Part shown: piece after piece, positions 1 through 64,000 of the stretch | How positions within the stretch are numbered: the stretch's first letter is position 1 | How the letters are laid out: the number at the start of each line of letters is the position of its first letter | Origin: Candidatus Woesearchaeota archaeon | GTDB taxonomy: Archaea; Nanobdellota; Nanobdellia; Woesearchaeales; GW2011-AR4 | Assembly: GCA_018303625.1 (NCBI GenBank) | Contig: JAGVXV010000010.1 | Location: 13,411 to 77,410, forward strand | DNA: 64,000 bases | Reading direction: 5' to 3' | Notes under the pieces: model-generated | The model's database searches: none | What the model saw: only the letters and a program-made list of their open reading frames with translations | Told to the model about the DNA's origin: nothing | Made by a program: the position numbers and the translations under genes

Positions 1-158
1 GAATTAGGCATAGTCAAGCGCACAAGGAATATTGGAAACGCAAAACTTTACAAATTAAACCTTTCAAATCCATTTGCCAGAAAAATGGCTGACTTGTTTG
101 ACACTTTGGTTATAGAGCCCTTGAATAAGAGAAAGAAAGTGGTTGTGAGGCATTGATT

Positions 159-779
159 TTATTTATTCTTAAGCCTATAATATGTTAAACGACCTATAAC
201 AAAACCTATTAGTGTTCCGCCAATATGCGCAAAAATATTAACATTAGTCTTATTGTTAGCAAATGCCATCCATAATAAAAAAAGAAGCAGCACTATGCCA
301 GTAATTCTTCTTCTTAATGGAATTTCTTTTAAAAAACAGAGCAAAAAAATTATTAATCCAATTAACGAGAATGCGATGCCAGAACTACCTAAAAAATATC
401 CTGCATTGCTCCCCATTTTTATGCTATACCAATAAGCAATCAAGGTTATCCAAGGTGTGATTAAAACTACACGTAACAAATAATATCTCGCCAATTCTTC
501 CCTCTTTATTTGTTGAAGCAATAAAAACAAGATTGTTAAACAAAGTAAAATAATGACTGTATTGGAAAAATAATGTTGAAAATCATAATTAATAAAATCT
601 TTAGTATATATTTGCCAAAATGAAAAATTATTCCGGTTTAAGGCTAATTGTTCTTTGTAATCTTGAAAAAATATATACAAGATCGACATTATTATTGGCA
701 AGATTAAAGTAAAACTAAATTCTTTGGAGTTAAATTTAAATGATTTTCTCATATTAACTAGAATTAACCATCCTATCAA
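159..779 (-). CDS. Rhomboid-family intramembrane serine protease (polytopic membrane protein)
   Basis: 206-aa multi-TM ORF. It has a 'GSSGIAFSLIG' (GxSG-like) motif and a downstream 'AHIGGTLIGF' (AHxxGxxxG) motif, typical of rhomboid catalytic Ser/His helices. The alternative start M10 (about 752) would remove the overlap with the ispG stop. Confidence 0.55.
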   Translation of the reverse strand: MIGWLILVNMRKSFKFNSKEFSFTLILPIIMSILYIFFQDYKEQLALNRNNFSFWQIYTKDFINYDFQHYFSNTVIILLCLTILFLLLQQIKREELARYYLLRVVLITPWITLIAYWYSIKMGSNAGYFLGSSGIAFSLIGLIIFLLCFLKEIPLRRRITGIVLLLFLLWMAFANNKTNVNIFAHIGGTLIGFVIGRLTYYRLKNK

Positions 780-1809
780 TCTCCTTCATCAGCGTCTCAA
801 CAATTTTCTCTTTCTCAACCTTTCCAATTATCTTTCCATCCTTGTACAATAAATTGGTGTTTCCAGCCCCGCCTACAATTCCCAAATCAACCTTTTTGCT
901 TTCTCCCGGGCCGTTGACAGCGCAGCCCATAACTGCAACATGAATGGGCTTCTTTATTTTTTCAGTTTTCTGCTCCAGCTCCTCAACCATTTTGATTACA
1001 TCAACATGAGTTCTTGCACATGTAGGGCATGAAGTAACTTCAACACCATCATTTCTTAAGCCCAGGCTTCTCAATATCAGTTTTGCAACCCTTACTTCCT
1101 CTTTGGGCTCCTCTGACAATGAAACACGAATTGTGTCGCCAATTCCCTCTGACAATAAAATTCCCATGCCCATAGAGCTTTTTACAGCCCCCGGAACTTT
1201 GCTTCCCGCTTCTGTAACACCCAAATGCAACGGATAATCTTTCTTTTGCGCAAAAATCCTGTAGGCCTGAACCATCCTCGGCACATCAGAAGCTTTCAAA
1301 GAAACAACAATGTCATAAAAATCCAAGTTTTCCAAAATTTTCACATGCCTTAAAGCGCTTTCTGCCATACCTTCCGCGCTGTAGCCGTATTTTTCAAACA
1401 AATCGCGCTCCAAAGAGCCGAGATTAACACCAATTCTCATCGGCAATCCGTATTCTTTTGCAGCATCAACAACCGCCTTAACCCTATCCTCTTTTCCAAT
1501 ATTTCCGGGATTAATTCTTAATTTATCAACATACTTTGCAGCTTCCAATGCAATCCTATAGTCAAAATGGATGTCTGCAATCAAAGGAAGGTTTATGTTT
1601 GCCTTAATTTCCTTCAGGGATTTTGCTGCCTCCATTGTAGGGGCTGAAACCCTTATTATGTCGCATCCAATTTCCTCAAGCTCAAGAATCTGCTTTACGG
1701 TTGCATTAATGTTAGTTGTATCAGTTGTGGTCATTGATTGAATAGCAATAGGGTTATTGCCCCCTATTTTTACATTCCCTATTTTAACTTCTCTTGATTT
1801 CCTTCTCAT
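754..1809 (-). CDS. ispG: 4-hydroxy-3-methylbut-2-enyl diphosphate synthase IspG/GcpE, bacterial type
   Basis: 351 aa, collinear with bacterial IspG over its full length: 'IAIQSMTTTDT', 'IADIHFDYRIAL', 'RINPGNIG', and C-terminal 'CPTCAR...GCAVNGPGE' [4Fe-4S] cysteines. Confidence 0.85.
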   Translation of the reverse strand: MRRKSREVKIGNVKIGGNNPIAIQSMTTTDTTNINATVKQILELEEIGCDIIRVSAPTMEAAKSLKEIKANINLPLIADIHFDYRIALEAAKYVDKLRINPGNIGKEDRVKAVVDAAKEYGLPMRIGVNLGSLERDLFEKYGYSAEGMAESALRHVKILENLDFYDIVVSLKASDVPRMVQAYRIFAQKKDYPLHLGVTEAGSKVPGAVKSSMGMGILLSEGIGDTIRVSLSEEPKEEVRVAKLILRSLGLRNDGVEVTSCPTCARTHVDVIKMVEELEQKTEKIKKPIHVAVMGCAVNGPGESKKVDLGIVGGAGNTNLLYKDGKIIGKVEKEKIVETLMKEIDRMVNSS

Positions 1810-1829
1810 TTTAAGAATTTATGATAAAT

Positions 1830-2255
1830 CTATTTTCTTGCCAGATTTATTATCGGATTTCTGCTTTCAAAGCCGGCATAAATCTCATGCCAATGCCTTA
1901 TCGATTTTTCCCCCAGCTTCCAGCATAAAAAAATATCGCGATTTTCGAACTTATAGTAAAAATCAACCAAGCCCAGTTCAAGGTCTTTCAGCAGGCATCC
2001 CATGCTTTCGAGCTCGTCCAATTTCCTGTAAAACTCGTAGGAGAACTTGTGGAATTCCCTGTTCAGTTTTGTGACGTGCCTCAGGTGGGCGTAATTTTCC
2101 TCCTCAACCTCTATTTCAACGCCTTCCAATAAATCCAATGCATTGCTCAGCTGCCTCAGCCTTCTAACAATCTTCTCTATTTTAGGCAATAAAGTCTCAG
2201 CTTTATCAATTGTAAAATAGCTTTTTGCTTCCTCTGCCTCGATAAAATCCCTCAT
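1830..2255 (-). CDS. hypothetical protein
   Basis: 141-aa ORF with balanced composition, divergent from the L1 gene. No recognisable motif. Confidence 0.35.
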   Translation of the reverse strand: MRDFIEAEEAKSYFTIDKAETLLPKIEKIVRRLRQLSNALDLLEGVEIEVEEENYAHLRHVTKLNREFHKFSYEFYRKLDELESMGCLLKDLELGLVDFYYKFENRDIFLCWKLGEKSIRHWHEIYAGFESRNPIINLARK

Positions 2256-2389
2256 TGATTTGAATAAATCTTTGTTGTTTATAAAGTTTTTTAATACTTA
2301 TTTTAAAAAATTCATAACATTTATATATAATAATCTTATTCCAAAAGCCAAGCAATCCCGCTATACTACTTCGGTAGGAGGGCAGAGTT

Positions 2390-3202
2390 ATGGAAAAGAA
2401 CCAAGTAACTGAAGCGTTAAAGAGAGCAAAGGAAGTTTCTTCTAAAAGGAATTTTAACCAGAGTGTTGACCTAATCATAAACCTAAAAGGCTTGGACTTA
2501 AAAAAGCAGGAGCAGCAGCTGGACATATTTGCAAACCTGCATTACAGCAGGGGTAAAAAAATATCTGTCTGCGCCTTGATAGGAGCCGAGCTTCAGGAGC
2601 AGGCAAAGGCATGCGACGAGTTTATTCTTGTGGATGATTTCGCAAAATTCAGCAAGAAAAGTGAAATTAAGAAGCTGGCAAACAAGCATGATTTCTTTGT
2701 TGCGCAGGCAACAATAATGCCGAAAGTGGCTGCAACATTCGGAAGGGTTTTGGGCCCAAGGGGAAAAATGCCCAATCCGAAGATAGGCTGTGTCGTGCCT
2801 CCAAATGCCAACCTGAAGCCATTGTACGAGAAGCTGCAGAAAACCATGAGGATAATGACAAAAGGCAATCCTATTATACAGTGCTCTGTCGGGAAGGAGG
2901 ACTCCAGCGAGGAAGAAGTTGCAGACAATGCCATGACAATTTACAGCACGGTATTGCAGGCTTTGCCTAACGAAAAGCAGAACATAAAAGATGTTTACCT
3001 GAAGTTGACAATGGGCAAGGCAATCAAAATCGGGGAGAAGGCAGAGGAAGAGGAAACAGGTAAGAAGACCAGGAAAAAAGCAGGCAAAGAAAAGCCGAAG
3101 GAATCGGGCGAAGAGAAAAAAGCTGATGCGAAAAAAAAAGAAAAGCCGAAAAAAGAGAAAAAAACAAATGATAAACTCCCCAATAATGAAGATAAAAAAT
3201 AA
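2390..3202 (+). CDS. rpl1: 50S ribosomal protein uL1 with Lys-rich C-terminal extension
   Basis: The N-terminus 'ALKRAKEVSSKRNFNQSVDLIINLKGLDLKK' and 'MPKVAATFGRVLGPRGKMPNPK' are typical of L1. A GGAGG SD precedes the ATG. The roughly 50-aa K/E-rich tail is atypical. Confidence 0.9.
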   Translation: MEKNQVTEALKRAKEVSSKRNFNQSVDLIINLKGLDLKKQEQQLDIFANLHYSRGKKISVCALIGAELQEQAKACDEFILVDDFAKFSKKSEIKKLANKHDFFVAQATIMPKVAATFGRVLGPRGKMPNPKIGCVVPPNANLKPLYEKLQKTMRIMTKGNPIIQCSVGKEDSSEEEVADNAMTIYSTVLQALPNEKQNIKDVYLKLTMGKAIKIGEKAEEEETGKKTRKKAGKEKPKESGEEKKADAKKKEKPKKEKKTNDKLPNNEDKK

Positions 3203-3244
3203 TCAAAACTGGCAATTGCGGACTTAAAAAACAAAAATCATTGG

Positions 3245-4420
3245 ATGAAAATGGCTCACGTCGCTGAATATAAGAAGAGGATTGTGGAAAATATAGTAAA
3301 GCTCGCCAAGGAATATCCTATAGTCGGAGCTGTAAACATGGAAAACCTGCCGGCGCCCCAATTGCAGGCTATGAAGGCGCAGCTGAGGGGCAAGGTAGTC
3401 CTGGTAATGACAAAAAAAAGGCTCATAAAGATAGCCCTGGAAAAGCTGAAAAGCGAAAGAAAAGACATTGAAAAGCTGGAAGAGCACCTGAATGGCATGC
3501 CTGCCCTCATCTTCACGGGAGAAAGCCCCTTCAAGCTAAGCAGAATACTGCAGAAAAACAAGAGCAAGGCTCCTGCAAAAGGAGGCCAGATTGCTCCAAG
3601 GGATATTATGGTTAATAAAGGCTCCACAGGATTTGCCCCTGGCCCAATTATCGGGGAATTGGGAATGGTCGGCATCAAGACAGGAGTCGAGGGAGGGAAA
3701 GTCGCTGTCAAGGAGGATACAGTAGTTGTGAGGCAGGGCGAGCAAATAAAGCCAAAAGTAGCAGAGATTCTGACAAGGCTTGGCATAGAGCCCATGGAAG
3801 TAGGCCTGGATTTGATGGCTGCCTATGAAAATGGGCTGGTATACACCAGAGACATACTGACAATTGACGACCAGCAATACCTTAGCATGCTTAATAATGC
3901 GGCAAAAAGCGCATTTAATTTATCTTTCAACGCAGCTTATCCAACAAAGGACAATATCCAGCTGCTGATATCAAAGGCGTTTAATGACTCAAGGGCCTTG
4001 GGCTTAAGCCAGGAAATCATCGACAGCGGCATTGTCGAGGAATTGCTTGCAAAGGCTGAAAGGTCTCTGCTGAGCCTGAAAAATACTGCAAAAATAGATG
4101 TTCCTGAAAAAATTTCCCAGGACGGTAAAGAAACAGAAGCTAAAAAAGAAGCAAAAGCAAAGCACAAAAAGGCTGGAAAAATAAGCCATGAAACAGACAA
4201 AAAAGTTGAAGCTTTGCCGGAAGAAAAAGAGAAATTTCCACAAGAAGAAGTAAAGAAAGAGGAAGCAAAGGACGCAGTAAAAAACAAAGAAGAAGAGATT
4301 GTAAGAGAGGAACTGGATGAGCTGGAGCATGATATTCTGAAAAATAAAGAGGAAAAAGAGCGGGAGCAAATTGAGGATTTAACAAAAGAATTGGTAAGAA
4401 AAGGCACATTAAGAAAATAA
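3245..4420 (+). CDS. rplP0: Ribosomal stalk protein P0 (uL10) with long K/E-rich C-terminal extension
   Basis: Archaeal P0 N-terminal domain ('KKRIVENIVKLAKEYPIVGAVNMENLPAPQLQ', 'GMPALIFTGESPF'). Its position between L1 and P1 fits. The C-terminus ends '...LVRKGTLRK', not the usual GLxALFG peptide. Confidence 0.9.
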   Translation: MKMAHVAEYKKRIVENIVKLAKEYPIVGAVNMENLPAPQLQAMKAQLRGKVVLVMTKKRLIKIALEKLKSERKDIEKLEEHLNGMPALIFTGESPFKLSRILQKNKSKAPAKGGQIAPRDIMVNKGSTGFAPGPIIGELGMVGIKTGVEGGKVAVKEDTVVVRQGEQIKPKVAEILTRLGIEPMEVGLDLMAAYENGLVYTRDILTIDDQQYLSMLNNAAKSAFNLSFNAAYPTKDNIQLLISKAFNDSRALGLSQEIIDSGIVEELLAKAERSLLSLKNTAKIDVPEKISQDGKETEAKKEAKAKHKKAGKISHETDKKVEALPEEKEKFPQEEVKKEEAKDAVKNKEEEIVREELDELEHDILKNKEEKEREQIEDLTKELVRKGTLRK

Positions 4421-4455
4421 ATTGATTTTGATAAAATAAACTAGGAGGGGTATAA

Positions 4456-4761
4456 ATGGAGTACATCTATAGTGCAATGCTGCTGCATAAAGCAGGGCAG
4501 CAGGTTAATGAAGCGAATGTGAAGAAAGTGCTCGAGGCTGCCGGAGTCAAGGTAAATGATGCCAGGGCAAAAGCTTTGGTGGCAGCTTTGGAAGGAGTGA
4601 ATATAGACGAAGCTATAGAGAAGGCTGCTGTTCCTGTTGCGCCAGTGGCTCAAGCTGCTGAAGCAAAAGCTGAAAGCAAGGTTGACGAAAAGAAAAAAGC
4701 AGAGGAAGAAAAGAAGGGCGAGGAGCAGGCAGCGGCAGGCTTAGGGGCGCTTTTCGGTTAG
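4456..4761 (+). CDS. rpl12: Ribosomal stalk protein P1 (aL12)
   Basis: 101 aa starting '[30 protein letters not shown]' with an Ala/Glu-rich linker and the conserved C-terminal '[13 protein letters not shown]'. A strong SD 'AGGAGGGG' lies upstream. Confidence 0.9.
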
Positions 4762-4799
4762 TTTTTTTGTTCAAGAATGGGCAGGGAACGTGACACGGC

Positions 4800-5657
4800 A
4801 TGCAAAAAGAGAACGAGCTATTCAGCAGGCTAAATGAAATAAAGAAGGAAATAAACGCCTTGAAGAACAAGCTTAATGAAATTGACAAGGAGAAGGAATC
4901 GTGGTTTGGCAAAAAGGAAGGATGCAGCAAAAAAATAAGGGGCCTTATAATCTCTGTCAGGGAAAAAAGGGGCAAGAGGGACAAGCTGACAAAAAAGGTC
5001 AGGGATGACAAGGAAAAAAGGAATGCCCTCAATGAAAAAATAAAAAATTCTATTTCTGAAATCAAAAGGCTTAATCAGGAGAAAAATTCCCTGATAAAAA
5101 AACACGGCTTCAAGGAGGATCCTTTCAGGATCAAAGGCGAAATTGACAGGCTGGAGCTGAAAATAGAAACAGAGGCCATGCCCTTTGATAAGGAGCAGAA
5201 AATAACCAAGCAGGTAAAAGAGCTGAAAAGGAGATTTGACGAATCAAAAATTTTGGGCGATATTCTGGAAAAAGGAGGCAGCTTGGGCAAAGAAGCCTAC
5301 AACCTGAAAAGCGAAGCTGAGATTCTGCATGAGTCTATACAGGAAAATGCGAAGCAAAGCCAGGCAATACACGAGGGGATAATTGCAGATTCCGGGGAAA
5401 TCGATAAGCTTAAGCTAAGCGAAGAGGAGTCTTTTTCAAAATTTTTGGAATTGAAGAAAAGTTTCAGCGAAATTAATTCCGTGCTAAAGGAAAAGCTCGG
5501 GGAATACAGCAGCCTAAGCTCGGAAATGCAAAAAATGCGGGATGAAAATGAGGAGAAACTAATCAGGGACAAGGAAGAGTTCATCAGGGAAAAAATCAAA
5601 AAGGGGCAGAAACTGACTACAGAAGATTTATGGATATTCCAAAACCAGAAAAAATGA
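4800..5657 (+). CDS. Archaeal coiled-coil protein (COG1340-like), function unknown
   Basis: 285-aa K/E-rich ORF with heptad-like repeats throughout and a C-terminal 'KGQKLTTEDLWIFQ' motif. No enzymatic motifs. Confidence 0.4.
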   Translation: MQKENELFSRLNEIKKEINALKNKLNEIDKEKESWFGKKEGCSKKIRGLIISVREKRGKRDKLTKKVRDDKEKRNALNEKIKNSISEIKRLNQEKNSLIKKHGFKEDPFRIKGEIDRLELKIETEAMPFDKEQKITKQVKELKRRFDESKILGDILEKGGSLGKEAYNLKSEAEILHESIQENAKQSQAIHEGIIADSGEIDKLKLSEEESFSKFLELKKSFSEINSVLKEKLGEYSSLSSEMQKMRDENEEKLIRDKEEFIREKIKKGQKLTTEDLWIFQNQKK

Positions 5658-5843
5658 TTATTTTTTTAAGAATTCCGTATAGCCGCACTGGCCGCAAAAC
5701 TCCCTGTTGGCATGCTTTGCCATGAAAGTTCCCGGGCCGCATTTCGGGCAATACCTGTTTTTCCTCTCCAGCTTATCGCCTGCTACCTTGTAGATCTTCC
5801 ATCCCTGCAAAGGCTTTTTTGGTTTTTTTTTCTTTTTTGCCAT
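5658..5843 (-). CDS. rps27ae: 30S ribosomal protein S27a (eS31), zinc-ribbon
   Basis: 61 aa with a K-rich N-terminus followed by '[27 protein letters not shown]' (C4 zinc ribbon), typical of eS31. Confidence 0.85.
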
Positions 5844-5845
5844 TT

Positions 5846-6136
5846 TTACTCTTTAGCTTCCTTAGCCGGGGCTTTTTCTTTTTTCGGCTTTATCTCAATG
5901 CTGCCCATCTCTTTCTCATCATTGTAGAGATAGCTTTCCACGCTTGCTTTCTTTAAGCCAAAATCAGTGTAAATGTGCTTGACAACAACCAAATTCTCAT
6001 TGGCGTTCAGCAAAGAGGCAATCTTTGATTTGGTTTCATTTTTTGATGGAGTTGAAGCGCTGAAATTTACCTCTGAGATTATTTTCGTCCTTGACAGCAA
6101 TGGCTCTTCCTTCTTTTCGATTATCTTCAGATCCAT
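5846..6136 (-). CDS. rps24e: 30S ribosomal protein S24e
   Basis: Internal start '[23 protein letters not shown]...[19 protein letters not shown]' matches the S24e fold. The 47-aa N-terminal extension in the ORF track begins at GTG and is unlikely to be translated. Confidence 0.8.
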
Positions 6137-6141
6137 AGAAC

Positions 6142-6327
6142 TCACCTGACTTTTATTGCATATTCTCCTTTTGCAGCTAATCCTATCTTTTTTGCTATAA
6201 GGGACTTGTCCGCGTCCAAAATGTGAAGCCTTCCCTGCCAGCTTACGGAAAACTGGTTGCCTTTGCAGACAGGGCACTCGCTACCTTCAACAAATATCTT
6301 GCATTTTTTGCAGACTTTTTTTTTCAT
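6142..6327 (-). CDS. spt4: Transcription elongation factor Spt4 / RNA polymerase subunit E''
   Basis: 61-aa Zn-ribbon 'CKKCKIFVEGSECPVCKGNQF' followed by 'GRLHILDADKSLIAKKIG', typical of Spt4. It sits in the conserved position between rpoE' and S24e. Confidence 0.75.
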   Translation of the reverse strand: MKKKVCKKCKIFVEGSECPVCKGNQFSVSWQGRLHILDADKSLIAKKIGLAAKGEYAIKVR

Positions 6328-6914
6328 TTTTTATCCTTGTCTTTTCCTTTTTGCTCTTTCTTTGGTTTTGGAATTTCTTTCTGCTCAGGATGGTCTATCC
6401 AGTCCAGCCTTCCAAGGCCCTGCTGCCTCATTGTAAGTCCAAGCTTTGGATTATTGCTGTCTTTGAATGAAACTGCTATTATGCGCGCCCTGCATATGTC
6501 ATTTACCTTCAATACCCTTTTGCTCTCCTTGCCCGCTAATGTCTTGTCCTTGCTGAAGCTTACGAAATCGTCCATTGTCTGGCTTACATGTATCATGCCT
6601 TCTATAGGCCCTAGATTCATAAAAGCGCCGAAATCCACGATATCTTTTATTCTGCCAGTAATGACTTCCTGCAATTCAGGCTTGAATGTAAGCAGCTCAA
6701 AGGTTGTTTCATAGTAGGAAGCGCCGTCTCCGGGTATGATTATGCCTTCACCGATTTCCTTTACATTGGATACATCAATGACTATTCCCATGTTTTGGGA
6801 AATGAAGCCTTCATATTTCACCTTTACCCTTTTTACGATAGCCTCCTCAACAGGAAGGCCAAACATGTCCGGAGGCACCCGTATATGGTCCTTTAGCTCA
6901 ATTTTGTAAAACAT
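6324..6914 (-). CDS. rpoE: DNA-directed RNA polymerase subunit E' (Rpo7)
   Basis: The N-terminus 'MFYKIELKDHIRVPPDMFG' and an S1-like domain 'GRIKDIVDFGAFMNLGPIEGMIHVSQ' are typical of RpoE'. It ends in a K/D-rich tail. Confidence 0.85.
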   Translation of the reverse strand: MFYKIELKDHIRVPPDMFGLPVEEAIVKRVKVKYEGFISQNMGIVIDVSNVKEIGEGIIIPGDGASYYETTFELLTFKPELQEVITGRIKDIVDFGAFMNLGPIEGMIHVSQTMDDFVSFSKDKTLAGKESKRVLKVNDICRARIIAVSFKDSNNPKLGLTMRQQGLGRLDWIDHPEQKEIPKPKKEQKGKDKDKK

Positions 6915-6951
6915 ATAAAAAACACCTTATCGTGAGAATTTTGCTCATTAT

Positions 6952-7344
6952 TTAAACTTTTCCCTCAAATATGAGGTACTTCTTTTGCCTTAAAGTTATT
7001 ATGGGTATGCTTTTCGCTTTCAGCAATCTTTTTAAATCCGCGTCCTGCGTTGCCGCTATAAAGCCGCTTTCCGCGGTATTTACTATTGACATGTCCGTGC
7101 TGACGCCATCTTCGGTTTTTACGATGCCCAGTTTCTTCAGACTGACAAGTTTCAGGCCGAGCTTTGCAGCGTCCCTGTCTTTTCCCTTCTGCTTTTTTAT
7201 GATATTCTCCAATTCCATTATTGTCTTGTCCAAAATAAAAATCTGGTAGCTGAAATTGCATATCCTTTCAATTTCAGAGAAGATATCTACCTTGAATTGC
7301 GCAGGTATGAGCAGGAAGTTTGTGTCGAGCAGTATTTTTTGCAT
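6952..7344 (-). CDS. PIN-domain protein, the conserved archaeal partner of the rpoE'-spt4 cluster
   Basis: 'MQKILLDTNFLLIP...' carries the PIN N-terminal acidic motif, plus later 'DADL' acidic residues. Its position upstream of rpoE' is conserved. The longer ORF-track N-terminus is less likely. Confidence 0.6.
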   Translation of the reverse strand: MQKILLDTNFLLIPAQFKVDIFSEIERICNFSYQIFILDKTIMELENIIKKQKGKDRDAAKLGLKLVSLKKLGIVKTEDGVSTDMSIVNTAESGFIAATQDADLKRLLKAKSIPIITLRQKKYLIFEGKV

Positions 7345-7593
7345 ATTTCCTGGTTTTTTTCCCGCTTTAATAAATTTTTTCATTAAATTGAGCCAGAGCC
7401 ATGTTAAGGCAGGCACCAATTCATGGCTCAATAAGCAAAAAGAATCGCAAGGGGGTGGGGAACATAACTAAATATGTAAAGAGAAACAATAAACCTATTC
7501 CCACTTAATTTTAGAAAAAATAAATTCAATAAAAAATAATAAAAAATCAAAAAATTGAATAGCTTTTTATAATTAAAACATTTCTTAAGGGAT

Positions 7594-8736
7594 ATGAGGG
7601 GCTTGGCAATAACTGAAAGGGGCATTGAGGATATCTGCGCCAAAGAGGTAAAGGAGCTGATAAATGCGGATGCTGAAATTAGAGAAAGCTGCGTGGCATT
7701 CAATGTTAAGAAACTGCCCGATTTATGCCTTTTGTGCTACAGGGCGCAGTCTGTAAGCCGAATTCTTTTTTTATTTGAGGATTTCAGCCTGGATGGTGAT
7801 CTTTTCGGGAAAATAAACGGGAAAATAGGGAAAGTTGACTTTTCCGGCTGGCTGGATAAAGGCACCAGCTTTGCCGTCAGGTGCCTGAAAGACGGAAATG
7901 TGGCAAGTGCTGCAGAAATTGAAAAGAAGGCAGGGGAATTTGTGATTGACAATATAAAAAAGAATAAAAAATACCGGCAGGAGGTTAATTTAATCCAGCC
8001 GGATGTGCTCTTTGTGGTTTATATTAATCAAGGCCGCTGCTATTTTGGGATTGATTTCTCCGGCTTTGATTTGAGCAAAAGAGGCTATAAGATTTTCATG
8101 CACCCCGCCTCATTGAAGGGAACCATAGCTTATGCCTTGGCAAGAATAGCGGAGTTTCGCAAAAAAGACTCTTTATTAGACCCTTTTACAGGCTCTGGCA
8201 TGATACCGATAGAAGCTTCGTTATTCGCATTGAATTTTCCGGTTAATTTTTACAATAAGGACAAGTTTGCTTTTTTGAAGTTAATTCCGCTTAAGAATTT
8301 TGATTTTGGCAGGTTCTTCAGGCAGGCAGATAAGAAGATAAGAAAGGAAAAATTGAGTGTTTATGGCTATGACAATTCCATGAAATTTGTGCAGTATGCA
8401 AAAAAGAATGCCAAAATCGCCGGGATTGACAAGCAGCTCAATTTCAGCAGGGTTGATGTCGAGTGGCTTGACATAAAATTCAAGAAGGGCAGTGTTGACA
8501 AAATCGCGGCTGACATGCCTGCGCTGTCAAAATACAATAAAGATATCGAGAAGGCCTATAAGGAGCTTTTTTACCAGTCGGACTACATATTAAAAAAAGA
8601 CGGCATTCTTGTTGTCTTGGTCCGGGATTTAAGCCTGATAAAGGGGCTTTGCGCGGAATACAATTTCAAGACCATCGAGCAAAGAAAGGTTTACAGCGGA
8701 AAGCAGGAGTTATTGGCAGTTAAGCTGAAAAAGTGA
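7594..8736 (+). CDS. THUMP-domain tRNA (guanine-N2) methyltransferase (Trm11/Trm14-like) with variant motif IV
   Basis: N-terminal ferredoxin-like and THUMP region, then a Rossmann methyltransferase with motif I 'LLDPFTGSGMIPIEA'. Motif IV reads 'AADMPALSK' instead of the (D/N)PP(Y/F) consensus. Confidence 0.65.
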   Translation: MRGLAITERGIEDICAKEVKELINADAEIRESCVAFNVKKLPDLCLLCYRAQSVSRILFLFEDFSLDGDLFGKINGKIGKVDFSGWLDKGTSFAVRCLKDGNVASAAEIEKKAGEFVIDNIKKNKKYRQEVNLIQPDVLFVVYINQGRCYFGIDFSGFDLSKRGYKIFMHPASLKGTIAYALARIAEFRKKDSLLDPFTGSGMIPIEASLFALNFPVNFYNKDKFAFLKLIPLKNFDFGRFFRQADKKIRKEKLSVYGYDNSMKFVQYAKKNAKIAGIDKQLNFSRVDVEWLDIKFKKGSVDKIAADMPALSKYNKDIEKAYKELFYQSDYILKKDGILVVLVRDLSLIKGLCAEYNFKTIEQRKVYSGKQELLAVKLKK

Positions 8737-8757
8737 GAAAGATATATAAATGGGATA

Positions 8758-9063
8758 TTGCATGATGGCGATATGCTTGAAAAAAAGAGGAAAGCAAGCA
8801 TTTTCGAGAAACTGCTTCTGGTAGTAGGGCTATTAGTTCTTGTCATAGGCTACTTCCTCATAAACCGCGTCTTTATCGCCGATAATTATACATTATCATG
8901 GGGATTCCTGCAGACAGTTTTCCTGTGGCTTCTGATGGTCATTTTTATTGTCGTGCTGGCGATAGGGGAGGATATAAAGGAAAGCATTTTGTCCGACCAG
9001 TTCGAGGAAATCAGGAGCCTGAGGAAGGACATAAACGACATTTTAAGGGGAAAAAAGAGTTAA
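8758..9063 (+). CDS. small membrane protein, hypothetical
   Basis: 101 aa with two predicted TM helices and a charged C-terminal tail. Confidence 0.35.
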   Translation: MHDGDMLEKKRKASIFEKLLLVVGLLVLVIGYFLINRVFIADNYTLSWGFLQTVFLWLLMVIFIVVLAIGEDIKESILSDQFEEIRSLRKDINDILRGKKS

Positions 9064-9082
9064 TTTTATAAACTAGGAAATT

Positions 9083-9416
9083 CTACTTTGCAGAGGGACT
9101 GGCGCTTAGCTGTCGGCAGAGATACTAAATCTGCTTTGCAGATTTATTCAATCTTCTGCTGAGGAAAGTCCATCCACACCTGCCTTGCAGGAAGCAGCCA
9201 CTTTCGGAAGAAAGTTCCAGCAATGGAAGTAAACCGCACAGAAACGAGACCTCCCTGGCTAAGGATGATAAACGCGAAGTTTCCCGCGAGGGAAATGAGT
9301 TAACCTTTTGACGTTGCCAAGGAAAGGATGAAACGGCGAGCACTGGCTTGTGCAACCTTTACAGGGCTTAGTTAAATGCTAAGGCAGATGATCGCAACCT
9401 TATGTTGCAAAAAGCA
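9083..9416 (+). ncRNA. rnpB: RNase P RNA (archaeal), approximate ends
   Basis: A roughly 330-nt GC-rich island in AT-rich DNA with no credible ORF. It contains the universal P4 motif 'GAGGAAAGTCC' (about 9161-9171) and a CR-V-like 'ACAGGGCTTAG' (about 9361-9371). The 5' 'CTTTGCAG' pairs with the 3' 'TTGCAAAAAG' as helix P1. Confidence 0.7.
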
Positions 9417-9466
9417 TCTGACAGAAGATGGCTTATGCCAGTCCCATTTTTCAATATTCGGTTAAA

Positions 9467-9640
9467 ATGAGCAATGATAGGGTTTCAATACCATCAGGCA
9501 TGGGGGGCCTTGTAAGGTATTTTGACGAGTACAAAAGCAAAATAAAATTCAAGCCCGGCCATATCGTGATTTTCAGCATAGTGGTCATTGTCATAATGAT
9601 ATTTCTTTACAGCTACGGAAACAGGCTGCTAGGCATATAA
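9467..9640 (+). CDS. secG: Preprotein translocase subunit Sec61beta (SecG)
   Basis: 'MSNDRVSIPSGMGGLVRYFDEYKSK' followed by a single C-terminal TM helix, the hallmark 'GLxRYxDE' motif of archaeal Sec61beta. An internal start is preferred over the ORF-track start. Confidence 0.65.
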   Translation: MSNDRVSIPSGMGGLVRYFDEYKSKIKFKPGHIVIFSIVVIVIMIFLYSYGNRLLGI

Positions 9641-9641
9641 A

Positions 9642-9977
9642 ATGATACCAGGAATGAACCCGAGAAAGATGCAGCAGATGATGCGCAAGATGGGTATTTC
9701 CCAGCAGGAAATTGACGCAACCGAGGTAATAATCAAAACAGCCGAAAAAGAGCTTGTCATCTCGAATCCGCAGGTAAGCAAGGTAAACATGATGGGGCAG
9801 GAAACATTCCAGATAATAGGGAATGTAGAGGAAAGAAGCAGGGAAATAGACATAAGCGATGAGGATATAAGGACAGTGATGGAGCAGGCCAATGCCGATA
9901 AAAAAAGCGCGAAAGAGGCCATTGAAAAAAACAACGGCGATTTGGCTGCGGCAATCATGGAATTAAAGTCTGACTGA
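9642..9977 (+). CDS. nac: Nascent polypeptide-associated complex protein (NAC alpha homolog)
   Basis: An NAC domain ('ELVISNPQVSKVNMMGQETFQIIGNVEE') plus a C-terminal UBA-like 'DEDIRTVMEQANADKKSAKEAIEKNNGDLAAAIMEL'. Confidence 0.85.
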   Translation: MIPGMNPRKMQQMMRKMGISQQEIDATEVIIKTAEKELVISNPQVSKVNMMGQETFQIIGNVEERSREIDISDEDIRTVMEQANADKKSAKEAIEKNNGDLAAAIMELKSD

Positions 9978-10011
9978 GAAAAGCTTTATATTTTCAGGCT
10001 GGTTTATCCGT

Positions 10012-10497
10012 ATGGAAAAATTCCAGGAATTTGGAGGTTTGGCAAGGGAAAAGCTGCAGCTTGCAGAGCATATACTCGCAATAACCTACCCGATGGTTAA
10101 AGATGCCCGCCTGCTGCTGGCTGTTGCTGAAAACCTGTTTTTGTCTTTGACATACGCTATGAGCTCAGTTCTTTACTACGAGAGGCTGTTTAACCGCATA
10201 CCGCCATTCCAGGAAAATTTTGCAGCAAAATTCCATTTGTTTGAAAAAAAATGCATCGGAAAGCATGGGATAAGCAGGGAGCACATAAGGCTGATACAGG
10301 AAGTAAGGGACATAGTCATGCAGCACAAAAAAAGCCCTGTCGAATTCCAGAGAAAAGGCCAGTTTGTCATATGCGATGAATATTTTAGTATCAGGGTTAT
10401 ATCAGCAGATTTTTTGGAAGATTATGTTTCAAAAGCAAAATCATTTATAGATGGCATACTTACCACAGTAAGCAGGGATGAGAGCGTATTAGCCTGA
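10012..10497 (+). CDS. hypothetical protein (tandem paralog A)
   Basis: 161 aa with no known motif. It shares a C-terminal signature with the downstream ORF ('REHIRLIQEVRDI...FLEDYVSKAKSFI' vs 'EEYRRHVTMISNV...LKEDYETTKNFI'). Confidence 0.4.
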   Translation: MEKFQEFGGLAREKLQLAEHILAITYPMVKDARLLLAVAENLFLSLTYAMSSVLYYERLFNRIPPFQENFAAKFHLFEKKCIGKHGISREHIRLIQEVRDIVMQHKKSPVEFQRKGQFVICDEYFSIRVISADFLEDYVSKAKSFIDGILTTVSRDESVLA

Positions 10498-10507
10498 TTT
10501 TTTCAGA

Positions 10508-10972
10508 ATGGAAGAAGCCTTGAATAACGCAGTGCAGGAACTGAAGAGGGTAGACCATTTGTTCTATGTAAGCCTCAAATACACCCGGACAGTGGATATG
10601 ATGAGGCACATGATTGAGAGATTGATAAGCACCATAGACTTCGGCACAGAGTCTTTGCTCAAGCACGCAAAGGAGAATAAATTAATAGCTTCGATACCGA
10701 GCAACGCGGGATTGAGGTCCGAGCTGGTGAAAAAGGTTTACCATGACAACCAGGAGATAATAAGCTACATAAATTTTTACATGAAACTGAGGAAAATCCT
10801 CAGGGCTGACCATAGCAAGAGGGAGGAATACAGAAGGCACGTTACAATGATTTCCAATGTCGGCGGGGAGATTGTCGAAGTGAGCATAGACACGCTGAAA
10901 GAGGATTACGAAACAACTAAAAACTTCATAAAGCTGGTTAAAAAAACACTTTACGGGGAAGAAGAATCCTGA
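10508..10972 (+). CDS. hypothetical protein (tandem paralog B)
   Basis: 154 aa, co-directional with and 10 nt downstream of paralog A. It has the same length class and a shared C-terminal motif. Confidence 0.4.
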   Translation: MEEALNNAVQELKRVDHLFYVSLKYTRTVDMMRHMIERLISTIDFGTESLLKHAKENKLIASIPSNAGLRSELVKKVYHDNQEIISYINFYMKLRKILRADHSKREEYRRHVTMISNVGGEIVEVSIDTLKEDYETTKNFIKLVKKTLYGEEES

Positions 10973-10974
10973 AA

Positions 10975-11487
10975 ATGGATAAGCTGAAAAAGAGGCTGAA
11001 AGAAAAGGGGTGGGCCGAGCAGGAAATAGATAAAACTATAAATATTGTCAGGGAGGCTAAGGAAGGGAAGCACGCGGCAATAAAAATCCTTGACAAAGCA
11101 GTCTACTGGCTCGCTTTGGTTATAGCCGTTATAGGCAATTTTATCATTTCCGTTGCTTTAATACCGCCGCTGATGTTTTTGAAATCAGTCCAGCTGTTTT
11201 TGGTTACCATGATTCTTGGCGCCTCTTTTGGTCTGCTGTTCGAACTGCTTATAAGGAGCATAGAGCATCTTGAGGCAAGGCACCATATCTTTCTGGGCAT
11301 TTTAATCCCGCTCATAGCCATAATAAACGTTTTTATCATCACTTTAGTCGCAAATGGCTTTGAGAAAGCCTTGAATATTAATAATCCGCAAAACCCGTTT
11401 ATTGTTGCAGTTGTTTATGCCTTTTCATTCATACTGCCTTTTGCCTTCTATAAACTCGTGCTGAAGAAGGGCTATTATTCCGGCTAA
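10975..11487 (+). CDS. membrane protein, hypothetical
   Basis: 170 aa with a hydrophilic N-terminal roughly 40 aa and then 4 predicted TM helices. It is tightly packed in the same operon. Confidence 0.4.
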   Translation: MDKLKKRLKEKGWAEQEIDKTINIVREAKEGKHAAIKILDKAVYWLALVIAVIGNFIISVALIPPLMFLKSVQLFLVTMILGASFGLLFELLIRSIEHLEARHHIFLGILIPLIAIINVFIITLVANGFEKALNINNPQNPFIVAVVYAFSFILPFAFYKLVLKKGYYSG

Positions 11488-11488
11488 A

Positions 11489-12052
11489 ATGGCCTGCAAT
11501 GTCTTTATCATCCATGGCGCATACGGGCGCCCTGATGAGAACTGGTTTCCATGGCTGAAGGGGGAATTGGAGAAGTTGGATTGCCGGGTTTTTATTCCTA
11601 AATTCCCAACGCCTGAAAAGCAGACAATGAAAAAATGGCTGAAGGCTTTTGAAAATTATGGAAAATATTTAAATGAGGATTCTATTGTTGTCGGGCACAG
11701 CCTGGGCTGCGCATTCATCCTGAATCTGCTGGAAAATAAAAAAATCAGGGCTGCATTTTTGGTCGCCGCATATTACAAGTTCATAGGCAATGATTATTTT
11801 GACACTATAAGCAAGACATTCATGAAAAGCTTTGATTGGGAAAAAATAAAAGGCAATTGCGGCAAATTCTTCATTTACCATTCTGACAATGACATGTACC
11901 AGCCGCTTTCCATGGCTCATGGCCTGACTGATAACTTGAATGCCAGATTGAAAATAATAAAAAATGCCGGGCATTTCAATGAGAAATCCGGCTATGTGAA
12001 ATTTGAGGCCCTGCTGCATGATTTAAAAAGGCTTGTCGCAAAAGATTTATAA
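11489..12052 (+). CDS. alpha/beta-fold serine hydrolase (RBBP9/YdeN-like)
   Basis: 'FIIHGAYGRPDENWFPW', a nucleophile elbow 'GHSLGC', and a C-terminal 'NAGHFN' His motif. About 190 aa, typical of this esterase family. Confidence 0.6.
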   Translation: MACNVFIIHGAYGRPDENWFPWLKGELEKLDCRVFIPKFPTPEKQTMKKWLKAFENYGKYLNEDSIVVGHSLGCAFILNLLENKKIRAAFLVAAYYKFIGNDYFDTISKTFMKSFDWEKIKGNCGKFFIYHSDNDMYQPLSMAHGLTDNLNARLKIIKNAGHFNEKSGYVKFEALLHDLKRLVAKDL

Positions 12053-12077
12053 GCAAAAAACCAATTCTCAGCATTAT

Positions 12078-12171
12078 GGTGGCCGTAGTTTAATGGTAGA
12101 ATAAGCGGCTGTGGATTGCTTTGTTTGCAAACAGAGCCCGCTTGGAGTGGGTTCGATTCCCACCGGCTGCC
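12078..12171 (+). tRNA. tRNA-His (GTG) with about 22-nt intron in anticodon loop; G-1 encoded
   Basis: Acceptor GTGGCCG/CGGCTGC, an extra 5' G-1 opposite discriminator C73 (a His identity element), U8A9, D-arm GTTT/GAAT, and anticodon stem AGCGG/CCGCT with loop CTGTGG|intron|. The T-arm is GTGGG-TTCGATT-CCCAC. Confidence 0.7.
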
Positions 12172-12258
12172 CTTTTTTATATAAAATGGCGGGTTCGTTT
12201 CAGCTTTGGTGATTTTTATTTTTTTCCGCAAGCTTTTTAAATACCCCCATTATCCTTA

Positions 12259-12268
12259 TTTTATATAA
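12259..12268 (+). promoter_or_regulatory. TATA-box-like element upstream of the uS13 operon
   Basis: 'TTTTATATAA' lies about 75 nt upstream of the uS13 ATG, in the intergenic region after tRNA-His. Confidence 0.3.
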
Positions 12269-12344
12269 GCCCGAGTTCGTTGCGAGCGCTTTTAGGGTTA
12301 GCTGGTTTCGCTATAACGGTTTATTCTCGGCTGTTTTTTTGAAG

Positions 12345-12824
12345 ATGGAAGAAAAGAAAGAGCTCAAGTATTTTGTAAGGATTGCGCAGACAGACCTCGA
12401 GGGAAACAAGCCTATCGGCCATTCCCTGATGAAGATAAAGGGAATAGGCTTCATGATGGCTAATGCCGTCTGCAATGCCATAGGGATGGACCAAAGGAAG
12501 AAAACAGGCTACCTGAATGATGACGAGGTTAAAAAAATCGACGATGTTCTTAAGGACCCTTTAAAATTCAATATTCCCGCGTGGATGTTCAACAGGAAAA
12601 ACGACCCTGAAACAGGGGAAAGCCACCATATTGTAACTTCAAATTTGATTTTCGCCCAGGAAAACGACATAAAGATGTTGAAGAAGATGAGGAGCTACAA
12701 GGGGATAAGGCATATTCTTGGCCTGCCTGTAAGGGGCCAAAGGACAAAGGCGAACTTCAGAAGAAACAAGGGCAAGGTCATGGGAGTTAAAAAGAAGGCA
12801 GAAGCCAAGGCAGGGAGAACTTAG
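12345..12824 (+). CDS. rps13: 30S ribosomal protein uS13
   Basis: 'FVRIAQTDLEGNKPIGHSLMKIKGIGFMMANAVC' and 'KGIRHILGLPVRGQRTKANFRRNKG' are typical. The ATG at 12345 follows an in-frame TTG at 12339. Confidence 0.9.
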   Translation: MEEKKELKYFVRIAQTDLEGNKPIGHSLMKIKGIGFMMANAVCNAIGMDQRKKTGYLNDDEVKKIDDVLKDPLKFNIPAWMFNRKNDPETGESHHIVTSNLIFAQENDIKMLKKMRSYKGIRHILGLPVRGQRTKANFRRNKGKVMGVKKKAEAKAGRT

Positions 12825-12829
12825 CTAAA

Positions 12830-13420
12830 ATGGGAGACATAAAAAGGCAGAAGAAAAAATATTCAACGCCGCGCCATCCGTGGCAAAAGGACAGGATTTT
12901 AGCTGAAAAAGAGCTGATAACAAAATACGGTCTAAGAAGAAAATATGAGATATGGAAAATGAATTCAATCCTGAAAAACTTTTCAGACCAGGCAAAAAAA
13001 TTAACCTCGGAAAAAACAAGGCAGGTTGAAATTGAAACGGGCCAGCTGCTTAAAAAATTGAGTGGGCTGGGGCTTTTGGAAAAAAATGCCAAGATAGCGG
13101 ATGTCCTTTCGATAACGCTGAATGACATCATGGGAAGAAGGCTGCAGACGCTGGTTTTCAAAAAAAGCCTGGCAAAAAGCGTTTTGCAGGCAAGGCAGTT
13201 CATAGTGCACAGGCATGTTACAATAGGGGATAAGACAATAACAACTCCGTCATACCTTGTCCCGCTCCACGAAGAAAGCCTGATACAATTCACCTCCTCT
13301 TCCTCTTTATCAAGCCCAAGCCACGCTGAAAGGCTTCCTGAAGAGAAGAAAGCAAAGAAGAAAGAGGCTGAAGGCGGAAAAGCAAGGAAAAAAACTAAGG
13401 AGAAAACAGCAGAAAAATAA
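12830..13420 (+). CDS. rps4: 30S ribosomal protein uS4 with K-rich C-terminal tail
   Basis: '[29 protein letters not shown]', a typical S4 N-terminus, plus an S4 RNA-binding domain ('[26 protein letters not shown]'). The tail is '[22 protein letters not shown]'. Confidence 0.9.
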
Positions 13421-13421
13421 A

Positions 13422-13823
13422 ATGGTAAGGCCGGAAGGTATAAGATGGGGAATTGCGCACATTTATGCCAGCTATAACAATACTATAATACATATAACGG
13501 ACATAACAGGAACCGAGACAATAAGCAAAAGCTCCGGCGGCCAGGTTGTTAAAAGCCACAGGATGGAAAGCTCGCCGACAGCTGCGATGATTGCGTCTAA
13601 AAAGGCTGCGGAAACAGCGATGGAAAAGGGAATCAGCGGCATACATGTAAAGATAAAGGCGCCCGGAGGCCATAACGGCCCTACAAGCCCGGGTCCTGGC
13701 GCTCAAGCTGCCATAAGGGCTTTGTCGAGAATGGGATTAAGGATAGGCATTATAGAGGAGGTTACGCCTTTGCCTCATGATGGCTGCAGAAAAAAAGGCG
13801 GCAGAAGAGGGAGGCGTGTATAA
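13422..13823 (+). CDS. rps11: 30S ribosomal protein uS11
   Basis: '[24 protein letters not shown]' and '[25 protein letters not shown]' are typical of S11. Confidence 0.9.
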
Positions 13824-13824
13824 A

Positions 13825-14619
13825 ATGGAAGTCAGATCGCTTGAAAACAGGAAGGATGAAAATAAGCTTTCATTTATTTTGAAGGACGGCAATCCGTCTT
13901 ATGCAAATGCTTTGAGAAGGATAATGCTTGAAGAAGTGCCTGTAATGGCAGTGGAAGATGTTGAAATAAGGAAGAACAGCTCGATTTTGTACGATGAAAT
14001 TATTGCGCACAGGCTGGGCCTGATGCCGTTAACCACGGACTTAAAATCATATAACCTGCCGGATAAATGCAAGTGCGAGGGCAAAGGCTGCGCGAGGTGC
14101 CAGGTAAAGCTGACATTGCAGGCCTCAAAAGGCACCGGAGTGGTTTATGCGTCTGAAATCAAAAGCAAAGACTCTGCAATCAAGCCTGTTCACCCTAAAA
14201 TGCCGATTGTAAAGCTGCTGAAAAACCAGCAGCTCGAGCTGGAGGCAACAGCGGTTTTAGGCAGGGGAAAAACGCATGTAAAATGGAGCCCGTGCCTTGT
14301 TTACTACAAGAAAAGGCCAGTCATAGAGATAGGCAATGTAAAAAATCCCGAGGAGGTTGTTGACAAGACCCATGGGAATATTTTTGAGATGAGGAATGGA
14401 AAATTAGAGGTTGTGAAGGAGAATTTATTCAAGTATGACCTAGCAGGCATTGCCGAGGAAGTCTCAAACGGAGAAATAAAGGTTTCTTATGTGGATGATT
14501 ACATTTTCAATGTAGAGTCTTGGGGCCAATTAAGCTGCAAGGAAATTGTGACAAAGGCTATAGACATATTTAACGAGCAGCTTGACGAGTTTGCTGAAGA
14601 GCTGAAAAAGGCAAAATAA
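13825..14619 (+). CDS. rpoD: DNA-directed RNA polymerase subunit D (Rpo3)
   Basis: The internal start 'MEVRSLENRKDENKLSFILKDGNPSYANALRRIMLEEVP' is the RpoD dimerisation domain. A Cys cluster 'CKCEGKGCARC' is present. The ATG is 1 nt after the S11 stop. Confidence 0.85.
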   Translation: MEVRSLENRKDENKLSFILKDGNPSYANALRRIMLEEVPVMAVEDVEIRKNSSILYDEIIAHRLGLMPLTTDLKSYNLPDKCKCEGKGCARCQVKLTLQASKGTGVVYASEIKSKDSAIKPVHPKMPIVKLLKNQQLELEATAVLGRGKTHVKWSPCLVYYKKRPVIEIGNVKNPEEVVDKTHGNIFEMRNGKLEVVKENLFKYDLAGIAEEVSNGEIKVSYVDDYIFNVESWGQLSCKEIVTKAIDIFNEQLDEFAEELKKAK

Positions 14620-14642
14620 ACGCAACATATTCCCGCTCCCAT

Positions 14643-14760
14643 GCGGGGGTGGCAGAGATTCCGGGCCTTTAGCGGGGCTCGCTACTGCACCTGGCCAAAT
14701 GCGCAAGGTCGAGGGCCTTGTCCCTTAGTGGGTGCGCGTGTTCAAATCACGTCCCCCGCA
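14643..14760 (+). tRNA. tRNA-Leu (GAG), class II, with about 32-nt intron in the D-loop
   Basis: Acceptor GCGGGGG/CCCCCGC with A73. D-stem GCA/TGC with D-loop 'GAG|32-nt intron|CCTGGCCAAA'. Anticodon stem CAAGG/CCTTG with loop TCGAGGG. Long variable arm 'TCCCTTAGTGGGTGC'. T-arm GCGTG-TTCAAAT-CACGT. Confidence 0.7.
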
Positions 14761-14776
14761 TATTCAAAAAAACAAA

Positions 14777-15142
14777 ATGGCAAAAAGAACCGGTCCGACA
14801 AATCCGATATTGCAGAGCTTAATCCAGGAGCTCAAGAAAAGAGGTAGTGAGCAGTCTGCAAATTTATGGAAGAGGGTTGCAATGGATTTGGAAAAGCCGA
14901 CAAGGCAGAGAAGGGCTGTCAATCTGTCAAGGATTGACAGGTACACAAAAGAAAACGAGATTATTGTCGTGCCTGGAAAAGTGCTTGGCTCCGGAGACCT
15001 GAACCATAAGCTGACTATAGCCGCATACCAGTTCTCGGAAGGCGCTCTCGAAAAGCTGGAAAAGGCAGGCGCTAATGTTGTCTCATTGCTGGAATTAAGC
15101 AAAGAAAGCCCTGACGGAAAAAGGATAAAGATCATAGGCTAA
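14777..15142 (+). CDS. rpl18e: 50S ribosomal protein L18e (eL15 family)
   Basis: The internal start 'MAKRTGPTNPILQSLIQELKK...' is typical of L18e. It lies in the conserved position before uL13. Confidence 0.85.
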   Translation: MAKRTGPTNPILQSLIQELKKRGSEQSANLWKRVAMDLEKPTRQRRAVNLSRIDRYTKENEIIVVPGKVLGSGDLNHKLTIAAYQFSEGALEKLEKAGANVVSLLELSKESPDGKRIKIIG

Positions 15143-15143
15143 A

Positions 15144-15557
15144 ATGATAATAGACGCAAATAATCTTATTTTGGGGAGAATGGCAAGCTACATCGCAAAA
15201 AAGGCCTTGCTGGGCAACAGGGTAGATGTTGTTAATTGCGAAAATTGCGTCATTATAGGAAAAAAGAGGGAAATTTTGGGCAGATATAACAAAAGGCTTC
15301 AGAGAGGAGTGCATACAAAAGGGCCTTTTTTGCCGAAAATGCCGGACAGGTTTGTCAAAAAAACCATAAGAGGCATGATACCCTACAATATAAGCAAGGG
15401 AAAAAGCGCCTTCAAAAACGTCAGATGCTATATAGGCGTTCCTGAAAATCTAAAGAACGAAAAAATGGAGAATTTAAAAGGCATGAATATTTCGAAGCTT
15501 GATGCTATCGATTACATAAGAATAAATGAGGTATGCAAGTTCCTGGGTGGAAGATGA
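15144..15557 (+). CDS. rpl13: 50S ribosomal protein uL13
   Basis: 'IIDANNLILGRMASYIAKKALLGNRVDVVNCENCVIIGKK' is typical of archaeal L13. Confidence 0.9.
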   Translation: MIIDANNLILGRMASYIAKKALLGNRVDVVNCENCVIIGKKREILGRYNKRLQRGVHTKGPFLPKMPDRFVKKTIRGMIPYNISKGKSAFKNVRCYIGVPENLKNEKMENLKGMNISKLDAIDYIRINEVCKFLGGR

Positions 15558-15955
15558 AAGTCGTACAGGCATTAGGAAAAAGAAAAACCGCAATTGCGAG
15601 AGTTACACTAAGGCAGGGAAAGGGGACTGTAAGGGTAAACCACGTTCCTATTGATAATTACACGCCAAAGCTTTCGAGGCTGAAGCTGATGGAGCCTTTG
15701 ATTATAGCCGGCGATGCGGCAAGCAAGGTTGACATAGACGTTAACGTCGCAGGCGGCGGAGTGACAAGCCAGGCCGAAGCTTCAAGATTAGGCATTGCAA
15801 AAGCTCTTGTCGAATTCACGAAGAGCGAGAAACTAAGGGAGCAATACTTAAATTATGACAGGACTATGCTTGTTGCGGACGTAAGGAGAAAGGAAATGCA
15901 CAAGCCTAACAGGCATGGGAAGGCAAGGGCAAAAGTGCAGAAGTCTTACAGGTGA
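15533..15955 (+). CDS. rps9: 30S ribosomal protein uS9
   Basis: 'VVQALGKRKTAIARVTLRQGKGTVRVN' and the C-terminal 'RRKEMHKPNRHGKARAKVQKSYR' are typical of S9. It overlaps the L13 3' end. Confidence 0.9.
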   Translation: MQVPGWKMKVVQALGKRKTAIARVTLRQGKGTVRVNHVPIDNYTPKLSRLKLMEPLIIAGDAASKVDIDVNVAGGGVTSQAEASRLGIAKALVEFTKSEKLREQYLNYDRTMLVADVRRKEMHKPNRHGKARAKVQKSYR

Positions 15956-15965
15956 GGAGGGCAAA

Positions 15966-16163
15966 ATGATAATTCCAGTCAGGTGTTGGAGCTGTGGAAA
16001 GCCGATAGGGCATTTATGGGAATCTTTCCAGGACAAGGTAAATGCAGGCGATGAAAGGAAGAAGGTTTTGGATGAATTGGGCCTGGAAAGGTATTGCTGC
16101 AGGGCAATGTTTTTGGGCCATTCTGACTTGATTGACACGGCAGCGCAGTTCAAGAAGTTTTAA
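15966..16163 (+). CDS. rpoN: DNA-directed RNA polymerase subunit N (Rpo10)
   Basis: 'MIIPVRCWSCGKPIGHLWESF...YCCRAMFLGHSDLID', Zn-binding CxxC...CC. About 65 aa from the internal start. An SD 'GAGGAGGG' lies upstream. Confidence 0.8.
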   Translation: MIIPVRCWSCGKPIGHLWESFQDKVNAGDERKKVLDELGLERYCCRAMFLGHSDLIDTAAQFKKF

Positions 16164-16380
16164 TCTTTTTAATTTTTATTTTAATTCTTATTTGAAAACC
16201 AAAAGATTTTTATATAAATTATATGATTTAAAGTTTTATGTCGCAGACTGGCATAATTGCTTTGAGTATCCTGATTATTGTGCTAGTCATCGTGCTGTAA
16301 GTGCGGGCCTGATAAGAGGAGCCTGCACTTGTTGAGCTTTTTCTTATCGGGCAAAATAAAATTGATGGAGGTAGAAATAA

Positions 16381-16584
16381 ATGGTTGAAATGTACGAAGC
16401 AGAAAAAGGACCTTATTTTAGGCCAGGTGATCAAGGAACGGTCGCTTACAATGGTGGCTGGATAACAAGACCGAGAGAAAACAGAATTTTCATTCCTGTT
16501 ACTCCGACAAATATTGTTGATGTGCACACTGTTCCAAGTCAATTTGGGCAGAAAAACCAAAAACCACTGGAAAGAATATTATAG
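16381..16584 (+). CDS. small hypothetical protein
   Basis: 67-aa ORF preceded by a 'GGAGG' SD. No homology is recognisable. Coding status is uncertain. Confidence 0.3.
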   Translation: MVEMYEAEKGPYFRPGDQGTVAYNGGWITRPRENRIFIPVTPTNIVDVHTVPSQFGQKNQKPLERIL

Positions 16585-16654
16585 TAATTTATTTTTATTT
16601 ATTTTAGGTTACAAACAAAAAACCTTAAAAAAGATGCCCCTTTACGTTTAGATT

Positions 16655-19528
16655 ATGCTGGATTTCAACAGTATTGCCAAAAAATGGCAGGATAAATGGG
16701 AAAAAGAAAAAGTTTTTCGGGCTGAAGCAGATAAAAGGAAAAAATACTATGTTGCAATAGTTTATCCTTACATGAGCGGCCTTCTGCACCTTGGCCATTT
16801 GTTCACTTACACTTATTCTGAGGTCATGGCGAGGTACAAGAGAATGAGAAATTTCAATGTTCTGGTTAAGTTCGGCTTTCATTGTACAGGAACCCCGATA
16901 ATTGCAGCAGCGCAGCGCGTAAGGGAAAAAGAGCCGACGCAGATTGAAACTTTAAGGAAGATGGAGGTGCCTGAAAAGGAAATAACAAAATTTGCAAATC
17001 CGGAATACTGGTGCGACTATTTCCCAAAAGAGACATTAAAAGACATAAAGAGCATGGGCTTTGCCGTTGATGAAAGGTATACTTTCAGGACAACCTACTT
17101 AAATCCGCCTTACGACGCTTTTATAAGATGGCAATTCAACAGGCTTAAGGAAAAAAGCTATATAAAAAAAGGCAAGCACCCCGTTATCTGGTGCCCAAAA
17201 GACAATGTGCCGGTAGGGGATCATGACCGCTCAGAGGGGGAAGGCGAAACTCCGCAGGAATTTTTATTGTTCAAGCACAAATTAGAGGGGGGCAGGTATA
17301 TTTTAAGCGCTACATTAAGGCACGACACCATTCTGGGCATAACAAACCTGTTTGTCAATCCGGATGTAGATTACTGCGAGGCAAAAGTCAATAGCGAAAA
17401 GTGGATATTGGGAAAAAAAGCCATAGAGAGGCTGAATGAGCAAGGCTATGATATTAAAATAATAAAAAAAATTTCCGGCATTGACTTGATAGGCAAAAAA
17501 ACCGGGGAATTTGACAGAAGCAAAGTCCTGATTCTTCCGGCAACATTCCTGAAAGCTGATGTTGGAACAGGCATTGTGCATTCTGTCCCTTCAGAATCCC
17601 CGGACGATTTAATAGCATTGAGGGAAATACAAAACAACGGGCAGCTGTGCAAAAAATATAACCTAAACTTTGAGGAAGTCAAAAGTATAAAGCCAATAGC
17701 AGTATTAAACACGCCTGAATATGGGGATATTGCTGCCGAGGCAATGCTGAAGAAATACAATATAAATTCGCAAAAGCAGCAGGAGCAGCTGGAAAAAGCA
17801 AAGAAAGAATTATACAAAATAAGCCATTACACAGCCACTTTAAACCATTTGTATAAAGATGCGTTTTCTGTCAATCTGGAAGGAAAGAAGGTAGAGGAAG
17901 GCAAGGATATAATCAAAAAAGAGCTGATTGAAAAGGGCTTTGCGGTTAAATACTACGAGCCGACGGGCAAAGTTATTTGCAGATGCCTGACAGAATGCAT
18001 TGTCAGGATTGTTGAAGACCAGTGGTTTATTGAGTATAATGATGCTAAGTGGAAGAAAGCAGCGCATGAATGCCTTGAGAATATGAAAATATACCCCGAG
18101 ATGGCAAGAAAGCAGTTTGATTATGTCGTAGACTGGCTTGGCCACTGGGCATGCACAAGGGAATTTGGCTTAGGGACAAAGCTGCCCTGGGATCTTAAAT
18201 GGGTTATTGAGTCGCTGTCAGATTCCACAATACAGATGGCATACTGCACAATTGCAAAATACCTTGAGCACCCCAAGGATTACGGGCTTAGGATTGACAG
18301 GCTGAATGACGAATTTTTTGACTTCGTTTATCTCGGAAAAGGAAATTCTGCAGCGATAGAAAAATCAACCGGAATTTCAAAAAAAATGATTGAAACAATG
18401 AGGAAGGATTTTGAGTACTGGTACCCTTTCGACTTCAGGAATTCGGCAAAGGACCTGCTGCAAAACCACCTCGCATTCTGCATTTTCAACCATGTTGCAC
18501 TGTTTCCTAAGAAATACTGGCCAAGGGCATTCATAATAAACGGCAGGATTATGGTAAACAATGAAAAGATGTCGAAGTCGAAAGGCAATTTCTTCACGAT
18601 GAGGGAGCTCTATGCCAAGCACGGCCCGGATATTGTAAGGCTAGCCGCGGCAAATGCCGGGGAAGGCATGGACGACGCGAACTATGACATGGAGTTTTTG
18701 GAAACAGCAAAGAGAAAATTAGAGGAACTGCATGCTTTCATAAACGGCAATTATGACAAAGGCAGGTCGACAAGCCTTGCAATAGACAGGTGGTTTAAGG
18801 GAAAAATCAACGAGACAATAAGAAAAGTGACAGATGCCATGGAAAACATGCTCTTCAAGTCAGCAGTGCAATATTCATTCCTGGACATGCAGAGGGAATT
18901 GAAATGGTACTTAAGAAGGACAAGCAACAATCCAAACAAGGCCTTGATAAACTTGTTCATAGAAACCCAAATAAAATTATTGGCTCCATTCGCGCCTCAT
19001 TTCTGCGAGGAATGCTGGAATATTATAGGAAAAAAATCCTTTGTGTCAAATGAAAAATGGCCTGAAGCTGATTTAAAGTCCATCAACATGGAACTGGGTT
19101 ATATGGAAAACTTCATAATGGGCACTTTGAGCGACATCAGGGAGGTTATAAGGCTTGCAAAAGTTGAAAAGCCCAAGTCAATAAAACTATTTGCCAGCCC
19201 GTTGTGGAAATACTCCCTTTTCAAAGACGCCAACAGGCTGATTGGCGAAGGCAAAAATACCAGGGATATATTAAATGATATAATGGGCAGCAGTTCCTTT
19301 AAGAAGCACGGAAATGAAATCATGAAATTCCTGCCAAAGATGCTCAATGCAAGAAAAATCCCGAATGCGGCATTAACGCAGCAGCAGGAGCTTTCAGCGC
19401 TAAAAGAATCGCTGGATTTTTTCACAAGAGAATTTGGCTGCGAAATCACTATAACGGATGCCGATAAAAGCAGCGAGCAAAAAGCCGGGCAGGCAATGCC
19501 AGGAAAAGCTGCAATTTTAATACAATAA
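16655..19528 (+). CDS. leuS: Leucyl-tRNA synthetase (archaeal type)
   Basis: 957 aa with the class I 'HLGHLFTY' (HIGH) and 'KMSKSKGN' motifs, an editing-domain insertion, and a C-terminal tRNA-binding extension. Confidence 0.95.
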   Translation: MLDFNSIAKKWQDKWEKEKVFRAEADKRKKYYVAIVYPYMSGLLHLGHLFTYTYSEVMARYKRMRNFNVLVKFGFHCTGTPIIAAAQRVREKEPTQIETLRKMEVPEKEITKFANPEYWCDYFPKETLKDIKSMGFAVDERYTFRTTYLNPPYDAFIRWQFNRLKEKSYIKKGKHPVIWCPKDNVPVGDHDRSEGEGETPQEFLLFKHKLEGGRYILSATLRHDTILGITNLFVNPDVDYCEAKVNSEKWILGKKAIERLNEQGYDIKIIKKISGIDLIGKKTGEFDRSKVLILPATFLKADVGTGIVHSVPSESPDDLIALREIQNNGQLCKKYNLNFEEVKSIKPIAVLNTPEYGDIAAEAMLKKYNINSQKQQEQLEKAKKELYKISHYTATLNHLYKDAFSVNLEGKKVEEGKDIIKKELIEKGFAVKYYEPTGKVICRCLTECIVRIVEDQWFIEYNDAKWKKAAHECLENMKIYPEMARKQFDYVVDWLGHWACTREFGLGTKLPWDLKWVIESLSDSTIQMAYCTIAKYLEHPKDYGLRIDRLNDEFFDFVYLGKGNSAAIEKSTGISKKMIETMRKDFEYWYPFDFRNSAKDLLQNHLAFCIFNHVALFPKKYWPRAFIINGRIMVNNEKMSKSKGNFFTMRELYAKHGPDIVRLAAANAGEGMDDANYDMEFLETAKRKLEELHAFINGNYDKGRSTSLAIDRWFKGKINETIRKVTDAMENMLFKSAVQYSFLDMQRELKWYLRRTSNNPNKALINLFIETQIKLLAPFAPHFCEECWNIIGKKSFVSNEKWPEADLKSINMELGYMENFIMGTLSDIREVIRLAKVEKPKSIKLFASPLWKYSLFKDANRLIGEGKNTRDILNDIMGSSSFKKHGNEIMKFLPKMLNARKIPNAALTQQQELSALKESLDFFTREFGCEITITDADKSSEQKAGQAMPGKAAILIQ

Positions 19529-19543
19529 TTTTTAATTCTTAAA

Positions 19544-20437
19544 ATGAAAATAATAATACTCGGCGCAGGCGGCATTGGAAGCATGGCCGGAGCCCTGCTT
19601 AGCAGGGAAAATGATGTTCTTTTGGTCGGAAGAGAAGCCCATGCCGATAAAATAAATAAGGATGGCCTGAAAATAAGCGGCTGCATCAACAAAAATTTCA
19701 AGGTCAAAGCCGCAACTGAAATAGTGGAGATGGATGAAGGTACACTGGTAATCCTATGCACAAAAGTTGTGGACAGCGAAGCGGCAATAAAAAAAATAAG
19801 GCATTTAATTAAAAAAAATAATATTATTCTTTGCCTTCAGAACGGGCTTGGAAGCGAGGATATTGTAAAGGGCATAGTAAAATGCAAAGTCATAAGGGGC
19901 ATCACAACAGCAGGCACCACCTTTCTGGAAGCAGGAAAGGTAAGCTGCAGCAACATCGGGGATATATTTATCAAGCAGTCTGATGTTTCTGAAAAAATCT
20001 GCAGAATATTCAAAAAATCAGGCCTGCCGGCGCAGGTTGACAAAAATATCAAGGAAAGGATTTGGAAAAAAACTATTGTGAACTGCGTTATGAATCCGCT
20101 GACGGCGATATTTGGGGTTAAGAACGGCGCCTTATTGAAAGATACTGGCTTGATAATGCCAATAATCGATGAATTGCTTGCTGTTGCTGAAAAAGAGGAC
20201 CTGAAATTTGACAGGAGGGAAACTTTTAGCATGGTAATAAAAATCATCAAGGACTCAGCCGAAAATAAAAGTTCAATGCTCCAGGATATTTTAAAGGGGA
20301 AAAAAACAGAAGTAAACTTTTTAAACGGGAAAATTATAGAGCTGGCAGAGAAGCATAAAATAAATGTGCCTGCGAACAAAATGCTTTTCAGCATGGTTAA
20401 ATTTTTGGAAAATGATAAGCCTAGAGCAAAAAAATGA
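19544..20437 (+). CDS. panE: 2-dehydropantoate 2-reductase (ketopantoate reductase, ApbA/PanE family)
   Basis: N-terminal Rossmann 'MKIIILGAGGIGSMAG', a mid-domain 'NGLG', and a C-terminal KPR helical domain ('KSSMLQDILKGKKTEVNFLNG'). Confidence 0.75.
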   Translation: MKIIILGAGGIGSMAGALLSRENDVLLVGREAHADKINKDGLKISGCINKNFKVKAATEIVEMDEGTLVILCTKVVDSEAAIKKIRHLIKKNNIILCLQNGLGSEDIVKGIVKCKVIRGITTAGTTFLEAGKVSCSNIGDIFIKQSDVSEKICRIFKKSGLPAQVDKNIKERIWKKTIVNCVMNPLTAIFGVKNGALLKDTGLIMPIIDELLAVAEKEDLKFDRRETFSMVIKIIKDSAENKSSMLQDILKGKKTEVNFLNGKIIELAEKHKINVPANKMLFSMVKFLENDKPRAKK

Positions 20438-21062
20438 GCTGCTGAAGTTCTGGAAAGAGAATTTTGGGTTTAGGGAGATAGAGCTGAACGCTTTCAGGGA
20501 TATACCAAGAGAGGATTTTGTGCATAGGGAGCTGAAAAGCAGGGCCTATGATGACACTCCACTGCCTTTATTAAGGGGAAAGACAATCTCGCAGCCGACA
20601 ACCGTTATGATAATGACTTCCCTGCTTGAATTGCAGCCTGGGGAAAAGGTTTTTGAGGTTGGCACCGGCTCAGGCTATCAGGCAGCTATAATTGCAAGGA
20701 TTGTAGGAAGCATGGGAAAGGTAATATCAACCGAAATAATACCGGAGCTTGTGCATTTTGCAAGGGAAAACCTGAAAAAGTCAGGAATGAGGAATGTTTT
20801 TGTTCTTGAGGATGACGGCTCAAATGGTATGCCCAATGAAGCGCCTTTTGACAAGATTATAATAACATCTGCATGTAGGGAGTTTCCAAAACCTTTGCTT
20901 GAGCAGCTCAAGCCCGACGGGATTATAGTGGGGCCTGTCGGCAGCCAGAATGAACAGGAGATGGTAAGGGGCATCAGGGATAAGAGCGGAAAATTGCAGC
21001 TGGAATTCTTCGGTCCTTTTCTTTTCACGCCCATGTACGGCAAATACGGCTTTGAAGTTTAG
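20412..21062 (+). CDS. pcm: Protein-L-isoaspartate O-methyltransferase
   Basis: 'GKTISQPTTVMIMTSLLEL', 'VFEVGTGSGYQAAIIA' (methyltransferase motif I) and 'DKIIITSA'. The internal ATG (MISLEQ...) overlaps the panE 3' end. Confidence 0.85.
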   Translation: MISLEQKNELLKFWKENFGFREIELNAFRDIPREDFVHRELKSRAYDDTPLPLLRGKTISQPTTVMIMTSLLELQPGEKVFEVGTGSGYQAAIIARIVGSMGKVISTEIIPELVHFARENLKKSGMRNVFVLEDDGSNGMPNEAPFDKIIITSACREFPKPLLEQLKPDGIIVGPVGSQNEQEMVRGIRDKSGKLQLEFFGPFLFTPMYGKYGFEV

Positions 21063-21099
21063 GCAAAAATTTAAATAAGGCATTTAATTCTGTTTCCCT

Positions 21100-21894
21100 A
21101 TGAAAATAGGCAATGTCTTGGTTGTTTACACGAAATTCAACCTGAAAAGGCAGAAAAGCACGATAAGCGCAGTAAAGGCCGCCTTGGGAAAAAGCAGCAT
21201 AAGAAACAGGCTGGTTGAAAGGACAAGGCTCAATAAAAAATTTTTTAATGATGCGGATTTGGTGATAGCTGTCGGCGGCGACGGGACTTTCTTGAGGGCA
21301 GCGCAATTCATATTTGATGAAACGCCTTTGCTCGGCGTTAATTCCGACCCCGAAAAAAAGGAGGGATTTTTTATGCAGGCAGCAGGAAATGATTTCAATA
21401 AAAAGCTGAAGAAAATCCTGAATAATAATTACAAAATAAAAAAATTGCACAGGCTTGAGGCTTTTATAGGCAATAAAAAAGTCCATGAGCTTGCCCTGAA
21501 TGAGTTCTATATAGCGGCGGAAAGGCCTTACCTTACAGCAAGGTATCTTCTGTATGCAGGAAAAAAGAAAGAAAGGCAGAAAAGTTCCGGCATTTTGATT
21601 GCGACAGCAGCAGGAAGTAATGCGTGGCTGAAAAGCGCAGGCGGCAAAGTTTTGCCTTTAAATTCCGATAAATTTGAATACTTGGTAAGAGAGCCTTATT
21701 GCGGCAAGGTTTCCGCAAAATGCAAACTGGTTAACGGAGTTGTAAATAAAAACGAAAAATTGGGCATTGTATTCGAAGTTGGCAACGGAATTCTTGTTTC
21801 GGATTCATTGAGCAAAGAGTATAAGTTCAGGATGGGGCAGAAAGTTACAATACAAATGTCGAAAAAGCCCATTCACATGGTTTCTTTTGGCTGA
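21100..21894 (+). CDS. nadK: NAD kinase
   Basis: 'DLVIAVGGDGTFLRAA' (GGDG motif), 'NEFYI' and a C-terminal NAD kinase beta-sandwich. 264 aa. Confidence 0.8.
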   Translation: MKIGNVLVVYTKFNLKRQKSTISAVKAALGKSSIRNRLVERTRLNKKFFNDADLVIAVGGDGTFLRAAQFIFDETPLLGVNSDPEKKEGFFMQAAGNDFNKKLKKILNNNYKIKKLHRLEAFIGNKKVHELALNEFYIAAERPYLTARYLLYAGKKKERQKSSGILIATAAGSNAWLKSAGGKVLPLNSDKFEYLVREPYCGKVSAKCKLVNGVVNKNEKLGIVFEVGNGILVSDSLSKEYKFRMGQKVTIQMSKKPIHMVSFG

Positions 21895-21899
21895 TTAGA

Positions 21900-22796
21900 A
21901 TGGAATTAAGGGGAAAAATCTGGATTGACGGAAAAATATTTGATTTTGATGATGGTAAAATCCACATACTGGCGCATGCATTGCATTACGGCACAGCATG
22001 CTTTGAAGGCATACACAGCTATGAGGCGAAAAAAGGAGTCGGGATTTTCAGGCTTAAAGAGCATATAAGCCGGCTTTATGAAAGCGCAAAGGTTCTGGGC
22101 ATGCAGTTGAGGTACTCACAAGGAGAAATCAAAAAAACAATTAAAAAACTAATTAAAATAAATAAAATAAAAGACGGCTACATAAGGCCATTGGCATTTT
22201 ACGGCTTTGGCAGCCTGGATGTTTATCCAAAGAATATAAAGCCGAGCATTGCAATCATCGCTTTGCCCTGCAGCTCTGAAATAAAAAAGCCTATGAGGCT
22301 CATGACTTCGTCATACAAAAGGATTAATCCCGATGCTTCCAAATTCGGGGCTAAAATTTCCGGATTTTATGCTAACTCTGTTATGGCTATGCGCGAAGCA
22401 AGGCAAAAAGGCTATGACGAGGCCCTGATGCTTGACAGCAGCGGTTTTGTGGCGGAAGGGCCATCCCATAATGTGTTTATGGTTAAAAATGGAAGGATAA
22501 TAACTTCTGACAGCAAAAGCATACTGCCAGGAATTACCCGGCTGTCACTTATGGAATTGGGCAGGGATTTGGGCTACAATGTTTCTGAGCAAAAAATTTA
22601 CCTAGATGAAATAAAAACTGCAGATGAAGTTTTTTATTGCGGCACCTTGTCAGAGACCATCCCCATTGTGCAAATTGACAATGCAAAGATAGGCAATGCC
22701 AAAATAGGAAAAATAACTGGAATTTTAAGAAAAGAATTCCAGAAGATTGTCAGGGGAGAGAATAAAAAATACAAAAAGTGGCTTGAATATGTTTAA
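21900..22796 (+). CDS. ilvE: Branched-chain amino acid aminotransferase (class IV PLP enzyme)
   Basis: 'HALHYGTACFEGIHSYE', 'IRPLAFYG' and 'EVFYCGTLSETIPIVQID' are class IV aminotransferase signatures. Confidence 0.85.
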   Translation: MELRGKIWIDGKIFDFDDGKIHILAHALHYGTACFEGIHSYEAKKGVGIFRLKEHISRLYESAKVLGMQLRYSQGEIKKTIKKLIKINKIKDGYIRPLAFYGFGSLDVYPKNIKPSIAIIALPCSSEIKKPMRLMTSSYKRINPDASKFGAKISGFYANSVMAMREARQKGYDEALMLDSSGFVAEGPSHNVFMVKNGRIITSDSKSILPGITRLSLMELGRDLGYNVSEQKIYLDEIKTADEVFYCGTLSETIPIVQIDNAKIGNAKIGKITGILRKEFQKIVRGENKKYKKWLEYV

Positions 22797-22825
22797 GGGT
22801 TTCTTGATTTAAAATTATCAAAAAA

Positions 22826-23105
22826 TAAGCGGGAGGACGCGCTTGAAAATGGGCAGGATCCTCGCTATCAGTTAACCCTGAGCTTTTCTTGGCCCTGTTT
22901 TCTGTAAGCACCGATGCCAAAGGTTAAGGCTGCTTCCTTCCGGACCTGACCTATTTCCCAAAAACACCAGCCAAACAGGACAAAGCCTCATTGTCGAGCC
23001 CAAGACTGATAGTTTTGGAAAGTGCCTCTTTTCCAGCTTCACCCTGTGTAAAGCGTATTCACAGTTACAGGAGAGCGCTAACCTCCCAGCAAAGTCCTCC
23101 CATAA
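22826..23105 (-). ncRNA. ffs: Signal recognition particle RNA (7S/SRP RNA), approximate ends
   Basis: The minus strand contains 'GGTCAGGTCCGGAAGGAAGCAGCC', identical to the universally conserved helix-8 (domain IV) segment of 4.5S/7S RNA. The 5' 'GGGAGGAC' pairs with the 3' 'GTCCTCCC'. An oligo-T run follows the 3' end. The island is GC-rich with no plausible ORF. Confidence 0.8.
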
Positions 23106-23267
23106 GAAGTAATGCATGGGGTTTTTTAAGGGTTTTGTTCCAGATGCACTATTAAACTGCTATATTTGCTTTGTATTTTTTATCGGCTTATTTAAATGTT
23201 GCGCAGTTTAATGTGTAACAAACAATATTACCCACTTCTTAAAAAGCATTGCAAGAAAACAGTATCT

Positions 23268-24494
23268 TTAGCTGAATTTACAGCAGTAGATATCATAACC
23301 GACACCTGCCGCCCATCCCCATGCTTCATTATGGCCGCGCATGTATTCATCTTCTGCGCACATAGCCCGTGATCCAATCTGTCCATAAACAATGCGGCAA
23401 TTATTGGAAGGGCCGCCACTGTCAACATTATCAGCAAATCCTGCTGGTATGCCTGAAATCTCGCCCCATGAAGTGCCATCTTTTACATAAGCAGGCACGG
23501 TAGGGTCGCTTTCAGAAGTAATTCCCATCTGGTCGCCGTCGCTAAGCCCAGCAGGCACGCTTGTCAGCAATGACCAAGGTATTGAGCCTACCTGTAAGAC
23601 TCCATTCTGGAAATACCAGTCCCAATTATTGTCAAGATTGTTATAAACGCCTGAATAATCAGGATGAACCATAAATGTCCCGTAATTAGTGCCTCCGCTT
23701 TTGAAGTTTATCCCGCTCCATCCGTTTTTTGAGCCGTCAATTGTCAAAGCGCCATAATTGCTGGTGGAGCCAGAGCCGAATATGCTTCCTGAAAGCTTTA
23801 TGTTTCCAGCAACATCAAGCTTTTGCGTTGGAGCTGTTGTCCCGATGCCGACGTTGCCTGTAGGAAAAACAACCCTATTATTGCTCCCCCCATCAGCATA
23901 AACTCCAAGATATTCCGCCGCAATACCATTATTCGCGACAGTCAGGCTAAACGGGTGATTGGAGTTATAGAGGGCTTGCAAGGTCGTGTAGTAATTGGCT
24001 GGATCTGAATTTGTTTCCAATCTTAATTGCGCTGAGTTTGATTTAACCGTGAGGGGATTACTTGGACTCGCAGTCCCAATCCCGACATTTCTGCTTGCAT
24101 CAATTGTAAGCGCCCTTCCAACTCCCGTTCTGTCAATGTAAAAATACCCTGAAGAGTCCCTTCCCATGCCCCACAGATTTGTATTCCCTGAATAAAAGTC
24201 AATTGCAGCCCAGCCCGTTCCAACGCCCTTTATTGCCAAAGCTGTAGAACTAGCAGGATTTCCAATTGTAGCAACACCTCCTACTAAGCTTAAAGTTTCT
24301 GCTTCATCTATTATCTTATTATTATTCTCATCAACGCTTGTGATGTCAGTATCTGATTTTGCAACCTGCTGCAACGGATGCCATGATTTTGTTGTGTCTA
24401 CAACGGCGTTTGCCCCCAATACAAGAAGGATTAATGCCAAGCCCAATAATGGAATATAGAATAATCTTTTATTGGAATCTGCCTTAACCTCCAT
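23268..24494 (-). CDS. Secreted/surface protein with tail-fiber-like Gly-rich repeats and Cys-rich C-terminus
   Basis: An N-terminal TM/signal peptide ('LFYIPLLGLALILLVLGANA'). Repeated motifs 'NVGIGTASPSNPLTV' and 'GNVGIGTTAPTQKLDVAGNIKLSG'. The C-terminus carries 5 Cys ('NNCRIV...MCAEDEY...YCCKFS'). The ORF-track start at 24575 is an alternative. Confidence 0.5.
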   Translation of the reverse strand: MEVKADSNKRLFYIPLLGLALILLVLGANAVVDTTKSWHPLQQVAKSDTDITSVDENNNKIIDEAETLSLVGGVATIGNPASSTALAIKGVGTGWAAIDFYSGNTNLWGMGRDSSGYFYIDRTGVGRALTIDASRNVGIGTASPSNPLTVKSNSAQLRLETNSDPANYYTTLQALYNSNHPFSLTVANNGIAAEYLGVYADGGSNNRVVFPTGNVGIGTTAPTQKLDVAGNIKLSGSIFGSGSTSNYGALTIDGSKNGWSGINFKSGGTNYGTFMVHPDYSGVYNNLDNNWDWYFQNGVLQVGSIPWSLLTSVPAGLSDGDQMGITSESDPTVPAYVKDGTSWGEISGIPAGFADNVDSGGPSNNCRIVYGQIGSRAMCAEDEYMRGHNEAWGWAAGVGYDIYCCKFS

Positions 24495-24649
24495 TTTGCC
24501 TCTTTTTGAATTTATGCAGTTATTACTCTTATTATTGTTTATATTTTTTTCTATTTTATTTTCTATTATACCCAACTGAAAAAGATATTAGTGCGGATAA
24601 AAGCGTACAAAACAGAAATATTTATTAACTAAACATACTCTGGTTTCAC

Positions 24650-25585
24650 TTGGGGGTAAAAATTTCAGCTATAATCTTCTTAGGCACTGGCGGCGACACT
24701 TATGTTGTAGGCAAGCAGATAAGGGCTTCCGGAGGCATTATCCTCCAGATAAATGAAAACCAGTTCCACATTGACCCTGGACCTGGCAGCCTGCTGATGG
24801 CAAAAGAAGTTGGCGTTAATCTAAGGGCAAATACCGCCTTGTTTGTAAGCCACAATCATTTGAACCACTGCAATGATGTCAATGCTGTTATTGACGCAAT
24901 GACTTACGCCGGCTTTGACAAAAAAGGGGTTTTGATAGCAAATAACACTGTGGTAAACGGCAGCCAAAGCTACAGGCCAATTTTGCAGGAATACTATAAG
25001 AACTGCCTGGAAAGGTACATTGTGCTGAATGCAGGCCAAAAAGTGGGCATCAACGAAGTTGAGATCATGGCCTTGAAGGCAAGGCACTCCGAGGAAAATG
25101 CCATCGGCTTCAAGTTTTTCACGCCGCAATTCACTTTAAGCTACAGCGGCGACACGAAATACAATGCGGAAATCGCCGATCAATACCAGAACTCCAATAT
25201 ACTGATTTTAAATGTCCCTTACTTAAAAAAAGAAAAAGACAATGACGGCTTAAGCAAGGAAGATGCAGTAAAAATAATAAATGCTGTAAAGCCCAGACTG
25301 GCGATAATAACCCATTTTGGAATGGATTTTGTGAAAGCAGATCCTTTGTATGAAATCAGGGAAATACAAAAGGAGACAAGCTGCCAGGTAATAGCGGCAA
25401 AAGACGGAATGGTTGTAAATCCCTTAAGCTACTCTGTTGAGCAGGGCCAAAGAACGCTGATTGGATTTAAGGAGGAAAAAAGAGGGGTTCATGTAAGGTT
25501 CGAGGAAAAGGTAAAGGAAGTTGATGAGATTCTCGAGGAGAAGCAGACAAGCTTAGAGGAAGCGGAAGATAAAGAATTTCAATAG
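24650..25585 (+). CDS. Metallo-beta-lactamase-fold hydrolase
   Basis: 'FLGTGG', 'VSHNHLNHCND' (HxHxDH-like), 'SGDTKY' and 'ITHFGMD' metal-ligand motifs. It has a TTG start and an acidic C-terminal tail. Confidence 0.6.
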   Translation: MGVKISAIIFLGTGGDTYVVGKQIRASGGIILQINENQFHIDPGPGSLLMAKEVGVNLRANTALFVSHNHLNHCNDVNAVIDAMTYAGFDKKGVLIANNTVVNGSQSYRPILQEYYKNCLERYIVLNAGQKVGINEVEIMALKARHSEENAIGFKFFTPQFTLSYSGDTKYNAEIADQYQNSNILILNVPYLKKEKDNDGLSKEDAVKIINAVKPRLAIITHFGMDFVKADPLYEIREIQKETSCQVIAAKDGMVVNPLSYSVEQGQRTLIGFKEEKRGVHVRFEEKVKEVDEILEEKQTSLEEAEDKEFQ

Positions 25586-25666
25586 TTATTTGCTATTTTT
25601 ATACTTATTCATGTGTATAAATAAGTATGATTTTAACAGATATTGATTCAAAAAACCAATAAATTA

Positions 25667-26560
25667 TTAAAAAAATAGCCAAATAACAAAAAACCCGACA
25701 AAACACCCAATGCTCAGGTAAGGCATTGCCGGATAAAACTTGTCTTTCTTGCCTTTTATCAATAAAAACAGCAAGGCAATTGTTGTGAAAAATGGTATAA
25801 CCAAAGATTTTAGGAAGCCTATAATTTCCGGATTTGTCAGCATCAGGTCTTTCATTACCACTCCTGCAAATATTAGCGGAAACCCTATGTCCCCGCCGCC
25901 GAGAACCGCTATCCTGCCTTTTGTTGGCGTTAGATTTCCTTTGGGTATATCCTCTTTTGGCAATTTTTTGTAGGGAACCAAAAGCCCTGCAAATATTTTG
26001 CTTTTCGCCTGGAATTTTGCAAGCTTTATCATGTGCCTTGTTTTAAGCACTGCGATAATATCATAAATTGAGATTAAAATCAGCAGCATGAAAGCCGCAA
26101 ATATATTGACTATAGGGACGAATATGGCTGCCAATCCGCCATAAACAAAGATTTCAGTCAGGTTCTGCGTTATAATATTTGGCCTGTAGATTTTCGCCAG
26201 AGTTGCTATTAATGCAGCCAAAGCTGCAATTGCTTGGGGCATGAAAGCAGATAACGCAATGCCTAAAGTAATCCATACCGCGAGGAAAAACCAGAATTTC
26301 CACAATTTGAATACTTTGTATTTTATCAAAATCAGGAAAATCGCAGTTCCGATTAAGACTGCAGCTATAATCCAGATAAAAGAAGTGCTTTCCTCAACTT
26401 CAGGCCTTTCAAGATTGTAAGGCAACTGCTTGAATTCAACTTTGCCCGTTTCAATTATTTTTTCATGGTCTATATACCGGTTGGTTATCGCCAAACCAAT
26501 AATCTGAGTTATTAGGAAAATCCCGACAAGCAGAATCGTTACTTTCAATGTATGCTTCAT
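25667..26560 (-). CDS. Presenilin/signal-peptide-peptidase-like intramembrane aspartyl protease (A22 family)
   Basis: About 9 TM helices with a 'YD' motif ('SIYDIIAV'), 'GxGD' ('LGGGDIGFP') and a PAL-like motif ('YPAMPYL') in the canonical order. Confidence 0.6.
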   Translation of the reverse strand: MKHTLKVTILLVGIFLITQIIGLAITNRYIDHEKIIETGKVEFKQLPYNLERPEVEESTSFIWIIAAVLIGTAIFLILIKYKVFKLWKFWFFLAVWITLGIALSAFMPQAIAALAALIATLAKIYRPNIITQNLTEIFVYGGLAAIFVPIVNIFAAFMLLILISIYDIIAVLKTRHMIKLAKFQAKSKIFAGLLVPYKKLPKEDIPKGNLTPTKGRIAVLGGGDIGFPLIFAGVVMKDLMLTNPEIIGFLKSLVIPFFTTIALLFLLIKGKKDKFYPAMPYLSIGCFVGFFVIWLFF

Positions 26561-26698
26561 CTTTTTATCTGTTTTTTGAATGTATTTAAATGTTTGTTAT
26601 AAATCTGAAGTGCCAGATGCGTCATAGTTTTTTGTTGCTGTCGGACAAAACCGCATAAAACAATAAATTTATTAATGATAAATTAAAAAATACATAAT

Positions 26699-27361
26699 AT
26701 GGATGTTTTTGAATGCATAAGGACAAGGCGCTCTGTCAGGAAATTCAAGGACAAGCAGGTTCCATGGGACAACGTAGTTACAATAATGCAGGCCGGCAAA
26801 TACGCGCCTTCTGCAGGGAATTTGCAAAACTGGAAGTTCATAATTGTCAAGAGCGATGCAAAGAGGAAGGCAATCGCAAAAGCCTGCCTTGATCAGGAAT
26901 GGATGGAAACCGCGCCAGTATATATTGTTCTTGTTGGCGAGCCTGAAAAGGCTGAAAGGTACTATGGCGCAAGGGGAAGAAGGCTTTACACAATACAGGC
27001 CATTGCCGCTTCGATACAGAATATGCTGCTTACAGCGCATTCTCTGGGGTTGGGGAGCTGCTGGGTCGGGGCTTTTGACGAAGATGAGATAAGAAGAATT
27101 TTGCTGCTGCCAGAGGTTGTTGATGTTCACGCTGTTGTTGTCATAGGCTATGCGGATGAAAAGCCGGAAATGCCGCCTAAATACAGAATCGAGCATATGA
27201 TGTACTTTGAAAAATGGTGGGGCAGGGTTGAAGGGCCAAAAACCTTTATCGGCTGGTGGAGCCTGTACAATAAAAGGATTGTTGATGAGACAAAAAAGCT
27301 TGCAAAGAAGACTGCGAAAAAGGTAGGGGATAAGGTCAAGGAAAAAATCCAAAAACGATAA
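26699..27361 (+). CDS. Nitroreductase-family flavoprotein with K-rich C-terminal tail
   Basis: 'RRSVRKFKDKQVPWDNVVTIMQAGKYAPSAGNLQNWKFIIV' and 'SCWVGAFDEDEIRRIL' match the nitroreductase fold. The tail is 'KKLAKKTAKKVGDKVKEKIQKR'. Confidence 0.8.
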   Translation: MDVFECIRTRRSVRKFKDKQVPWDNVVTIMQAGKYAPSAGNLQNWKFIIVKSDAKRKAIAKACLDQEWMETAPVYIVLVGEPEKAERYYGARGRRLYTIQAIAASIQNMLLTAHSLGLGSCWVGAFDEDEIRRILLLPEVVDVHAVVVIGYADEKPEMPPKYRIEHMMYFEKWWGRVEGPKTFIGWWSLYNKRIVDETKKLAKKTAKKVGDKVKEKIQKR

Positions 27362-27536
27362 GCTCTTCTTAAAAATAACTTACTTCTTCTTCATATTTTA
27401 AAAAAAAGAAAAAATCCCCTTTCGCAAGGGGATAAAGCCTTCATTGTTAAAACGTTGGGGGTGGTTTTAAAGAATGAAGGCATAGAAAAAATGCCTCATG
27501 TTGCCATAAGGCTCACCACAAAGACTGAAGGGGTGA

Positions 27537-28604
27537 TCATTCAATGATTTCTATGCCAAGCTCTTCGGTAATTTCTTGGACCTCCGCACTTGGTTTTAAG
27601 TGTTCGACTTTGCCCAAAATCCACGGGCTCGTAACACCCGTTATAATTGTCATGACAGTTATCCTTCCTGCCATGTCATTCTGAACACGGGCACCCCAGA
27701 TAACGTTTGCATCCGCATCTAAGCTCTCTGTTACAAGCTCTCCCACGCGGTTTATGTCATCCAGAGTCATATCAGGGCCTCCGCATACATGTATCAAAGC
27801 TCCTGTAGCTCCCCTGTAGTTTATGTCAAGCAGTGGATTTTGCAGCGCTCCTTTAACAGCCTCTTCAACCTTGTTTGTTGTATCTGAAGCTCCAACACCT
27901 ATAGCGGCAACTCCGCCGTTTTTCATTATAGCCCTGACATCCGCATAATCCAGATTAACCAGGGAGGGAATTGCTATTGTTTCTACAATGCCCTTTATCA
28001 TGCTTGCAATCAATTCATTCGCAACTGCAAATGCCTGCTGTATTGGCAAATTGCCTGCGATGGTTACAAGCCTGTTATTGTCAATAACTATCACTGTATC
28101 GGATGTTGTTCTTAATTGCTGCAGCCCGAATTCCGCTTTATCAACTCTGGCCCTTTCAATTTTGAATGGCATTGTCACAGTTCCTATCACTATCGCACCA
28201 GTATCACGCGCAACTTGCGCAACTATCGGCGCTGCTCCGGTTCCGGTGCCTCCTCCCATGCCTGCGCAAACAAAAACCATATCAGAGCCCTTCAAGCATT
28301 CTTTAACTTCCTGCAGGCTCTCTTTTGCAGACTCAGCCCCCTTTTCAGGATATCCTCCACATCCTAATCCTTTTGTAACGCCTTTTCCCAGCAAAAATTT
28401 CCTGTCGGCGCTGATTAAATCCAAATGCTGCTTATCGGTGTTGCAGGCTATAATCTCAGCACCTTTGATTCCTTTGTTATAAAGCCAGCCCACCATGTTG
28501 TTGCCTGAGCCGCCAACACCAATAATTTTTATGTTCGCCTGGCCAACCAATCCCTCATAACTCTTTGTTTCAGCCTTTAGGGCATTCTCCACCAAAAAAT
28601 TCAT
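27537..28604 (-). CDS. ftsZ: Cell division protein FtsZ
   Basis: Tubulin signature 'GGGTGTGAAPIVA', plus 'NTDKQHL' and 'VIDNNRL'. 355 aa. Confidence 0.95.
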   Translation of the reverse strand: MNFLVENALKAETKSYEGLVGQANIKIIGVGGSGNNMVGWLYNKGIKGAEIIACNTDKQHLDLISADRKFLLGKGVTKGLGCGGYPEKGAESAKESLQEVKECLKGSDMVFVCAGMGGGTGTGAAPIVAQVARDTGAIVIGTVTMPFKIERARVDKAEFGLQQLRTTSDTVIVIDNNRLVTIAGNLPIQQAFAVANELIASMIKGIVETIAIPSLVNLDYADVRAIMKNGGVAAIGVGASDTTNKVEEAVKGALQNPLLDINYRGATGALIHVCGGPDMTLDDINRVGELVTESLDADANVIWGARVQNDMAGRITVMTIITGVTSPWILGKVEHLKPSAEVQEITEELGIEIIE

Positions 28605-28800
28605 TTTCTTTTCCCCCTTTTTGTGGTTTTTGGAATATATATCTTAACATAAACATTAGAGTACCAAAATATTTATATTCAAGTTGTTTATATTCCACTC
28701 TCAGAAAAAGCTTAAACGCCAAACAAGCTTTTTAAGTCATTAACAGCCTTATAAGTGCTTAGAACTTATATACGCTTTAAAACACGCCAGTTAAGCACGC

Positions 28801-28852
28801 TTTTTCGCCAAAAAAAGCCTGCTTCATGAGTTTTTCGCCAAAAAAACTCATT
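28801..28852. repeat. Two copies of 16-nt 'TTTTTCGCCAAAAAAA' plus an overlapping palindrome in the ftsZ/dph5 divergent intergenic region
   Basis: The copies are at about 28801-28816 and 28831-28846. 'CATGAGTTTTT cgcc AAAAACTCATt' forms an 11-bp inverted repeat. Confidence 0.4.
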
Positions 28853-28986
28853 ATGACTATTTTTTTAATTTATCTCTAACTGGTTTGTCAGTATTTAAAT
28901 ATTTCTAAAGTATAAAATATATTTTTTAGTATACTAGTTCTCAAAAATGGATAAGATTTTTATAATTTCAGGCATTTCTTCAGCTT

Positions 28987-29745
28987 ATGGCACTTTATCT
29001 AATCGGCATAGGGCTAAATGATGAGAAGGATATCAGCCTAAAAGGCCTGGAACTGATAAAGAAATCAGATTTTGTTTATCTGGAAGCTTACACTTCCAAG
29101 CCGAATGTTCCATTAAATTATCTGGAAAATCTCTACAATAAAAAGATAATTTTAGCTGACAGGAATCTGGTTGAGGTTGAAGCTGAAAAAACTATTTTAA
29201 AGGAAGCAAAATCAAAGAATGTTTCCTTTTTGGTTGCGGGGGATATTTTTGCCGCAACAACACACATTGACTTGTTCTTAAGGGCAAGAAAATCAGGAAT
29301 TGAAGTGAAAGTGGTGCATAACGCCTCAGTGCTTACCGCAGTTGGTGTTACCGGGCTGATGCTTTATAATTTTGGCAAAACGACAAGCATTCCATTGCAC
29401 AACGAGGATATAGAAACCCCTTATGATGTTTTGAAGCTGAACCAGAAAAACAGCATGCATACTTTGTTTATTCTTGACTTGAAGGAAAATGAGAATAGCA
29501 GCTTGACTGTAAATGATGCTATAAGGTATTTGCTGAAAATTGAAATAAAAAGAGGGGAAAGGGTTTTTAGCAATGAGGCCATGTGTGTTGGCTGCGCAAA
29601 GCTTGGCAGCTTAGATCAGATAATAAAAGCAGGAAAAGCCTCGGAGCTGCTGAAGCATAATTTTAAGAATGGCCTGCATTGCCTAATTGTTCCTGCAAAA
29701 AAGCTGCATTTCATTGAGGAAGAGGCTTTGGGGCTTTATAGGTAG
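28987..29745 (+). CDS. dph5: Diphthine synthase (Dph5)
   Basis: 'MALYLIGIGLNDEKDISLKGLE', 'FLVAGDIFAATTH' and 'GLHCLIVP', typical of the tetrapyrrole-methylase-fold diphthine synthase. Confidence 0.85.
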   Translation: MALYLIGIGLNDEKDISLKGLELIKKSDFVYLEAYTSKPNVPLNYLENLYNKKIILADRNLVEVEAEKTILKEAKSKNVSFLVAGDIFAATTHIDLFLRARKSGIEVKVVHNASVLTAVGVTGLMLYNFGKTTSIPLHNEDIETPYDVLKLNQKNSMHTLFILDLKENENSSLTVNDAIRYLLKIEIKRGERVFSNEAMCVGCAKLGSLDQIIKAGKASELLKHNFKNGLHCLIVPAKKLHFIEEEALGLYR

Positions 29746-29800
29746 ATTTCGTTTCTAAATAGGTTAATTTTATAAATTAATTATCATAACGCTGCTTTAC

Positions 29801-29873
29801 AGCCCCGTGGTGTAGCGGTCAAGCATCGTGCCCTTTGGAGGCATGGACGGCAGTTCGAATCTGCCCGGGGCTA
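29801..29873 (+). tRNA. tRNA-Gln (TTG), intronless
   Basis: 73 nt. Acceptor AGCCCCG/CGGGGCT with A73. Anticodon stem GTGCC/GGCAT with loop CTTTGGA. T-arm GGCAG-TTCGAAT-CTGCC. Confidence 0.8.
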
Positions 29874-29933
29874 TTTTTACGAAAACTTTAAATAATAAGT
29901 TCAGTTAGTTATTATATAATTGGGAGTGTTGAT

Positions 29934-30806
29934 ATGGCAATCTTTTATTGGGTTATAGGGGCAGTAGTTATATTTTTCTTCTTTGCGGGGATAAGAATAG
30001 TTAGACCTGTAGAAAGAGGCCTTATTGAGAGGCTTGGAAGATATAAAAGGTTTGCAACGCCTGGATTTAACTGGATTATACCGATAATTGACAGAATGAT
30101 TAAAATCAATATAACTGAAAGAATGGTAAATGCTGAGCCTCAAGAGATTATTACAAAAGACAAGCTTAATGCAAGAGTTGATGCGCAAGTTTACTTCAAA
30201 GTCAAGGACAATGAGAATTCTGTTAAAGACTCGCAATACAATGTTAACAGCTATGAAGACCAGATTGTAAGTCTGGCAAGAACTACATTAAGAAACATAA
30301 TAGGAACTTTATCATTAAATGACGCCAACAGCGGAAGGGACAAAATCAACCAGGAGCTAATGGGCACATTGCTCAAGGAAACAAAAAGCTGGGGGATTGA
30401 TGTTGTAAGAACTGAATTAAAGGAGATTGACCCTCCAAAGGATGTACAGGAAACAATGAACAAGGTTGTAAAGGCAGAGAACGAAAAAATAGCTGCTGTT
30501 GATTATGCAACTGCCACAGAAACAAGAGCCGATGGAGAGAGAAGGGCTGCGATAAAGATGGCTGAAGGAGCTTCAAAGGCTGTTGAGATTGAAGCAAAAG
30601 CAAAGGCCGAAGCTATAAGATTAGTCAACGAGTCAGCGGACAAATACTTCAAAGGCAACGCTCAGTTATTGAAAAAGTATGAAGTGACTGAGGCAAGCCT
30701 GAAAGACAATGCAAAGATCATACTTACAGAGAAAGGCATCCAACCAGTTATTATTTTTGGGGATGAAAAAGTTGTTCCTTTGAATATTAAGAAAGGGAAA
30801 GAGTAG
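29934..30806 (+). CDS. SPFH/band-7 (stomatin/prohibitin-like) membrane protein
   Basis: An N-terminal TM helix, then the SPFH core 'IRIVRPVERGLIERLGRYKRFATPGFNWIIPIIDRM...TKDKLNARVDAQVYFKV'. The C-terminus is a coiled coil. Confidence 0.85.
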   Translation: MAIFYWVIGAVVIFFFFAGIRIVRPVERGLIERLGRYKRFATPGFNWIIPIIDRMIKINITERMVNAEPQEIITKDKLNARVDAQVYFKVKDNENSVKDSQYNVNSYEDQIVSLARTTLRNIIGTLSLNDANSGRDKINQELMGTLLKETKSWGIDVVRTELKEIDPPKDVQETMNKVVKAENEKIAAVDYATATETRADGERRAAIKMAEGASKAVEIEAKAKAEAIRLVNESADKYFKGNAQLLKKYEVTEASLKDNAKIILTEKGIQPVIIFGDEKVVPLNIKKGKE

Positions 30807-31010
30807 AGTTCATTTCAACAAAAACATTTATAAACAACCAAACATTCCAATTTATTGAAAGATAGCGTGGTGAAAGCTCCGCTATACTGGATACAAGAAA
30901 TCTTGTTCTCCAGTTAAATAAATATAATAAATTGCGAGCCAATGAGCGAGCGTAAAATTTGCCGAACGCATATTTAATCTAAAAATAAGCAAGAAAATAA
31001 TTTTCAAAAA

Positions 31011-31466
31011 ATGGCGCGAATGTATTCAAGGAAGAGGGGAAAAAGCGGCTCCAAGAAGCCGATTAAAAAGGCAATGCCCACCTGGCTTAGGTACAAAGCC
31101 AAGGAAATCGAGCTGTTGATAGTGAAATTTGCAAAAGAGGGAAAAAGTGCTTCTGAGATAGGCCTGATTTTGAGGGACAGCTACGGCATTCCTTCTGTGA
31201 AATTGATCTGCGGCAAAACCATAACAAGCGTAATGAAGGAAAAAAACCTGCTGCCTGAAGTGCCTGATGACTTGATAGCCCTGATAAGAAGATCTGTTCT
31301 GATAAGAAAGCACATTGAAGTAAACAAGGAGGACCAAACCGCAAAAAGAGGCCTCACCATAACGGAATCAAAGATAAAGAAGCTTGTGAAATACTATAAG
31401 AGAGAGGGAAAACTGCCATCAGAATGGAAATACGACCCTGCAAGAGCAGGTTTCTTTATGAAATAG
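31011..31466 (+). CDS. rps15: 30S ribosomal protein uS15 (S15P/S13e)
   Basis: 'MARMYSRKRGKSGSKKP...PTWLRY', 'SASEIGLILRDSYGIPSVK' and 'LIRKHIEVNKEDQTAKRGL' are typical of archaeal S15P. Confidence 0.85.
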   Translation: MARMYSRKRGKSGSKKPIKKAMPTWLRYKAKEIELLIVKFAKEGKSASEIGLILRDSYGIPSVKLICGKTITSVMKEKNLLPEVPDDLIALIRRSVLIRKHIEVNKEDQTAKRGLTITESKIKKLVKYYKREGKLPSEWKYDPARAGFFMK

Positions 31467-31501
31467 GCAAGGCCTGAAAGGCGCCTGGGCAGCAAAACCC
31501 A

Positions 31502-34108
31502 TTATTGCCTTAAATCTTTTTTTATAAAATCATAAATCTGAGGGAACTTTCCAATATCAAGTAGCTGTTCATGTAAAACTTTAAGGCTGGAACAGCTGCC
31601 ATTCACATAAAAGTTTTCTGCATACGGCAATTCTGCATTTGCCCTTGTCACAATTCCGTCGCCATCTTCGCCGCCAGTGTTGCATCCTGTTCCGACAACC
31701 ACATATAATTTTGCACTTTTTGGGGTTTTCGACGGGTCATTTAGCTTTTTTATGAAGATGCTGTCTTTAGCCATGTCGCCACACTCCTTATTTTCACCCA
31801 ATATGGGGCAAAAACCGCTTACAGCTCCGGAAATGCCTTTGTTAGGCGTCCCAAACATTATCAGCTTGTGGACGCTTTGTTCCCCGAATATCTGCATATA
31901 GCTTCTTGCCACAAGACCTCCCATGGAATTAGAGAAGATTATCACTTTTTCCCTTCCTGTCCTGAACTTCAGAAGGTCTACAAGCTCTTTTAGCCTTAAA
32001 GCGTATGTTTCTATATTTTCACTTTTTTGCTGGGACACAACATAGCCCCCAATATCATAATAGCTTACAAGATAATAGCTGCCCTTAACGGAAATCGGCT
32101 TTGAGGACAAGCCCCATTCTCCCCTGTTTACTTCAGAATAGTTGGAAACAGGGGTTATTGTCCCGGCGCTTAAATAGCCGTCTTCCTCAAGCCTTGATAT
32201 TAATTTGTTGAAAGCGTCCAAGGAATAATCCGGAGAATTGTCGCTGTTCAATGCGTGGCCATGAATGAAAAGTATAGGGTACAAGGCCGGGTCTTTTCTG
32301 CAGGATTCCTCCTGGCAGCATGGCCTGCATTCCCCAAAAATACAGCATACGGGGTAATTATCCGACAGAGATACGTCAATTCTCGAGCTGAAGTTTTTCT
32401 TTTCAGGGATTGGAACCTTGCCAATGCTGGTTCTGTTCCCGTAGTATTCCGAAAGATTTAATTCCGGGGTTATGGCGCAGTAATCATTATAGTATTTTAT
32501 TGACTGATTTGTCAGGTTCAGGCTTATCAATGATAAAATCTCGCTTTCTGAAAATTCCCCGTAGTCTGAATCCTCTATCAAAGGCGTTTCATTGTAAGCC
32601 GAAAGCATCCCAAGAAGCATATTCAGGGAAAAATTCTGGTTTTGGCTTCCCGGGCTCAGGCTTTTTATTTCATTATAATGCCTGTTTTTTATCATGCCGA
32701 TTTTTTTATTTTTTATTTTCTCTGCTATGGCAATAACTTCCCTCATGTTTACGTAATTTTTCATCAGGTTGCCTGATATGTTATTTTCAATTGATTGCAG
32801 TCCTTTTATTTCATTGAAAGAGCTGCAAAATGAAGCTATCTTTCCGTCGTCGACATCAAAGAATTCATCTTTTATGGAAGAAAGGTTTCTCCTATCGAGG
32901 CATATTCCCTTAATATCGCAAAGAATATCCTCTTCAAGGGCTGAGTAATAAAATCCGGCAGTATATGCTTCTATAAATCTGTCTTTTGATCTAGCTGTTA
33001 TCCCGCTGAATGATTTTTCGGCTTCGTTGATGCTCTTTTCAACATAGCTGTAGTTGGAAAATGTGTTTTGCCTTATTTCATTTTTTATCTTTTCAACTGC
33101 CCTTAAAGCCGAATTATGCTCCTCAAGGATTTTTCCCGAGCCGGGCCTTAGGCCGAATAACAGGGTTTGGTTCAGTTCCCTCAGATTGGCCTCTATTTCA
33201 TCAGCCTCCTCTGCCAAGGTATTGTGCATCTCAAGTACAGACTGCATCCTGCTGCTGACGCTGCCTAGTTCTTCCGATATTTCCTGGAGCCTTGCTTCGT
33301 AGCCCTGGCCGTAAAGCTCGGAAAGGTATGGGTAATTCTGGCTCGACCATACTCTCCTAAGATTTTCTGTTTCCAGCACAATGCTGCTGTATTTCTGGTT
33401 CAGGATATCTTTTTCCCTGCTTATCTCGTTGAGGTTTATATTGAATGCCAATTCAAAAAACTGGCCATTAAGCTCCTGAATCCCTATATCAATTTCTGAA
33501 ATTCTCTTAAGCACTTTTTCCAGGTCTTCCTTCAGGCTGCTTTTCAAAAACCTCTCATATGCCGACAGGTCATAATTTAATGTGACAAAGGATGCTTTTT
33601 GCCTCTTTAACTCGTCTGTCAGGCAATACCACGTCCTTATATTATTGCAGGCTACACTAAACCTGTATATTTTCTGGCCGCTTCCAACGGAATCTATTGA
33701 CAGGTTATAGCCTTTTGAAAACCTTTTCTGGGTGCCTGAGCCTACAGAATAGCCCTCTTCAATAAGTCTTGATGAGGATATGTCATAAAACTCGTAGCTG
33801 CAGCGGCTGTCGCAAAAAAAGCTGTTTTTCACTTCCACATTGAATGTAACGCCGGGTGTTTCATTATAAAGTACGCTCAATGAGATGTCATTGGGATTGA
33901 GGCTTATTGAAAGGTCCTCTGTTATCAAAAAATGCAGATTCAGCCACAGCCTATAGCCGCCGAACAATGCAAATATGGCAAGAGCTATGACAACGGCTAT
34001 AACGGCCTTTTTGTGCTTGCCAAGAAAATCCTTCATATTACTTAGCTTATTTTTTGAGGTTTTCTCTTTCTTTGGGCTGTTTTCTTCTGTTTCTTCTTTT
34101 TCCGGCAT
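31502..34108 (-). CDS. Large membrane-anchored extracellular protein with C-terminal alpha/beta-hydrolase (PGAP1/lipase-like) domain
   Basis: 868 aa. The N-terminus has a single TM ('AVIAVVIALAIFALFGGY'). A long coiled-coil/Asn-rich middle region has many N-x-S/T sites. The C-terminal roughly 280 aa carry 'ILFIHGHALNSD' and a nucleophile elbow 'IIFSNSMGGLVARSY' (GxSxG). Confidence 0.55.
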   Translation of the reverse strand: MPEKEETEENSPKKEKTSKNKLSNMKDFLGKHKKAVIAVVIALAIFALFGGYRLWLNLHFLITEDLSISLNPNDISLSVLYNETPGVTFNVEVKNSFFCDSRCSYEFYDISSSRLIEEGYSVGSGTQKRFSKGYNLSIDSVGSGQKIYRFSVACNNIRTWYCLTDELKRQKASFVTLNYDLSAYERFLKSSLKEDLEKVLKRISEIDIGIQELNGQFFELAFNINLNEISREKDILNQKYSSIVLETENLRRVWSSQNYPYLSELYGQGYEARLQEISEELGSVSSRMQSVLEMHNTLAEEADEIEANLRELNQTLLFGLRPGSGKILEEHNSALRAVEKIKNEIRQNTFSNYSYVEKSINEAEKSFSGITARSKDRFIEAYTAGFYYSALEEDILCDIKGICLDRRNLSSIKDEFFDVDDGKIASFCSSFNEIKGLQSIENNISGNLMKNYVNMREVIAIAEKIKNKKIGMIKNRHYNEIKSLSPGSQNQNFSLNMLLGMLSAYNETPLIEDSDYGEFSESEILSLISLNLTNQSIKYYNDYCAITPELNLSEYYGNRTSIGKVPIPEKKNFSSRIDVSLSDNYPVCCIFGECRPCCQEESCRKDPALYPILFIHGHALNSDNSPDYSLDAFNKLISRLEEDGYLSAGTITPVSNYSEVNRGEWGLSSKPISVKGSYYLVSYYDIGGYVVSQQKSENIETYALRLKELVDLLKFRTGREKVIIFSNSMGGLVARSYMQIFGEQSVHKLIMFGTPNKGISGAVSGFCPILGENKECGDMAKDSIFIKKLNDPSKTPKSAKLYVVVGTGCNTGGEDGDGIVTRANAELPYAENFYVNGSCSSLKVLHEQLLDIGKFPQIYDFIKKDLRQ

Positions 34109-34179
34109 TTTAAGTATATTTAATCAAAATCTGTGAATCCAGCGATATCTTTTTAAACTTTTTAATCTTTGCCTTTTCC

Positions 34180-35931
34180 ATGCAATATGGCAAGCTAGTC
34201 GAATTTTACGAGGAACTTGGCAAGACTACAAAAAGGCTGGAAAAAACGCATATAATTTCTGAATTGCTTAAGCAGACTCCCGCTGAGGATTTGCCAGTTA
34301 TAATGCTTCTCCTGGAAGGGCGCCTGTTTCCGAGCTATGATGCCAGGGAAATTGGCGTCGCCTCGAGGATTATTTTAAAGGCAATAAGCGCCGCATCAGG
34401 GATTGAAGCCGGCAGGATAGAGAAAGAATGGAAAAAAACAGGGGATTTGGGCCTGGTTGCTGAAAATCTGATAAAGGCAAAGAAGCAAGCGACTTTGCAC
34501 AGCCAGGAATTAACTGTAAAAAAGGTTTTTTTGAATCTCAGGAAGCTTGCCGAGCTTGAAGGCTCTGGAACTGTTGAAAGAAAAATTCAATTAATTTCCG
34601 AGCTATTGACATCGGCAAAGCCAAAGGAGGCAAAGTACATAGTAAGGACAATCTTGCAGGTTTTAAGGGTGGGTGTTGGGAGCGGCTCTGTAAGGGACGC
34701 CATAGTATGGGCGTTTTTTTCTGGTGAGATAAATTTAAGGTATAATAAAGAAGAAAACAGCATGGAAATAGGAAACAGGGAAGAATACAAAAGGCACATT
34801 GACGCTGTGCAAAAAGCATTTGATGCCACGAATGACTTTGCTCTGGTTGCAGAGGCTGCCAAAACAAAAGGCCTTAGCGGCCTGAACAGCATCGGCCTCT
34901 TAGTCGGAATTCCGATAAAGGTCATGCTCGCATTGAAAGTCGATACTGCCGAGGAAGGCTTTGAGAGAGTCGGGAAGCCTGCTGAGCTGGAATTCAAGTA
35001 TGACGGCTTCAGGATCCAGGCGCACAAGAAAAACAACGAGATAAAGCTGTTTACAAGGCGCCTGGAGAATGTTACAAACCAGTTTCCTGACGTTGCCGAA
35101 TACATAAAAAAGCACGTGAAAGGAAAAGAGTTCATCATTGACAGCGAAGCTGTCGGCTACAGCAACAAGACAGGAAGGTACCTTCCTTTTCAAAGCATCT
35201 CCCAGAGGATAAAAAGGAAGTATGATATTGAAAAAATGTCAAAAGAGTTTCCGGTTGAGCTGAATGTTTTTGACATCATCTATCATGACGGAAAAAATTA
35301 CCTCAATGAGCCCTTTGAAAGCAGAAGAAAGCTGCTTGAAGGGATTGTAAGCCAAGAGAAGAAAAAAATCGTGCTGGCAAAAAGCTTGATTGCATCCAAT
35401 GCAAAGGAAGTTAAAAAGTTCTATGAGGAGGCCATTAAGCTTGGGAACGAGGGATTGATGCTCAAGGCATTGAATGCTCCTTACAAGCCCGGCGCCAGAG
35501 TCGGTTATATGGTGAAATACAAGCCTGCAAAGGAAACATTTGACCTGGCTATAATAGCAGCTGAATGGGGCGAGGGCAAAAGGGCTAAATGGCTCAGCAG
35601 CTATACAATTGCGTGCACTGACAACGGCAATTTTTTGGAAATCGGCAAGGCAAGCACAGGCCTTAAAGAAAAAGATGAAGAAGGCCTTAGCTTTAATCAG
35701 ATGACAAAGCTGCTCAAGCCTTTAACTTTATCAGAAAAGGGCAAGGAAGTTGCAGTAAAGCCTTCTATAGTTATAGAAGTCGGCTATGAAGAAATACAAA
35801 AAAGCCCCACTTACAGCTCGGGTTTTGCATTGCGCTTTCCAAGAGTAATAAAGCTAAGAGATGATAAAGGCCCTGAAGATGCGACAACATTGGCCATGAT
35901 TAAAGATTGCTACAATAAGCAGAAGAAGTAG
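34180..35931 (+). CDS. lig: ATP-dependent DNA ligase
   Basis: 583 aa with the adenylation motif 'EFKYDGFRIQAHK' (KxDG), plus 'EGLMLK' and a C-terminal OB domain. The N-terminal DNA-binding domain is typical of archaeal LigA. Confidence 0.95.
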   Translation: MQYGKLVEFYEELGKTTKRLEKTHIISELLKQTPAEDLPVIMLLLEGRLFPSYDAREIGVASRIILKAISAASGIEAGRIEKEWKKTGDLGLVAENLIKAKKQATLHSQELTVKKVFLNLRKLAELEGSGTVERKIQLISELLTSAKPKEAKYIVRTILQVLRVGVGSGSVRDAIVWAFFSGEINLRYNKEENSMEIGNREEYKRHIDAVQKAFDATNDFALVAEAAKTKGLSGLNSIGLLVGIPIKVMLALKVDTAEEGFERVGKPAELEFKYDGFRIQAHKKNNEIKLFTRRLENVTNQFPDVAEYIKKHVKGKEFIIDSEAVGYSNKTGRYLPFQSISQRIKRKYDIEKMSKEFPVELNVFDIIYHDGKNYLNEPFESRRKLLEGIVSQEKKKIVLAKSLIASNAKEVKKFYEEAIKLGNEGLMLKALNAPYKPGARVGYMVKYKPAKETFDLAIIAAEWGEGKRAKWLSSYTIACTDNGNFLEIGKASTGLKEKDEEGLSFNQMTKLLKPLTLSEKGKEVAVKPSIVIEVGYEEIQKSPTYSSGFALRFPRVIKLRDDKGPEDATTLAMIKDCYNKQKK

Positions 35932-36075
35932 AAATGCCCCTAAGGGAAGATAAACAAATTTGTTAAAAATTGTGGTTCCTATTTCTCAATAGAATATAAA
36001 ACTATTTGAAGAATCTCAAATCAGCATTTTAGGTTAGATGGGATATCCGTTGAAGTGTTTGTATCCCAATATATC

Positions 36076-36822
36076 TCAGTAAATTCCGAAATCTTCGCAG
36101 TACCTTACACCAGTATATCTAGTTGACAACGGATCAACCCGCTTTACGCAACAAAAAGGGTTAGGGGAACCTGGGGGATCGTAAGCACAGCGCAAAATAT
36201 AGCTCCTGCTGAGGTTGTTATTGTTTTCATTAGATTCGCTTATAACTGAAGTTGCGTCAGCTATGCCGTAGAAAGTAAACTTTTGTTCAGTTGGTGTTCC
36301 ATCAAGAAGAGGCAATGGTATAGGAATGTTCATGAAATGAACAGTGTATACCTCTCCAGTACCTGCCTGTAGTGGATTTACTATAATTCCTATACTTATT
36401 CCACCTGCCAAATTATAATAAGTTGTTGAAGCACTTTGAAACGTATTAGTATCCTTAGTATATAATACAAACGCTGCTGATTTAACCCCACCTAGCGAAT
36501 CACCTTGCACACCTGCCTCAAGAATAGACTCTTTGGCTCTAGTACCACCAACATTGCCGACGCCTATACCTACCTGCATACTTGCTAATAGCGTAGAATT
36601 TTCTCCATATTTATACTCAATAGATTGCAAATTTGACCCATAAGGCACCAAATCAGGCTTTTTTGAGCCGCCGCCACGAACAGCGCTTCCGGTCCCAGAA
36701 GGAATCCCGTTGGAAATTATCATCACAATTGCAATTAAAACAATAAAAGAAATTAGAATTATAGTATTATTTTTTGGTTTAATTCCTTTGCTATCTTTTT
36801 TGCTGCTCTCTTTTTTCGGCAT
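36076..36822 (-). CDS. secreted protein, hypothetical (Gly/Thr-rich, Cys-containing C-terminus)
   Basis: 248 aa. A K-rich cytoplasmic N-terminus is followed by a single TM ('IILISFIVLIAIVMIIS'). The extracellular part has 'CAYDPPGSPNPFCCVKRV...YCEDFG'. Codon usage is AT3-rich. Confidence 0.4.
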   Translation of the reverse strand: MPKKESSKKDSKGIKPKNNTIILISFIVLIAIVMIISNGIPSGTGSAVRGGGSKKPDLVPYGSNLQSIEYKYGENSTLLASMQVGIGVGNVGGTRAKESILEAGVQGDSLGGVKSAAFVLYTKDTNTFQSASTTYYNLAGGISIGIIVNPLQAGTGEVYTVHFMNIPIPLPLLDGTPTEQKFTFYGIADATSVISESNENNNNLSRSYILRCAYDPPGSPNPFCCVKRVDPLSTRYTGVRYCEDFGIY

Positions 36823-36905
36823 TTTTATTGAAATTTTATATGCTTATGATATTATTGGCTGAAATCTTTATAAATATTTCCATTTGAATTTAGATATTTT
36901 TAAGT

Positions 36906-36982
36906 ATGCCCCTACTGGGTAGCGGAAATCATAGATTTCCTGAACCCATCGGGTCATTCGTTTTGCTCATGCCCCTACTGGG
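36906..36982. repeat. Direct repeat of the tRNA-Arg 3'-terminal 14 nt (att-like), enclosing a short hairpin
   Basis: 'ATGCCCCTACTGGG' occurs at about 36906-36919 and again at about 36969-36982, which is the actual 3' end of tRNA-Arg on the minus strand. The roughly 50-nt spacer contains the hairpin GGAAATC-ATA-GATTTCC. Confidence 0.45.
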
Positions 36983-37042
36983 AATCGAACCCAGGTCTTA
37001 AGGTCCGCAACCTCATATTCTGATCCACTAAACTATAGGGGC
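36970..37042 (-). tRNA. tRNA-Arg (GCG), intronless
   Basis: 73 nt on the minus strand. Acceptor GCCCCTA/TAGGGGC. Anticodon stem TGAGG/CCTTA with loop TTGCGGA. T-arm CTGGG-TTCGATT-CCCAG. Confidence 0.8.
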
Positions 37043-37158
37043 GCAACATAACTAATTCAGGATGGTTTATAAACATTATTGCGCATAAATAATTAATTAC
37101 TTTATAATAGTGACAAAATAGAAAGATTTAAATATGAGTATGATGGAATATTATTAGT

Positions 37159-38214
37159 ATGGTAGAGGTAGGAAGAATAGTCAGAGATTTGGAAACTGTG
37201 AGAGAGCATTTACTTAGAACTGGAGCTAGGCCAGAAGTTGTTGACGCATTTAACAGAACTTTTCTACTTGACACTTTAAACACAGATGTCCTATCCAGAT
37301 TTGCATTTTATGGGCTACTGAGACGAACTATAGAAAATTATATTGAAGGGAATTTAATAATAGAACGCCAGGATAGAAGAAAACTGAATGGTGGCGATAG
37401 AGTCAATCTTAGGGGTAAAGCCAAAGAAGATAGAAGAGCCGAAAGAATAGAGGTTACAAGTGACATGATAGATGTAGCTATGTTTGATTTAGGCCGTTTT
37501 AAATTTTATAATGACGAATTTGGGGAATTAGTTGGAGATTTGCTTCTAGCAGTTGTAGGCGGAATGATTAGCAAGAACCTAAGGCCGTATGACGCCACCA
37601 CAGCACCAGTGGATTATGAATCTCTTTTGAGAAACATAGGCAGTGGGGTTGCAAGTAGGGAAAAAGGTGATGAATATAGGGCAATGATAGTCGGGACAAG
37701 ACAGCATAAGACAATAATTAACCGTATTCTTAAAAATGTCAGAAAGGAAGCCATAGAAGAGGCTTATAAACAAGTTAAAGGAAATCCAGAATTGATTAAT
37801 TTGTTTAGAGGTGATTCTTACGCAGAAAAAGAAAGTAACCTAGAGAAGTTTTACAGAGCACAAAAGACTATGCCAATAGTGTTAAGGGTAGGGTATGCCA
37901 TACTAAAAGACATTGAAAAAGAAGTTGAAAGAACTGAGCGCGCCAGAGACCCTGAGAACCTAGCTACCCGCTTGATAGTGGCAAGCACGGATACACAAGA
38001 AGCTGTTAAGATGAGCGGTGATTTGGGAAAAGTTTATTCTTATCAAGATTTAAAGAATGGAAAAATTGGGGGTAAAACGACAAGCCACATGCCTCCAAAT
38101 TTAGTTGAGATGGTTCAAAGGTATGGTGGTGAAGTTTTTCACCGTAGAGTTCTTGATGAAATTCGAGCCTCTCATCCTGACGCTTACAGATTGTTAACAA
38201 GAAGAACTGGTTGA
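37159..38214 (+). CDS. hypothetical protein (351 aa), Arg-rich, atypical codon usage
   Basis: A long, clean ORF adjacent to tRNA-Arg. Its codons are strongly AT3-biased (aga, tta, gta, aca) in contrast to core genes. No enzymatic motif is recognised. It ends with a Walker-A-like 'GKIGGKTTS' near the C-terminus. Confidence 0.4.
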   Translation: MVEVGRIVRDLETVREHLLRTGARPEVVDAFNRTFLLDTLNTDVLSRFAFYGLLRRTIENYIEGNLIIERQDRRKLNGGDRVNLRGKAKEDRRAERIEVTSDMIDVAMFDLGRFKFYNDEFGELVGDLLLAVVGGMISKNLRPYDATTAPVDYESLLRNIGSGVASREKGDEYRAMIVGTRQHKTIINRILKNVRKEAIEEAYKQVKGNPELINLFRGDSYAEKESNLEKFYRAQKTMPIVLRVGYAILKDIEKEVERTERARDPENLATRLIVASTDTQEAVKMSGDLGKVYSYQDLKNGKIGGKTTSHMPPNLVEMVQRYGGEVFHRRVLDEIRASHPDAYRLLTRRTG

Positions 38215-38236
38215 TGTTGATAATAGTAAAATTAAC

Positions 38237-39787
38237 TCAATAATCCACCAGGCTGATCTGCCCTTTCCTTTTTCCAGATGGAATTTCTTTTATTTCCTCT
38301 CCTACCTGCTTCTTCACATTCAAAGCGACTTTTTCTCCCAGAATCTGCACTAACTTTAAAAAATCTGCCTTCTTAACATCCCCGATATCCTTGATCTTGT
38401 TGTTGTACAATTTCCTTGCCCTTACTCTTCCAATCTGCTCAAGCCTCAATAAGGGCAGCAATTCCTCTCTGACGCCATACTTCATTCTCAGCCTCAGCTT
38501 CGCAATTTCCCTGATCAGGCTTTGGTAATGCAAAATTCTTGATATTTCCTCAGAGGAGTAAAGCAGCCAGTCGGCATTGTCCAGCTTGACCCTTAATTCG
38601 CCAGGCCTTAGGTTGTACTGCTCGAGCAGAAACTCCTCGTCTTTCTCATCGGTCCAGTCGATAAACATCAATGCTGTTTTAATGCTGTTCAAAAAGTCAT
38701 CATATTCGGGCTCGTACATGGAAGGCTCATGCTCAAGCAGAAAACTTTCGTGCTTTATCAATTCCTCCTGGATTTTCTCATTTTCTTTTGCGCCAACCCT
38801 GAGCAAAGGCCTCATTTCAAGTGTATGGCATGCCATCTGCAAAAGGGAAAATTCATTTATTTTTTTGTCAGAGGCATTCCTCAGGCAGCTTATGATGAAA
38901 AAAGCAGTCAAGGGGTCAATGTAAAGCTCTGCAACTCTTTTGCCCATTACTGTCGCCCTTATCTCCTCATTTTCAAATTTATCAGCATCCCTGAATTCAT
39001 TTTTCTTCCTGGCTATAAATTCCCATTCTTCCAGCAAATCCAGCATTTTTGATATTATCATTTCAAGCTTTCCAAAATCCCTGAACTGGTAGGCCCAGAA
39101 TGTCCTCTCAAAAAAATCCATTATCTGGCTTTTGTTTCTTGTGAAATCAGCCGCAATCAGGCTTAATAGGTATGTCCTTAACACAGGCTCGACAGCAAGC
39201 TTCGAGTAAATATCCTCAGGCTCGCCCAAAATGTACATCTCGTAAATCTTGTTTTTTTCACCTTCGCTGCCTGCAATTGCAATTGCCTCTCCTGTTTTGT
39301 CAAATTTAGGCCTGCCAGCCCTTCCTGACTGCTGCAGATATTCCAGAACAGGTATCCATGCCAATCCTCTTGGGCTGTATCTCCTCAAATCCTTAATAAT
39401 GACCCTGAATGCCGGAAGATCAACTCCATACGCCAATGTTGGGGTTGCGCAGATAATCTTGATTAAGCCGTTCCTGAAGTTATTTTCAATCAGCTCCCTT
39501 TGCTTTGAAACCAGGCCGGCATGGTGAAAAGCAATTCCTTTTTTTATGCAGTAAGCCAGCCTTTCGCACTGCTTTGTAGGCCTAGAAAGGGCGTTAAGTA
39601 TGCCGTCAGAAATTCTCTCTAAATCCGCATTGCCCACCTTTATGCTCTTGGCTATTTCCTCAGCGGCTTTTTCAGCGCTCCTCTTGGTATTTGCAAAAAC
39701 TATAGCCTGCTTTCCCAGATTAATCGTGTCCAAAGCCAGGTTTGTAACAGAATTATCGCTATGATTGGGTATTTTTTTATTGCCCAT
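38237..39787 (-). CDS. Hel308/Ski2-like DNA helicase, C-terminal portion only (RecA2, WH, ratchet and HLH domains); N-terminal RecA1 domain absent
   Basis: It begins at the RecA2 domain ('GKQAIVFANTKRSAEKAA', 'AFHHAGL', 'TPTLAYGVDLPA', 'QQSGRAGR' motif VI). The Hel308-type WH/ratchet/HLH C-terminus continues to 'KRKGQISLVDY'. A TAG stop lies 5 codons upstream of the ATG. No Walker A/DEAH is present. Confidence 0.7.
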   Translation of the reverse strand: MGNKKIPNHSDNSVTNLALDTINLGKQAIVFANTKRSAEKAAEEIAKSIKVGNADLERISDGILNALSRPTKQCERLAYCIKKGIAFHHAGLVSKQRELIENNFRNGLIKIICATPTLAYGVDLPAFRVIIKDLRRYSPRGLAWIPVLEYLQQSGRAGRPKFDKTGEAIAIAGSEGEKNKIYEMYILGEPEDIYSKLAVEPVLRTYLLSLIAADFTRNKSQIMDFFERTFWAYQFRDFGKLEMIISKMLDLLEEWEFIARKKNEFRDADKFENEEIRATVMGKRVAELYIDPLTAFFIISCLRNASDKKINEFSLLQMACHTLEMRPLLRVGAKENEKIQEELIKHESFLLEHEPSMYEPEYDDFLNSIKTALMFIDWTDEKDEEFLLEQYNLRPGELRVKLDNADWLLYSSEEISRILHYQSLIREIAKLRLRMKYGVREELLPLLRLEQIGRVRARKLYNNKIKDIGDVKKADFLKLVQILGEKVALNVKKQVGEEIKEIPSGKRKGQISLVDY

Positions 39788-39896
39788 TAAATAAAGAAGC
39801 TATCAGAAATTTATAAAGCTTGTGGATTAAATTATCAGTTAAGAATGTATAACTACTCTATAAAATTGACACAATTCCACATTTTTATTTGATGAA

Positions 39897-41237
39897 TTAA
39901 GAAGTTGGGTCTGATACTCTACCTATAAACAGAATTGTATTATTTTCACGTTCTTGAATTATGAAGATAAAAGGATGGTCTGCACGAAAAATTGGTGTTG
40001 GTGGTGGGATCGATATAATTCCAATAACAACTGCTGTTGCAGCTGCTGCTTCTGTGCCTTCCTCATTCACATCAACAAATGCCTGATGGATAACATCGCT
40101 AATAACAAGGTCTTTTTTTCCATCAATTCCAGAAAAATCCGCTTCTAGTGGATCAAATGATGATAAGATTCCCATTTCTTTAAGATTTTTAGAGAGAAAA
40201 TATTTACTATCAAAAGTAAACCGAGGTATAAAAACATCAACGTTTTGTTCTTTCAACTTGGTAACCCATTCAGTAAATTTAACTGTGGAAAGAGAGCTTT
40301 CAACTTTTTCTAAGTCATCATTTTTTGGAAGTAGGATTATCATCGATAAATTGTTTCCTTCATACAGCAATTCAAGAATCTGCGATTCATCTGTTTCTGC
40401 ATAATTGAATCTTGACTCTGTATACCTCATAATTGGCACTATTACAGTTTTTTCATTATTCACCTTAAATTCTTCATCCTTGGTTTCTTCTTTATCAAAT
40501 TGTACTAGCCAGTTTGCTTTAAAGTAAATTGCATTTGTAAGTACCAATCTTGTCGCGGCATCAAGAACGCCTACTGGAATTAAATCCTTAATCTTATCAT
40601 TAGTTTTATCTTCTACCCATTTATTTATTGTCTGCCGAGCTTCTTCAGTCGCTTTTATGAAATCAACAAGATTAGCGCTTGCATCATAATATTTTTGCAA
40701 TACATTAACATATTCATCTAAAATTCCAAAATCTTTTTGTACCCAAAATGCATTTGCAGTGCTAAGATTATATTTACTGTCCTTGCTATTTATTTTACTG
40801 TTAAGTTCTACATATGACAATCTAAGCAAGCCATAATCCTCTGGAAAATGCAATGTTCTTGCAATCTCATTTGCAGTCTCTCCACGTGCTCCTTCATATG
40901 TCATTGCAAGTGCTGCAGTAATGCTCCATGGAGAGAAAAAGATATTCCCTTCTTCCTCACTTAATTTTGAATAAAGATCAAAAGCAAATTGATTATTAGA
41001 GTCTGAAATGCCACTAAAATTTACTGTAATTGCTTTGTTATCTTTCTTTGCGGGTAATTCATGCTCTATAGATTGATTTTTAGCAGCGGATTCACGTTTC
41101 TCTAGAGGAGCAATTTCTTCATCTTTTTCTGGCAAATTATTAAATATCGCCAAATTAAGAACTACTAGAATACTAACTATAACGATAACTATCCATAAAA
41201 TAGTTAAAATCGTTTTCTTATCCATTTCCTCCAACAT
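39897..41237 (-). CDS. Serpin (serine protease inhibitor), membrane-anchored/secreted
   Basis: An N-terminal TM is followed by a serpin fold. It has the hinge 'NEEGTEAAAATAVVIGIISIPPP', the canonical EEGTEAAAAT inhibitory hinge, and the C-terminal 'FRADHPFIFIIQE...ILFIGRV' serpin signature. Codon usage is AT3-rich. Confidence 0.85.
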   Translation of the reverse strand: MLEEMDKKTILTILWIVIVIVSILVVLNLAIFNNLPEKDEEIAPLEKRESAAKNQSIEHELPAKKDNKAITVNFSGISDSNNQFAFDLYSKLSEEEGNIFFSPWSITAALAMTYEGARGETANEIARTLHFPEDYGLLRLSYVELNSKINSKDSKYNLSTANAFWVQKDFGILDEYVNVLQKYYDASANLVDFIKATEEARQTINKWVEDKTNDKIKDLIPVGVLDAATRLVLTNAIYFKANWLVQFDKEETKDEEFKVNNEKTVIVPIMRYTESRFNYAETDESQILELLYEGNNLSMIILLPKNDDLEKVESSLSTVKFTEWVTKLKEQNVDVFIPRFTFDSKYFLSKNLKEMGILSSFDPLEADFSGIDGKKDLVISDVIHQAFVDVNEEGTEAAAATAVVIGIISIPPPTPIFRADHPFIFIIQERENNTILFIGRVSDPTS

Positions 41238-41343
41238 TAGAATTAATATTACCTTCTTTAAAAACCCTTCGATTAAATCGTCGGGCTTTTAGTCATCAAA
41301 TTATCATTTACTAATAAAGCTGCTTTTCTTATTTTAACTGTAT

Positions 41344-43236
41344 TTAATTAACATCAACAACAAACTCGCGGCTTATTTCCTCAACGCCGTCGCTTACAGT
41401 AACCTTGATTTCCTTTTTGCCTTTTGACGCAAATGTCCTTTTGTGTATCGCAGTTGCATTGTGCTTGTCAAAAAGCCCGAAATCCCAGAGATAAGACAAA
41501 GCATCATTATCAAAATCCCTTGCCGCAACAAACAATGTTACCGGTTCGTTCACTTTAGCTGACAAATCCGTGCTGGAATTGACTATTTCAGGCGCTATAT
41601 TTTTATTGAAAACAGTAATGTTAAGCTCCTGCTCAGCACTATCCTGTCCATCGCTTGCAACAAACCTGACTTTTACGCTTTCTTTTTCTTTGCCTTTGAC
41701 AAAGGAAAAATCCGGCTTGAAAGTAAAAATGCTGCCTTCCAATTCAGCATTTTCCGGCAGATTTTCAGCAGAGAATCCTATTATATCATTGTCAGGATCT
41801 GTTGCCATTAATTCCATTCTAAGAGTTTTGTTTTCAGTTATTTCTGCATTTTTTAATGGCTCAAAGGCTGGAGCCCTGTTGACATTCTCAACACTGACAG
41901 TAACAAATTCCGAAGCAGTGTAAAACCCGTCAGTGCCCGTGACTTTTACGATATAAATGCCTGCATCATCAAAATTTGTCTTATAAGTATTTTTTGCCAT
42001 CCATCCTGAATATGCAAATGAAACCCTGTCGTTGTCAGGGTCGTTGTAGCGCGGCTCTATTTTAACTTCCTCATTTTCATCGATAGTGATTGGTGCAATA
42101 GGCTCCAAGGTAAAAGGCCTGTTTGCGTCCCTTACAGTTATTTTTACGTCTTTTTCCGCTTCATTTCCATTGCTTTCCGCCATAAACTTGATATTTACGC
42201 TTTTGCTTAGCAAATGAAACTTGTCGGCGATATAATCAACAAGATTTTCCTTTTTTACAAAATTGAAATCAGGCTTCCATCTGAAAGTATTTCCATCCAG
42301 TACAGCCCCATCCGGCATGTTCTGCGCAGAAAAGATTATGTCATCATTATCAGGGTCCTGAACATTCAGCTCTATGGCTGCTTCTTCATTTTCATTTATT
42401 GCAATATCCTTTAAGTCAACAAAAAAAGGAGGCCTGTCATTGTTGCTTACAGTCACTTTGACCTGCTTGCTTCCTGAAAATCCTTTTCCATCTGCTTTTA
42501 TCGTTACCTTATAGGTGCCTGCATCATCATAGCTCGTCTGCCATTTGTTGTTCTGCCCGATTGGCTCTGATATAGTGTAAATTAGGCCGTATTTTTTAAA
42601 ATCAGGAAGGTTTAAGCTTGCAATTTCTGTTTCCCGGACTGCAATATCCTGTATAGAATCCAGAACATTTTCCATGCTGACATCATTTACCTCTACAATC
42701 CATTCGTTGCTTACACTATGGAGTTTATCTGAGACAACAATCTTGACATTATGCGTTCCGGCATCTTCGTAATCAGTTAAGTAATTTATAGTCTTGTCAT
42801 TGCTCACCAAAACATCATCAAGAAACCATTCATAGGCTAGAGTGTCTTTATTCAGGTCAGAGGCTGAAACATCAAAGCTTATGCTTTCTCCCTCATTAAT
42901 TGCCACTTTGTTTTCTTTCGGGGCAAAGCTTTCAATTGCCGGCTTTTCCTCCTTTTTACTGACAACCAGCAAAACCTCCTGGGAACTGCTCAATTCTCCA
43001 TCGCTTACAGTAATTGTGACTTTATATTCGCCTGCATCACCATAAGTTGTCTGCCACTCGCCATTTTCATTTAAAGGCTCGCTGTATGAATAAACAAGAT
43101 TCTGCGCATCAGGGTCTGTGGCTTTCGGCTGCAGGCTTACCAGTCCGGTTTCATTATAGGCAAAGGTTGTTATGCCGGAAGAGATATTAGCAACTAATAA
43201 TAAAACTAGCAATAGCAAAATTATTTTTTCCCCCAT
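41344..43236 (-). CDS. Secreted protein with about 6 PKD-like Ig-fold repeats
   Basis: A signal peptide is followed by repeats of roughly 90 aa, each with 'Y..DAG.Y.V.V.V.D' PKD signatures (for example 'TTYGDAGEYKVTITVSDGELSS', 'TDYEDAGTHNVKIVVSDKLHS'). Confidence 0.6.
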   Translation of the reverse strand: MGEKIILLLLVLLLVANISSGITTFAYNETGLVSLQPKATDPDAQNLVYSYSEPLNENGEWQTTYGDAGEYKVTITVSDGELSSSQEVLLVVSKKEEKPAIESFAPKENKVAINEGESISFDVSASDLNKDTLAYEWFLDDVLVSNDKTINYLTDYEDAGTHNVKIVVSDKLHSVSNEWIVEVNDVSMENVLDSIQDIAVRETEIASLNLPDFKKYGLIYTISEPIGQNNKWQTSYDDAGTYKVTIKADGKGFSGSKQVKVTVSNNDRPPFFVDLKDIAINENEEAAIELNVQDPDNDDIIFSAQNMPDGAVLDGNTFRWKPDFNFVKKENLVDYIADKFHLLSKSVNIKFMAESNGNEAEKDVKITVRDANRPFTLEPIAPITIDENEEVKIEPRYNDPDNDRVSFAYSGWMAKNTYKTNFDDAGIYIVKVTGTDGFYTASEFVTVSVENVNRAPAFEPLKNAEITENKTLRMELMATDPDNDIIGFSAENLPENAELEGSIFTFKPDFSFVKGKEKESVKVRFVASDGQDSAEQELNITVFNKNIAPEIVNSSTDLSAKVNEPVTLFVAARDFDNDALSYLWDFGLFDKHNATAIHKRTFASKGKKEIKVTVSDGVEEISREFVVDVN

Positions 43237-43264
43237 TTTTTACCAAAAAGAAAATTAATTAAAA

Positions 43265-44278
43265 TTATTCCTGCACTATGTCTATTATCTGCGGAGGCCT
43301 GTTTACATTCTCTACTATGACGGCAACTTCCTGGCTTGCTTCATCAGTGCCGTCTGATGCCGTTACTTTTACAGTATACGTTCCTGAATCATCATAGGTT
43401 GTCTCCCAAACGCCGTCATTTCCTACAGGATCAGATATTGTAAATGCAATTTCATCTCCGTCCAAATCTGCCGCTTTAGGCCCTATGGTTACTGTTTCTG
43501 TCTCTTTAACTTTTATAGCTGGGATTTCCTCCAGTACCGGCTTCCTGTTTACATTATTTACAGTGACAGACCATAAGTTTTCTGTCGATAGCTTGCCATC
43601 TGAAACAGTGACTTTTACTGTGTGGCTTCCGGCATCATCATAAGTGATTTCATATTTGAAGTAATCGCTGCCTGAAACCTCACTGCCGTCCAGTTTCCAT
43701 TCATAGCTTATTTTATCCTTGTTTAAATCAACGGCTTTAACGTTAAATTCAATTGCTTTTGTTTCACTTGTGATTGCGGTCTTTTCATGAGGCATAAAGC
43801 TCTCGATTACAGGCGCTTCTTCCTTTTTATTTACAATTATCAAAACTTCTTTTGAGCTTGTCAGTTCGCCGTCTGAAACAGTCACAGTAACGGTATATTC
43901 GCCAGCATCGCCGTAAGTTGTCTTCCATTCGCCTTTTTCGTTTAACGGGCTGCTGAATGCAAACTCTAATTCATCCTTATCAGGGTCCTGGGCTTTAGGA
44001 GTTAAGCTTACAATGTCTGTTTCCTGCACTATAATAACAGTCGCTTCCCCTACTTCTTCCCTGACTTCCTTCACTTCCTCTTTTTCAGCTTCCTTTTCTA
44101 CAGGAGCCTCTTCTTTTATTAGTTCTCCTATGGTTATGTTTTCCTCAGGAATCTTGACTACCTCCCCAACAGGAGCCGGCGGCGCATATAGTGTATTGTA
44201 GACGTCGCAGGCTGACAAGAAAACAGCGAATATAACAAGAGTTGCAATGAGCGCTTTTAATTTCATAATACCCCTCAT
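43265..44278 (-). CDS. Secreted/lipobox-anchored protein with 3 PKD-like repeats (paralog of the upstream gene)
   Basis: A signal peptide ends 'FLSAC' (lipobox-like). The repeats 'TTYGDAGEYTVTVTVSDGELTS', 'ITYDDAGSHTVKVTVSDGKLST' and 'TTYDDSGTYTVKVTASDGTDEA' are closely related to the 41344-43236 repeats. Confidence 0.6.
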   Translation of the reverse strand: MRGIMKLKALIATLVIFAVFLSACDVYNTLYAPPAPVGEVVKIPEENITIGELIKEEAPVEKEAEKEEVKEVREEVGEATVIIVQETDIVSLTPKAQDPDKDELEFAFSSPLNEKGEWKTTYGDAGEYTVTVTVSDGELTSSKEVLIIVNKKEEAPVIESFMPHEKTAITSETKAIEFNVKAVDLNKDKISYEWKLDGSEVSGSDYFKYEITYDDAGSHTVKVTVSDGKLSTENLWSVTVNNVNRKPVLEEIPAIKVKETETVTIGPKAADLDGDEIAFTISDPVGNDGVWETTYDDSGTYTVKVTASDGTDEASQEVAVIVENVNRPPQIIDIVQE

Positions 44279-44362
44279 TTTTTATTTGTACTTATTCTAA
44301 AATAACAACTACTATTTAAATTTTGCGGGTAGTGAAAGTTTTTAAATAAAAAATAAGCAGAA

Positions 44363-44490
44363 TGGGCCTGCCAGGATTTGAACCTGGGACCATTCTCGGC
44401 TTATTGGCTCTCGATGTCTAACAGCTGGTTATCAGTTTCGCCGCCTCTTCTGGAGACTCGAGCATTCTAACCAGACTGAACTACAGGCCC
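44363..44490 (-). tRNA. tRNA, 128 nt, with a roughly 36-nt anticodon-loop intron and extra nucleotides in the variable region; anticodon probably CTC (Glu) but uncertain
   Basis: Minus strand. Acceptor GGGCCTG/CAGGCCC with A73. An intact D-arm GTTC-AGTCTGGTTA-GAAT. Anticodon stem CTCGA/TCGAG enclosing 43 nt. T-arm CCAGG-TTCAAAT-CCTGG preceded by 22 nt. Confidence 0.55.
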
Positions 44491-44533
44491 GTGATTTTAA
44501 ATTTGGTATGAATTTATGGCGATTTAAAAAAAA

Positions 44534-44637
44534 CGCCCCTGACCAGACTCGAACTGGTGATCTTACGGTTACAGCGCAAAGCTAACAGCCGTACGCTCTA
44601 CCTATTGCTCCACTCATAGTGTCTAAGCTACAGGGGC
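44534..44637 (-). tRNA. tRNA-Asn (GTT) with two introns (D-loop about 20 nt; anticodon loop about 13 nt)
   Basis: Minus strand. Acceptor GCCCCTG/CAGGGGC with G73. D-stem GCTT/GAGC with an interrupted D-loop 'AG|intron|GGTA'. Anticodon stem TACGG/CCGTA with loop CTGTTA|intron|A. T-arm ACCAG-TTCGAGT-CTGGT. Confidence 0.6.
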
Positions 44638-44746
44638 ATCGAGTTCTGGAATAAAAGAATTGTTTAAATAGGTTTCTATGCAAAGATTAAAATAATAAAT
44701 CGGGATTAATTCAGTCTGCCTTCGGCAGATTTTAGTGCAGTTATAA

Positions 44747-45160
44747 TCAATTTATTTCAATAACTTTTACCTTGAAATTCAAGTCTTTTCCCGCCAATGG
44801 ATGATTTAAATCTATTAAGACGGCATCTTCCCTTACTTCCTTGATTACAGAAGGCATTCTTTCACCCTGGGGCCCTTTCAGGAGCAGATGGCCGCCAACT
44901 TGAACTTCCGGAGGAAGCTTGCTTCTTGGAACAGAAACAACAAGCCTTTCATCCCTTTCCCCGTAAGCGTCTTTTGAGCTTATCTTTATTGTTTTTTCCT
45001 CATTTAGATTCATTTCTTTTACTCCATTTTCAAAGCCCGGAATAACCTGGTTATTACCTATTGTGAATTCCAATGGCTCTCTCCCGTCAGAGCTGTCAAA
45101 TACAGTCCCGTCATTCAATGTTCCTGTGTAATGGACTTTTACTTTGTCTCCTAGGTTCAT
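44747..45160 (-). CDS. FKBP-type peptidyl-prolyl cis-trans isomerase (SlyD-like, with IF insertion)
   Basis: 'VKVHYTGTLNDGTVFDSS...EFTIGNNQVIPGFENGVKEM' is the FKBP core. The C-terminal insert-in-flap is typical of archaeal short FKBP. Confidence 0.85.
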   Translation of the reverse strand: MNLGDKVKVHYTGTLNDGTVFDSSDGREPLEFTIGNNQVIPGFENGVKEMNLNEEKTIKISSKDAYGERDERLVVSVPRSKLPPEVQVGGHLLLKGPQGERMPSVIKEVREDAVLIDLNHPLAGKDLNFKVKVIEIN

Positions 45161-45290
45161 TTTAGGGAGAAATTATGAAATGATATTTAAGGGTTGTGGG
45201 TTAAGGCTCTGAATTTTTATTCAGCTCTGCAAGAATTAATTATATAATTTAAAACTAAAATTTAAATAGTACCATGCTTAATACTTTATT

Positions 45291-45548
45291 ATGTACGAGA
45301 TTTATACTGCAAATAGCAGAACAGAAAAAAGGCTCAAAGATCATATAAAAGAAAGGCAGGATATTCTCAAAAAGCTTCAAAGATTAAAGCTTTCTCCAAG
45401 AACGGAAATAGGTGCGCATCCCCTGCATGGAAAGCTGAGCGGAAAATGGAGCTGCTGGCTTGGCTCCAATATCAGGATGATTTACAGCATTGATGACAAT
45501 AACAGGCAGATAATCGTAGAAGCAATAGGAACCCATCAGGTTTATTAA
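45291..45548 (+). CDS. YoeB/Txe-like (RelE/ParE superfamily) toxin
   Basis: 85 aa. 'GAHPLHGKLSGKWSCWLGSNIRMIYSIDDNNRQIIVEAIGTHQVY' matches the YoeB C-terminal catalytic region (LSGxWSRRI...RLVY...H.Y). Confidence 0.65.
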   Translation: MYEIYTANSRTEKRLKDHIKERQDILKKLQRLKLSPRTEIGAHPLHGKLSGKWSCWLGSNIRMIYSIDDNNRQIIVEAIGTHQVY

Positions 45549-45556
45549 ACTTTCAG

Positions 45557-45694
45557 CTTTTTTATTTTGCCCCGGGCAATGTTCTTTTCGCTCTCCAAAA
45601 TCTGTTTCATCATATCAGAATTTTGGAGTATCTCTATTGTCTCTTTCATGCCTTCATACTCTTTTTTTGATATGAGTATCATGTCTTGCTTCAT
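45557..45694 (-). pseudogene. YefM/Phd-like antitoxin fragment (C-terminal half only), convergent to the toxin; coordinates approximate (within a few nt)
   Basis: Minus-strand 45-aa ORF 'MKQDMILISKKEYEGMKETIEILQNSDMMKQILESEKNIARGKIKKLKV'. It aligns with the C-terminal half of YefM ('[39 protein letters not shown]'). An in-frame TAA lies just upstream, so the N-terminal DNA-binding half is absent. Confidence 0.45.
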
Positions 45695-45837
45695 AAGGAA
45701 ATCATAATATACCTGCCTTTATATAATTTTCGCATGTTTAATAGCCACGCCTTTTCCGAATTTGATTATTTGTGGGGTTAAAAATTTATGGGTTAGTATT
45801 TACCCCACTGGTGCGCTACGCAACACCAGTGGAAAGC

Positions 45838-46038
45838 TCAGCTTTTAATAATGAATGTATCACAACAATTTTTTTCAATAATACCTAATTTTTGGTTGCA
45901 GTCATTACAACAAATTATTTTAAGTTTAGCAGGTCCTCCTATGTTCATAGGTATGAAGTGATCATAAGTCCATTTATTATCATTAAAGTTTTTATCGCAA
46001 TATACGCAATAGTATTCCTTAATATTTTTTGAAACCAT
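45838..46038 (-). CDS. Small HNH-family endonuclease-like zinc-finger protein
   Basis: 'YCVYCDKNFNDNKWTYDHFIPMNIGG...CCNDCNQKLG' has the CxxC...DH...N...CxxC arrangement of HNH nucleases. About 66 aa from the internal ATG. Confidence 0.5.
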   Translation of the reverse strand: MVSKNIKEYYCVYCDKNFNDNKWTYDHFIPMNIGGPAKLKIICCNDCNQKLGIIEKNCCDTFIIKS

Positions 46039-46048
46039 ATTATTTTTC

Positions 46049-47587
46049 CTAAACCTCCACTTCCCTCTTAACCACAACCTTCCCAGTAATTGACCTCAAC
46101 ATATGCCCAGTTATCTCTAAATCATAGAATTTCTTTAGCTCTAATCTTCCCTTAACCCCAACAATTATCGGATATGTTCCAAACTGCCTGCAGAATGTTG
46201 TGTTGCCGTCATAGATTTCCGCATAACAATTGGTTAAAACTGTTCCGTTTGGAATTACTCTCTGCAGCATTGGCCAGTCTATTTTCTGCCTTATTTCATT
46301 GCGCCATTTCCAGTATAATTTTTTATTTTTTCTTAAAAACTTGTCCCTGCCTTTGTTATATAATGAAGTGCCTTCAAATATTGCAACCTGCCTTATGTTA
46401 ATCCTCCTTAGCATCAATCCTTCATCATAAATTCTTTTCAACCATTTCATGTTCTCTTCATGGGTTTTCTTTGTTTCATTGCGAAGCCCGAAAATTATAT
46501 TGACTCCGGGCAAAAACCTGGGCATTCCGTCAGGGCCTCTTTCAGCCCCGTATTTGTTCAGTATCTTAACCGCTTCATAAGCAATCTGAGGAGGAGTATT
46601 CAATGTATTTGCCTTCACAACCTCTAAATCAAAAGACTCAACTCCAAAAGCGGCAATATTTCCCGAAGTGCAGTACTTAACAATTGCTTTTGTTATTTCA
46701 AAATCACTTTTCTTGTCCATAACAACCTTGACAGGATTTACATTATCAATATGCAAAACCTTAATATCAGGGCATTTGCCATTTATTTCTTTCAGTAATT
46801 CTGCGGCATAAGGCAAAGTATAGAAGCAGGTCTGCTTTCCAAGCCTAAAATAACGAGCGCCAAGATTGTAAAACTCAATAACCTCCTGCAAAACATCCTC
46901 TTTATCGCGAAACTCAACTCTGTTTTTCAGAGGCTCTGTGCAAAAGCTGCACTTTCCTATGTCGCAGCCGTGCCCAGTCTCAATCTCTATCATGCGATGA
47001 TCAGGAATCTGCTTTATGATTGAAGCCCCTTTTATTGAATGATTCTTCACATCAGAATATTTGAAATTAAACATTGAATAATCAACTTTGTCAAAAGCGC
47101 CTAAATCAGCTTTTTCAAAAAACTTGCCGCCAAAAAGCTGCGTTCCGAAAACAGCAGGTCCTGTCAAAATTTTCTCGCATCTTAAATCCTTAATCATTGG
47201 AATTATCTCATTTAGGGTGCCAGGCACTGCAGAAAGATATTTTCCCGGAACATGAACACCAAGGACAACAATCAAGGTACCTGTTTCAGCAAGAATTTTC
47301 CCAATATTTTTATAATTAATTGTCAGGTTATAAGTTGTAATGTCTGTTTTCTGCGACGGCCTTATTGCTCTTATTTCTGAATTGTTTTTTTTCCACAACC
47401 TCAAATCATCAATAGTTAAATAACAAGCATCTTCATTCAGGTATCCTGCTATGTACCTAGGATACGTGCCAAGATAAGGCGGAACTCCAAGCCCGGCCGG
47501 CTCATCAGTATAGCAGTCAAGTATAGTATATCCCATAGCTTGGAGTAATGCTTTTTCATTTAAAAAGGTATTTGAAAAAGAAAACAT
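46049..47587 (-). CDS. Radical SAM domain protein with N-terminal extension and C-terminal TRAM-like region
   Basis: 512 aa. It has a radical SAM cluster 'IETGHGCDIGKCSFC' (Cx4Cx2C). The C-terminal 'GVKGRLELKKFYDLEITGHMLRSITGKVVVKREVEV' resembles a TRAM/OB domain. Confidence 0.65.
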   Translation of the reverse strand: MFSFSNTFLNEKALLQAMGYTILDCYTDEPAGLGVPPYLGTYPRYIAGYLNEDACYLTIDDLRLWKKNNSEIRAIRPSQKTDITTYNLTINYKNIGKILAETGTLIVVLGVHVPGKYLSAVPGTLNEIIPMIKDLRCEKILTGPAVFGTQLFGGKFFEKADLGAFDKVDYSMFNFKYSDVKNHSIKGASIIKQIPDHRMIEIETGHGCDIGKCSFCTEPLKNRVEFRDKEDVLQEVIEFYNLGARYFRLGKQTCFYTLPYAAELLKEINGKCPDIKVLHIDNVNPVKVVMDKKSDFEITKAIVKYCTSGNIAAFGVESFDLEVVKANTLNTPPQIAYEAVKILNKYGAERGPDGMPRFLPGVNIIFGLRNETKKTHEENMKWLKRIYDEGLMLRRINIRQVAIFEGTSLYNKGRDKFLRKNKKLYWKWRNEIRQKIDWPMLQRVIPNGTVLTNCYAEIYDGNTTFCRQFGTYPIIVGVKGRLELKKFYDLEITGHMLRSITGKVVVKREVEV

Positions 47588-47616
47588 TTAAATTATTGAT
47601 ATTTTAAATAAAAACT

Positions 47617-48231
47617 ATGTTGGGGATTGTATTGTATATTGCGTTAATCTTTATTTTATTGCTAGCTTTATTCCTCCTAAACTTCTACCGCGACCCTGAA
47701 AGAAAAATACCAAAAGGAAATAATATTGTTTCCCCGGCGGACGGCAGAATAATCAGAATAATAAAAATAAATTCCAATGAGAAAATAAAAATAAAAAAGG
47801 GAATTTTGGGAAAGATTGAAACATTGACAAAAGATGTCGCAAAGGAATGCTATCTGGTCTCAATTTTCATGTCGCCTTTTGATGTCCACATCAACAGGGC
47901 TCCAATAGATGGAAAAATAAAAAAAATAAAATATGAAAAAGGCAGGTTTTTCTCCGCCTTCAATTTTGAAAAATCGCTGAAAAACGAAAAAAATGAGATA
48001 TTAATAGAAAGTAAAATCGGCAATGTCAAGGCAATCCAGATAGCCGGTTTTCTTGCAAGGAAGATAAAATGCTTCGTGAAAGAAAATCAAAAAATTAATA
48101 AAGGGCAGAAAATAGGCGCGATTGTGTTGGGGTCGCAAGTGTCTTTGGTAATTCCCGCAAAAATAACATTAAAAATAAAAATAGGCGATAAAGTAAAAGC
48201 TGGCTCGACAATAATTGCTGGATTAAAATGA
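47617..48231 (+). CDS. psd: Phosphatidylserine (archaetidylserine) decarboxylase-like proenzyme
   Basis: An N-terminal TM, then 'FYRDPERKIPKGNNIVSPADGRI', 'FMSPFDVHINRAPIDGKI' and the C-terminal 'GAIVLGSQVS'. A small Psd with a GS cleavage-site-like motif. Confidence 0.7.
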   Translation: MLGIVLYIALIFILLLALFLLNFYRDPERKIPKGNNIVSPADGRIIRIIKINSNEKIKIKKGILGKIETLTKDVAKECYLVSIFMSPFDVHINRAPIDGKIKKIKYEKGRFFSAFNFEKSLKNEKNEILIESKIGNVKAIQIAGFLARKIKCFVKENQKINKGQKIGAIVLGSQVSLVIPAKITLKIKIGDKVKAGSTIIAGLK

Positions 48232-48797
48232 ACTCTCAACTCATATTTCTGTCAAACTTCCTCCGCAGCCCGAGGGAAATAGCGGCTGTTGCGCCAAGCT
48301 CAAGGTATGTGGTAGATAAGGTGATTAGCCAGATAGATTTTGGCAAAGCCAGGCTTATAGTTGAGTACGGGCCCGGAACAGGAATTCTGACAAAGGCCAT
48401 ACTTGAAAGGTTAAAGCCCAATGGAAAATTAGTATGCTTTGAGCTTAATTCAAAATTCTGCAGGCATCTTGCAAGCAGCCTTGATGATCCAAGGCTTACC
48501 ATTATCAATGATTCTGCGGAAAAGCTGGACTTTTACCTGGATAAGCTCAAGATAAAAGCAAAAATTGATTATGCGCTGTCTTCCATACCTTTTTTGCTTA
48601 TAAAAGACAGGCGCAAGCACTCCATCATCAGGAAAACAAAGGACAGCCTCGGCAAGAACGGAAAATTCATAGTGTATCAGCAGTATTCGTGGCACATAAG
48701 GAACTACCTGAGCTTTTACTTCAAAAAAATCTCAACGGGATTTGAAATAAGGAATATTCCCCCTACGTTTATCTACAGGTGTGAAAAGGCAGAATGA
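48228..48797 (+). CDS. Small class I SAM-dependent methyltransferase (KsgA/Erm-like fold; phospholipid N-methyltransferase-like)
   Basis: 189 aa. Motif I is 'LIVEYGPGTGILTKAIL' followed by 'LVCFELNSKF'. It lacks the rRNA-dimethylase NxPY motif (it has 'SSIPF'). It overlaps psd by 4 nt and the downstream gene by 4 nt, suggesting a translationally coupled operon. Confidence 0.5.
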   Translation: MNSQLIFLSNFLRSPREIAAVAPSSRYVVDKVISQIDFGKARLIVEYGPGTGILTKAILERLKPNGKLVCFELNSKFCRHLASSLDDPRLTIINDSAEKLDFYLDKLKIKAKIDYALSSIPFLLIKDRRKHSIIRKTKDSLGKNGKFIVYQQYSWHIRNYLSFYFKKISTGFEIRNIPPTFIYRCEKAE

Positions 48798-49831
48798 AGT
48801 TAAAAATACGCAATAGGAAATTTCCAATAACACTGACTTTGCTTAGGGTCCTTCTTGCCCCGATAGTGATGCTTGTTATCCTGTACGAAAGAAAAAACAT
48901 TGCCGCGTTCCTGTTTGTCCTTACAGCGCTGATAGGCTTCTTTGACAGCCTGATTGCGAAAAAAAAGAAAAGGTCGCAGTTAAGGTCGATAGTGGATTTA
49001 TTGGCAGATAAGTTGCTGGTAAATCTTACAGCTATAGCACTTTATTTTAAAGCCGTGCTTCCATTGTGGGTAACCTTGGTTTTTCTTGGCAGAGACCTGC
49101 TGACGGTTTCTGGAGCTTCAATCCTGCTTTACAAGGACAGGAGAAGGGAGTTTAAGCCGACTTTCTCAGGCAGGATTATGCTGTTTTTCCAGATAATGGC
49201 GTTTATCCCAGCCATATTGCAGACAATTGACTGGCTTCTTATTTACATTGCAGTTTTCTTAACCGCGGCATCGGCAGTTGAATGGGCCTTCAAGTCAGAG
49301 TTCAGGCTTGTAAGGAGGACTGATATGGATGAATTCAGGATTTCAAAATTAATAAAATTTTCAGATGTTTTTACATTAACAAATGTAGTTTCCGGGCTGA
49401 CTGCAATACTGTTTTCAGTAACCTACAAGCATAATCTGGCTGCAATAATGCTCGTAACTGCGGTTATTTTTGATTACCTGGACGGAAAAATCGCGCTTTT
49501 GACAAAAACAAGCAACGAATTCGGCAAAGAGCTTGACAGCCTGGCAGACACCATAAGCTTTGGCGTTGCGCCGGCTGTTTTTGGCTTTTCCCTGATACAA
49601 ACGCCGCTGGCGATTATAGCCTTCGCCATTTTTCTTTTTTGCGGCATTTTAAGGCTTGCAAGGTACAATATAATGGAGTTCAAGGGGGAATATCATGGTA
49701 TGCCGATAACACTCAACGGTGTTATTGTGCCTCTGGTTTATTTCCTCAAAATGCCGTTTGACTACTACCCATACCTTTACCTTATATTGAGTATCCTGAT
49801 GATTTCTTCCCTAAGGGTAAAGAAGCTATAG
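48794..49831 (+). CDS. CDP-alcohol phosphatidyltransferase with duplicated domain (N-terminal copy degenerate)
   Basis: The C-terminal half has the canonical 'DGKIALLTKTSNEFGKELDSLADTIS' (D-G-x2-A-R-x8-G-x3-D-x3-D). The N-terminal half has the related 'FDSLIAKKKKRSQLRSIVDLLADKLL'. About 8 TM helices. Confidence 0.7.
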   Translation: MKLKIRNRKFPITLTLLRVLLAPIVMLVILYERKNIAAFLFVLTALIGFFDSLIAKKKKRSQLRSIVDLLADKLLVNLTAIALYFKAVLPLWVTLVFLGRDLLTVSGASILLYKDRRREFKPTFSGRIMLFFQIMAFIPAILQTIDWLLIYIAVFLTAASAVEWAFKSEFRLVRRTDMDEFRISKLIKFSDVFTLTNVVSGLTAILFSVTYKHNLAAIMLVTAVIFDYLDGKIALLTKTSNEFGKELDSLADTISFGVAPAVFGFSLIQTPLAIIAFAIFLFCGILRLARYNIMEFKGEYHGMPITLNGVIVPLVYFLKMPFDYYPYLYLILSILMISSLRVKKL

Positions 49832-50854
49832 CTTCCTGCTGCTTGCCTTGGCCATAAAGGCGACCATAGTCAAATAAGCAAAACTCAGGGCTGCTATAAG
49901 GAAATGATTCTTATAAACAAAATTTATAAGTATTGTCAAGACAGTTATATAGCTCAATCCCACGGTAATCTTGCTTACGGTAGAAGTAAGCGTTTTGTTG
50001 TGCTTCTTGAGGTAGTATAGCTTTATGATTGCAGTTGAAACAGATGGAATTGCTGCCAAAATGCCGAATATAAAGGAGATATGCCCTGAGTAGATAAATG
50101 CTATAAGGGCTACAACAATAAATGTCCAGTCAGTAAAAGAATCAAAATTGCTGCCAAATTCCGTAACCTGCTTCATTAATCTTGCAGAAATGCCGTCAAT
50201 TTTGTCGCTCAGGGCTATAATCGCAAAAATCATAATGGAGATGTTGGTCTTGTCCTCAAAAACAAAGATGACAAAAACAGGGATTAGCACAAGCCTTGTT
50301 AAGGTTATCAAATTAGGTATGTTAAGCATCTTGTCCTTCACGAGATTGCTGAATTTGATTAGGTAGTCAAGCCCGGAGATTACTGTAAATAAAACCGCGA
50401 TGAGCATTACATGCCATGCAAACTGGAATTTCAATATAACAAGCAAAATGCCTATTGTCTGTGTTATTGTTTTCAGCTTGCCTAAAATGCTCGCGCTCAC
50501 TACAGTGCCTTTCGAGACAAATATCAGCCTCAGGCCTGTTATAATCCATTCCCTCGCTATTATTACGACAACCATCCACAAAGGAATGCCTTTGCCCATG
50601 AAAAAAATCAGGGCTACGGAAATCAAAAGCTTATCTGCAATAGGGTCTATCAGCTTCCCAATTTCCGTAATTTCCTTTCTTTTCCTCGCTATATAGCCGT
50701 CCAGCGCATCAGATAATGATAAGATTATGAAGATAAATGCCGCAAAATATTCTATATATGGTAAATTCAAAACAAGAAAATAAACAAACAGGGGTATGAG
50801 CAATACCCTGATGACCGTAATTTGATTGGGTTTTGAAAAAATATCCTTTGCCAC
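49826..50854 (-). CDS. Tandem-domain CDP-alcohol phosphatidyltransferase (two complete catalytic motifs)
   Basis: Two full motifs: 'SDALDGYIARKRKEITEIGKLIDPIADKL' and 'SDKIDGISARLMKQVTEFGSNFDSFTDWT'. 342 aa, polytopic. Confidence 0.75.
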   Translation of the reverse strand: MAKDIFSKPNQITVIRVLLIPLFVYFLVLNLPYIEYFAAFIFIILSLSDALDGYIARKRKEITEIGKLIDPIADKLLISVALIFFMGKGIPLWMVVVIIAREWIITGLRLIFVSKGTVVSASILGKLKTITQTIGILLVILKFQFAWHVMLIAVLFTVISGLDYLIKFSNLVKDKMLNIPNLITLTRLVLIPVFVIFVFEDKTNISIMIFAIIALSDKIDGISARLMKQVTEFGSNFDSFTDWTFIVVALIAFIYSGHISFIFGILAAIPSVSTAIIKLYYLKKHNKTLTSTVSKITVGLSYITVLTILINFVYKNHFLIAALSFAYLTMVAFMAKASSRKL

Positions 50855-50903
50855 TTTCCTTCAAATCATAAACTTTATAATGCTTATATAGTTTTCTGTT
50901 TGA

Positions 50904-51539
50904 ATGAAATATGATCTCCATATGCATACACATTACTCCAAATGCGGCAATCTAAAGCCGGAACTGCTGCTGAAAATCGCGAAAAAACGCGGCCTGGACG
51001 GCATTGCAGTTACCGACCATAACACCATTAAAGGTGCATTAGAGGTAAAAAAACTGAATAAAAATAAGAAATTTGAAGTCATTGTCGGTGAGGAAATATC
51101 CACCAATGTTGGGGAAGTCTTGGCCTATTACTTAAAAAAACAGGTAAAAAAAGGTGATTTTTTCTCAGTTGTTGATGAGGTAAAAAAGCAAGGCGCTTTG
51201 GCTTCATTATCGCATCCTTTCAGGACATCGTTAAACCCAAACCACCGCTTTAAGCTCCCAATAGAAAAAATTAAAAATAGGGTAGATGCCATGGAGGTTT
51301 TTAATGCAAGGAACCTGCCAGGGAACAATGAAATGTCCCAGAGAACGGCAAAAAAATTAAATTTGGCAGGAACGGCAGGCTCTGATGCGCATTTTTCCTT
51401 TGAAATAGCAAAAGCTTACACAATTTTTGATGGTAATTTAAGGCAAGCAATTAAAAAAAATGAGACAAAATTCAAAGGAACAATAATTTTTGGCCCTTTT
51501 GGGGGCTTACTGAGCTTTTTGAGAAACAGGTTTTTGTAA
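50904..51539 (+). CDS. PHP-domain metal-dependent phosphoesterase
   Basis: 'MKYDLHMHTHYSKCGNLKPELLLKIAKKRGLDGIAVTDHNTIKGA', 'SHPF', 'GSDAH'. These are PHP His/Asp ligands. Confidence 0.7.
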   Translation: MKYDLHMHTHYSKCGNLKPELLLKIAKKRGLDGIAVTDHNTIKGALEVKKLNKNKKFEVIVGEEISTNVGEVLAYYLKKQVKKGDFFSVVDEVKKQGALASLSHPFRTSLNPNHRFKLPIEKIKNRVDAMEVFNARNLPGNNEMSQRTAKKLNLAGTAGSDAHFSFEIAKAYTIFDGNLRQAIKKNETKFKGTIIFGPFGGLLSFLRNRFL

Positions 51540-51548
51540 AGAGGCAAA

Positions 51549-52091
51549 ATGATATTTATTTTAATTGTAAAGGCTTTCTATTTCATGCTTCCGGCATATT
51601 TCGCCAACATGGCCCCCGTTATTGTAAAAAGGCTGTTCAAAAACCTGGCAATTGCTATAGATTCCGGCAGAAGATTTGGCAATAAGCCAATCCTTGGGAG
51701 CAACAAGACGTGGCGCGGCCTGGTTTTCGGGATTATTTTTGCGATTGTCATCTCATTTTTGCAATTTTTATTTTATAATAATAATATTTTTGCGGAAATA
51801 TCTTTGGTGGATTATTCCAATTGGCTGTTATTTGGGTTTTTAATGGGCTTCGGTGCTTTGCTTGGAGACATGACAAAAAGTTTTTTTAAAAGAAGGCTGG
51901 GTTATGCTCCGGGAAAGCCTTTTATCCCGTTTGACCAGCTTGACTTTGTCGTAGGAGCCCTGCTTTTTACTTACCCCTTGGTTAAACTGCCGATAGGGCT
52001 TGTAATCACAACAATTTTGCTGAGTTTTTTTTTAGATATTGCTGTAAACCATATATCCTATTACCTCAAAATAAGGAACGAGAAGTGGTAA
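51549..52091 (+). CDS. carS: CDP-archaeol synthase (CarS)
   Basis: 180 aa with about 5 TM helices. 'GNKPILGSNKTWRGLVFG' and the C-terminal 'PFDQLDFVVGALL' are CarS signatures. Confidence 0.8.
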   Translation: MIFILIVKAFYFMLPAYFANMAPVIVKRLFKNLAIAIDSGRRFGNKPILGSNKTWRGLVFGIIFAIVISFLQFLFYNNNIFAEISLVDYSNWLLFGFLMGFGALLGDMTKSFFKRRLGYAPGKPFIPFDQLDFVVGALLFTYPLVKLPIGLVITTILLSFFLDIAVNHISYYLKIRNEKW

Positions 52092-52558
52092 TTTAAAAGG
52101 AATAGGAGATTTGCTGCAATAAGAAAAATAGAGTTATAAAAAAGGATTTTATAATGATTTTTCTCCCTTATGCCATATATCAAAGAGGCTGTCGGGATTC
52201 CTAACAGCAAAATTAAAGCTGATTCTATGGCAAAGAGGCTTGTGTTTATTGAGCTTAAAAAAAACAAAACCCCGAGTAGGGCATAGGTCAGCAGGGATTT
52301 TTTAAATAAGCCCCATTTTTTAAATTCAATAAGCAATAAAAATAAAAAAAGTATTATTAAAATTAAAAAATAGGAAAAATCATGGAGATAGTACAATAAA
52401 AAAAATATGAAAATGGCAAATAAAAAAATCCTCCTCAACAGGATAAAATATTTTTTCCCGGGCTTCTGCTCTTCAGGCGCTATTTTTACCAGCAGTATGC
52501 CTACTGCCAGGCCTAAAAAAGAGATAAAAGAAGCGAGAAAATAGTTTATGGATTGCAT
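52061..52558 (-). CDS. membrane protein, hypothetical
   Basis: 165 aa and highly hydrophobic (about 5 TM helices). No motif. It overlaps the carS 3' end. Confidence 0.35.
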   Translation of the reverse strand: MQSINYFLASFISFLGLAVGILLVKIAPEEQKPGKKYFILLRRIFLFAIFIFFLLYYLHDFSYFLILIILFLFLLLIEFKKWGLFKKSLLTYALLGVLFFLSSINTSLFAIESALILLLGIPTASLIYGIREKNHYKILFYNSIFLIAANLLFLLNYHFSFLILR

Positions 52559-52559
52559 C

Positions 52560-53021
52560 TTATCTGCACATGTTTTTTTCCATTTCCTTTATTTGCTTGA
52601 CTCTTCTCCTGTGCCTTTCCTCTTTGCTGAAATTTGTTTCAAGCCAGATTTTTGTTATTTTTTTTGCCTCATTCTCCTTCAGGATTCTTGCGCCGAGGCA
52701 AAGCAGGTTGCTATCATTGTGCTCGCGGCTTTTTAATGCAGTATATTCATTAAAGCAGTTTGTTGCCCTTATGCCCCTTACCTTGTTTGCCACAATTGCC
52801 TCTCCCAAGCCTGTGCCGCAAACCAAAATGCCCTTGCCTTTTGCCTTTGCCACCTTTTTTGCGACTTTAATAGCTGTTTTAGGGTAATCATGATATTTCT
52901 TGTCATCATCAACGCCCAAATCCTCTGCCCTATAGCCTGATTTGCCAAGAAATGCTTTTATTTTTTCCTTCAGCCTAAAGCCGGCATGGTCGCTGCCTAT
53001 GAATATTACCTCTTTTTTCAT
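52560..53021 (-). CDS. rpiB: Ribose-5-phosphate isomerase B (RpiB/LacAB family)
   Basis: 'VIFIGSDHAGFRLKEKI' and 'GILVCGTGLGEAIVANKVRGIRA' are typical of RpiB. It has a 20-aa basic C-terminal tail. Confidence 0.85.
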   Translation of the reverse strand: MKKEVIFIGSDHAGFRLKEKIKAFLGKSGYRAEDLGVDDDKKYHDYPKTAIKVAKKVAKAKGKGILVCGTGLGEAIVANKVRGIRATNCFNEYTALKSREHNDSNLLCLGARILKENEAKKITKIWLETNFSKEERHRRRVKQIKEMEKNMCR

Positions 53022-53094
53022 GATTTATTCTGCAGAATAGGAGCTTTTTAAACTTTTCTTAAAAATCAAATTATTTTAAAAACAGGACTATAGT

Positions 53095-53355
53095 TTACCA
53101 GCTTCTTATGTAGACAGAATGGCCCCATTGTATCAGCAAATCAACGCCCAATTTCTCAACCAGCAGGGGCACATCGCAGCCTCCCCAGCAGCTTCCAAGC
53201 CAGATAACAACCTTCGCACCGGTATTCTTTTCCAGATATTCCTGTATTTCATTTGCCCTCGGCTTCAGACCGTCAGGCAGCTGTATGCATACCAGTTTTG
53301 CATTGCTTTTCCTGATTTCCTCAGCTGCTTTGTTTAGTTCTAAATCGTAAGTCAT
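53095..53355 (-). pseudogene. dph2: Dph2 (2-(3-amino-3-carboxypropyl)histidine synthase) N-terminal fragment
   Basis: The 86-aa ORF 'LVCIQLPDGLKPRANEIQEYLE...VVIWLGSCWGGCDVPLLVEKLGVDLLIQWGHSVY' matches only domain 1 of Dph2. It ends in a stop about 70 nt upstream of rpiB. Full-length Dph2 is about 330 aa. Confidence 0.6.
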
Positions 53356-53380
53356 AGAATTAGGGTTTATTAGTCAATTT

Positions 53381-54010
53381 TTATACTTTTCTAGGTTTAG
53401 GAGGCTCCACTGGTTGATTAGGAAAATTCTCAGCATCTTCAAGAAATGTTTCAAAAAAATATGTTTCTAAACTTGAAAATAATTCTAAATATCCATCTTG
53501 GGTAACTTTTTTGGTAAGTTTTCTTCTTGTTTCATCCTCCAATTGACCAAGGTCCCCAGTATTTTCAATTACATGCGGATTTGAAGTATATATGCTATCC
53601 CTAAACCACGTAGCAAAAATATCAATAAATCTTTTGTATAAGTCTTGATTTACTTCATTAATCCGTCCATCACCAGTAAAAACGCTAAAAATATGTCTTC
53701 CATATACTTTTCCAAATACAAACTCAACCTCATCCCGAGCTTTTTTTTCATTTTCTTTGATTATTTCTTCGACTCTTGAAAAATAACTTTTTGATACTTG
53801 TACTTCTCTGTTTTGTGAATTATACCACGGTTTTATTAGAAGTATATTATCCACCATTACTAATCCAGGAATCGGAAACAAATTTTTATCAACACTTCCT
53901 TTATAAAGTGCATCTGCTATTTCTTCAAGAACTCCGCCAATAAGAGTTTTAGACCTATAAAAAATATCTCCATTTGCAAATATTCCTTGATTTCCTACAA
54001 CATCTCCCAT
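53381..54010 (-). CDS. hypothetical protein (209 aa)
   Basis: A clean ORF with AT3-rich codon usage (aga, tta, cca) and no recognisable motif. It is the last gene of an apparent 3-gene minus-strand unit. Confidence 0.4.
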   Translation of the reverse strand: MGDVVGNQGIFANGDIFYRSKTLIGGVLEEIADALYKGSVDKNLFPIPGLVMVDNILLIKPWYNSQNREVQVSKSYFSRVEEIIKENEKKARDEVEFVFGKVYGRHIFSVFTGDGRINEVNQDLYKRFIDIFATWFRDSIYTSNPHVIENTGDLGQLEDETRRKLTKKVTQDGYLELFSSLETYFFETFLEDAENFPNQPVEPPKPRKV

Positions 54011-54039
54011 TTTTAAAATTCAATAATTTAAGAATCTCA

Positions 54040-54177
54040 CATAAACAATTCATCCAGCTCAAATTCGCTCAGGTCTTTTTTATTGATAAGTTTAGCAAAA
54101 TCCTTCTCTCTCATCTTTTTCCTTTCTTCCCTCATGCTTTCGATTTCAGTCATGTCTTCATCAAAAAACTCTTCCAT
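54040..54177 (-). CDS. tiny acidic ORF (about 45 aa)
   Basis: 'MEEFFDEDMTEIESMREERKKMREKDFAKLINKKDLSEFELDELFM'. It starts 3 nt after the stop of the 109-aa ORF. It is not in the supplied ORF track and its coordinates are approximate. Confidence 0.25.
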
Positions 54178-54180
54178 TTT

Positions 54181-54510
54181 TTAACCCCTCGGTATTTGAG
54201 TTCTGTATGTTTCTGGTATCATTAAATCATGGAATAAAAATCCGTCTGTTGGACCATCACCTGGAATGATGTTGGCATAAAACCTGTTACCCCTTAAACC
54301 ACTCTCCCAATATTCATATGTAGATTCTGGATGCTCAGATTTTTGTGGTCTTCTTCCGTTAAATAAACCTCTGACTTGTGGGTCTTTAATTAATTCGACA
54401 GTTATAAGTTCTGCATTTTGTGGTCTTAAATAATGTACAAGCATTCTCACTACCCGATTACCATCAGATTCTCTACTCACTACTGTAACTCCTTCCATTT
54501 TCAAAACCAT
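54181..54510 (-). CDS. hypothetical protein (109 aa)
   Basis: '...RRPQKSEHPESTYEYWESGLRGNRFYANIIPGDGPTDGFLFHDLMIPETYRTQIPRG', with AT3-rich codons. It is the first gene of the 3-gene unit. Confidence 0.4.
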   Translation of the reverse strand: MVLKMEGVTVVSRESDGNRVVRMLVHYLRPQNAELITVELIKDPQVRGLFNGRRPQKSEHPESTYEYWESGLRGNRFYANIIPGDGPTDGFLFHDLMIPETYRTQIPRG

Positions 54511-54610
54511 ACCCCCTTTAACTACTTGTTAGTGCGGAACTTATATATAAATTTTTCGATTTATATATTAAAACATATTAATTGCAATATAGAAAATAAA
54601 TGAGATATGA

Positions 54611-54919
54611 TTATTTATAGGGAATCCTCATAAACCTTTTGCAGCTTAGGCAGTAATAAACCGCTTTGCCTCTTTGCACTCTTATGCGGCAGTTTACAGA
54701 TGGCACTAAAAACTTATGGCAATGCTTGCAGAATTTTCTTTTAAGGCTGGAAGGGATTTTTACCTTGTATTTCATCGTAATTTTCCTTGCAAGCTGTACA
54801 TACCTGTCAGAAAGGCTGGAATCTTCCCTGAACATCTCCTTTGCCTGCCTGAATAAGACTTCAACCCTTTCCCGTGCAATCTTTTGGTGCTCTTTGCGCT
54901 TCCCATAAACCTTTTTCAT
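54611..54919 (-). CDS. rnp4: RNase P protein subunit Rpp21 (Rpr2/RNP4)
   Basis: An N-terminal helical region 'RKEHQKIARERVEVLFRQAKEMFRED...YVQLARKI' is followed by the Zn ribbon 'CKHCHKFLVPSVNCRIRV...YYCLSCKRF'. The ATG is at about 54919. The TTG at 54937 is less likely. Confidence 0.75.
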   Translation of the reverse strand: MKKVYGKRKEHQKIARERVEVLFRQAKEMFREDSSLSDRYVQLARKITMKYKVKIPSSLKRKFCKHCHKFLVPSVNCRIRVQRGKAVYYCLSCKRFMRIPYK

Positions 54920-54973
54920 AAAACAAATAATTCGCAAAATATTTAATAAACTTCCTATTGCTTAAGGCTGAAA

Positions 54974-56227
54974 ATGCTGAAATTCTTGAAAAATATTTTT
55001 ATGCAGAAGGAAATCAAAAATGAGGAAATTAACCTGAACGAGCTTGAGGGCTGGATTGAGTCCAATAAAAAGATTATTTTAAACGACCTCAATAAAAAAA
55101 CCGATGAGATAATGTCCAGGATAAGCAATGAGGTAAGAAAGTGCAATGAAAACCTCAGGGCATTGGAAAATGCTGAATTGGCAAACCCTAAAATACCGCT
55201 GAGGGCAAAACAGGCAATGGAAGGCAACAGGGAAACCTATATAAAAAGGATAAATCTTTTTTTGGCGGGGATTGACTTAAAAGAGGCTGATTACGGCAAA
55301 CTCCTTGATTTCTGCACTAATTTTGAAATTCAGGCAGGTGAAGTGGCAAAAAGCACTTTCAAGAGCTATCAGGTTTTGCAGCATTTCTTTGCCAATGAAT
55401 CCTCCGATATAGCCAAGAATATAAAATATATTGATGATAATGTAAAAGAAATCAGACATCTGATAGTAAGCTCTAAGGTAAGCTCCATTGACGGCATAAA
55501 AAATGAAATTCTTGGTTTAAGGATGAGGATAAACCGGAAAAATAAGCTGGAGGAGGGCTTAAGCGGCAAAGAAAAGCTTATTGAAGAATTAAAGGAATTG
55601 AAAGCTGGCTTGGCAGAAGAGATAAATGATTTCAGCAAATCCGAAGAATATACTGGCTTTAAAATTTTAAAGGATAATAAAGCCTCGATAGAAAAGGAGA
55701 TTGGCGCGCATACTGCTTCCGTTATTCATTCTTTCTCAGTTTTGGAAAAAGCGCTGAAAAAATTTTCCAGGATATCATTGGAGGATGAAAAATTGATTAA
55801 CAATTATCTGGTTTCTCCGGTAAAAACTCTAGCCGAGGACAAGGGATTGAGGATAAAAAAGGTATTGGATAATTTAAAGGGCAATCTGCTCAGGAATAAA
55901 TTGGAGCTGGAAGAAAAGAAAGTGCAAAAATCCCTGAGCGAGATAGAAAAATTAAGCGTTGATTTTTTCATGTATTTCCTCGCAGCTTACAATGAACTTG
56001 AAGAGAGATTAAAAAACACGTGCAATGAGCTGGAAAATAATATGGCAGAGAAAAAATATATTGAATTGAACAATAGGATGGGCTTATTGAACCTCCAAAT
56101 GGAGAGGTTAGAAGAGGACATTAAGGGCTTAAAGCAAGAATCAGGGAAAATAGATATTCAGGCATTGAAAACTAGCCTGCAGGAAAAGGTGAACAGCGCA
56201 TTAAATAAATGCATCATCATTTCTTAA
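54974..56227 (+). CDS. coiled-coil protein, hypothetical
   Basis: 417 aa, K/E/L-rich with heptad periodicity throughout. No catalytic motif. Confidence 0.4.
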   Translation: MLKFLKNIFMQKEIKNEEINLNELEGWIESNKKIILNDLNKKTDEIMSRISNEVRKCNENLRALENAELANPKIPLRAKQAMEGNRETYIKRINLFLAGIDLKEADYGKLLDFCTNFEIQAGEVAKSTFKSYQVLQHFFANESSDIAKNIKYIDDNVKEIRHLIVSSKVSSIDGIKNEILGLRMRINRKNKLEEGLSGKEKLIEELKELKAGLAEEINDFSKSEEYTGFKILKDNKASIEKEIGAHTASVIHSFSVLEKALKKFSRISLEDEKLINNYLVSPVKTLAEDKGLRIKKVLDNLKGNLLRNKLELEEKKVQKSLSEIEKLSVDFFMYFLAAYNELEERLKNTCNELENNMAEKKYIELNNRMGLLNLQMERLEEDIKGLKQESGKIDIQALKTSLQEKVNSALNKCIIIS

Positions 56228-57428
56228 ATCTCCCGTGGGCTTCTTCCAAAGCAACTATCGCGGGCAGTTTGCCGTCTTTTTCTATAAATTCAAGTGAAGC
56301 CCCTCCTCCGGTGCTCACATGGGTCATCTTTTCAGCAAAGCCGAATTTTTCAACTGCCGCAGCGCTGTCCCCCCCGCCGATTATCGTGGCAGCGTACAAA
56401 GAGGAGATGAATTCTGCAATCTTTCTTGTACCGCTGGAAAATTTCTTGAATTCAAAAACCCCCAGGGGTCCTGCCCAAAGCACTGTTTTTGCATGGCTCA
56501 GCTTTTCCTTATAGGCTTCTATGGTATTGCTGCCGATGTCCATCACCATCCAGTCATTTGGAATTTTATTGATGCTGACTTCCTTGCTGTCGGCATTTTC
56601 CTCAAACCTGTCCGCAACAATAACATCGACAGGCAATAAAATCTTCTTATTGCCAATGAACTCTTTTGCGTGTTGCAAACTTTCCTCATCAAATTTCGAT
56701 TTCCTGATGTCAACTCCTTTTGCCTTCAGAAAAGTGTTTGCCAGAACCCCCCCTATAATCAGGCTGTCGACTTTTGAGAGCAAAGCCCTCATAACACCTA
56801 TCTTGTCTGCTTTTGCGCCGCCTATTATAGCTACAAAAGGCTTTTCGGGATTAAGCAGTTTGCTTAATTCATTTATCTCCTTTTCCAGCAAAAAGCCCGC
56901 GCATGAAGGCAGGAAATTCGTAATTGCGTGGACTGAAGCGTGCTTTCTATGGGAGGCTCCAAAAGCATCATTGACATAAACATCCGCAAGGCTTGCGAGC
57001 TTTTGCGCAAAAGCCTCATTGTTTTTTTCCTCTTCGTCATGAAACCTCAGATTTTCCAGTAAGATGATGTCAGCGTCTGGCAGCCTGATATCAACACAAT
57101 CGCCGGCAAAAACAACATCAATGCCCAGTATCCCGCTTAGGTTTTCCGCAACAGGATTCAATGAAAGCTCCCTCTTCACATCCTCAACGCTTTTTCCCTT
57201 TTCATACTCGTCTTTCGGCCTGCCTAAGTGGCTCATCAGGATTATTTTGCAGTTTTTCTCAAGCAAATAGTTTATTGTAGGGACAGTTGCCTCTAACCTT
57301 GTATCATCTGCAACTATTCCGTTCTTCAAAGGAACATTATAGTCTACTCTAACAAGAACTCTTTTGTTTTCCAGGGCCATATCCTTCAAAGTCAAAAACT
57401 TCATAGTGCTATAGAGGGAGTATTGCAT
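56217..57428 (-). CDS. pgk: Phosphoglycerate kinase
   Basis: 'VLVRVDYNVP', 'ILMSHLGRP', 'GGGASLE' and 'FVAIIGGAKADKIGV' are PGK signatures. 403 aa. Confidence 0.95.
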   Translation of the reverse strand: MQYSLYSTMKFLTLKDMALENKRVLVRVDYNVPLKNGIVADDTRLEATVPTINYLLEKNCKIILMSHLGRPKDEYEKGKSVEDVKRELSLNPVAENLSGILGIDVVFAGDCVDIRLPDADIILLENLRFHDEEEKNNEAFAQKLASLADVYVNDAFGASHRKHASVHAITNFLPSCAGFLLEKEINELSKLLNPEKPFVAIIGGAKADKIGVMRALLSKVDSLIIGGVLANTFLKAKGVDIRKSKFDEESLQHAKEFIGNKKILLPVDVIVADRFEENADSKEVSINKIPNDWMVMDIGSNTIEAYKEKLSHAKTVLWAGPLGVFEFKKFSSGTRKIAEFISSLYAATIIGGGDSAAAVEKFGFAEKMTHVSTGGGASLEFIEKDGKLPAIVALEEAHGRFKK

Positions 57429-57570
57429 TTATTAATTTATTGCTAATGTAAAGTAAACTTGTCAAGTATTCTCATTAACAATATAAAATATGCTCCGCAA
57501 ATTTAGTGCTAGGCTTCGCTGTCAAGCACATCGCTCAGCCTCGCCTATTTATGATTATTATTGAGTCAGT

Positions 57571-57668
57571 ACGAGGCAAAAATTAGTGAGTTGCGTGCGA
57601 GAACGCTCGCACGCTCGCGTTCAACTCAGGCAATTTTTGCCGAGACTAAATTTTGTCGCAGAGCGACA
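57571..57668. repeat. GC-rich imperfect palindromes in the pgk-upstream / hppA-downstream intergenic region
   Basis: 'GGCAAAAATT' (about 57575) pairs with 'AATTTTTGCC' (about 57632). These enclose 'GAGTTG CGTGCGAG aacg CTCGCACG ... CAACTC'. A separate 'TGTCGC aga GCGACA' hairpin (about 57654-57668) is flanked by T-runs. Confidence 0.4.
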
Positions 57669-57701
57669 TTTTTAATTTTGTCCCAAAATTAATGTGTTTC
57701 A

Positions 57702-59696
57702 TTAAATAAAAAGCGGGACAAAGACAATTGACACAATTCCCATCAGCTTTATTAAGATGTTCAATGAAGGCCCGGCAGTGTCCTTAAAGGGGTCTCCTAC
57801 AGTGTCGCCTACAACAGCCGCCTTATGGGCAAAGCTTCCCTTGCCTCCAAATTTCCCCTCCTCTATGTATTTTTTTGCATTGTCCCAGGCGCCGCCGGAA
57901 TTTGCCATGAATACTGCCATCAAAAACCCAACGACTGTTTTTCCAGCCAGCAAGCCTCCCAAGGCTTCAGGCCCAAGCAATATGCCGACAGCTATCGGAG
58001 TTACAATAACCAGAATCCCGGGCAAGATCATTTCCCTTAAAGCCGCCTTTGTGCTTATGTCAATGCACTTATGGTAATCGGGCTTTGCTTTTCCTTGTGC
58101 GAGGCCTTTTATCTCCTTGAATTGCCTCCTTGCTTCATTGACAATATGCATTGCAGCCTTCCCGACAGAGCCCATCAGCATGGCCGCAAAAATAAAGGGC
58201 AGCAATCCGCCAACAAACAAGCCAACCAAAACTGTAGGGTCTGCAACATTTATTGATTTTATCCCCGTAATCTCGGCAAAGGTGACAAACAACACCAGGG
58301 ATGTCAAGGCTGCGCTTCCAATGGCAAAGCCCTTCCCGATGGCAGCAGTTGTATTTCCTACAGCATCAAGGCTTTCAGCCCTTTCCCTTGTTTTCTTTCC
58401 AAGGTTTGCCATTTCAGAAATGCCAGCCGCATTATCAGCAACAGGGCCATAAGTGTCTGTCGCCAGGGTAATGCCCAAGGTTGCCAACATCCCGACTGCT
58501 GAAATCGCGACTCCGTACAAGCCTTCGCTGAAATTATTCACACCATTCGCTAAAAAAAACGCGGCTAAGATAGCTATGCTTACCGACAAGACAGGGATTA
58601 TTGTGCTCCACATGCCGATTGCCAGGCCTTCAATTACATTTGTTCCTGCTCCTGTCCTTGAAGCCTCGCTTATGGTTCTTGTAGGCTTTCTTTTGTTTGA
58701 AGTGTAATATTCAGTTGAAAGCCCTATAGCAATTCCCGCCAATAATCCTGATAAAGTTGCCCAAAAAATTCCTAAATTTTTTACCATGTAGGATATTATA
58801 AAATAGGATGATGCAACTGTCAGCAAAGATGCCGCTAAAATTCCCTTATTCAAAGTCCATATCAGGTTTTTGCTCTTTCCCACCCTTACAAAAAATGTCC
58901 CCGTTATTGCCGCCAATATGCCTGCAGCGCTTATAGCCAGAGGCAGCAGGACATAATTCTCCCTGTTTGAGGTATAAGCTAAAAACCCTATGACCATGGC
59001 TGCAACAATGCTTTCCACATAGCTCTCGAATAAATCAGCGCCCATTCCAGCAACATCACCCACATTGTCACCCACATTATCAGCTATGACTGCAGGGTTT
59101 CTTGGGTCATCTTCCGGGATTCCCCTTTCAATCTTGCCAACCAAGTCTGCGCCGACATCTGCAGCTTTTGTGTATATGCCGCCGCCTACTCTTGCAAATA
59201 ATGCTATGTAAGAAGCGCCGAAAGTGAAGCCGAAAATAAGCTGGGGATCCTTAAACTGCGGGAGAAAATAGAAAGCAGTTATTCCCAACAAGCCAAGGCT
59301 GACAACAGTAAGCCCCACGACAACTCCTGAATTAAACGCTATTTTCAGGCCCGAATCAATGTTTTTTTCGCAGGCCTCTGCAGTTCTTGCATTGGCCTTT
59401 GTTGCTATATGCATCCCTATCCTTCCAGCAACTGCAGAAAGAAAAGCGCCAGCAATAAAGGAGACTGCAAGCTCCAGCCCATTTTCCAGGGCAAAATAAA
59501 GTATCGCTGCAATAATAATCGCGAAAACAGCCATTATCCTGTATTCCCTGTTAAGAAAAGTCAAAGCCCCTTTATGTATTATTAATGATATTTCCTCAAC
59601 TTTCTTATTTTGTATTTCTTGCCTTACAATGCCTCTTCCCAGGTAAGCGGCAAATAAAAGCCCCATTACTCCAGCAATGAGTATTATCCACAGCAT
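57702..59696 (-). CDS. hppA: Membrane-bound proton/sodium-translocating pyrophosphatase
   Basis: 664 aa with about 16 TM helices. '[17 protein letters not shown]', '[21 protein letters not shown]' and '[18 protein letters not shown]' are canonical H+-PPase motifs. Confidence 0.95.
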
Positions 59697-59775
59697 TTTA
59701 TTAACGAGGTTATAAGCAATTTAAAAAGATTTCGCTCTAGAAATTATTAGATATGTGTTTGTGCATCGGTTCCTT

Positions 59776-61005
59776 TCATTTAGCAGCGGGTTTTGGGCTA
59801 AATGACTGAATTACATAATCAGCCAATTTTACTGCATCGTAAGTTGGTTTTTCATTTGAGCTTAACTGTCTTTTCAGTTCATCCAATCTTTGTTTACCAT
59901 CCAAACCCTTTCTAACTAATACTGGTATATGGCTATCTCCCTCAATTTCCGCTATCTCCTTTTTTAAGCGAGTTCTTTCATCAGTGATATACTTTAATGC
60001 CTTACTCCTTCCTTCTTCAATTCTTAAAATAAACTCGCTTACTTGCACGCCTTGAGAGGATAGTATATATCTTACACTTTTATCGAATGCCTTCATTATG
60101 TCGAAAAAGTCAGTCTCATAATGATCAGACCTCATGGATAAGTATTGGATAAGTTGAGCAGCTTTTAGGACGGGAATTCTTGTTCCCTCAATAGCATCAA
60201 ATATGGTGTAAAGTGCTTGGGGGGCATTAACCTTGCCTGTGAGTCCGTAAAACGATTTTAATACTTCTCTGGCTTCATCTCGTGTCCTATTGTATCTTAG
60301 AGTTGCGGCTGCCGCCTGATATGCAGAAGATGTAGAGCAGGCTATATCTTTTAGGCTTTGGCCGATGCGCATGTCCGGAAACTCTTTTTCTCCAAATAAT
60401 ATAAGTCTGGACAAAGACAGGTTCTCATCAGGTTTTCCTTTGCCGATTGTATCTGATGCCTCTTTGATAATAGCTCTAACAACATCTCCAAATTGTGATA
60501 TGCTTTCAGGTTTGTCTCCCAATGCAATGCCGTCATCTAATTTTACCTTCTTTAGAACTTCAAGATAAAACTCCACGATTCCCGTTACACTTTGAATATC
60601 CACTCTGGCTACACTTGTTACCTTATTCGCTATATCAGCTGCCTGTTCTAAGCTGAATCTTTTCTCCCCACTGTCAGATTTATAACCTAATATTTTTTCC
60701 GCAATCTCTAATCGCCTCACAATCGGAGCGATGTTAAACTCATTAGGGTCTATTTCCTCATCATGCCTATAAAGCATTGAGAGCAGATAAGCACTTTCAT
60801 CTCTTGTCCTACTATTGCCCAAAAGAGCATTTGTGAGTCCCCTCACAGCACGCGCCTTTAGAATGTCTGCTTCTGCTTGCTCAACCATCCCTAAAGCATT
60901 CTGGCGTGCTTTTTGGGCCGCTTCCAATTGTGTTACGAGATTATCTAAAGAAAAAGCGCCTGACTCAGGATCTATGCCCAATTTTGGATTCGGCTGGACT
61001 GACAT
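59776..61005 (-). CDS. hypothetical protein (409 aa)
   Basis: A soluble, helical-looking ORF with no motif and relatively AT3-rich codons. It lies immediately downstream of atpD. Confidence 0.4.
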   Translation of the reverse strand: MSVQPNPKLGIDPESGAFSLDNLVTQLEAAQKARQNALGMVEQAEADILKARAVRGLTNALLGNSRTRDESAYLLSMLYRHDEEIDPNEFNIAPIVRRLEIAEKILGYKSDSGEKRFSLEQAADIANKVTSVARVDIQSVTGIVEFYLEVLKKVKLDDGIALGDKPESISQFGDVVRAIIKEASDTIGKGKPDENLSLSRLILFGEKEFPDMRIGQSLKDIACSTSSAYQAAAATLRYNRTRDEAREVLKSFYGLTGKVNAPQALYTIFDAIEGTRIPVLKAAQLIQYLSMRSDHYETDFFDIMKAFDKSVRYILSSQGVQVSEFILRIEEGRSKALKYITDERTRLKKEIAEIEGDSHIPVLVRKGLDGKQRLDELKRQLSSNEKPTYDAVKLADYVIQSFSPKPAAK

Positions 61006-61196
61006 AAATTATCACAAAATCATTTAACTACTTTAAAATGGAATCAGAATCAATGTTATATTTAAATGTTTCTAAACTCTAGCCTTAACCCAAAAGTACA
61101 AATAAATAAAAAACCCGATGATGAGCAAAAAGTTTATCGCAGTGATTGCAATGACAAACCATATTAGGAATTTCCTTTTAGCGGGTTTTTTTGCCA

Positions 61197-61814
61197 TCAT
61201 GCCCTGACTTTTATCCTTTTCATCCTGAATATGTTCTCTCTTTCCATCTCCTCCAGGCGCAGGTTTATGAAATTTTTCACCTGGTCGAGCCTGGGCATAA
61301 CAACATACTCCAATGCATTTACCCTTCTCTTTGTCTTTTCAATCTCTCTCAGCAGCTTTCTCATGGAAGTTTCAACCTCTGCCGCCAGGATTATTTTTTC
61401 AACGACTTTTTCATAAGCGGCTGCTGCCTCGTCAATTGATGCTGAATTGTAAAATCCATAGCCCCTTTCCAAAAAATGCTTTTGCAAAGATTTGCTTTCA
61501 ATTTTAGGCACCTTAACCCCCATTATGTTTTTTGTCTGCAAAGAAACTTCGGGAATATCTTTTATTGCCATTGCTATTGACTTTATTTTGAGGTCGCCTT
61601 CCAGTGTTCTTGCTATATTCATCTTTTCCAGCGCTGTTTGGTATTCGCTAACCAGCTCTTCCCTCAGCGTTTTTGCCTTCTTCAGGATTTCAAAAAATTC
61701 GAGAATAAGACCATCTCTTTTCTTCTTCAGCAGGCTGTAGCCTGATTTAGCTAACTTAATCTGCTTTTTTACTTTCAATAATTCGGATCTTGTTGGTTTA
61801 ATGTCCTGGGCCAT
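61197..61814 (-). CDS. atpD: A/V-type ATP synthase subunit D
   Basis: 'MAQDIKPTRSELLKVKKQIKLAKSGYSLLKKKRDGLILEF', with coiled-coil character, typical of A1 subunit D. Confidence 0.85.
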   Translation of the reverse strand: MAQDIKPTRSELLKVKKQIKLAKSGYSLLKKKRDGLILEFFEILKKAKTLREELVSEYQTALEKMNIARTLEGDLKIKSIAMAIKDIPEVSLQTKNIMGVKVPKIESKSLQKHFLERGYGFYNSASIDEAAAAYEKVVEKIILAAEVETSMRKLLREIEKTKRRVNALEYVVMPRLDQVKNFINLRLEEMERENIFRMKRIKVRA

Positions 61815-62817
61815 TTTGTATTGGTATTTTTAATTGGTATATTGCCTTTTGTGAAGGAGTATCTCCGATTCTTGCTAGGAATACCGACCCTCCTCTCCCA
61901 ATATAATCCCGAATAAATGTCTGGTCTTCTCCGCTTAAAAATTCCCTTAATCCAGTAGGCAAATCCCTTCCCTGCCTAAATGCAAAAATTGTTGATTTAG
62001 TATGAGCAAAACTGTTCCCATTTCCGTTTAAGGCATGAGTCATTGCATAATAAAGGGAGTCTCTTATAATAGGGTCGAATGAATTTAACTGCAAATCTAT
62101 TTGAAATATTCCAAACCCCGTTGGGGAGCTATGTACATTGTTAACAAGAATTATATTTGGATCCTGCCCCGAGGCAAATTCATCAATATCTCTTTTAGTA
62201 TACCATTCTTCCAGGCAAGGCTTTAATTCCTCTAAAAGTTTCAGCCTGGTTCCACTTCTAGCGTAATGTTGATTAGGTACATCAAAAATTCTGCCTTTCG
62301 CATGGTCAAAAAAAAGTACTCCCGCCCTATATGCTTCTTCAACTTTATGCAATTGTCTTTTTGCATTTTCTATAGCATCTCCGTCAACCATAGTTTTGAA
62401 AGCCTCTAAATGCGCATGGTCATCTAAGCCATGCTCTCTTGCGTATTTCACTGCCCCGCATACTTCATGGGCAATCACAACCGTAGGTTTTTTTTGGGAA
62501 TTGTAAAGAGTATTGCCTGCTGTATTATAAGTTGCAACACCAGGTATCTGGCTTAGAATAACCCTTAACACCTCATTCCTCACATCGCTGCACAGGTAAA
62601 CATGAGTGTCTATTGGTTTTTCAGTATTATTAAGAACTTGTAAGTATCTTCTTGCTTCTTCATGGCCTACTTCACTTATCGTTATTGGGGTAATTTCAGC
62701 CCAATCTAATCTCAAATCCCTTATTTCCCTAATTTTTACAGCTTGCTCTTGTTCCACAGCCACAACCATGCTACCACCGCCTAGCCTTCCTTCCAGATTA
62801 ACATCACCGGAGTCCAT
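61798..62817 (-). CDS. hypothetical protein with beta-carbonic-anhydrase-like Cys/His motifs, inserted between atpB and atpD
   Basis: 339 aa. 'YLCSDVRNE' (CxDxR-like) and 'VIAHEVCGAVKY' (HxxCG-like) lie about 40 aa apart, as in beta-CAs. The C-terminal roughly 130 aa are unassigned. Codon usage is AT3-rich. Confidence 0.35.
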   Translation of the reverse strand: MDSGDVNLEGRLGGGSMVVAVEQEQAVKIREIRDLRLDWAEITPITISEVGHEEARRYLQVLNNTEKPIDTHVYLCSDVRNEVLRVILSQIPGVATYNTAGNTLYNSQKKPTVVIAHEVCGAVKYAREHGLDDHAHLEAFKTMVDGDAIENAKRQLHKVEEAYRAGVLFFDHAKGRIFDVPNQHYARSGTRLKLLEELKPCLEEWYTKRDIDEFASGQDPNIILVNNVHSSPTGFGIFQIDLQLNSFDPIIRDSLYYAMTHALNGNGNSFAHTKSTIFAFRQGRDLPTGLREFLSGEDQTFIRDYIGRGGSVFLARIGDTPSQKAIYQLKIPIQNGPGH

Positions 62818-62838
62818 AAAATCACTGCCTCGCTATTT

Positions 62839-64000
62839 TTATCCTGACTCTTTTTTCTCTTCAGCTTCTCGAGATTTGTAGTATCTCTTCCTCAGCTCCG
62901 GGCTTATCCTTGTCAATTCATTTTCCGGCAATAATCCAAGCAGTTTCCATCCCAAATCCAAAGTCTGGGAAATGCTCCTGTCCTCATCTTTTTTCTGCCT
63001 TACGAACTTGTCTTCAAATTCTGCAGCTAACTTAAGGAAGTTTTTATCTCTTGATGATAAAGCCTCTTCTCCGACAATCGCAACAAGGCCCCTTAAATCA
63101 CGGCCTTCGGCATAAGCTGCGTACAACTGGTCGGAAACCTGCTTATGGTCTTCCCTTGTTTTTTCAGCGCCGATGCCGAGATTCATCAGCCTGGAAAGTG
63201 ATGGAAGAACATCTATGTTGGGGTAAACTCCTTTCCTATGCAGTTCTCTCGCTAAAACAATCTGCCCTTCAGTTATATAGCCGGTTAAATCCGGAATAGG
63301 ATGAGTTATATCATCGCCAACCATTGTCAATATTGGGATTTGGGTAATGCTTCCTTTCTTTCCCTTGATAACACCAGCTCTTTCATATATCATTGCCAAA
63401 TCAGTGTACATGTACCCTGGATAGCCTCTTCTTCCGGGAATTTCTTCCCTTGCCGCGCCTATCTCTCTTAAGCTTTCGCAATAATTGGTCATATCCGTTA
63501 AAATCACGAGGACATGCGCATCATGCTCAAATGCAAAATATTCAGCTGCTGTCAAAGCCATTCTTGGCGTTACAAGCCTCTCTACAGCAGGGTCATTTGC
63601 AAGATTAAGGAAAACAACGCTTCTCTGCAAAGCCCCTGTTCTCTGGAAATCATTTATGAAATATTGTGCTTCTTCATTAGTTATGCCCATTGCGGCGAAA
63701 ATAACAACAAAATTCTCTTTCTTGCCGACAACTTTTGCCTGCCTTGCTATCTGCAGGGCGATTTCATTATGCGGCAGGCCAGAGCCTGAAAACAATGGCA
63801 GTTTCTGGCCCCTAACCAGGGTATTCATTGCGTCTATTGTTGATACTCCGGTCTGTATAAAGTCGTGGGGGCTGCCTCTTGAAAAAGGGTTTATTGCAGC
63901 TCCGATAATATCGAGCTTTTTTTCCGGGATTATTTCCGGCCCGTTGTCTATCGGCTTTCCTGAGCCGCTTAAAACCCTGCCAAGCATCTCTTTTGAGACG
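62839..64000 (-). CDS. atpB: A/V-type ATP synthase subunit B (partial; N-terminus beyond window end)
   Basis: '[17 protein letters not shown]', '[14 protein letters not shown]', '[19 protein letters not shown]' and '[31 protein letters not shown]' are diagnostic of the non-catalytic B subunit. The ORF runs off the 3' edge of the window. Confidence 0.9.

Follow-up and report, generated by a model that had tools for sequence, protein, structure and literature searches.

The ispG gene of the 64-kb window (a term used here for the whole stretch of DNA that was analysed) very probably encodes a canonical IspG and adjoins, in the same orientation, a horizontally acquired MEP cluster fixed in a clade of Woesearchaeota (Nanoarchaeota in GTDB), the rest of which is hidden by the window start. 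Because the window starts inside this cluster, ispG is its only visible member; the preliminary description had taken the gene to be lone, an impression that proved to be an artefact of the window cut, since contigs identical to the window carry dxr, ispDF, ispE, and ispH next door.

To judge from its sequence, the open reading frame at 754..1809 (minus strand; ATG start, 351 amino acids) encodes an intact, full-length canonical IspG of bacterial type with predicted catalytic activity. The Pfam GcpE profile PF04551 matches the product end to end (499.8 bits, profile positions 2-342 of 343, cutoff 32), and both NCBIfam IspG equivalogs are matched well above their cutoffs (NF001540, 495.9 bits, cutoff 345; TIGR00612, 449 bits, cutoff 280.25). 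Residues 2-348 are collinear with chain residues 13-360 of the IspG crystal structure from Aquifex aeolicus (3NOY; E = 6e-105), and the N-domain of Bacillus anthracis IspG (4MWA) matches with 335 bits. Both the 3NOY alignment and the precomputed Pfam assignments (GcpE and GcpE_C) indicate an N-terminal TIM barrel followed by a C-terminal [4Fe-4S] domain. Residues C261, C264, C296, and E303 align with the cluster ligands of 3NOY, which are C265, C268, C300, and E307 of the A. aeolicus protein in the numbering of Lee et al. 2010. The ligands are invariant in all 24 archaeal clade sequences, and both ligand motifs are kept in 109 of 112 full-length clade members. The claim of a full-length, intact IspG with all Cys ligands is thus borne out by the NCBIfam cutoffs, the 3NOY alignment, and C261, C264, and C296. 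The window protein is therefore like the A. aeolicus and B. anthracis enzymes in its two domains and CxxC...C...E ligand set; it differs from bacterial two-domain IspG in that no bacterial sequence found exceeds 58% identity to it, its activity being a prediction, and in the location of its gene in an archaeal genome beside an L1-P0-P1 ribosomal operon. It is 100% identical to NCBI protein MBS3102191.1 ("Candidatus Woesearchaeota archaeon") and occurs on 35 contigs. No gene for a ferredoxin or flavodoxin electron donor was identified in the window. Separately, the 541-residue top cluster representative, P0121, was considered as a DUF2203-IspG fusion and rejected; it proved to be an IspG of bacterial type, part of which is duplicated internally, probably through an assembly artefact.

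The MEP cluster runs on leftward past the window edge (1..158), the window beginning 753 nt downstream of the ispG stop codon. Two ENA contigs, L001 (86,448 bp) and L002 (81,287 bp), encode the window IspG and extend past window position 1, their positions 1-11809 corresponding to window positions 11809-1 at 100.000% identity. On these contigs dxr, ispDF, ispE, and ispH are placed 1.4-6.5 kb beyond the window edge, with a prenyl-diphosphate synthase gene and a geranylgeranyl-reductase-family gene also within 8 kb of it. L001 carries, all on the ispG strand, dxr (570.8 bits, cutoff 461), a fused ispD/ispF (IspD 211 bits, cutoff 181; IspF 156.5 bits, cutoff 116), ispE (TIGR00154, 257.3 bits, cutoff 139), ispH (271.1 bits, cutoff 188), and a gene for an IdsA-like short-chain prenyl-diphosphate synthase (209.6 bits, below the equivalog cutoff); the geranylgeranyl-reductase-family gene (163.4 bits, cutoff 158.8) is convergent, and an IS481 transposase gene follows it. 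The GHMP kinase on L001 is IspE, with 257 bits to TIGR00154 as compared to 58.9 bits to mevalonate kinase (cutoff 403). The two contigs diverge sharply from each other 316 nt past the window edge; dxr and ispDF are present in both versions, and the exact continuation of the window's own source contig past the edge is not certain. The MEP genes, which had been suggested to be dispersed elsewhere in the genome, are indeed present in it, but clustered directly beside ispG just past the edge; of the genes proposed for a search, ispH, dxr, ispD, ispE, and ispF were found on L001, whereas dxs was not found in ~73 kb.

Read along L001, the genes stand in the order DUF2203-ispG-rhomboid-(small ORFs, GNAT)-dxr-ispDF-ispE-ispH-prenyl diphosphate synthase, a putative transcription unit, with the convergent geranylgeranyl-reductase-family gene after them. 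Spacing is tight at several junctions (DUF2203-ispG, 20 nt; ispG-rhomboid, 1 nt; ispE-ispH, 25 nt), and the GNAT gene overlaps dxr by 4 nt and ispH overlaps the prenyl synthase gene (IDS) by 26 nt. The rhomboid-family membrane protease gene (159..752, minus strand; Pfam Rhomboid, 44.9 bits) has a GC content of 0.273 (z = -3.4 versus window genes), and a tblastn search with its protein drew a blank at every other locus fetched; the gene is a lineage-specific insertion of low GC content that separates ispG from dxr. Three small ORFs, one of them on the opposite strand, and the GNAT gene lie between the rhomboid gene and dxr on L001. With activities assigned from homology and context, Dxr, IspDF, and IspE would convert DXP to MEcPP, the ring of which would be opened reductively to HMBPP by the [4Fe-4S] cluster of IspG (C261, C264, C296, E303); IspH would then yield IPP and DMAPP, from which the adjacent prenyl synthase would build GGPP-type chains that could enter archaeal ether-lipid assembly. 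The most economical reading of IspG is that it would turn MEcPP supplied by the co-encoded IspF into HMBPP for the co-encoded IspH.

The order ispG-dxr-ispDF-ispE-ispH was observed in ~20 Woesearchaeota/Nanoarchaeota loci (L003-L012, L014, L015, L043-L047, L049, and L051) drawn from MAGs at NCBI, metagenomes of ENA and JGI, and TARA Oceans, at some of which a prenyl synthase gene follows ispH. IspG of the syntenic loci is 73-81% identical to the window protein, and archaeal genes for ribosomal proteins and RNA polymerase flank the loci.

The same loci bear on the supply of DXP. A woesearchaeal Dxs probe, rebuilt from the supplementary alignment of Huang et al., found dxs by tblastn directly upstream of ispG in L011-L016 (56-58% identity), and gave no match in the 64-kb window together with the 9.2 kb added by L001 (~73 kb of genome) or in L002-L010, including the flanks of related loci. 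In L012, L014, L015, L043-L047, L049, and L051, dxs lies between L1 and ispG, and in each of the 16 Dxs-containing loci examined it directly precedes ispG. Every dxs-type context examined has the order PIN_9, RpoE', Spt4, S24e, S27ae, (DUF7121), P1, P0, L1 | dxs-ispG-dxr-ispDF-ispE-ispH, and the window neighbourhood follows this order except that a DUF2203 gene stands exactly at the dxs position. The two near-complete subgroup-J MAGs of Huang et al. also have dxs directly before ispG. Where no dxs adjoins ispG, the upstream gene is DUF2203 or SPP, and a moderately supported split (331/500) sets such loci apart from those of the dxs type, in a tree whose rooting on a long bacterial branch is unreliable for the direction of the dxs/DUF2203 swap.

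Two explanations of this pattern are that dxs has been relocated elsewhere in the genome or that the sublineage lacks it. Relocation is the likelier and also the simpler reading, because dxs is unlinked to other MEP genes in most bacteria. A possible but unlikely variant, which would leave the proposed role of IspG as it is, holds that the pathway in this sublineage has no Dxs and that DXP, deoxyxylulose, or methylerythritol would come from the host or from another thiamine-diphosphate enzyme. It agrees with the presence of DUF2203 where syntenic relatives carry dxs in the gap between L1 and ispG and with the lack of a Dxs match in the window and L001-L010, a search that covered only ~73 kb of this genome. 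At least 120 Woesearchaeota/Nanoarchaeota proteins are related to the Dxs of L015 (at least 68% identity), and of those listed none exhibits the contig pattern of the window organism, L003, L004, or L007; this is a weak test, in that a more divergent Dxs would escape the list, subgroup-J Dxs having just 58% identity with the query. Accession proximity, likewise a weak test, placed none of eight named Dxs accessions near MBS3102191.1 or MBI2134779.1. Gene frequencies in Huang et al. (Fig. 3a source data, PMC8421398) point the same way, with dxs at 0.24 in subgroup J versus 0.38-0.48 for ispG, dxr, and ispH, and at 0 in subgroup H, although MAG incompleteness can depress such values. We regard as doubtful the fuller proposal that a Woesearchaeota sublineage including the window genome runs an MEP pathway without its own DXP synthase, dxs having been replaced in place by DUF2203, the C5 sugar-phosphate precursor being scavenged from a host or supplied by some other enzyme, and the rest of the pathway remaining under selection. 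Were such genomes truly without dxs, theirs would be a salvage-dependent MEP pathway; DUF2203 in the dxs position, and the source of DXP in this sublineage, are what may remain of interest in the locus.

The DUF2203 gene (1830..2255, minus strand; 141 amino acids; Pfam PF09969, 110.3 bits) is co-oriented with ispG, 20 nt upstream of it, and is found upstream of ispG in the window, L001-L004, and L007-L009. A TATA-box-like element read from the sequence, TTTATAAA (2278..2285, minus strand), is centred ~26 nt upstream of the DUF2203 ATG and is a candidate archaeal promoter that would drive a leaderless DUF2203-ispG transcript. A scan for sigma-70 promoters and terminators gave matches at chance level, these being bacterial models irrelevant for an archaeon. 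DUF2203 has ~285 detectable relatives, and its AlphaFold model (pLDDT 86) consists of a long helical hairpin and a small four-stranded beta domain; a structure search with the model returned no informative fold match. In other genomes the gene lies immediately 5' of one for a thioredoxin-domain protein, with genes for a DtxR-type repressor and a multicopper oxidase close by, or it precedes a peroxiredoxin gene. The idea of DUF2203 as an IspG-specific partner was rejected on account of these thioredoxin-domain and peroxiredoxin contexts. IspG is an oxygen-sensitive Fe-S enzyme, and a loose association of DUF2203 with redox-related proteins is offered only as a lead.

A bacterial origin of the archaeal IspG is supported by sequence comparison. 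When one genome of each GTDB species was scanned, with a listing biased by the 8-mer peptide patterns used, nine archaeal MAGs emerged with IspG 75-81% identical to the window protein; beyond these, bacterial sequences reach no more than 58%, the top values being those of Clostridia (55-58%). In a neighbor-joining tree of 151 IspGs (345 columns), the phylogeny against bacterial IspG that had been proposed, the 24 archaeal sequences were monophyletic in 200 of 200 bootstraps. This single clade inside an otherwise bacterial family fits horizontal acquisition, as the preliminary description had suggested and as the literature agrees (PMC8421398, PMC8204110). The sister of the archaeal clade was a Gammaproteobacteria-like group in 100 of 200 bootstraps and Clostridia in 7 of 200, and a Firmicutes donor was thus not independently confirmed despite the highest identities being clostridial. 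GC content of ispG (0.408) equals the mean of window genes (z = 0.01), which argues against a recent transfer, and its GC3 is also typical for the window.

Clostridial loci contain the closest bacterial proteins (IspG 53-57% and Dxr 50-57% identical), and dxr and ispG are linked there as in the archaea, but in reverse order, with dxr ~1.1 kb upstream of ispG (L017, L018, L021, L023, L026, L027, L035, and others); DUF2203 is absent from them. The archaeal cluster has an architecture of its own, because clostridial dxr lies upstream of ispG and is not clustered with ispDF, ispE, or ispH. A transfer from Clostridia in the recent past, at the level of the strain, as opposed to an old acquisition at the base of the Woesearchaeota clade, would account for the top bacterial identities and for the placement of ispG nearest Firmicutes by Huang et al. 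(PMC8421398); it is nonetheless very improbable, given the fully supported archaeal clade with internal divergence down to 73% identity, the opposite gene orders, a base composition fully adjusted to the host genome, and a sister group in the tree that was seldom clostridial (7 of 200 bootstraps). IspG is an old acquisition fixed in the clade, neither contamination nor a recent transfer.

The surroundings of ispG are archaeal. Profile searches identified L1, P0, P1, S27ae, S24e, Spt4, Rpb7-type RpoE', and NAC, the P0 protein carrying the RL10P insert, an archaeal/eukaryotic domain; a PIN_9 protein and a THUMP methyltransferase are encoded nearby, and Rfam models place an archaeal RNase P RNA at 9095-9445 and an archaeal SRP RNA at 22831-23101. 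The earlier reading of the neighbouring information-processing genes as archaeal was therefore correct. A bacterial or chimeric contig, in which a bacterial fragment would be misjoined to an archaeal one, might be suspected from the otherwise bacterial family of IspG and from the abrupt divergence of L001 and L002 near the window edge, but is extremely improbable: the neighbouring genes of L001 recur around the same protein on 22 further contigs of 24 read, the junction of L1 with (dxs or DUF2203)-ispG is shared by diverged genomes of four data sources (NCBI, ENA, JGI, and TARA), ispG does not stand out from the window in GC or GC3, and no bacterial IspG found comes closer than 58% identity. 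We give equally negligible credence to the idea that IspG stands truly alone and has been kept for a second, non-MEP function, for although Pfam and NCBIfam scans found no other MEP gene in the window itself, dxr, ispDF, ispE, and ispH follow on the window-identical contigs, the same cluster is kept in the ~20 related loci, and the catalytic residues are canonical. A second function, which had been raised for the gene, is accordingly not supported; an archaeal IspG clade can be recognised, as had also been considered, but its context points to canonical MEP function and not to a different one.

An MEP cluster with a bacterial-type IspG has already been described for Woesearchaeota, and the window, whose protein is already annotated in NCBI, is one more example. 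Huang et al. 2021 reported the bacterial MEP pathway as the sole isoprenoid route in Woesearchaeota, with ispD/F fused and with ispG and dxr nearest Firmicutes (PMC8421398), and credit Castelle & Banfield 2018 with the same observation. Castelle et al. 2021 found the pathway in 52 Woesearchaeota genomes that form a monophyletic clade, its genes being co-located and near bacterial fatty-acid genes and a UbiA prenyltransferase gene (PMC8204110), and the same was reported for marine Woesearchaeota and Nanoarchaeota (PMC10936187). The present cluster shares with the published one its lineage, co-located genes, fused ispD/ispF, the bacterial affinity of IspG and Dxr, and proximity to bacterial fatty-acid genes (FabD-like in L002, thiolase-like in L004); it differs in having DUF2203 or an SPP gene upstream in this sublineage and, in this strain, the rhomboid gene inserted after ispG. 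A bacterial MEP pathway that supplies archaeal lipid machinery has implications for the "lipid divide" and for the way in which mixed metabolisms arise in DPANN symbionts, a point likewise already published. As to method, the flank has to be checked before a gene less than 1 kb from the edge of a window is described as lone.

Archaea are textbook users of the mevalonate pathway. No mevalonate-pathway gene (HMG-CoA synthase or reductase, mevalonate kinase, etc.) was found in the scanned window ORFs (Pfam) or on L001, and no PcrB or UbiA match representing GGGP or DGGGP synthase was found in the window ORFs scanned or among the L001 genes (Pfam/NCBIfam). Huang et al. describe both synthases as missing from Woesearchaeota (PMC8421398), and Castelle et al. 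2021 place a UbiA gene near MEP genes in some genomes (PMC8204110). The lipid genes of the window, taken together with the prenyl synthase and the geranylgeranyl-reductase-family gene, suggest that the isoprenoids would be destined for archaeal-type phospholipids. A CDP-archaeol synthase gene, carS (CDP-2,3-bis-(O-geranylgeranyl)-sn-glycerol synthase; 51549..52091, plus strand), matches NF003114 with 155.3 bits (cutoff 148) and Pfam CarS-like with 129.2 bits, and its product may be a downstream consumer of MEP-derived isoprenoid. A phosphatidylserine/archaetidylserine decarboxylase is encoded at 47617..48231 (plus strand; Pfam PS_Dcarbxylase, 173.2 bits; NF003685, 207 bits, cutoff 183), and a second CDP-alcohol transferase gene, at 49826-50599, follows one for a two-region CDP-alcohol phosphatidyltransferase (48794..49831, plus strand; two stretches of Pfam CDP-OH_P_transf; TIGR00473, 131.8 bits, cutoff 107). 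The N-terminal half of the two-region protein is weakly pgsA-like, below cutoff, and its C-terminal half resembles pssA/archaetidylserine synthase.

The slot between ispG and the gene for ribosomal protein L1 is occupied in the window by a DUF2203 gene (1830-2255, minus strand), and in otherwise syntenic related loci (L012, L014, L015, L043-L047, L049 and L051) by dxs, the gene for DXP synthase; no dxs was found in the ~73 kb of this genome that was searched. In other genomes (L052-L054, ~5001-6884 and equivalents; L055 and L057), DUF2203 lies directly 5' of a gene for a 493-aa thioredoxin-domain protein, with a multicopper oxidase and a DtxR-type repressor adjoining it, or, in a bacterial context, directly 5' of a peroxiredoxin gene. 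This placement suggests that the association of DUF2203 is redox-related rather than IspG-specific. On the other side of ispG, a rhomboid protease gene (159-752, minus strand) starts 1 nt 3' of the ispG gene, with a GC content of 0.273 (z = -3.4), and its product found no match by tblastn against all other fetched loci. The rhomboid gene looks as if it was inserted recently into the MEP cluster of isoprenoid-pathway genes. Within or next to the cluster in other contigs, a nucleotidyltransferase/HEPN pair separates ispG from dxr in L007 (11227-12233), and an IS481-family transposase follows a geranylgeranyl reductase-family gene in L001 (19821-20684); both are mobile or selfish elements. The public records of several metagenome-assembled genomes with the Woesearchaeota-type cluster (L009, L011 and L013-L016; GTDB genome records) bear the title 'uncultured Methanosarcinales archaeon', in what looks like a taxonomic mislabel.

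L001 and L002, contigs that extend the window leftward, are the same as the window over 12.1 kb and then diverge abruptly from each other at position 12125, which lies 316 nt beyond the left end of the window. Beyond this breakpoint, nucleotide identity between the two falls to ~67% across dxr and ispDF, L001 carries an extra GNAT gene, and L002 carries a FabD-like acyltransferase. The break marks either the replacement of a cassette at the strain level or a chimeric join made in assembly. Bacterial-type fatty-acid/polyketide genes lie within or adjoining the MEP cluster, namely those for the FabD-like malonyl transferase of L002 (14846-15970) and a thiolase-like protein of the related locus L004 (14043-15578), as likewise reported by Castelle et al. 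2021 (PMC8204110). Within the window, a lipid head-group cluster (47617-52091) encodes phosphatidylserine decarboxylase, a methyltransferase, a protein with two CDP-alcohol phosphatidyltransferase regions, a second CDP-alcohol transferase, a PHP-domain protein and CDP-archaeol synthase.

A full-length serpin (39897-41237, minus strand; 412 bits) adjoins two large PKD/Big_9 surface proteins (41344-44278, minus strand); such cargo is unusual in an archaeal genome of small size, and it may be linked to host interaction. Other genes include a membrane H+-pyrophosphatase (57702-59696, minus strand; 882 bits), a YafQ/YoeB-like toxin (45291-45548, plus strand) and a protein that matches GGDEF weakly and in part (37159-38214, plus strand). 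An 86-aa ORF (53095-53355, minus strand) aligns to the Dph2 (diphthamide-synthesis) profile over positions 1-58 of 302 only, and could represent a gene that has been truncated or frameshifted. A 339-aa ORF (61798-62817, minus strand), without match in Pfam or NCBIfam, is flanked on one side by an A/B-type ATPase subunit (62839-63987) and on the other by subunit D (61197-61814). The window also carries archaeal RNase P RNA (9095-9445, plus strand; 121 bits) and archaeal SRP RNA (22831-23101, minus strand; 116 bits), the latter overlapped by a mechanically called ORF (22872-23117) that is probably not a gene. Two tRNAs are over-long, a tRNA-His of 94 nt (12079-12172, plus strand) and a tRNA of 128 nt detected by Rfam only (44363-44490, minus strand), and both probably carry archaeal introns.

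Follow-up and report, generated by a model that had tools for sequence, protein, structure and literature searches.

The textbook archaeal ribosomal stalk displays seven identical factor-binding tails, one of which is borne by P0. The aP0 protein usually contains a region homologous to the C-terminus of aP1, and this brings the number of factor-binding sites to seven (PMC7768734). The aP0(aP1)2(aP1)2(aP1)2 stalk of Pyrococcus (P. horikoshii, 3A1Y; P. furiosus, 4V6U) shares several features with the woesearchaeal locus analysed here, which lies in a window of 64,000 nucleotides (the whole stretch of DNA studied): the same P0 fold, with L10 and insertion domains and three spine helices, the gene order L1-P0-P1, and the GLGALFG end of P1. 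However, whereas P0 of Pyrococcus ends in the aP1 peptide, the protein encoded in the window ends in a 106-aa linker rich in lysine and glutamate (K/E) with a VE-DL-KEL-KGTLRK motif, a sequence met only in P0 of the Woesearchaeota type.

Two further systems can be compared with this locus. In the bacterial bL10-(bL12)n stalk, a base protein also anchors dimers without a factor-binding element of its own, and the number and stoichiometry of the binding modules vary between lineages. Nevertheless, bL12 carries a globular C-terminal domain instead of a peptide, the relevant parts of the stalk proteins are non-homologous, and the L10 of bacteria lacks a long disordered tail that ends in a conserved motif. 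The eukaryotic Mrt4 protein likewise combines an L10-type N-terminal domain with the lack of an acidic factor-binding C-terminus, but the P0 of the window retains the full P1-binding spine and is encoded between L1 and P1. A Mrt4-like paralogue was rejected on account of this spine and gene context; moreover, Mrt4 matches to the window protein in the PDB reach E ~1e-9, against 1e-70 for P0, and are thus about 60 orders weaker. Homology and context indicate that the protein is ribosomal P0, not a biogenesis placeholder. In the literature searched, neither the KGTLR motif nor an atypical stalk of Woesearchaeota is mentioned.

The P0 gene, its core and its tail

The open reading frame at 3245..4420 (plus strand, 391 aa) is an intact uL10/P0 gene with a conserved core, recognised by PF00466, PF17777 and a phmmer search of the PDB. 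The ATG at 3251 is the likely true start, giving a protein of 389 aa, and most homologues begin there (MAHVAEYKK). The rRNA-binding L10 domain and the archaeal/eukaryotic insertion domain occupy 3263..3787 (plus strand; AlphaFold pLDDT ~85-94) and are matched in Pfam by PF00466, Ribosomal_L10, at residues 7-105 (E 1.4e-20; 73.6 bits, cutoff 22.8) and by PF17777, RL10P_insert, at residues 111-181 (E 4.8e-16). The assignment to P0 agrees with the alignment to archaeal P0 proteins: those of P. horikoshii and P. furiosus match with E ~1e-70, and residues 3-278 are colinear with Pyrococcus P0 (3A1Y_G, E 1.6e-69). The spine (3869..4090, plus strand), delineated by the AlphaFold model and by the 3A1Y_G alignment through residue 278, consists of three helices (residues 209-231, 235-252 and 261-282) that are presumed to be the docking sites of three P1 dimers. 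Core and three-helix spine, residues 1-285, are normal.

Beyond the spine, residues 286-391 form a tail of 106 aa, of which 24.5% are E and 22.6% K; K and E together make up 47% of the tail, against 18.6% of the core, and the K/E-rich extension of ~100 aa that the sequence-only reading had described is real. The P0 C-terminus can be summarised as ...IEDLTKELVRKGTLRK; the tail end is DLTKELVRKGTLRK, with KELVRKGTLRK as the last residues, and the C-terminal factor-binding peptide GLxxLFG is absent. By contrast with P0, the adjacent aP1 stalk protein (4456..4761, plus strand, 101 aa; PF00428, E 2.6e-14) retains a canonical factor-binding end of the GLGALFG type at nt 4729-4758. A sequencing or assembly artefact, in which GLxALFG is hidden by a truncation or a shifted frame close to the 3' end of P0, had been raised as a possible cause, and this explanation now has a negligible probability. 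The three forward frames translated over 4051-4460 contain no GLxALFG, and the two other frames are dense with stop codons across the 3' region of P0. The three frames and the ending of P1 together uphold the contrast between the two proteins that had been noticed at the outset. Furthermore, the 389-aa form of P0 is called, identically, on 38 contigs (NCBI, JGI, Logan and ENA), so a one-off assembly error is excluded, and the same terminus recurs in ~100 relatives. An identical sequence is deposited publicly as MBS3102194.1 under the name '50S ribosomal protein L10 [Candidatus Woesearchaeota archaeon]'.

The tail can be divided into two parts. Residues 286-372 (4100..4360, plus strand) are a K/E-rich linker, predicted to be disordered by AlphaFold (pLDDT <50 at residues 284-344) and so indicated by its composition, in which alignment with relatives reveals a degenerate remnant of a 'VPSAHDL-KKK' module at residues ~358-367 (ELEHDILKNK). 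Residues 373-391, REQIEDLTKELVRKGTLRK (4361..4417, plus strand), constitute the conserved C-terminal motif, in which an amphipathic helix leads into the basic end KGTLRK. The hydrophobic moment of the tail is highest at residues 373-386, and the AlphaFold model, while leaving the linker disordered, predicts the terminal helix with confidence (pLDDT 80-87 at residues 361-380). Four tails searched against Pfam at E <=10 yielded no meaningful known domain, the best values (E 0.012-0.19) being scattered over unrelated families, and the motif profile found nothing meaningful in the PDB, where the best match (E 0.18) was a designed protein. A weak match to an MCM winged helix (E 0.089) reflects merely a common 'L..L..KG.L.R' helix-turn pattern. 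An origin of the tail by tandem repetition was rejected, the only repeat being a weak one of 12 nt at 4131-4171.

Conservation of the end motif among related P0 proteins

The end of P0 was compared among 245 distinct P0 sequences of Woesearchaeota/Nanoarchaeia, sampled as the best-scoring relatives. The canonical GLxxLF peptide occurs in none of these 245 unique sequences, and a second search, seeded with a divergent relative, again recovered P0 proteins with non-canonical tails only. The peculiarity first seen in a single protein is therefore common to its relatives and, to judge from these sequences, the loss of the canonical peptide from P0 is a lineage trait. The tails are hypervariable in length (0-439 aa), and their K/E(/P)-rich linkers contain short helical modules that are conserved and present in between one and about four copies. 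The chief module, (Q)K(E)VE[DE]L[AT]KEL[ILV][KR]KGTLR(K), lies nearly always at the extreme C-terminus and is the end motif common to ~100 related P0 proteins; at least two GTLR copies are present in nine P0 proteins, and the order of modules varies. Another form, PTREELEANI...EVEKIYHDIHKK, is limited to a single large cluster, apart from one singleton. The description of the tail as low complexity fits the linker, but not the tail as a whole, given the conservation of its end in ~100 relatives; the canonical P0 peptide was replaced, not just deleted.

Several measures bear on the constraint that acts on this motif. With GTLR as the anchor, and at positions that the search pattern did not fix, L(-11) is conserved in 93/94 proteins, L(-7) in 94/94, E(-13) in 90/94 and K(-4) in 91/94. 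The mean column entropy is 0.98 bit in the motif, compared with 3.10 bit in the preceding 60 residues. The motif lies 36 nt before the start of P1, and a promoter-like match is found at 4409-4437, so the conservation could in principle reflect a nucleotide-level signal for P1, such as a promoter, a ribosome-binding site or an RNA structure. However, across 28 loci the invariant Leu residues of the motif use all six codons, and the Gly and Thr residues all four, which demonstrates selection on the protein; in several relatives, moreover, the motif is also internal and far from P1. A constraint from P1 expression signals was rejected in view of this codon diversity and is highly improbable; codon usage in these loci shows instead strong purifying selection at the protein level. 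Numerous deep clusters of core sequences contain the motif, which indicates that it is old in the clade. Essentially tail-less P0 proteins, which account for 32/245, are scattered over the core clusters; this distribution implies repeated loss of the tail, whose role, whatever it may be, is dispensable in some lineages.

The motif was also sought outside P0. Searched by profile, 1.84 billion representative proteins yielded 26 matches, which are P0 proteins, fragments of P0 tails or suspect and likely chimeras; in 25 of them the motif is a few residues from the C-terminus, the exception being one frame-broken fragment. With hmmsearch, no non-P0 ORF bearing the motif was found among 8,822 ORFs in 910 kb of woesearchaeal DNA, save two on short suspect contigs, and a regex scan of the window and 875 kb of related loci located the motif in P0 only. 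The apparent fusions involve an OB-fold protein (P0133), a kinase (P0141) and, in our interpretation of the sequences, bacterial BCCP-like and Fmt-like N-termini (P0125 and P0137). The contigs of P0133 and P0141 are only 907-1,110 bp long, and one of these two ORFs directly precedes a P1 start, while another match (P0129) starts with antisense P0 sequence. The non-P0 proteins were treated as chimeras on these grounds (short contigs, adjoining P1 start, antisense P0), and the VE[DE]LxKELx[KR]KGTLR(K) module is, as far as these scans indicate, confined to P0.

Possible roles of the P0 tail

In the 80 related genomes, P1 ends in GLG[AS]LFG or a near variant wherever it is complete and readable. 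We consider it probable, if by no means certain, that the gene encodes a functional uL10/P0 of Woesearchaeota (DPANN, class Nanoarchaeia) in which the base of the stalk has been remodelled throughout the lineage, so that factors are recruited by P1 only and the tail of P0 serves as a docking peptide. In a P0(P1)2(P1)2(P1)2 stalk, aEF1A, aEF2, aIF5B and ABCE1 would be recruited by the P1 tails alone, much as in bacteria, where every factor contact is made by the dimeric stalk proteins, and the factor-binding copies would be six, not seven. The P0 tail, in turn, could act as a flexible tether that presents a lineage-specific docking peptide, composed of an amphipathic helix and a basic cap, to a partner. 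None of the Pfam, PDB and profile searches pointed to what the motif might bind. Because P1 keeps the canonical ligand, this partner is probably not bound via the canonical GTPase groove.

Alternatively, the motif could substitute for the canonical peptide and bind aEF1A, aEF2, aIF5B or ABCE1 through another surface or one that has co-evolved, which would give at least seven sites. Its position and architecture, a charged flexible linker followed by a short amphipathic helix, are those of the canonical peptide, and the several copies found in some relatives recall the principle of the factor pool (PMC7768734). Nevertheless, P1 keeps its canonical end unchanged in the same genomes, and the factors therefore presumably use the canonical groove; besides, the motif ends in basic residues and not in GLxxLFG, the PDB chain library holds nothing related, and tail-less P0 proteins exist. 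Such a substitution is unlikely. A still smaller likelihood attaches to the proposal that the terminal helix is an additional dock for a P1 dimer, a tethered fourth spine helix that raises the P1 copy number, much as L10 of bacteria differs in how many sites for L12 dimers it offers; bacterial stalk stoichiometry is known to vary. On visual comparison, the motif is similar to spine helix 3 (IVEELLAKAE vs QIEDLTKELV), but hhalign of the motif against the P0 core profile gave no match to a spine helix, its best local match being elsewhere with a probability of 0.4%, and the hydrophobic face of the motif is weaker and interrupted by no comparable spine feature but a Gly that breaks helices. With no support from hhalign, the idea that the terminal helix duplicates one of the spine was rejected.

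A DPANN clade that is large and spread worldwide does without the P0 copy of the factor-binding tail, and this makes it a natural test of the number of stalk tails that a ribosome requires. In its place P0 has acquired a different short motif, strongly selected and held on a very long flexible leash. The 19-residue peptide offers a testable handle for a new ribosome-associated partner in organisms that cannot be grown in culture. For annotators, a P0 without GLxxLFG in these genomes can be taken as genuine, not as a frameshift.

K/E-rich tails of neighbouring proteins and the location of uL11

The gene order in the window (L1 at 2390-3202, P0 at 3245-4420 and P1 at 4456-4761) is kept in all related loci with both flanks inside the fetched contig. 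The uL1 gene (2390..3202, plus strand, 270 aa; PF00687, Ribosomal_L1, residues 18-209, E 1.7e-42) also encodes a K/E-rich tail, of ~55 aa (nt ~3035-3199) and without a conserved end motif. Tailed L1 proteins of 250-291 aa stand beside a GTLR-type P0 in many related loci; L1 has 226 aa in most class-b loci, and a short L1 is also found in some GTLR-type loci. K/E-rich tails seem to be habitual in this genome, in which Rpo7 and S24e, in addition to L1, carry them, both ending K-rich.

Since such tails are general in the genome, the P0 linker itself may be a product of compositional drift. In a broader form of this argument, the entire P0 tail would have no specific function and be a by-product of the K/E-rich extensions that the lineage tends to grow on ribosomal proteins and others, P0 having simply lost a redundant seventh factor-binding peptide; the L1, Rpo7 and S24e ends, the hypervariable linker (0-439 aa) and the 32 P0 proteins without a tail would all fit. 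On the other hand, the end motif is near-invariant across deep clusters in which synonymous sites are saturated, the ends of the L1 tails are not conserved among related loci, and the terminal helix is predicted confidently by AlphaFold. We regard a functionless tail as rather improbable.

The absence of uL11 beside L1, noted from the outset, was corroborated by tblastn, which found no uL11 in the 64-kb window with M. jannaschii-like, Sulfolobus-like, E. coli or woesearchaeal queries. The window thus departs from the canonical secE-nusG-L11-L1-L10-L12 cluster, in which uL11 directly precedes uL1. uL11 is also absent within 6 kb upstream of P0 in 79/80 related genomes, and that of the relatives is located in FtsZ-SecE-Spt5-uL11 clusters. 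Judging by these loci, the absence is an ordinary operon split of the ancestral cluster, with SecE-Spt5-uL11 and L1-P0-P1 at separate places, and the suggestion that a hypothetical gene has replaced uL11 does not hold. Methanococcales, too, have a split secE-nusG-L11 / L1-L10-L12 organisation, and the likeness extends to an L1-P0-P1 unit without uL11 and to a uL11 that follows SecE and Spt5/NusG elsewhere. The difference lies in uL11 itself, which in Woesearchaeota is ~100 aa longer than usual, with a helical extension that is conserved and an A/G/P/E linker resembling a hinge.

It is possible, although we put it forward tentatively and with much less confidence than recruitment by P1 only, that Woesearchaeota have rebuilt the factor-recruiting corner of the ribosome as a whole. 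The P0 peptide would have been swapped for a docking peptide of a new class (…VEDLxKELxKKGTLR), in some proteins present in several copies and held on a tether as long as ~440 residues, with a partner other than a canonical GTPase (e.g., a lineage-specific translation, targeting or hibernation factor), and uL11 would have gained in parallel its conserved three-helix extension and a linker resembling a stalk hinge. Taken together, these changes would amount to a stalk of a kind not recognised before, in a major archaeal clade that is uncultured. The place that uL11 takes in some other archaea, upstream of L1, is occupied in the window by a divergently transcribed DUF2203 gene (1830..2255, minus strand; PF09969, E 1.2e-31), which is not part of the stalk.

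Architecture of the P0 gene and its C-terminal end

The uL1, uL10/P0 and P1 genes follow one another in the same orientation on the plus strand of the window, at 2390-3202 (Pfam PF00687, E 1.7e-42), 3245-4420 (PF00466 at residues 7-105 and PF17777 at residues 111-181) and 4456-4761 (PF00428, acidic stalk protein), respectively. Two in-frame ATGs, at 3245 and 3251 (MKMAHV…), are available to P0, and both versions, of 391 and 389 aa, are present in public records, the exact protein being MBS3102194.1, [quoted passage not shown]. Since most homologues and Pyrococcus P0 begin with MAHVAE, the ATG at 3251 is the more likely start.

Residues 3-278 of P0 are colinear with Pyrococcus P0 (PDB 3A1Y chain G; E 1.6e-69), and an AlphaFold2 model built with 55 homologues renders the core confidently (pLDDT about 85-94), with three spine helices predicted at residues 209-231, 235-252 and 261-282. 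Beyond residue 285, the protein continues for 106 residues, 47% of which are Lys or Glu (18.6% in the core), and terminates in ...REQIEDLTKELVRKGTLRK. Translation thus bears out the sequence-only reading that P0 lacks the canonical factor-binding end and carries a long K/E-rich tail, and that P1, which ends in [10 protein letters not shown], keeps the peptide. A frameshift near the 3' end of P0, which that reading had considered, is excluded, because none of the three forward frames translated over 4051-4460 encodes GLxALFG, the two alternative frames being full of stop codons, and because the 389-aa P0 is called on 38 contigs (NCBI, JGI, Logan, ENA). The same evidence leaves an assembly artefact with a negligible probability; the gene is intact and the feature is real.

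Within the tail, residues 284-344 are predicted by AlphaFold to be disordered (pLDDT below 50) and a C-terminal helix is predicted at 340-385 (pLDDT 80-87 for 361-380), while the helical hydrophobic moment peaks at residues 373-386, IEDLTKELVRK. On these predictions, the end motif is a putative amphipathic helix with a basic G-T-L-R-K cap, held on a flexible leash.

A selected end motif across the lineage

Three samples were pooled into 245 distinct P0 sequences: the 120 best protein-database matches, belonging to Woesearchaeota or Nanoarchaeota wherever named; 80 loci from GTDB species-representative genomes; and 77 more proteins retrieved with a divergent seed. No GLxxLF motif was found in the P0 tail of any of the 245. 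In the 80 loci, the L1-P0-P1 gene order is kept wherever the flanking genes fall inside the fetched contig, and every complete, readable P1 ends in AAAGLG[AS]LFG or a near variant; therefore, the stalk of this clade retains the canonical ligand on P1 only. The peptide-less P0 is a lineage trait and not a peculiarity of a single genome. In the archaeal stalk of the literature, by contrast, part of aP0 is homologous to the C-terminus of aP1, which brings the factor-binding sites to seven (PMC7768734).

P0 tails range from 0 to 439 residues, with a median of 89 overall and 222 in the GTLR class, and their K/E(/P)-rich linkers are essentially unalignable. Three modules recur within these linkers, namely A, [MV]VE+TKKFxxGxxxP[ST]AxDI; B, VP[ST]AH[ED]L+KKK; and C, (Q)K(E)VE[DE]L[AT]KEL[ILV][KR]KGTLR(K), together with a combined B+C variant, PTREELEANIKMREKQKEVKEVEKIYHDIHKK. 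Modules B and C are fused in L072, a related locus (VPSAHELYEKLKKKGTLRG), which suggests that both descend from one ancestral peptide. At least one GTLR module is present in 99 of the 245 proteins, at most five residues from the C-terminus in 94 and in at least two copies in 9; the PTREELEANI variant occurs in 92, and 32 are essentially tail-less. The P0 of the window has a single C module (residues 373-391) and a degenerate remnant of module B, ELEHDILKNK.

In an alignment anchored on GTLR, conservation was scored at positions outside the fixed search pattern. Leu occupies position -11 in 93 of 94 sequences and position -7 in all 94, E(-13) and K(-4) are conserved in 90 and 91 of them, respectively, and mean column entropy is 0.98 bit in the motif versus 3.10 bit in the 60 residues before it. 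A nucleotide-level signal might also conserve such an end, the P1 gene lying only 36 nt downstream. However, the invariant positions use all six Leu, all four Gly and all four Thr codons across 28 loci, so the constraint acts on the protein, and a signal in the DNA or RNA is very improbable. It is also unlikely, although less so, that the tail is functionless compositional drift. In many related genomes, a long L1 (250-291 aa in total) accompanies GTLR-type P0, and L1 has 226 aa in most genomes of class b, another P0 tail class; no conserved end motif was found in the L1 tails of the related loci and, therefore, general K/E expansion does not account for the motif of P0.

When relatives are clustered by core sequence (P0 residues 1-280), the GTLR motif turns up across many deep clusters, PTREELEANI is restricted to a single large cluster and one singleton, and tail-less forms are scattered. 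This distribution fits an ancestral motif, a single derived variant and repeated losses. The existence of tail-less relatives shows that some lineages can do without the tail.

The motif seems to belong to P0. A 32-column module profile (alignment A2), searched against 1.84 billion representative proteins at E<=1e-3, returned only 26 matches, 25 of them with the motif at most a few residues from the C-terminus and the other a frame-broken fragment. These matches are full-length P0, P0-tail fragments, or ORFs that begin with something unrelated: an OB-fold protein, part of a kinase, P0 sequence in antisense or, judging by eye, N-termini like those of bacterial BCCP and Fmt. The joined entries (P0125, P0128, P0129, P0133, P0137 and P0141; loci L081 and L082) are metagenome-derived. 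The two best candidates for genuine fusions come from short, low-coverage contigs, one of 1,110 bp (coverage 1.4) and the other of 907 bp, and directly behind the "kinase" ORF stand a P1 start codon and MEYVYAAMLIHK; both were treated as chimeras. Such entries are probably assembly chimeras arising at low-complexity K/E DNA and represent a trap for motif searches. Apart from these two suspect contigs, no non-P0 match was found among 8,822 ORFs in 910 kb of woesearchaeal DNA. P0 tails retrieved nothing from Pfam or the PDB, and the literature searched contained no mention of the end motif or of an unusual woesearchaeal stalk.

A proposed working of the stalk

P0 retains everything required for its seating on rRNA and for three P1 dimers, and the factor-binding peptide is on P1 and absent from P0. 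This is a new, lineage-wide variant of archaeal P0, in which a disordered tether with a selected, P0-specific end motif has replaced the lost canonical peptide; this descriptive part of the account is almost certain. The picture of seven identical tails is thereby revised for a large uncultured clade. The six P1 tails alone would recruit the translation GTPases and ABCE1, and the stalk would resemble the bacterial L10-(L12)n stalk in having a base protein without a factor-binding element. The P0 tail could act as a tether presenting a lineage-specific docking peptide to a partner, a mechanism to which we give even chances. Since P1 still carries the canonical ligand, a partner other than the canonical GTPase groove is the likelier one, and a substitute GTPase-binding site at the P0 end is accordingly doubtful. 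An additional docking helix for a P1 dimer, for which hhalign gives no support, seems more improbable still. The end motif also supplies a peptide open to experimental test.

uL11 and the genomic neighbourhood

The sequence-only reading had uL11 missing from the L1-P0-P1 cluster and replaced by a divergent gene. uL11 is indeed not next to L1, as none is encoded within the 64 kb and L1 is preceded by a divergent DUF2203 gene; it has not been replaced, since woesearchaeal uL11 sits in an FtsZ-SecE-Spt5(NusG)-uL11 cluster. It was not found within 6 kb upstream of P0 in 79 of the 80 related loci, the exception, L066, having it 4.7 kb upstream with unrelated genes between. This is an ordinary split of the ancestral secE-nusG-L11-L1-L10-L12 array, and Methanococcales have a similar one. 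Usually about 160 aa long, uL11 reaches 244-306 aa in woesearchaea (including, outside the window, L066:32-841, L083:6001-6807 and L084:6001-6822). These proteins are extended at the C-terminus by about 70 highly conserved residues, KTELTAEEKAKLEEEKKKLAEEMEKRRAEFEKTAKEIIASMAGKERGEIKAKLKEANIPDAMIKELLPVEG, with conserved parts …LTAEEKAKLEEEKKKLAEEMEKRRAEFEK…IPDAMIKELLPVEG, beyond which come a variable, hinge-like linker rich in A/G/P/E and a K-rich terminus. The AlphaFold model gives the extension three helices (167-201, 207-216 and 221-227; pLDDT 76-86) and shows the terminus as disordered; no Pfam model was found for the extension. As this extension adds to the altered P0 tail, both stalk-base proteins are, judging from their sequences, remodelled in the clade.

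The order L1-P0-P1-DUF7121, then S27a, S24e, Spt4, Rpo7 and PIN on the opposite strand, is kept in most of the 80 loci. The DUF7121 protein of the window (4800-5657, same strand) is a K/E-rich coiled-coil protein of 285 aa. At least 70 of the 80 loci have it downstream of P1 in the same orientation, usually directly adjacent, whatever the P0 tail class. In some relatives (L009:3200-4300; also L002 and L033), P0 and P1 are separated by an ORF that encodes 365-490 aa with LAGLIDADG-like and HTH domains and looks like a free-standing homing-endonuclease-type gene within the stalk operon. In two relatives with nearly tail-less P0 (L050:6903-7668 and L061:3254-4065), the gap between P0 and P1 is taken up by a K/E-rich ORF (204-253 aa) in a different frame; no GTLR motif was found in either, and each could represent a tail that was split or frameshifted, or else a gene of its own.

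This proteome seems generally inclined to short K-rich C-terminal tails: uL1 has one of ~55 aa, K/E-rich (about 3035-3199), Rpo7/RpoE' (6324-6914, minus strand) ends in …KPKKEQKGKDKDKK, and S24e (5846-6277, minus strand) in …[14 protein letters not shown]. A full-length GcpE/IspG gene is present at 754-1809 (minus strand; E 4.6e-150), and 20 of the 80 related loci also have one upstream of L1. IspG belongs to the MEP pathway of isoprenoid synthesis, which is of bacterial type, and is unexpected here, since archaea normally take the mevalonate route. The window is archaeal DNA, with a G+C content of 40%, an archaeal RNase P RNA at 9095-9445 and an archaeal SRP RNA at 22831-23101. Two tRNA genes, of 94 nt (12079-12172) and 128 nt (44363-44490), are longer than usual and probably contain introns.

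Follow-up and report, generated by a model that had tools for sequence, protein, structure and literature searches.

Introduction

HEPN domains usually act as dimers and, to our knowledge, almost all of the prokaryotic HEPN proteins studied are toxins or immune effectors. The Rx4-6H motif of the HEPN domain lies at the end of helix 3 or at the start of the connection between helices 3 and 4, and an acidic residue is found in helix 2 (Anantharaman et al. 2013, PMC3710099). Described systems include the AF0298/UPF0332-type proteins (PDB code 2hsb; AF0298-like, 'HEPN-T'), in which the basic R is retained and an alternative histidine is used (PMC3710099), and the HepT/MntA (HEPN-MNT) type II toxin-antitoxin systems (SO_3166; PDB codes 5yep, 7bxo and 7ae2). 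In eukaryotes, Las1 and the KEN domain of Ire1 and RNase L are dimeric HEPN RNases with core roles in the cell and not in conflicts (PMC3710099).

Here we describe two adjacent genes, A and B, from the 64-kb stretch of woesearchaeal DNA analysed in this study (the window). They represent a new family of predicted HEPN fold, with a deviant conserved site, an obligate pair of paralogs and an unusual housekeeping context that is linked to MinD and to the membrane. Taken together, the assignments of fold, paralogy and a housekeeping module are held with high confidence.

Results

Organization of the locus

ORF A (positions 10012-10497, forward strand) encodes 161 residues and ORF B (10508-10972, forward strand) encodes 154 residues; the two co-directional genes are 10 nt apart, where the original prediction had placed them. 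A is the more divergent and more basic of the two proteins, and B the more conserved. Both are real genes: public data contain 148 matches for A and 2170 for B, which include near-identical proteins and make up large conserved families. They are followed by a gene for a 170-residue membrane protein with approximately four hydrophobic segments (10975-11487, forward strand), which matches no known family, and by a YdeN/RBBP9-type serine hydrolase with a GHSLG nucleophile elbow (11489-12052, forward strand; PF06821 Ser_hydrolase, E = 8.5e-21, above the cut-off). All four genes are co-directional, with gaps of 10 nt between A and B, 2 nt between B and the membrane protein, and 1 nt between the latter and the hydrolase.

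The upstream region contains genes for a THUMP/UPF0020 methyltransferase (7594-8736), a small membrane protein (8758-9063), the archaeal RNase P RNA (9095-9445, forward strand; Rfam RF00373, 121 bits, full length), Sec61beta (9428-9640 for the longest ORF, forward strand; PF03911, E = 8.6e-11) and the nascent polypeptide-associated complex protein NAC (9642-9977, forward strand; PF01849, E = 2.9e-17, plus a UBA domain). Downstream of the hydrolase are a tRNA-His(GUG) gene (12079-12172, forward strand; Rfam tRNA, 48.3 bits, and ARAGORN), which probably contains an intron given its length of about 94 nt, and the S13-S4-S11-RpoD operon (from 12339).

The longest Sec61beta ORF overlaps the RNase P RNA match by 18 nt, and the first ATG of that ORF lies within the RNA match. 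Because of this overlap with the 3' end of the RNA, translation of Sec61beta probably begins instead at an internal ATG (9467), which would give a protein of 57 residues; Sec61beta orthologs have 51-59 residues. A gap of the size of RNase P RNA is also present 5' of Sec61beta in relatives (e.g. locus L001). Two further RNA features were noted on the reverse strand of the window: a full-length archaeal SRP RNA (22831-23101, 116 bits), and an Rfam tRNA match of 128 nt (44363-44490) that has no ARAGORN call and is probably a tRNA with a long intron.

A BRE/TATA-like element, AAAGCTTTATATTTT (9981-9995, forward strand), was read directly from the sequence about 20 nt 5' of the ATG of A. It is possibly a promoter of the A-B module itself, and its position suggests a leaderless transcript that would start at the module, apart from Sec61beta-NAC.

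A and B are ancient paralogs

A direct BLASTP comparison of A and B gives 19% identity, collinear over 149 residues, with an E-value of 0.15 that is not significant alone; their homology, originally proposed from the sequences, fails this simple pairwise alignment and is rescued by profiles and structure. Alignment of a 26-sequence A profile to a 24-sequence B profile with hhalign gave a probability of 94.9% and an E-value of 4.3e-8 over 152 columns, and use of 74 diverse B representatives increased the probability to 96.2% (E = 2.7e-9) over 154 columns, which corresponds to the full length. In a search of all window ORFs of at least 60 residues, neither HMM matched any ORF other than A and B; the A HMM found B at E = 2.4e-6, and the B HMM found A at E = 2.8e-6. 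Additionally, A-family members from distant lineages match the B HMM at 1e-9 to 6e-11. The AlphaFold2 models of A and B (pLDDT 92.1 and 87.8, respectively) have a common order of elements, H-H-h-H-E-E-E-H. A and B are thus paralogs, whose relationship is seen only by profiles and not by BLASTP. Chance resemblance of two unrelated helical proteins was considered and is ruled out by the profile-profile E-value together with the common fold and top structural match.

The C-terminal signature that had been proposed to link the two proteins stands only in its second half: the L(K)EDY..(K).FI segment in the last helix is aligned by hhalign, whereas the H(I/V)R segment is not, since it corresponds to HIR in helix 3 of A (H91) and to HVT after helix 3 of B (H111).

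Predicted fold and family membership

Foldseek searches with A and B returned the same top matches, HepT (7bxo) and 2hsb, with a probability of 1.00 and E-values of 0.03-0.1 that are not significant alone. Other structural matches include the HEPN domain of sacsin and C-terminal domains of nucleotidyltransferases. According to the models, A and B each adopt the HEPN fold, in which four helices form an up-down bundle and an insert separates helices 2 and 3; here, a three-stranded β-meander is added between helices 3 and 4.

This relationship is invisible at the level of sequence libraries. No HEPN family, such as PF05168, PF01934/DUF86 or PF08780, was among the Pfam matches reported at E<=1 for A, B or any of 74 B-family members, and Pfam, NCBIfam and PADLOC gave no significant match for A, B or the membrane protein; weak library matches to Reov_VP3_GTase, DUF2070 and RecX_HTH1 were all far under the cut-offs and were discarded. 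Sequence-profile searches of the PDB found no HEPN chain for A or B, and the matches obtained (a bromodomain, NDUFB10 and proteasome alpha) are due to chance. The A and B profiles also show no similarity to a PF05168 HEPN protein encoded at locus L089 (hhalign probability <1%), and our literature search found no publication that describes the family. The family is therefore uncharacterised at the sequence level, as had been predicted, and is not a fold-orphan, since structure prediction places it despite the silence of Pfam and NCBIfam. It belongs to a known superfamily by fold only, and within that superfamily to no defined family.

Conserved residues

The predicted HEPN fold allows candidate functional residues to be proposed. 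An exhaustive search of 1.84 billion proteins yielded 455 clusters with E<=1e-3, and residue conservation in the B family was counted in 140 representatives from this search. In the window protein, R105-EEYRR-H111 (R105-x5-H111) matches the Rx4-6H pattern and follows helix 3 (residues 82-99) directly, and its close relatives have R105-EE[FY]RR-H111 at the same place. This canonical motif is not conserved family-wide: position 105 is Arg in only 34/140 representatives, and position 111 is His in 88/140 and Asn in 40/140. Near-invariant in the B family are instead R14, H17 (137/140), K24-Y25-T26-R27-T28, D30, R38, P64, E107 (136/140) and R109 (134/140). D30, at the N-terminus of helix 2 (residues 29-56), is Asp in 133/140 sequences and Glu in six. 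Accepted HEPN families exist with the same kind of motif deviation (PMC3710099).

The A family keeps the helix-1 pair D19-H20, Y26 and the invariant D31, and E111-F112-x-R114. Both motif residues are missing, with P109 and K115 at the positions aligned to R105 and H111 of B. B has the larger set of invariant polar residues. Judging from the topology of the models, the conserved residues of B would form a single patch at the 'top' of the bundle.

The median pI of the A family is 9.35. Four B orthologs (P0319, P0318, P0289 and P0323) carry C-terminal tails of 50-240 residues that contain 30-42% Lys and Arg, with KKKVSKKKV repeats. The longest tail, 240 Lys-rich residues, belongs to the 395-residue P0319 of a divergent lineage (locus L087, 6001-7188), whose gene is overlapped by an A-like gene and has a homolog of the membrane protein nearby. 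By analogy to the extensions of histone H1 and ribosomal proteins, which they resemble, the tails hint at binding of nucleic acids or ribosomes.

Phylogenetic distribution and gene pairing

The family is present in 420 species genomes. All named homologs come from assemblies labeled 'Candidatus Woesearchaeota', 'Nanoarchaeota', 'Nanoarchaeia' or from unclassified 'archaeon' MAGs, with the exception of one set of TPA bins titled 'uncultured Methanosarcinales', which we take as placeholder labels.

Gene pairing was surveyed at 80 species-level genome loci. A occurs in 39 of these, always directly 5' of B and often overlapping it. Metagenomes yielded a further 80 loci with the A family, and wherever these extend far enough downstream B follows A directly (63/63). 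A is obligately paired with B and was never found without it at the loci surveyed. Loci without an adjacent A form one monophyletic clade that is nested among the A-containing lineages and is sister to the lineage of the window; therefore, A was present in the ancestor and disappeared on a single occasion, from the locus if not from the genome. Seven positions of B differ between the clades with and without A (e.g. Y20W and T42C), and no interpretable pattern of substitutions following the loss of A could be discerned. The pair does not represent a local duplication, as had been supposed, since it is kept across woesearchaeal and nanoarchaeal lineages that share no more than about 35-50% identity in B.

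Conserved neighbours

The conserved module is (Sec61beta-NAC)-A-B-[archaeal MinD]-4TM protein-tRNA-His, where 4TM denotes the membrane protein with four predicted segments. NAC and Sec61beta are located 5' of [A-]B in 77/80 genome loci. The 4-TM protein is 3' of B in 67/80, mostly with a spacing of -4 to +30 nt; it has an N-terminal cytoplasmic 'RL.KKGW..EI' motif and a conserved 'FGLLFE..IRSIEHLE.KHH' motif. The charged and His-rich elements FGLLFE, IRSIEHLE and KHH lie in or beside hydrophobic segments, with H103 being invariant, and the protein may be a small membrane enzyme or contain a metal site. By comparison, the hydrolase follows the membrane protein gene in only 7/80 genome loci and in one metagenomic architecture, and is a rare, lineage-specific addition. 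The compact operon that had been predicted thus holds for the membrane protein, but not for the YdeN-like hydrolase as a conserved partner.

An archaeal MinD gene is part of the module in other lineages. The order A-B-MinD-TM, with 4-nt overlaps, is found in basal and distant lineages (L073, L081, L083, L086 and L092), B-MinD-TM in L095, and A-B-MinD in L088-L091 and L093. Three of the MinD proteins score above the TIGR01969 minD_arch cut-off of 201.75 bits (L090, 215; L073, 210; L091, 225), and that of L086 is slightly below it at 195 bits. Most module copies of MinD end in an amphipathic helix. No MinD gene is present among the ORFs of the window. We conclude that the ancestral module was A-B-archaeal MinD-4-TM, and that the lineage of the window lost MinD from the module and gained the serine hydrolase. 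Comparison with related genomes thus confirms the synteny of the A-B pair and its membrane partner, and identifies MinD as an ancestral partner that is missing from the window.

The tRNA-His gene lies within 3.5 kb 3' of B in 25/32 A-containing loci compared to 5/32 A-less loci, a strong association that is confounded by phylogeny, and tRNA-His adjacency was for this reason set aside as functional evidence. Loci with this gene include L004, L018, L025 and L064-L091, and at the distant loci L089-L091 it directly precedes HisRS. The proximity of NAC, Sec61beta and tRNA-His may reflect inherited gene order without functional meaning. In two divergent lineages, an uncharacterised protein of 127-150 residues is encoded beside the module on the opposite strand (L087, 7178-7561, reverse strand; L095, 3424-3876, reverse strand), and may be a recurrent neighbour.

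Conservation and association with defence systems

At the same loci, the pairwise identity of B (0.68) is on a par with that of ribosomal protein S13 (0.67) and NAC (0.64). Where both occur, A and B are equally conserved (0.54 and 0.55). The position of the locus is fixed in 77/80 species-level loci, rather than patchy or mobile. No relatives of A or B were found in IMG/VR viral contigs, and a viral origin was discarded on this ground; the PADLOC defence models also gave no match for either protein. Given that the conservation of B matches that of S13 and NAC and that no viral relatives were found, we assign the pair to housekeeping rather than to a role as toxin or in defence.

No MNT gene adjoins A or B in the window or in any of the 168 module loci checked (86 genome loci, L001-L086; 80 metagenome loci, L096-L175; L094 and L095); the genes that do adjoin them are NAC, the paralog, MinD, the 4-TM protein, the hydrolase and tRNA-His. 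An NTP_transf_2 (MNT) gene was noted a few kb 5' of the module in L089 (141-1502, reverse strand) and L093 (582-1106, reverse strand). Its partner in L089 is a classical PF05168 HEPN gene that shows no sequence relationship to A/B, and Endonuc_Holl comes next; the pair is distinct from the module, from which it is separated by 5.5 kb and differs in strand, and recalls the cluster 'MNT-HEPN in a house-keeping context in DPANN' of Makarova et al. 2019 (PMC6393860).

Discussion

Proposed function

We favour, with moderate confidence, a model in which A and B form a HEPN-type heterodimer, with B as the primary and A as an accessory subunit, that binds RNA or a nucleotide in the vicinity of the membrane and possibly also cleaves it. 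Heterodimer formation itself, for which the chances appear about even, is suggested by the dimeric state normal for HEPN domains, and otherwise by the obligate pairing of the two genes. B would be the primary subunit, since it survives alone in one clade and has the larger invariant polar set, and A an obligate, basic accessory subunit.

For the ligand, catalysis and membrane recruitment, we infer the following arrangement. The conserved polar patch, contributed by helix 1 (R14, D16 and H17), the turn between helices 1 and 2 (K24-Y-T-R-T-x-D30) and the strand after helix 3 (E107 and R109), would bind RNA or a nucleotide, and could cleave RNA; R105 and H111 would join the patch in the clade of the window. 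Cleavage, if any, would be metal-independent and would use a non-canonical site of R109 plus H17, comparable to the alternative histidine of AF0298-type proteins. That this putative site has actual RNase activity is doubtful. The 4-TM protein and/or MinD would bring the complex to the membrane, where it would act. The basic A subunit and the Lys/Arg-rich tails of B hint at nucleic acid as the ligand. The tight coupling with MinD and the membrane protein would be explained equally well by a scaffolding or regulatory role that does not involve RNA.

Alternative explanations

The alternative that survives best is one in which A and B have no catalytic activity, do not act on RNA, and serve as HEPN-fold adaptors or regulators of the archaeal MinD ATPase and the 4-TM protein. 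They could, for instance, activate the ATPase or link it to cargo in a system for membrane positioning or division-site placement, and the conserved polar patch would be a protein-protein or nucleotide-binding interface. This is rather unlikely in our estimate. It would account well for the 4-nt overlaps among the A, B, MinD and TM genes of basal and distant lineages, for module MinD proteins that match TIGR01969 and mostly carry a terminal amphipathic helix, for the lack of family-wide conservation of Rx4-6H, and for the presence of a non-catalytic HEPN domain, that of sacsin, among the top structural matches. However, many lineages, including that of the window, keep A-B-TM without a module MinD, and the 64-kb window contains none; invariant Arg, His, Lys, Asp and Glu residues in so small a domain more usually mark a ligand-binding or catalytic site; the Lys-rich tails and basic A subunit point to nucleic acid; and no partnership of HEPN proteins with MinD was found in the literature searched.

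Bolder, and of lower probability still, is the proposal that A, B, MinD and the 4-TM protein together make up a so far overlooked machine at the membrane of Woesearchaeota-type DPANN, with HEPN-fold proteins in a core role. Two versions of this proposal are open. A and B could be the missing partners of archaeal MinD in positioning the division site or cargo. The Dip divisome-positioning system just described for other archaea is absent from most DPANN, and its parts, a GTPase, a DUF2073 protein and a Zn-ribbon protein, are unrelated to A/B (PMC13228585). In the second version, to which the recurrent presence of NAC, Sec61beta, RNase P RNA, tRNA-His and HisRS beside the module points, A and B could form a membrane-tethered RNA-binding or RNA-cleaving device that acts on translating or targeted RNAs beside the Sec translocon, by analogy to Ire1, or on tRNA-His. 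Ire1 is membrane-tethered next to the Sec61 translocon.

It is highly improbable that A and B constitute a toxin-antitoxin or abortive-infection pair, in which a HEPN toxin would be accompanied by a degenerate HEPN protein as antitoxin or partner. The HEPN fold, the HepT toxins among the best structural matches and the arrangement as two small adjoining genes would be in keeping with such a system, but toxin-antitoxin genes are typically patchy in distribution, whereas this locus has, in almost every genome, a fixed place between NAC and the S13 operon, is conserved to the same extent as S13, has no MNT or other antitoxin-type neighbour, and is absent from both the PADLOC matches and the IMG/VR viral contigs. 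Finally, the view that an orphan gene was recently duplicated in place, or that the resemblance is due to chance, is refuted, since the adjacency and similar length of the genes and the insignificant BLASTP result are outweighed by the profile-profile E-value of 2.7e-9, by the shared fold and top structural match, by the separate existence of A and B in lineages whose B proteins have diverged to about 35-50% identity, and by the lack of a DNA-level repeat linking the two genes, between which only short chance repeats were found.

A/B would be a rare prokaryotic housekeeping HEPN module, which is single-copy, conserved at the level of S13 across several hundred woesearchaeal and nanoarchaeal species, located among translation and secretion genes, and operonic with archaeal MinD and a membrane protein. 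It provides a testable handle on the 'dark matter' of DPANN, in the form of H17, R109, D30 and the obligate A-B pairing, and on the still-sought partners of archaeal MinD ATPases.

Comparison with known systems

The likeness of A/B to the eukaryotic Las1 and Ire1/RNase L proteins is by analogy only, as no specific sequence or structural relationship was found. The HEPN domain of sacsin (PDB code 3o10) and the C-terminal domains of KNTase/ANT and LinB are part of multidomain proteins or are partnered with a nucleotidyltransferase, whereas A and B are stand-alone proteins, each paired with its paralog. Among the gene clusters compiled by Makarova et al. 2019 (PMC6393860), NEQ484 resembles the A/B family by its description, being DPANN-specific, alpha-helical and placed among housekeeping genes; overlap of NEQ484/cls.004340 and EPP00023009 with the A/B family is possible.

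In contrast to HepT/MntA, A/B have neither an MNT partner nor a family-wide Rx4-6H motif, and combine a fixed chromosomal position and conservation at the level of ribosomal proteins with no viral or defence association. The closest structural relative, as judged from the predicted models, is the AF0298-type HEPN domain, with which A/B share no detectable sequence similarity. A/B differ from this type in a housekeeping context without an adjoining nucleotidyltransferase, in the three-stranded β-meander predicted between helices 3 and 4, and in the placement of the candidate alternative histidine, which is located in helix 1 of A/B and in the insert between helices 2 and 3 of AF0298-type proteins.

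Follow-up and report, generated by a model that had tools for sequence, protein, structure and literature searches.

A Woesearchaeota tRNA-Leu(GAG) gene with a predicted BHB intron in the D-loop

The tRNA-Leu(GAG) gene and its surroundings

The stretch of archaeal DNA analysed in this work (64,000 nucleotides, hereafter the window) carries, at positions 14643–14760 of the plus strand, a class II tRNA-Leu(GAG) gene in which about 32–33 unrelated bases lie directly 3' of G15. The sequence reads, in order, GCGGGGG UG GCAG AG [ATTCC...CTGCA(C)] (C)CTGGCCAAA TGC G CAAGG TCGAGGG CCTTG and, in the 3' part of the gene, GCGTG TTCAAAT CACGT CCCCCGC A. Specifically, the predicted 5' exon (14643–14657, plus strand, tRNA positions 1–15) comprises the 5' strand of the acceptor stem (GCGGGGG/CCCCCGC), U8 and G9, the D-stem nucleotides G10–G13, A14 and G15. 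The predicted 3' exon (14691–14760, plus strand) starts with the remainder of the D-loop, CUGGCCAAA, followed by the 3' strand of the D-stem (UGC), the anticodon arm CAAGG-UCGAGGG-CCUUG with the anticodon GAG at 14711–14713, and a long variable arm. It ends with the T arm GCGUG-UUCAAAU-CACGU, the 3' strand of the acceptor stem and the discriminator A (A73) at 14760; CCA is not encoded.

ARAGORN, which reported three other tRNAs in the window, made no call at this locus in the native sequence, and Rfam gave no report there at the gathering threshold, nor at E ≤ 10 on a 600-nt slice or at E ≤ 5 on the whole window. The standard finders miss the gene because a 33-base intron sits in its D-loop, and the failure of Rfam at permissive thresholds shows only that the insert defeats the general tRNA model. 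When 31–33 nt were excised after position 12–19, ARAGORN called tRNA-Leu(GAG) in all reasonable registers. In addition, a covariance model (CM) trained on 11 tRNA-Leu orthologues without introns, taken from related genomes, matched 14643–14760 with 85.4 bits (E 6e-17) over its full length (model positions 1–86), this being its sole match in the 64 kb; in the alignment, the D-loop measures 40 nt here compared to 8 in the model. Excision restores a complete canonical tRNA that retains A14, G15, G18G19, C48 and the T-loop, and would reduce the 118-nt pre-tRNA to 85 nt. The anticodon loop has C33 in place of the near-universal U33, a feature also found in the intronless orthologues L008 and L012. 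ARAGORN after excision and the orthologue model agree with the initial sequence-only reading of the locus as a tRNA-Leu(GAG) gene with an insert in the D-loop. We conclude that this is a real tRNA-Leu gene, invisible to standard searches, in which the D-loop is an unusual site for a well-known kind of archaeal intron, whose mechanism is known.

The gene starts 23 nt past the rpoD stop codon, and rpl18e begins 16 nt after it, within an operon arranged as S13-S4-S11-RpoD-[tRNA]-L18e-L13-S9-RpoN. The same rpoD/rpl18e slot is occupied by tRNA-Leu(GAG) in most Woesearchaeota relatives and by tRNA-Leu(AAG) in two. An A/T-rich element, AAAATAAA, centred about 27 nt upstream of the tRNA gene, could represent a putative TATA box. 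Further downstream, at a distance of 1.9 kb, is a gene for an archaeal leucyl-tRNA synthetase (1059.6 bits to NF008957, cut-off 677), and the window also encodes an archaeal RNase P RNA and an archaeal SRP RNA, both recognised by Rfam. The relatives of the encoded RpoD are all Woesearchaeota/Nanoarchaeia (DPANN) MAGs, the top species-representative match being 70% identical, which fits the earlier remark that introns at such sites are reported mostly from Thermoproteales and DPANN. An identical RpoD is present on contigs from many samples, and the ENA contig ERZ4903072 k141_2219553 matches the window sequence, being identical through the tRNA.

Boundaries of the insert and its predicted splice motif

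To describe the precursor, we numbered its nucleotides as the window position minus 14642. [quoted passage not shown] When every excision was scanned, the sole register sparing A14, G15 and G18G19 was the one that removes positions 16–48. The resulting predicted intron lies between tRNA positions 15 and 16 and is 33 nt long (14658–14690, plus strand; cuts 15|16 and 48|49).

In this register the exon strand of the central helix H is GCAG (14652–14655, plus strand), corresponding to the 5' D-stem strand at tRNA positions 10–13, and its intron strand is CUGC (14685–14688, plus strand), which mimics the 3' strand of the D-stem. All four pairs (G10-C46, C11-G45, A12-U44 and G13-C43) are Watson–Crick. 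The 5' bulge A14-G15-A16 (14656–14658, plus strand) lies between H and the inner helix h', with the predicted cut after 14657, and the 3' bulge A47-C48-C49 (14689–14691, plus strand), with the predicted cut after 14690, has a helix on one side only. The inner helix (14659–14684, plus strand) begins with the lone pair U17-A42, followed by a 2x2 internal loop and a hairpin of 7–8 bp (14662–14668/14675–14681, precursor positions 20–26/33–39) with an energy of -10.5 kcal/mol. With the cloverleaf arms in place, a constrained evaluation of the BHB conformer gave -43.7 kcal/mol. No strict hBHBh' motif was found at these cuts: an outer helix would consist only of G9-U50 and U8-G51, and the energy would go from -43.7 to -38.6 kcal/mol. 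As modelled, the splice motif is of the relaxed HBh' type, with the outer helix essentially absent. Two other inner helices, 28–32/38–42 (stacked on H) and 17–21/31–35, were tried and rejected, as their energies of -38.0 and -36.7 kcal/mol are 6–7 worse than that obtained with 20–26/33–39.

In a local fold of positions 8–52, the BHB conformer lies about 2 kcal/mol (1.8) above the MFE, and a rival extension of H by A14-U41 and G15-C40 is favoured by 1.8 kcal/mol. Folded without constraints, the complete precursor has as its MFE another structure, which contains no BHB and whose z-score, -1.43, is unremarkable; this is not counted against the intron, because the conformer bound by the enzyme need not be the MFE. 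Among 20,000 dinucleotide-preserving shuffles of the insert, 236 (1.2%) formed H in the exact register, and 10 (0.05%) combined H with an inner hairpin of equal or greater stability. The BHB-like fold, on which the intron reading had been made to depend, is present, and excision in its register gives back a normal tRNA.

The 3' boundary carries an uncertainty of one nucleotide. The 33-nt register yields the 85-nt tRNA with the D-loop AGCUGGCCAAA (AG-CU-GG in the strict register), and its predicted junction joins ...GGCAGAG to CUGGCCAAAUGC, compared to CCUGG for a 32-nt intron. Plain alignment to the intronless orthologues and the CM both give an insert of 32 nt at 14658–14689. The uncertainty arises because the rule yields a D-loop that is one nucleotide shorter than that of the nearest relatives L017 and L020 (AG-CCU-GG). 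The first delimitation of the intron, to about 32 nt at 14658–14689, is therefore correct to within one nucleotide, and the register of the splice motif makes 33 nt (14658–14690) the most likely length.

Introns at 15/16 in other genes and their turnover

Five independent introns at position 15/16 could be compared. In addition to the tRNA-Leu(GAG) of the window (H GCAG/CUGC, bulges AGA and ACC, h' of 1 bp, a 2x2 loop and 7–8 bp, 33 nt), they are found in the tRNA-Leu(GAG) genes of L002 (H UCAG/CUGA, bulges AGA and AAC, h' of 12 bp, 37 nt) and L021 (H CCGG/CUGG, bulges AGA and AAU, an h' hairpin of -6.2 kcal/mol, 32 nt), in the tRNA-Leu(UAG) of L127 (H GCAG/CUGC, bulges AGA and AAC, h' of 5 bp, 21 nt) and in the tRNA-Asn(GUU) of the window itself (H GCUU/GAGC, bulges AGA and AAU, h' of 4 bp, 18 nt). 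The helix strand H_A at positions 10–13 and the 5' bulge AGA are common to all five, and the outer helix h amounts to 0–2 in each. H stays paired in 5/5, the intron strand tracking the D-stem sequence with changes on both sides. Although the sample is small (n=5), compensatory changes are seen at pair 10 (G-C/U-A/C-G), pair 12 (A-U/U-A/G-U) and pair 13 (G-C/U-G). In L002, L021 and L127, the rule of two nucleotides into the bulge reproduces the D-loop lengths of intronless orthologues; for L021, the predicted junction is GCCGGAG|UGGCCAAACGG, to be compared with GCCGGAGUGGUCAAACGG in L019. The D-loop placement at 15/16 proposed for the tRNA-Leu intron is supported by its BHB register, by these four further examples of the same architecture and by 11 orthologues that have no intron there.

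The L127 gene was retrieved by a metagenome scan with the pattern GGGTGNCRGAGN{19,49}TGGYCAAA, which is not selective enough for so large a collection: among the 120 loci obtained, the only tRNAs were L054, which has an anticodon-loop intron, and L127, which has a true 15/16 intron together with an anticodon-loop intron and a T-loop intron. The introns of L127 and of the window tRNA-Leu share just AUUCC at their 5' ends. When the Leu and Asn introns were used as blastn-short queries on the window and on every fetched locus, they matched only themselves, with no repeat copies. Furthermore, no similarity beyond the exon-matching helix was detected among the compared introns that would point to a mobile-intron sequence family of the kind proposed for Thermoproteales.

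The sequence-only reading had placed an insert at the same D-loop site in a tRNA-Asn at 44534–44637. This gene, a tRNA-Asn(GUU), indeed contains an 18-nt insert after G15 (44622–44605) with a compact BHB, whose inner helix is CAC(U)/(G)GUG; it is to be read, however, on the minus strand. A second insert of 13 nt lies in its anticodon loop (about 44582–44570, minus strand), for which no strict BHB register was found. Rfam gave a sub-threshold tRNA match at 44541–44613 (23.1 bits). Shuffles of the 18-nt intron reproduced H in 3.5% of cases and H plus a hairpin in 0.1%. The orthologues of this gene lie downstream of an FKBP gene in relatives whose FKBP is 77% identical: L164–L167 and L173 have a tRNA-Asn without D-loop intron, and in L172 an intron interrupts the D-loop elsewhere. 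In addition, the tRNA-Asn of one relative appears to carry five introns, compared to a published maximum of three.

Other disrupted tRNA genes were observed in the window. Its tRNA-His has an intron at the canonical site with a strict hBHBh' motif (h=6, h'=4), and its tRNA-Ile(GAU) has three introns, two of them with an exact BHB, the insert in the variable region having no strict BHB. A home-made SPLITS-like scan, in which each BHB candidate was excised and ARAGORN re-run, was applied to the window and to 290 kb of related loci; by this method, which misses genes with at least three introns, no hidden tRNAs beyond Leu, Asn and Ile were detected in the window.

The orthologous tRNA-Leu genes differ widely in intron state, genes with several introns being counted here under more than one state. 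Twelve are intronless (L004, L008, L011, L012, L015, L018, L019, L023, L027, L031, L032 and L033), and three, including that of the window, have the insert after G15 (the others being L002 and L021). About 11 have an intron on the 3' side of the D-loop, at about 20b/21 (L009, L010, L014, L016, L022, L024, L026, L029, L030, L157 and L158), which is the commonest D-loop intron site among the Woesearchaeota tRNA-Leu orthologues. Introns at positions about 26–30 occur in L007, L017, L020, L157 and L158, and 37/38 introns in L002, L003, L007, L010, L013, L021, L022 and L160. L157 and L158, which of the relatives found are the closest (RpoD 89% and 85% identical, respectively), have their introns elsewhere and none at 15/16; the closest relatives are without a 15/16 intron in both tRNA-Leu and tRNA-Asn. 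By visual comparison, the exons of L017 differ from those of the window at about three positions, with RpoD only 62% identical.

These data bear on the proposal that the two D-loop introns of the window represent a lineage-specific intron class. The recurrence of the insertion site stands, and the notion of a class does not: no sequence is common to the Leu and Asn introns, and the closest relatives have nothing at 15/16. As the placement recurs without being conserved, it is better described as a recurrent insertion site. Because orthologous tRNA-Leu genes are either intronless or interrupted at other sites, intron turnover appears to be fast. We tentatively suggest, as a possibility that we hold with some doubt, that the tRNA genes of Woesearchaeota may gain, lose and re-position introns unusually fast, and that the 5' strand of the D-stem together with A14 and G15 may be a landing site used repeatedly, by Leu and Asn independently. 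If this were true, an active, unknown mechanism of BHB-intron insertion would operate in DPANN archaea. The syntenic tRNA-Leu locus beside rpoD provides a clean natural series in which gains and losses of introns could be dated.

Proposed splicing and comparison with known archaeal introns

We consider it very probable that the locus is a functional tRNA-Leu(GAG) gene of Woesearchaeota (DPANN) with a protein-spliced BHB intron between positions 15 and 16. In the precursor that would be transcribed from it, G10, C11, A12 and G13 would pair with the intronic decoy CUGC (14685–14688), and not with their mature partner, forming a 4-bp helix. A14-G15-A16 and A47-C48-C49 would bulge out from the two opposing strands, in each case on the 3' side of the helix strand, and the inner helix (U17-A42 plus the hairpin 20–26/33–39) would close the intron. 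EndA would cleave 3' of the second nucleotide of each bulge, G15 (14657) and C48 (14690), and an RtcB-type ligase would join the exons. The D-stem would then re-pair with U23, G24 and C25 to give the 85-nt class II tRNA with the D-loop AGCUGGCCAAA. The D-arm would remain mis-paired until splicing, because, as in 5/5 cases, a decoy within the intron takes the place of the 3' D-stem strand.

Since positions 8–9 cannot form an outer helix, a broad-specificity EndA accepting HBh' motifs would be needed, and we predict such an enzyme in this lineage. Neither EndA nor RtcB was found among the called genes with Pfam labels between 3.8 and 64 kb of the window, and tblastn with an approximate EndA query sequence gave no match in the DNA examined. 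The A. pernix (alpha-beta)2 EndA needs no cofactors to excise a D-loop intron, a reaction that the A. fulgidus enzyme hardly performs (PMC3241643), and the epsilon2 EndA of ARMAN-2 cleaves relaxed motifs (PMC3239211). The EndAs of DPANN archaea are of the alpha4, (alpha-beta)2 or epsilon2 type, mostly with an 'L3' insert, which goes along with a higher number of disrupted tRNA genes (PMC5829648).

The same intron could instead be cut one nucleotide earlier at its 3' end, after A47 (14689), which would give an intron of 32 nt (14658–14689) and a mature D-loop, AGCCUGGCCAAA, like that of the closest relatives. The alignments to the intronless orthologues and to the CM place an insert of exactly this length, the relatives L017 and L020 have AGAGCCTGGCC, and relaxed BHBs with bulges of 1–4 nt are known for broad-specificity enzymes (PMC3239211). 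Such a cut, however, would be asymmetric, falling after the first nucleotide of the 3' bulge but after the second of the 5' bulge, whereas the two-nucleotide rule gives the expected junction in L002, L021, L127 and tRNA-Asn. Moreover, a two-nucleotide 16–17 region is the standard D-loop of tRNAs, and orthologues with one nucleotide there exist (L018, L019, L027 and L031). We hold the 32-nt cut to be unlikely, and a different register to be much more so. A BHB with the helix G6–G9/U41–U44 and an outer helix of 4 bp (2–5 with 48–51), cut at 11|12 and 46|47 to release 35 nt, ranks second by flanking-helix pairs (h=4, h'=1), behind an implausible 98-nt excision, and ARAGORN still calls tRNA-Leu(GAG) after its removal. 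For this motif to form, however, the acceptor stem must melt, and the D-loop would lose A14 and G15 (GCA|CCUGG); the motif is also absent from L002, L021, L127 and tRNA-Asn, whose common register is 15|16, which leaves it an extremely improbable candidate.

Alternatively, the insert might be kept, the locus being a decaying pseudogene or a tRNA with a giant D-loop, and CUC/CUU being read by another tRNA-Leu encoded elsewhere. That ARAGORN and Rfam reject the locus, that C33 is unusual, that the visible genome is 64 kb and that the relative L159 is without a tRNA at this site could all be cited in its favour. However, all stems and conserved tRNA nucleotides are intact, as reflected in the 85.4 bits of the CM, the intronless orthologues L008 and L012 have C33 as well, the splice motif sits in the correct register, reached by 1.2% or 0.05% of shuffles, and the same design recurs with compensatory changes in four other genes. 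No functional tRNA is known to have a D-loop of 40 nt. We therefore regard retention of the insert as very improbable. A mobile-element remnant or self-splicing intron, not spliced by an endonuclease, might be suspected from the related loci L005 and L006, which have an insert of about 0.9 kb with a LAGLIDADG-like ORF beside tRNA-Leu, and from the reported occurrence of group I introns in archaea including Woesearchaeota (PMC6125680). Against it, an insert of 33 nt falls far below the size of a group I or group II ribozyme, no repeat copies occur in the window or the fetched loci, and no Rfam intron family matches; by its size alone, self-splicing is effectively excluded.

The preferred reading, a BHB intron removed by EndA, can be set against known systems. 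Non-canonical BHB introns have been described in Thermoproteales, other Crenarchaeota, Nanoarchaeota and ARMAN-2, and the sites given in reviews are 20/21, 22/23, 25/26, 29/30, 30/31, 45/46, 53/54, 56/57 and 59/60 (PMC4090602, PMC4033280, PMC3239211). Judged from its sequence, the window tRNA-Leu intron belongs to the archaeal BHB family, as a relaxed HBh' sub-type at a non-canonical D-loop site. Like the non-canonical introns, which occupy various positions, it is short and has a 4-bp helix with 3-nt bulges, often in the relaxed HBh' or hBH form, and such introns are known from genomes with many disrupted tRNA genes, sometimes with several introns per gene. It differs from those reviewed in its Woesearchaeota host and in a helix H that pairs the 5' D-stem strand with a copy, within the intron, of its 3' partner. 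The canonical 37/38 archaeal introns have the same motif geometry and presumably the same enzymes, but their outer helix is the anticodon stem, and the 15/16 introns have none.

Two described introns lie in the D-loop as well. The A. pernix pre-tRNA-Thr(UGU) likewise has a D-loop BHB intron in an otherwise normal tRNA, which EndA alone removes in vitro, more slowly than an anticodon-loop intron (PMC3241643). There, however, the BHB is canonical and the enzyme is a heterotetrameric (alpha-beta)2 EndA with a Crenarchaea-specific loop, whereas the window tRNA-Leu intron has no outer helix. [quoted passage not shown]

D-loop BHB introns and heavy disruption of DPANN tRNA genes are already documented, and the tRNA-Leu gene leaves the known mechanism of archaeal tRNA splicing unchanged and would not surprise a specialist. 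In the window, Leu(GAG), Asn(GUU) and the three-intron Ile(GAU) are invisible or half-visible to ARAGORN and Rfam, and tRNAs of this kind may contribute to the impression that DPANN genomes lack tRNAs. Genomes of Nanobdellota are reported to contain 26–54 tRNAs each, with some amino acids 'missing' (2026 preprint, 10.64898/2026.05.13.725050), and the existence of disrupted DPANN tRNA genes still to be identified was foreseen by Kaneta et al. (PMC5829648).

tRNA gene interruption in the window

The window contains six tRNA genes, four of which are interrupted, namely those for tRNA-His, tRNA-Leu (14643-14760, +), tRNA-Asn (44534-44637, -) and tRNA-Ile, while the two remaining ones, tRNA-Gln (29801-29873) and tRNA-Arg (36970-37042), carry no intron. 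Specifically, the tRNA-His(GUG) gene (12079-12172, +) contains a 22-nt anticodon-loop intron, which shows the strict hBHBh' form of the bulge-helix-bulge (BHB) splice motif, with an outer helix of 6 bp and an inner helix of 4 bp.

A 128-nt tRNA was detected at positions 44363-44490 on the reverse strand, with an Rfam score of 46.5 bits. Read manually from its sequence, this gene reads as a tRNA-Ile(GAU) carrying three inserts; the label assigned to it by ARAGORN, tRNA-Ser(AGA), is a mis-call. The 22-nt insert located at about 30/31 displays an exact BHB helix with an inner helix (h') of 5, and the BHB helix of the 14-nt anticodon-loop insert is likewise exact. At the third insert, of about 17 nt and located at about 45/46, no strict BHB was found.

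A related tRNA-Asn gene with five inserts

Among the related loci, the tRNA-Asn(GUU) orthologue found downstream of the FKBP gene in locus L172 (ENA ERZ27245685 k141_1259626, about 1365-1555 in the locus) harbours five inserts of 29, 23, 16, 20 and 30 nt, placed after reference positions 20, 30, 37, 42 and 59, respectively. Following their removal, a 73-nt tRNA is obtained, which is accepted by ARAGORN, and an exact, in-register 4-bp BHB helix is present in four of the five inserts. Three introns have been stated to be the maximum for archaeal tRNA genes (PMC3239211), and our literature search retrieved no case of an archaeal tRNA gene with four or five.

In the same locus, a weak LAGLIDADG_3 gene adjoins the tRNA-Asn gene.

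The tRNA-Leu(GAG) gene and its orthologues

Position 33 of tRNAs is almost universally U. In the anticodon loop of the window tRNA-Leu(GAG), UCGAGGG (14709-14715), this position is occupied by C. The same loop was found in the orthologues of loci L008 and L012, both intronless, while the remaining orthologues have UUGAGGG. Because it is shared with these two intronless genes, C33 looks more like a variant that is tolerated or lineage-specific than like damage.

The stop codon of rpoD is separated from the tRNA by a short spacer, in which the motif TCCC(C/G), complementary to the acceptor 5' strand GCGGGGG, is frequent, appearing in the window (14631-14647) and in the leaders of L008, L009, L013, L014, L022 and L157. 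In the window precursor, the leader could pair with the acceptor strand via CCCGC...GCGGG.

In two relatives, at loci L005 (about 2961-3900) and L006 (about 3804-4770), rpoD and tRNA-Leu are separated by about 0.9 kb, a stretch which includes an ORF with a LAGLIDADG-like 'GDGS' motif; upstream, the 5' end of the tRNA recurs in partial copies (GCGGGGGTG..., GCGGGGGGTCAGA...). This stretch may represent a mobile element, or else a large intron, with tRNA-Leu as its target. Besides a D-loop intron of 17 nt, the L009 orthologue (about 3825-3958) shows a perfect 27-nt tandem duplication (AAATGCACTAGGTTGAGGGCCTAGTCC x2), which covers the 3' strand of the D-stem and the anticodon arm. The duplication could correspond to an intron born by duplication, but also to a pseudogene or an assembly artefact.

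tRNA-related genes in the window

An archaeal leucyl-tRNA synthetase gene (16655-19528, +; NF008957, 1059.6 bits against a cut-off of 677; TIGR00395, 1012.7 bits) follows the tRNA-Leu(GAG) gene at a distance of 1.9 kb and in the same orientation. Two tRNA-processing candidates, both on the forward strand (24650-25585 and 7594-8736), fall under the cut-offs of their families. The first, a protein with a metallo-beta-lactamase fold, shows weak similarity to RNase Z (55.5 bits vs 293) and also matches Pfam Anti-Pycsar_Apyc1; the second is a Trm14-like THUMP methyltransferase (192 bits vs 280). The window also encodes the RNase P RNA (9095-9445) and, according to Pfam, the RNase P protein Rpr2.
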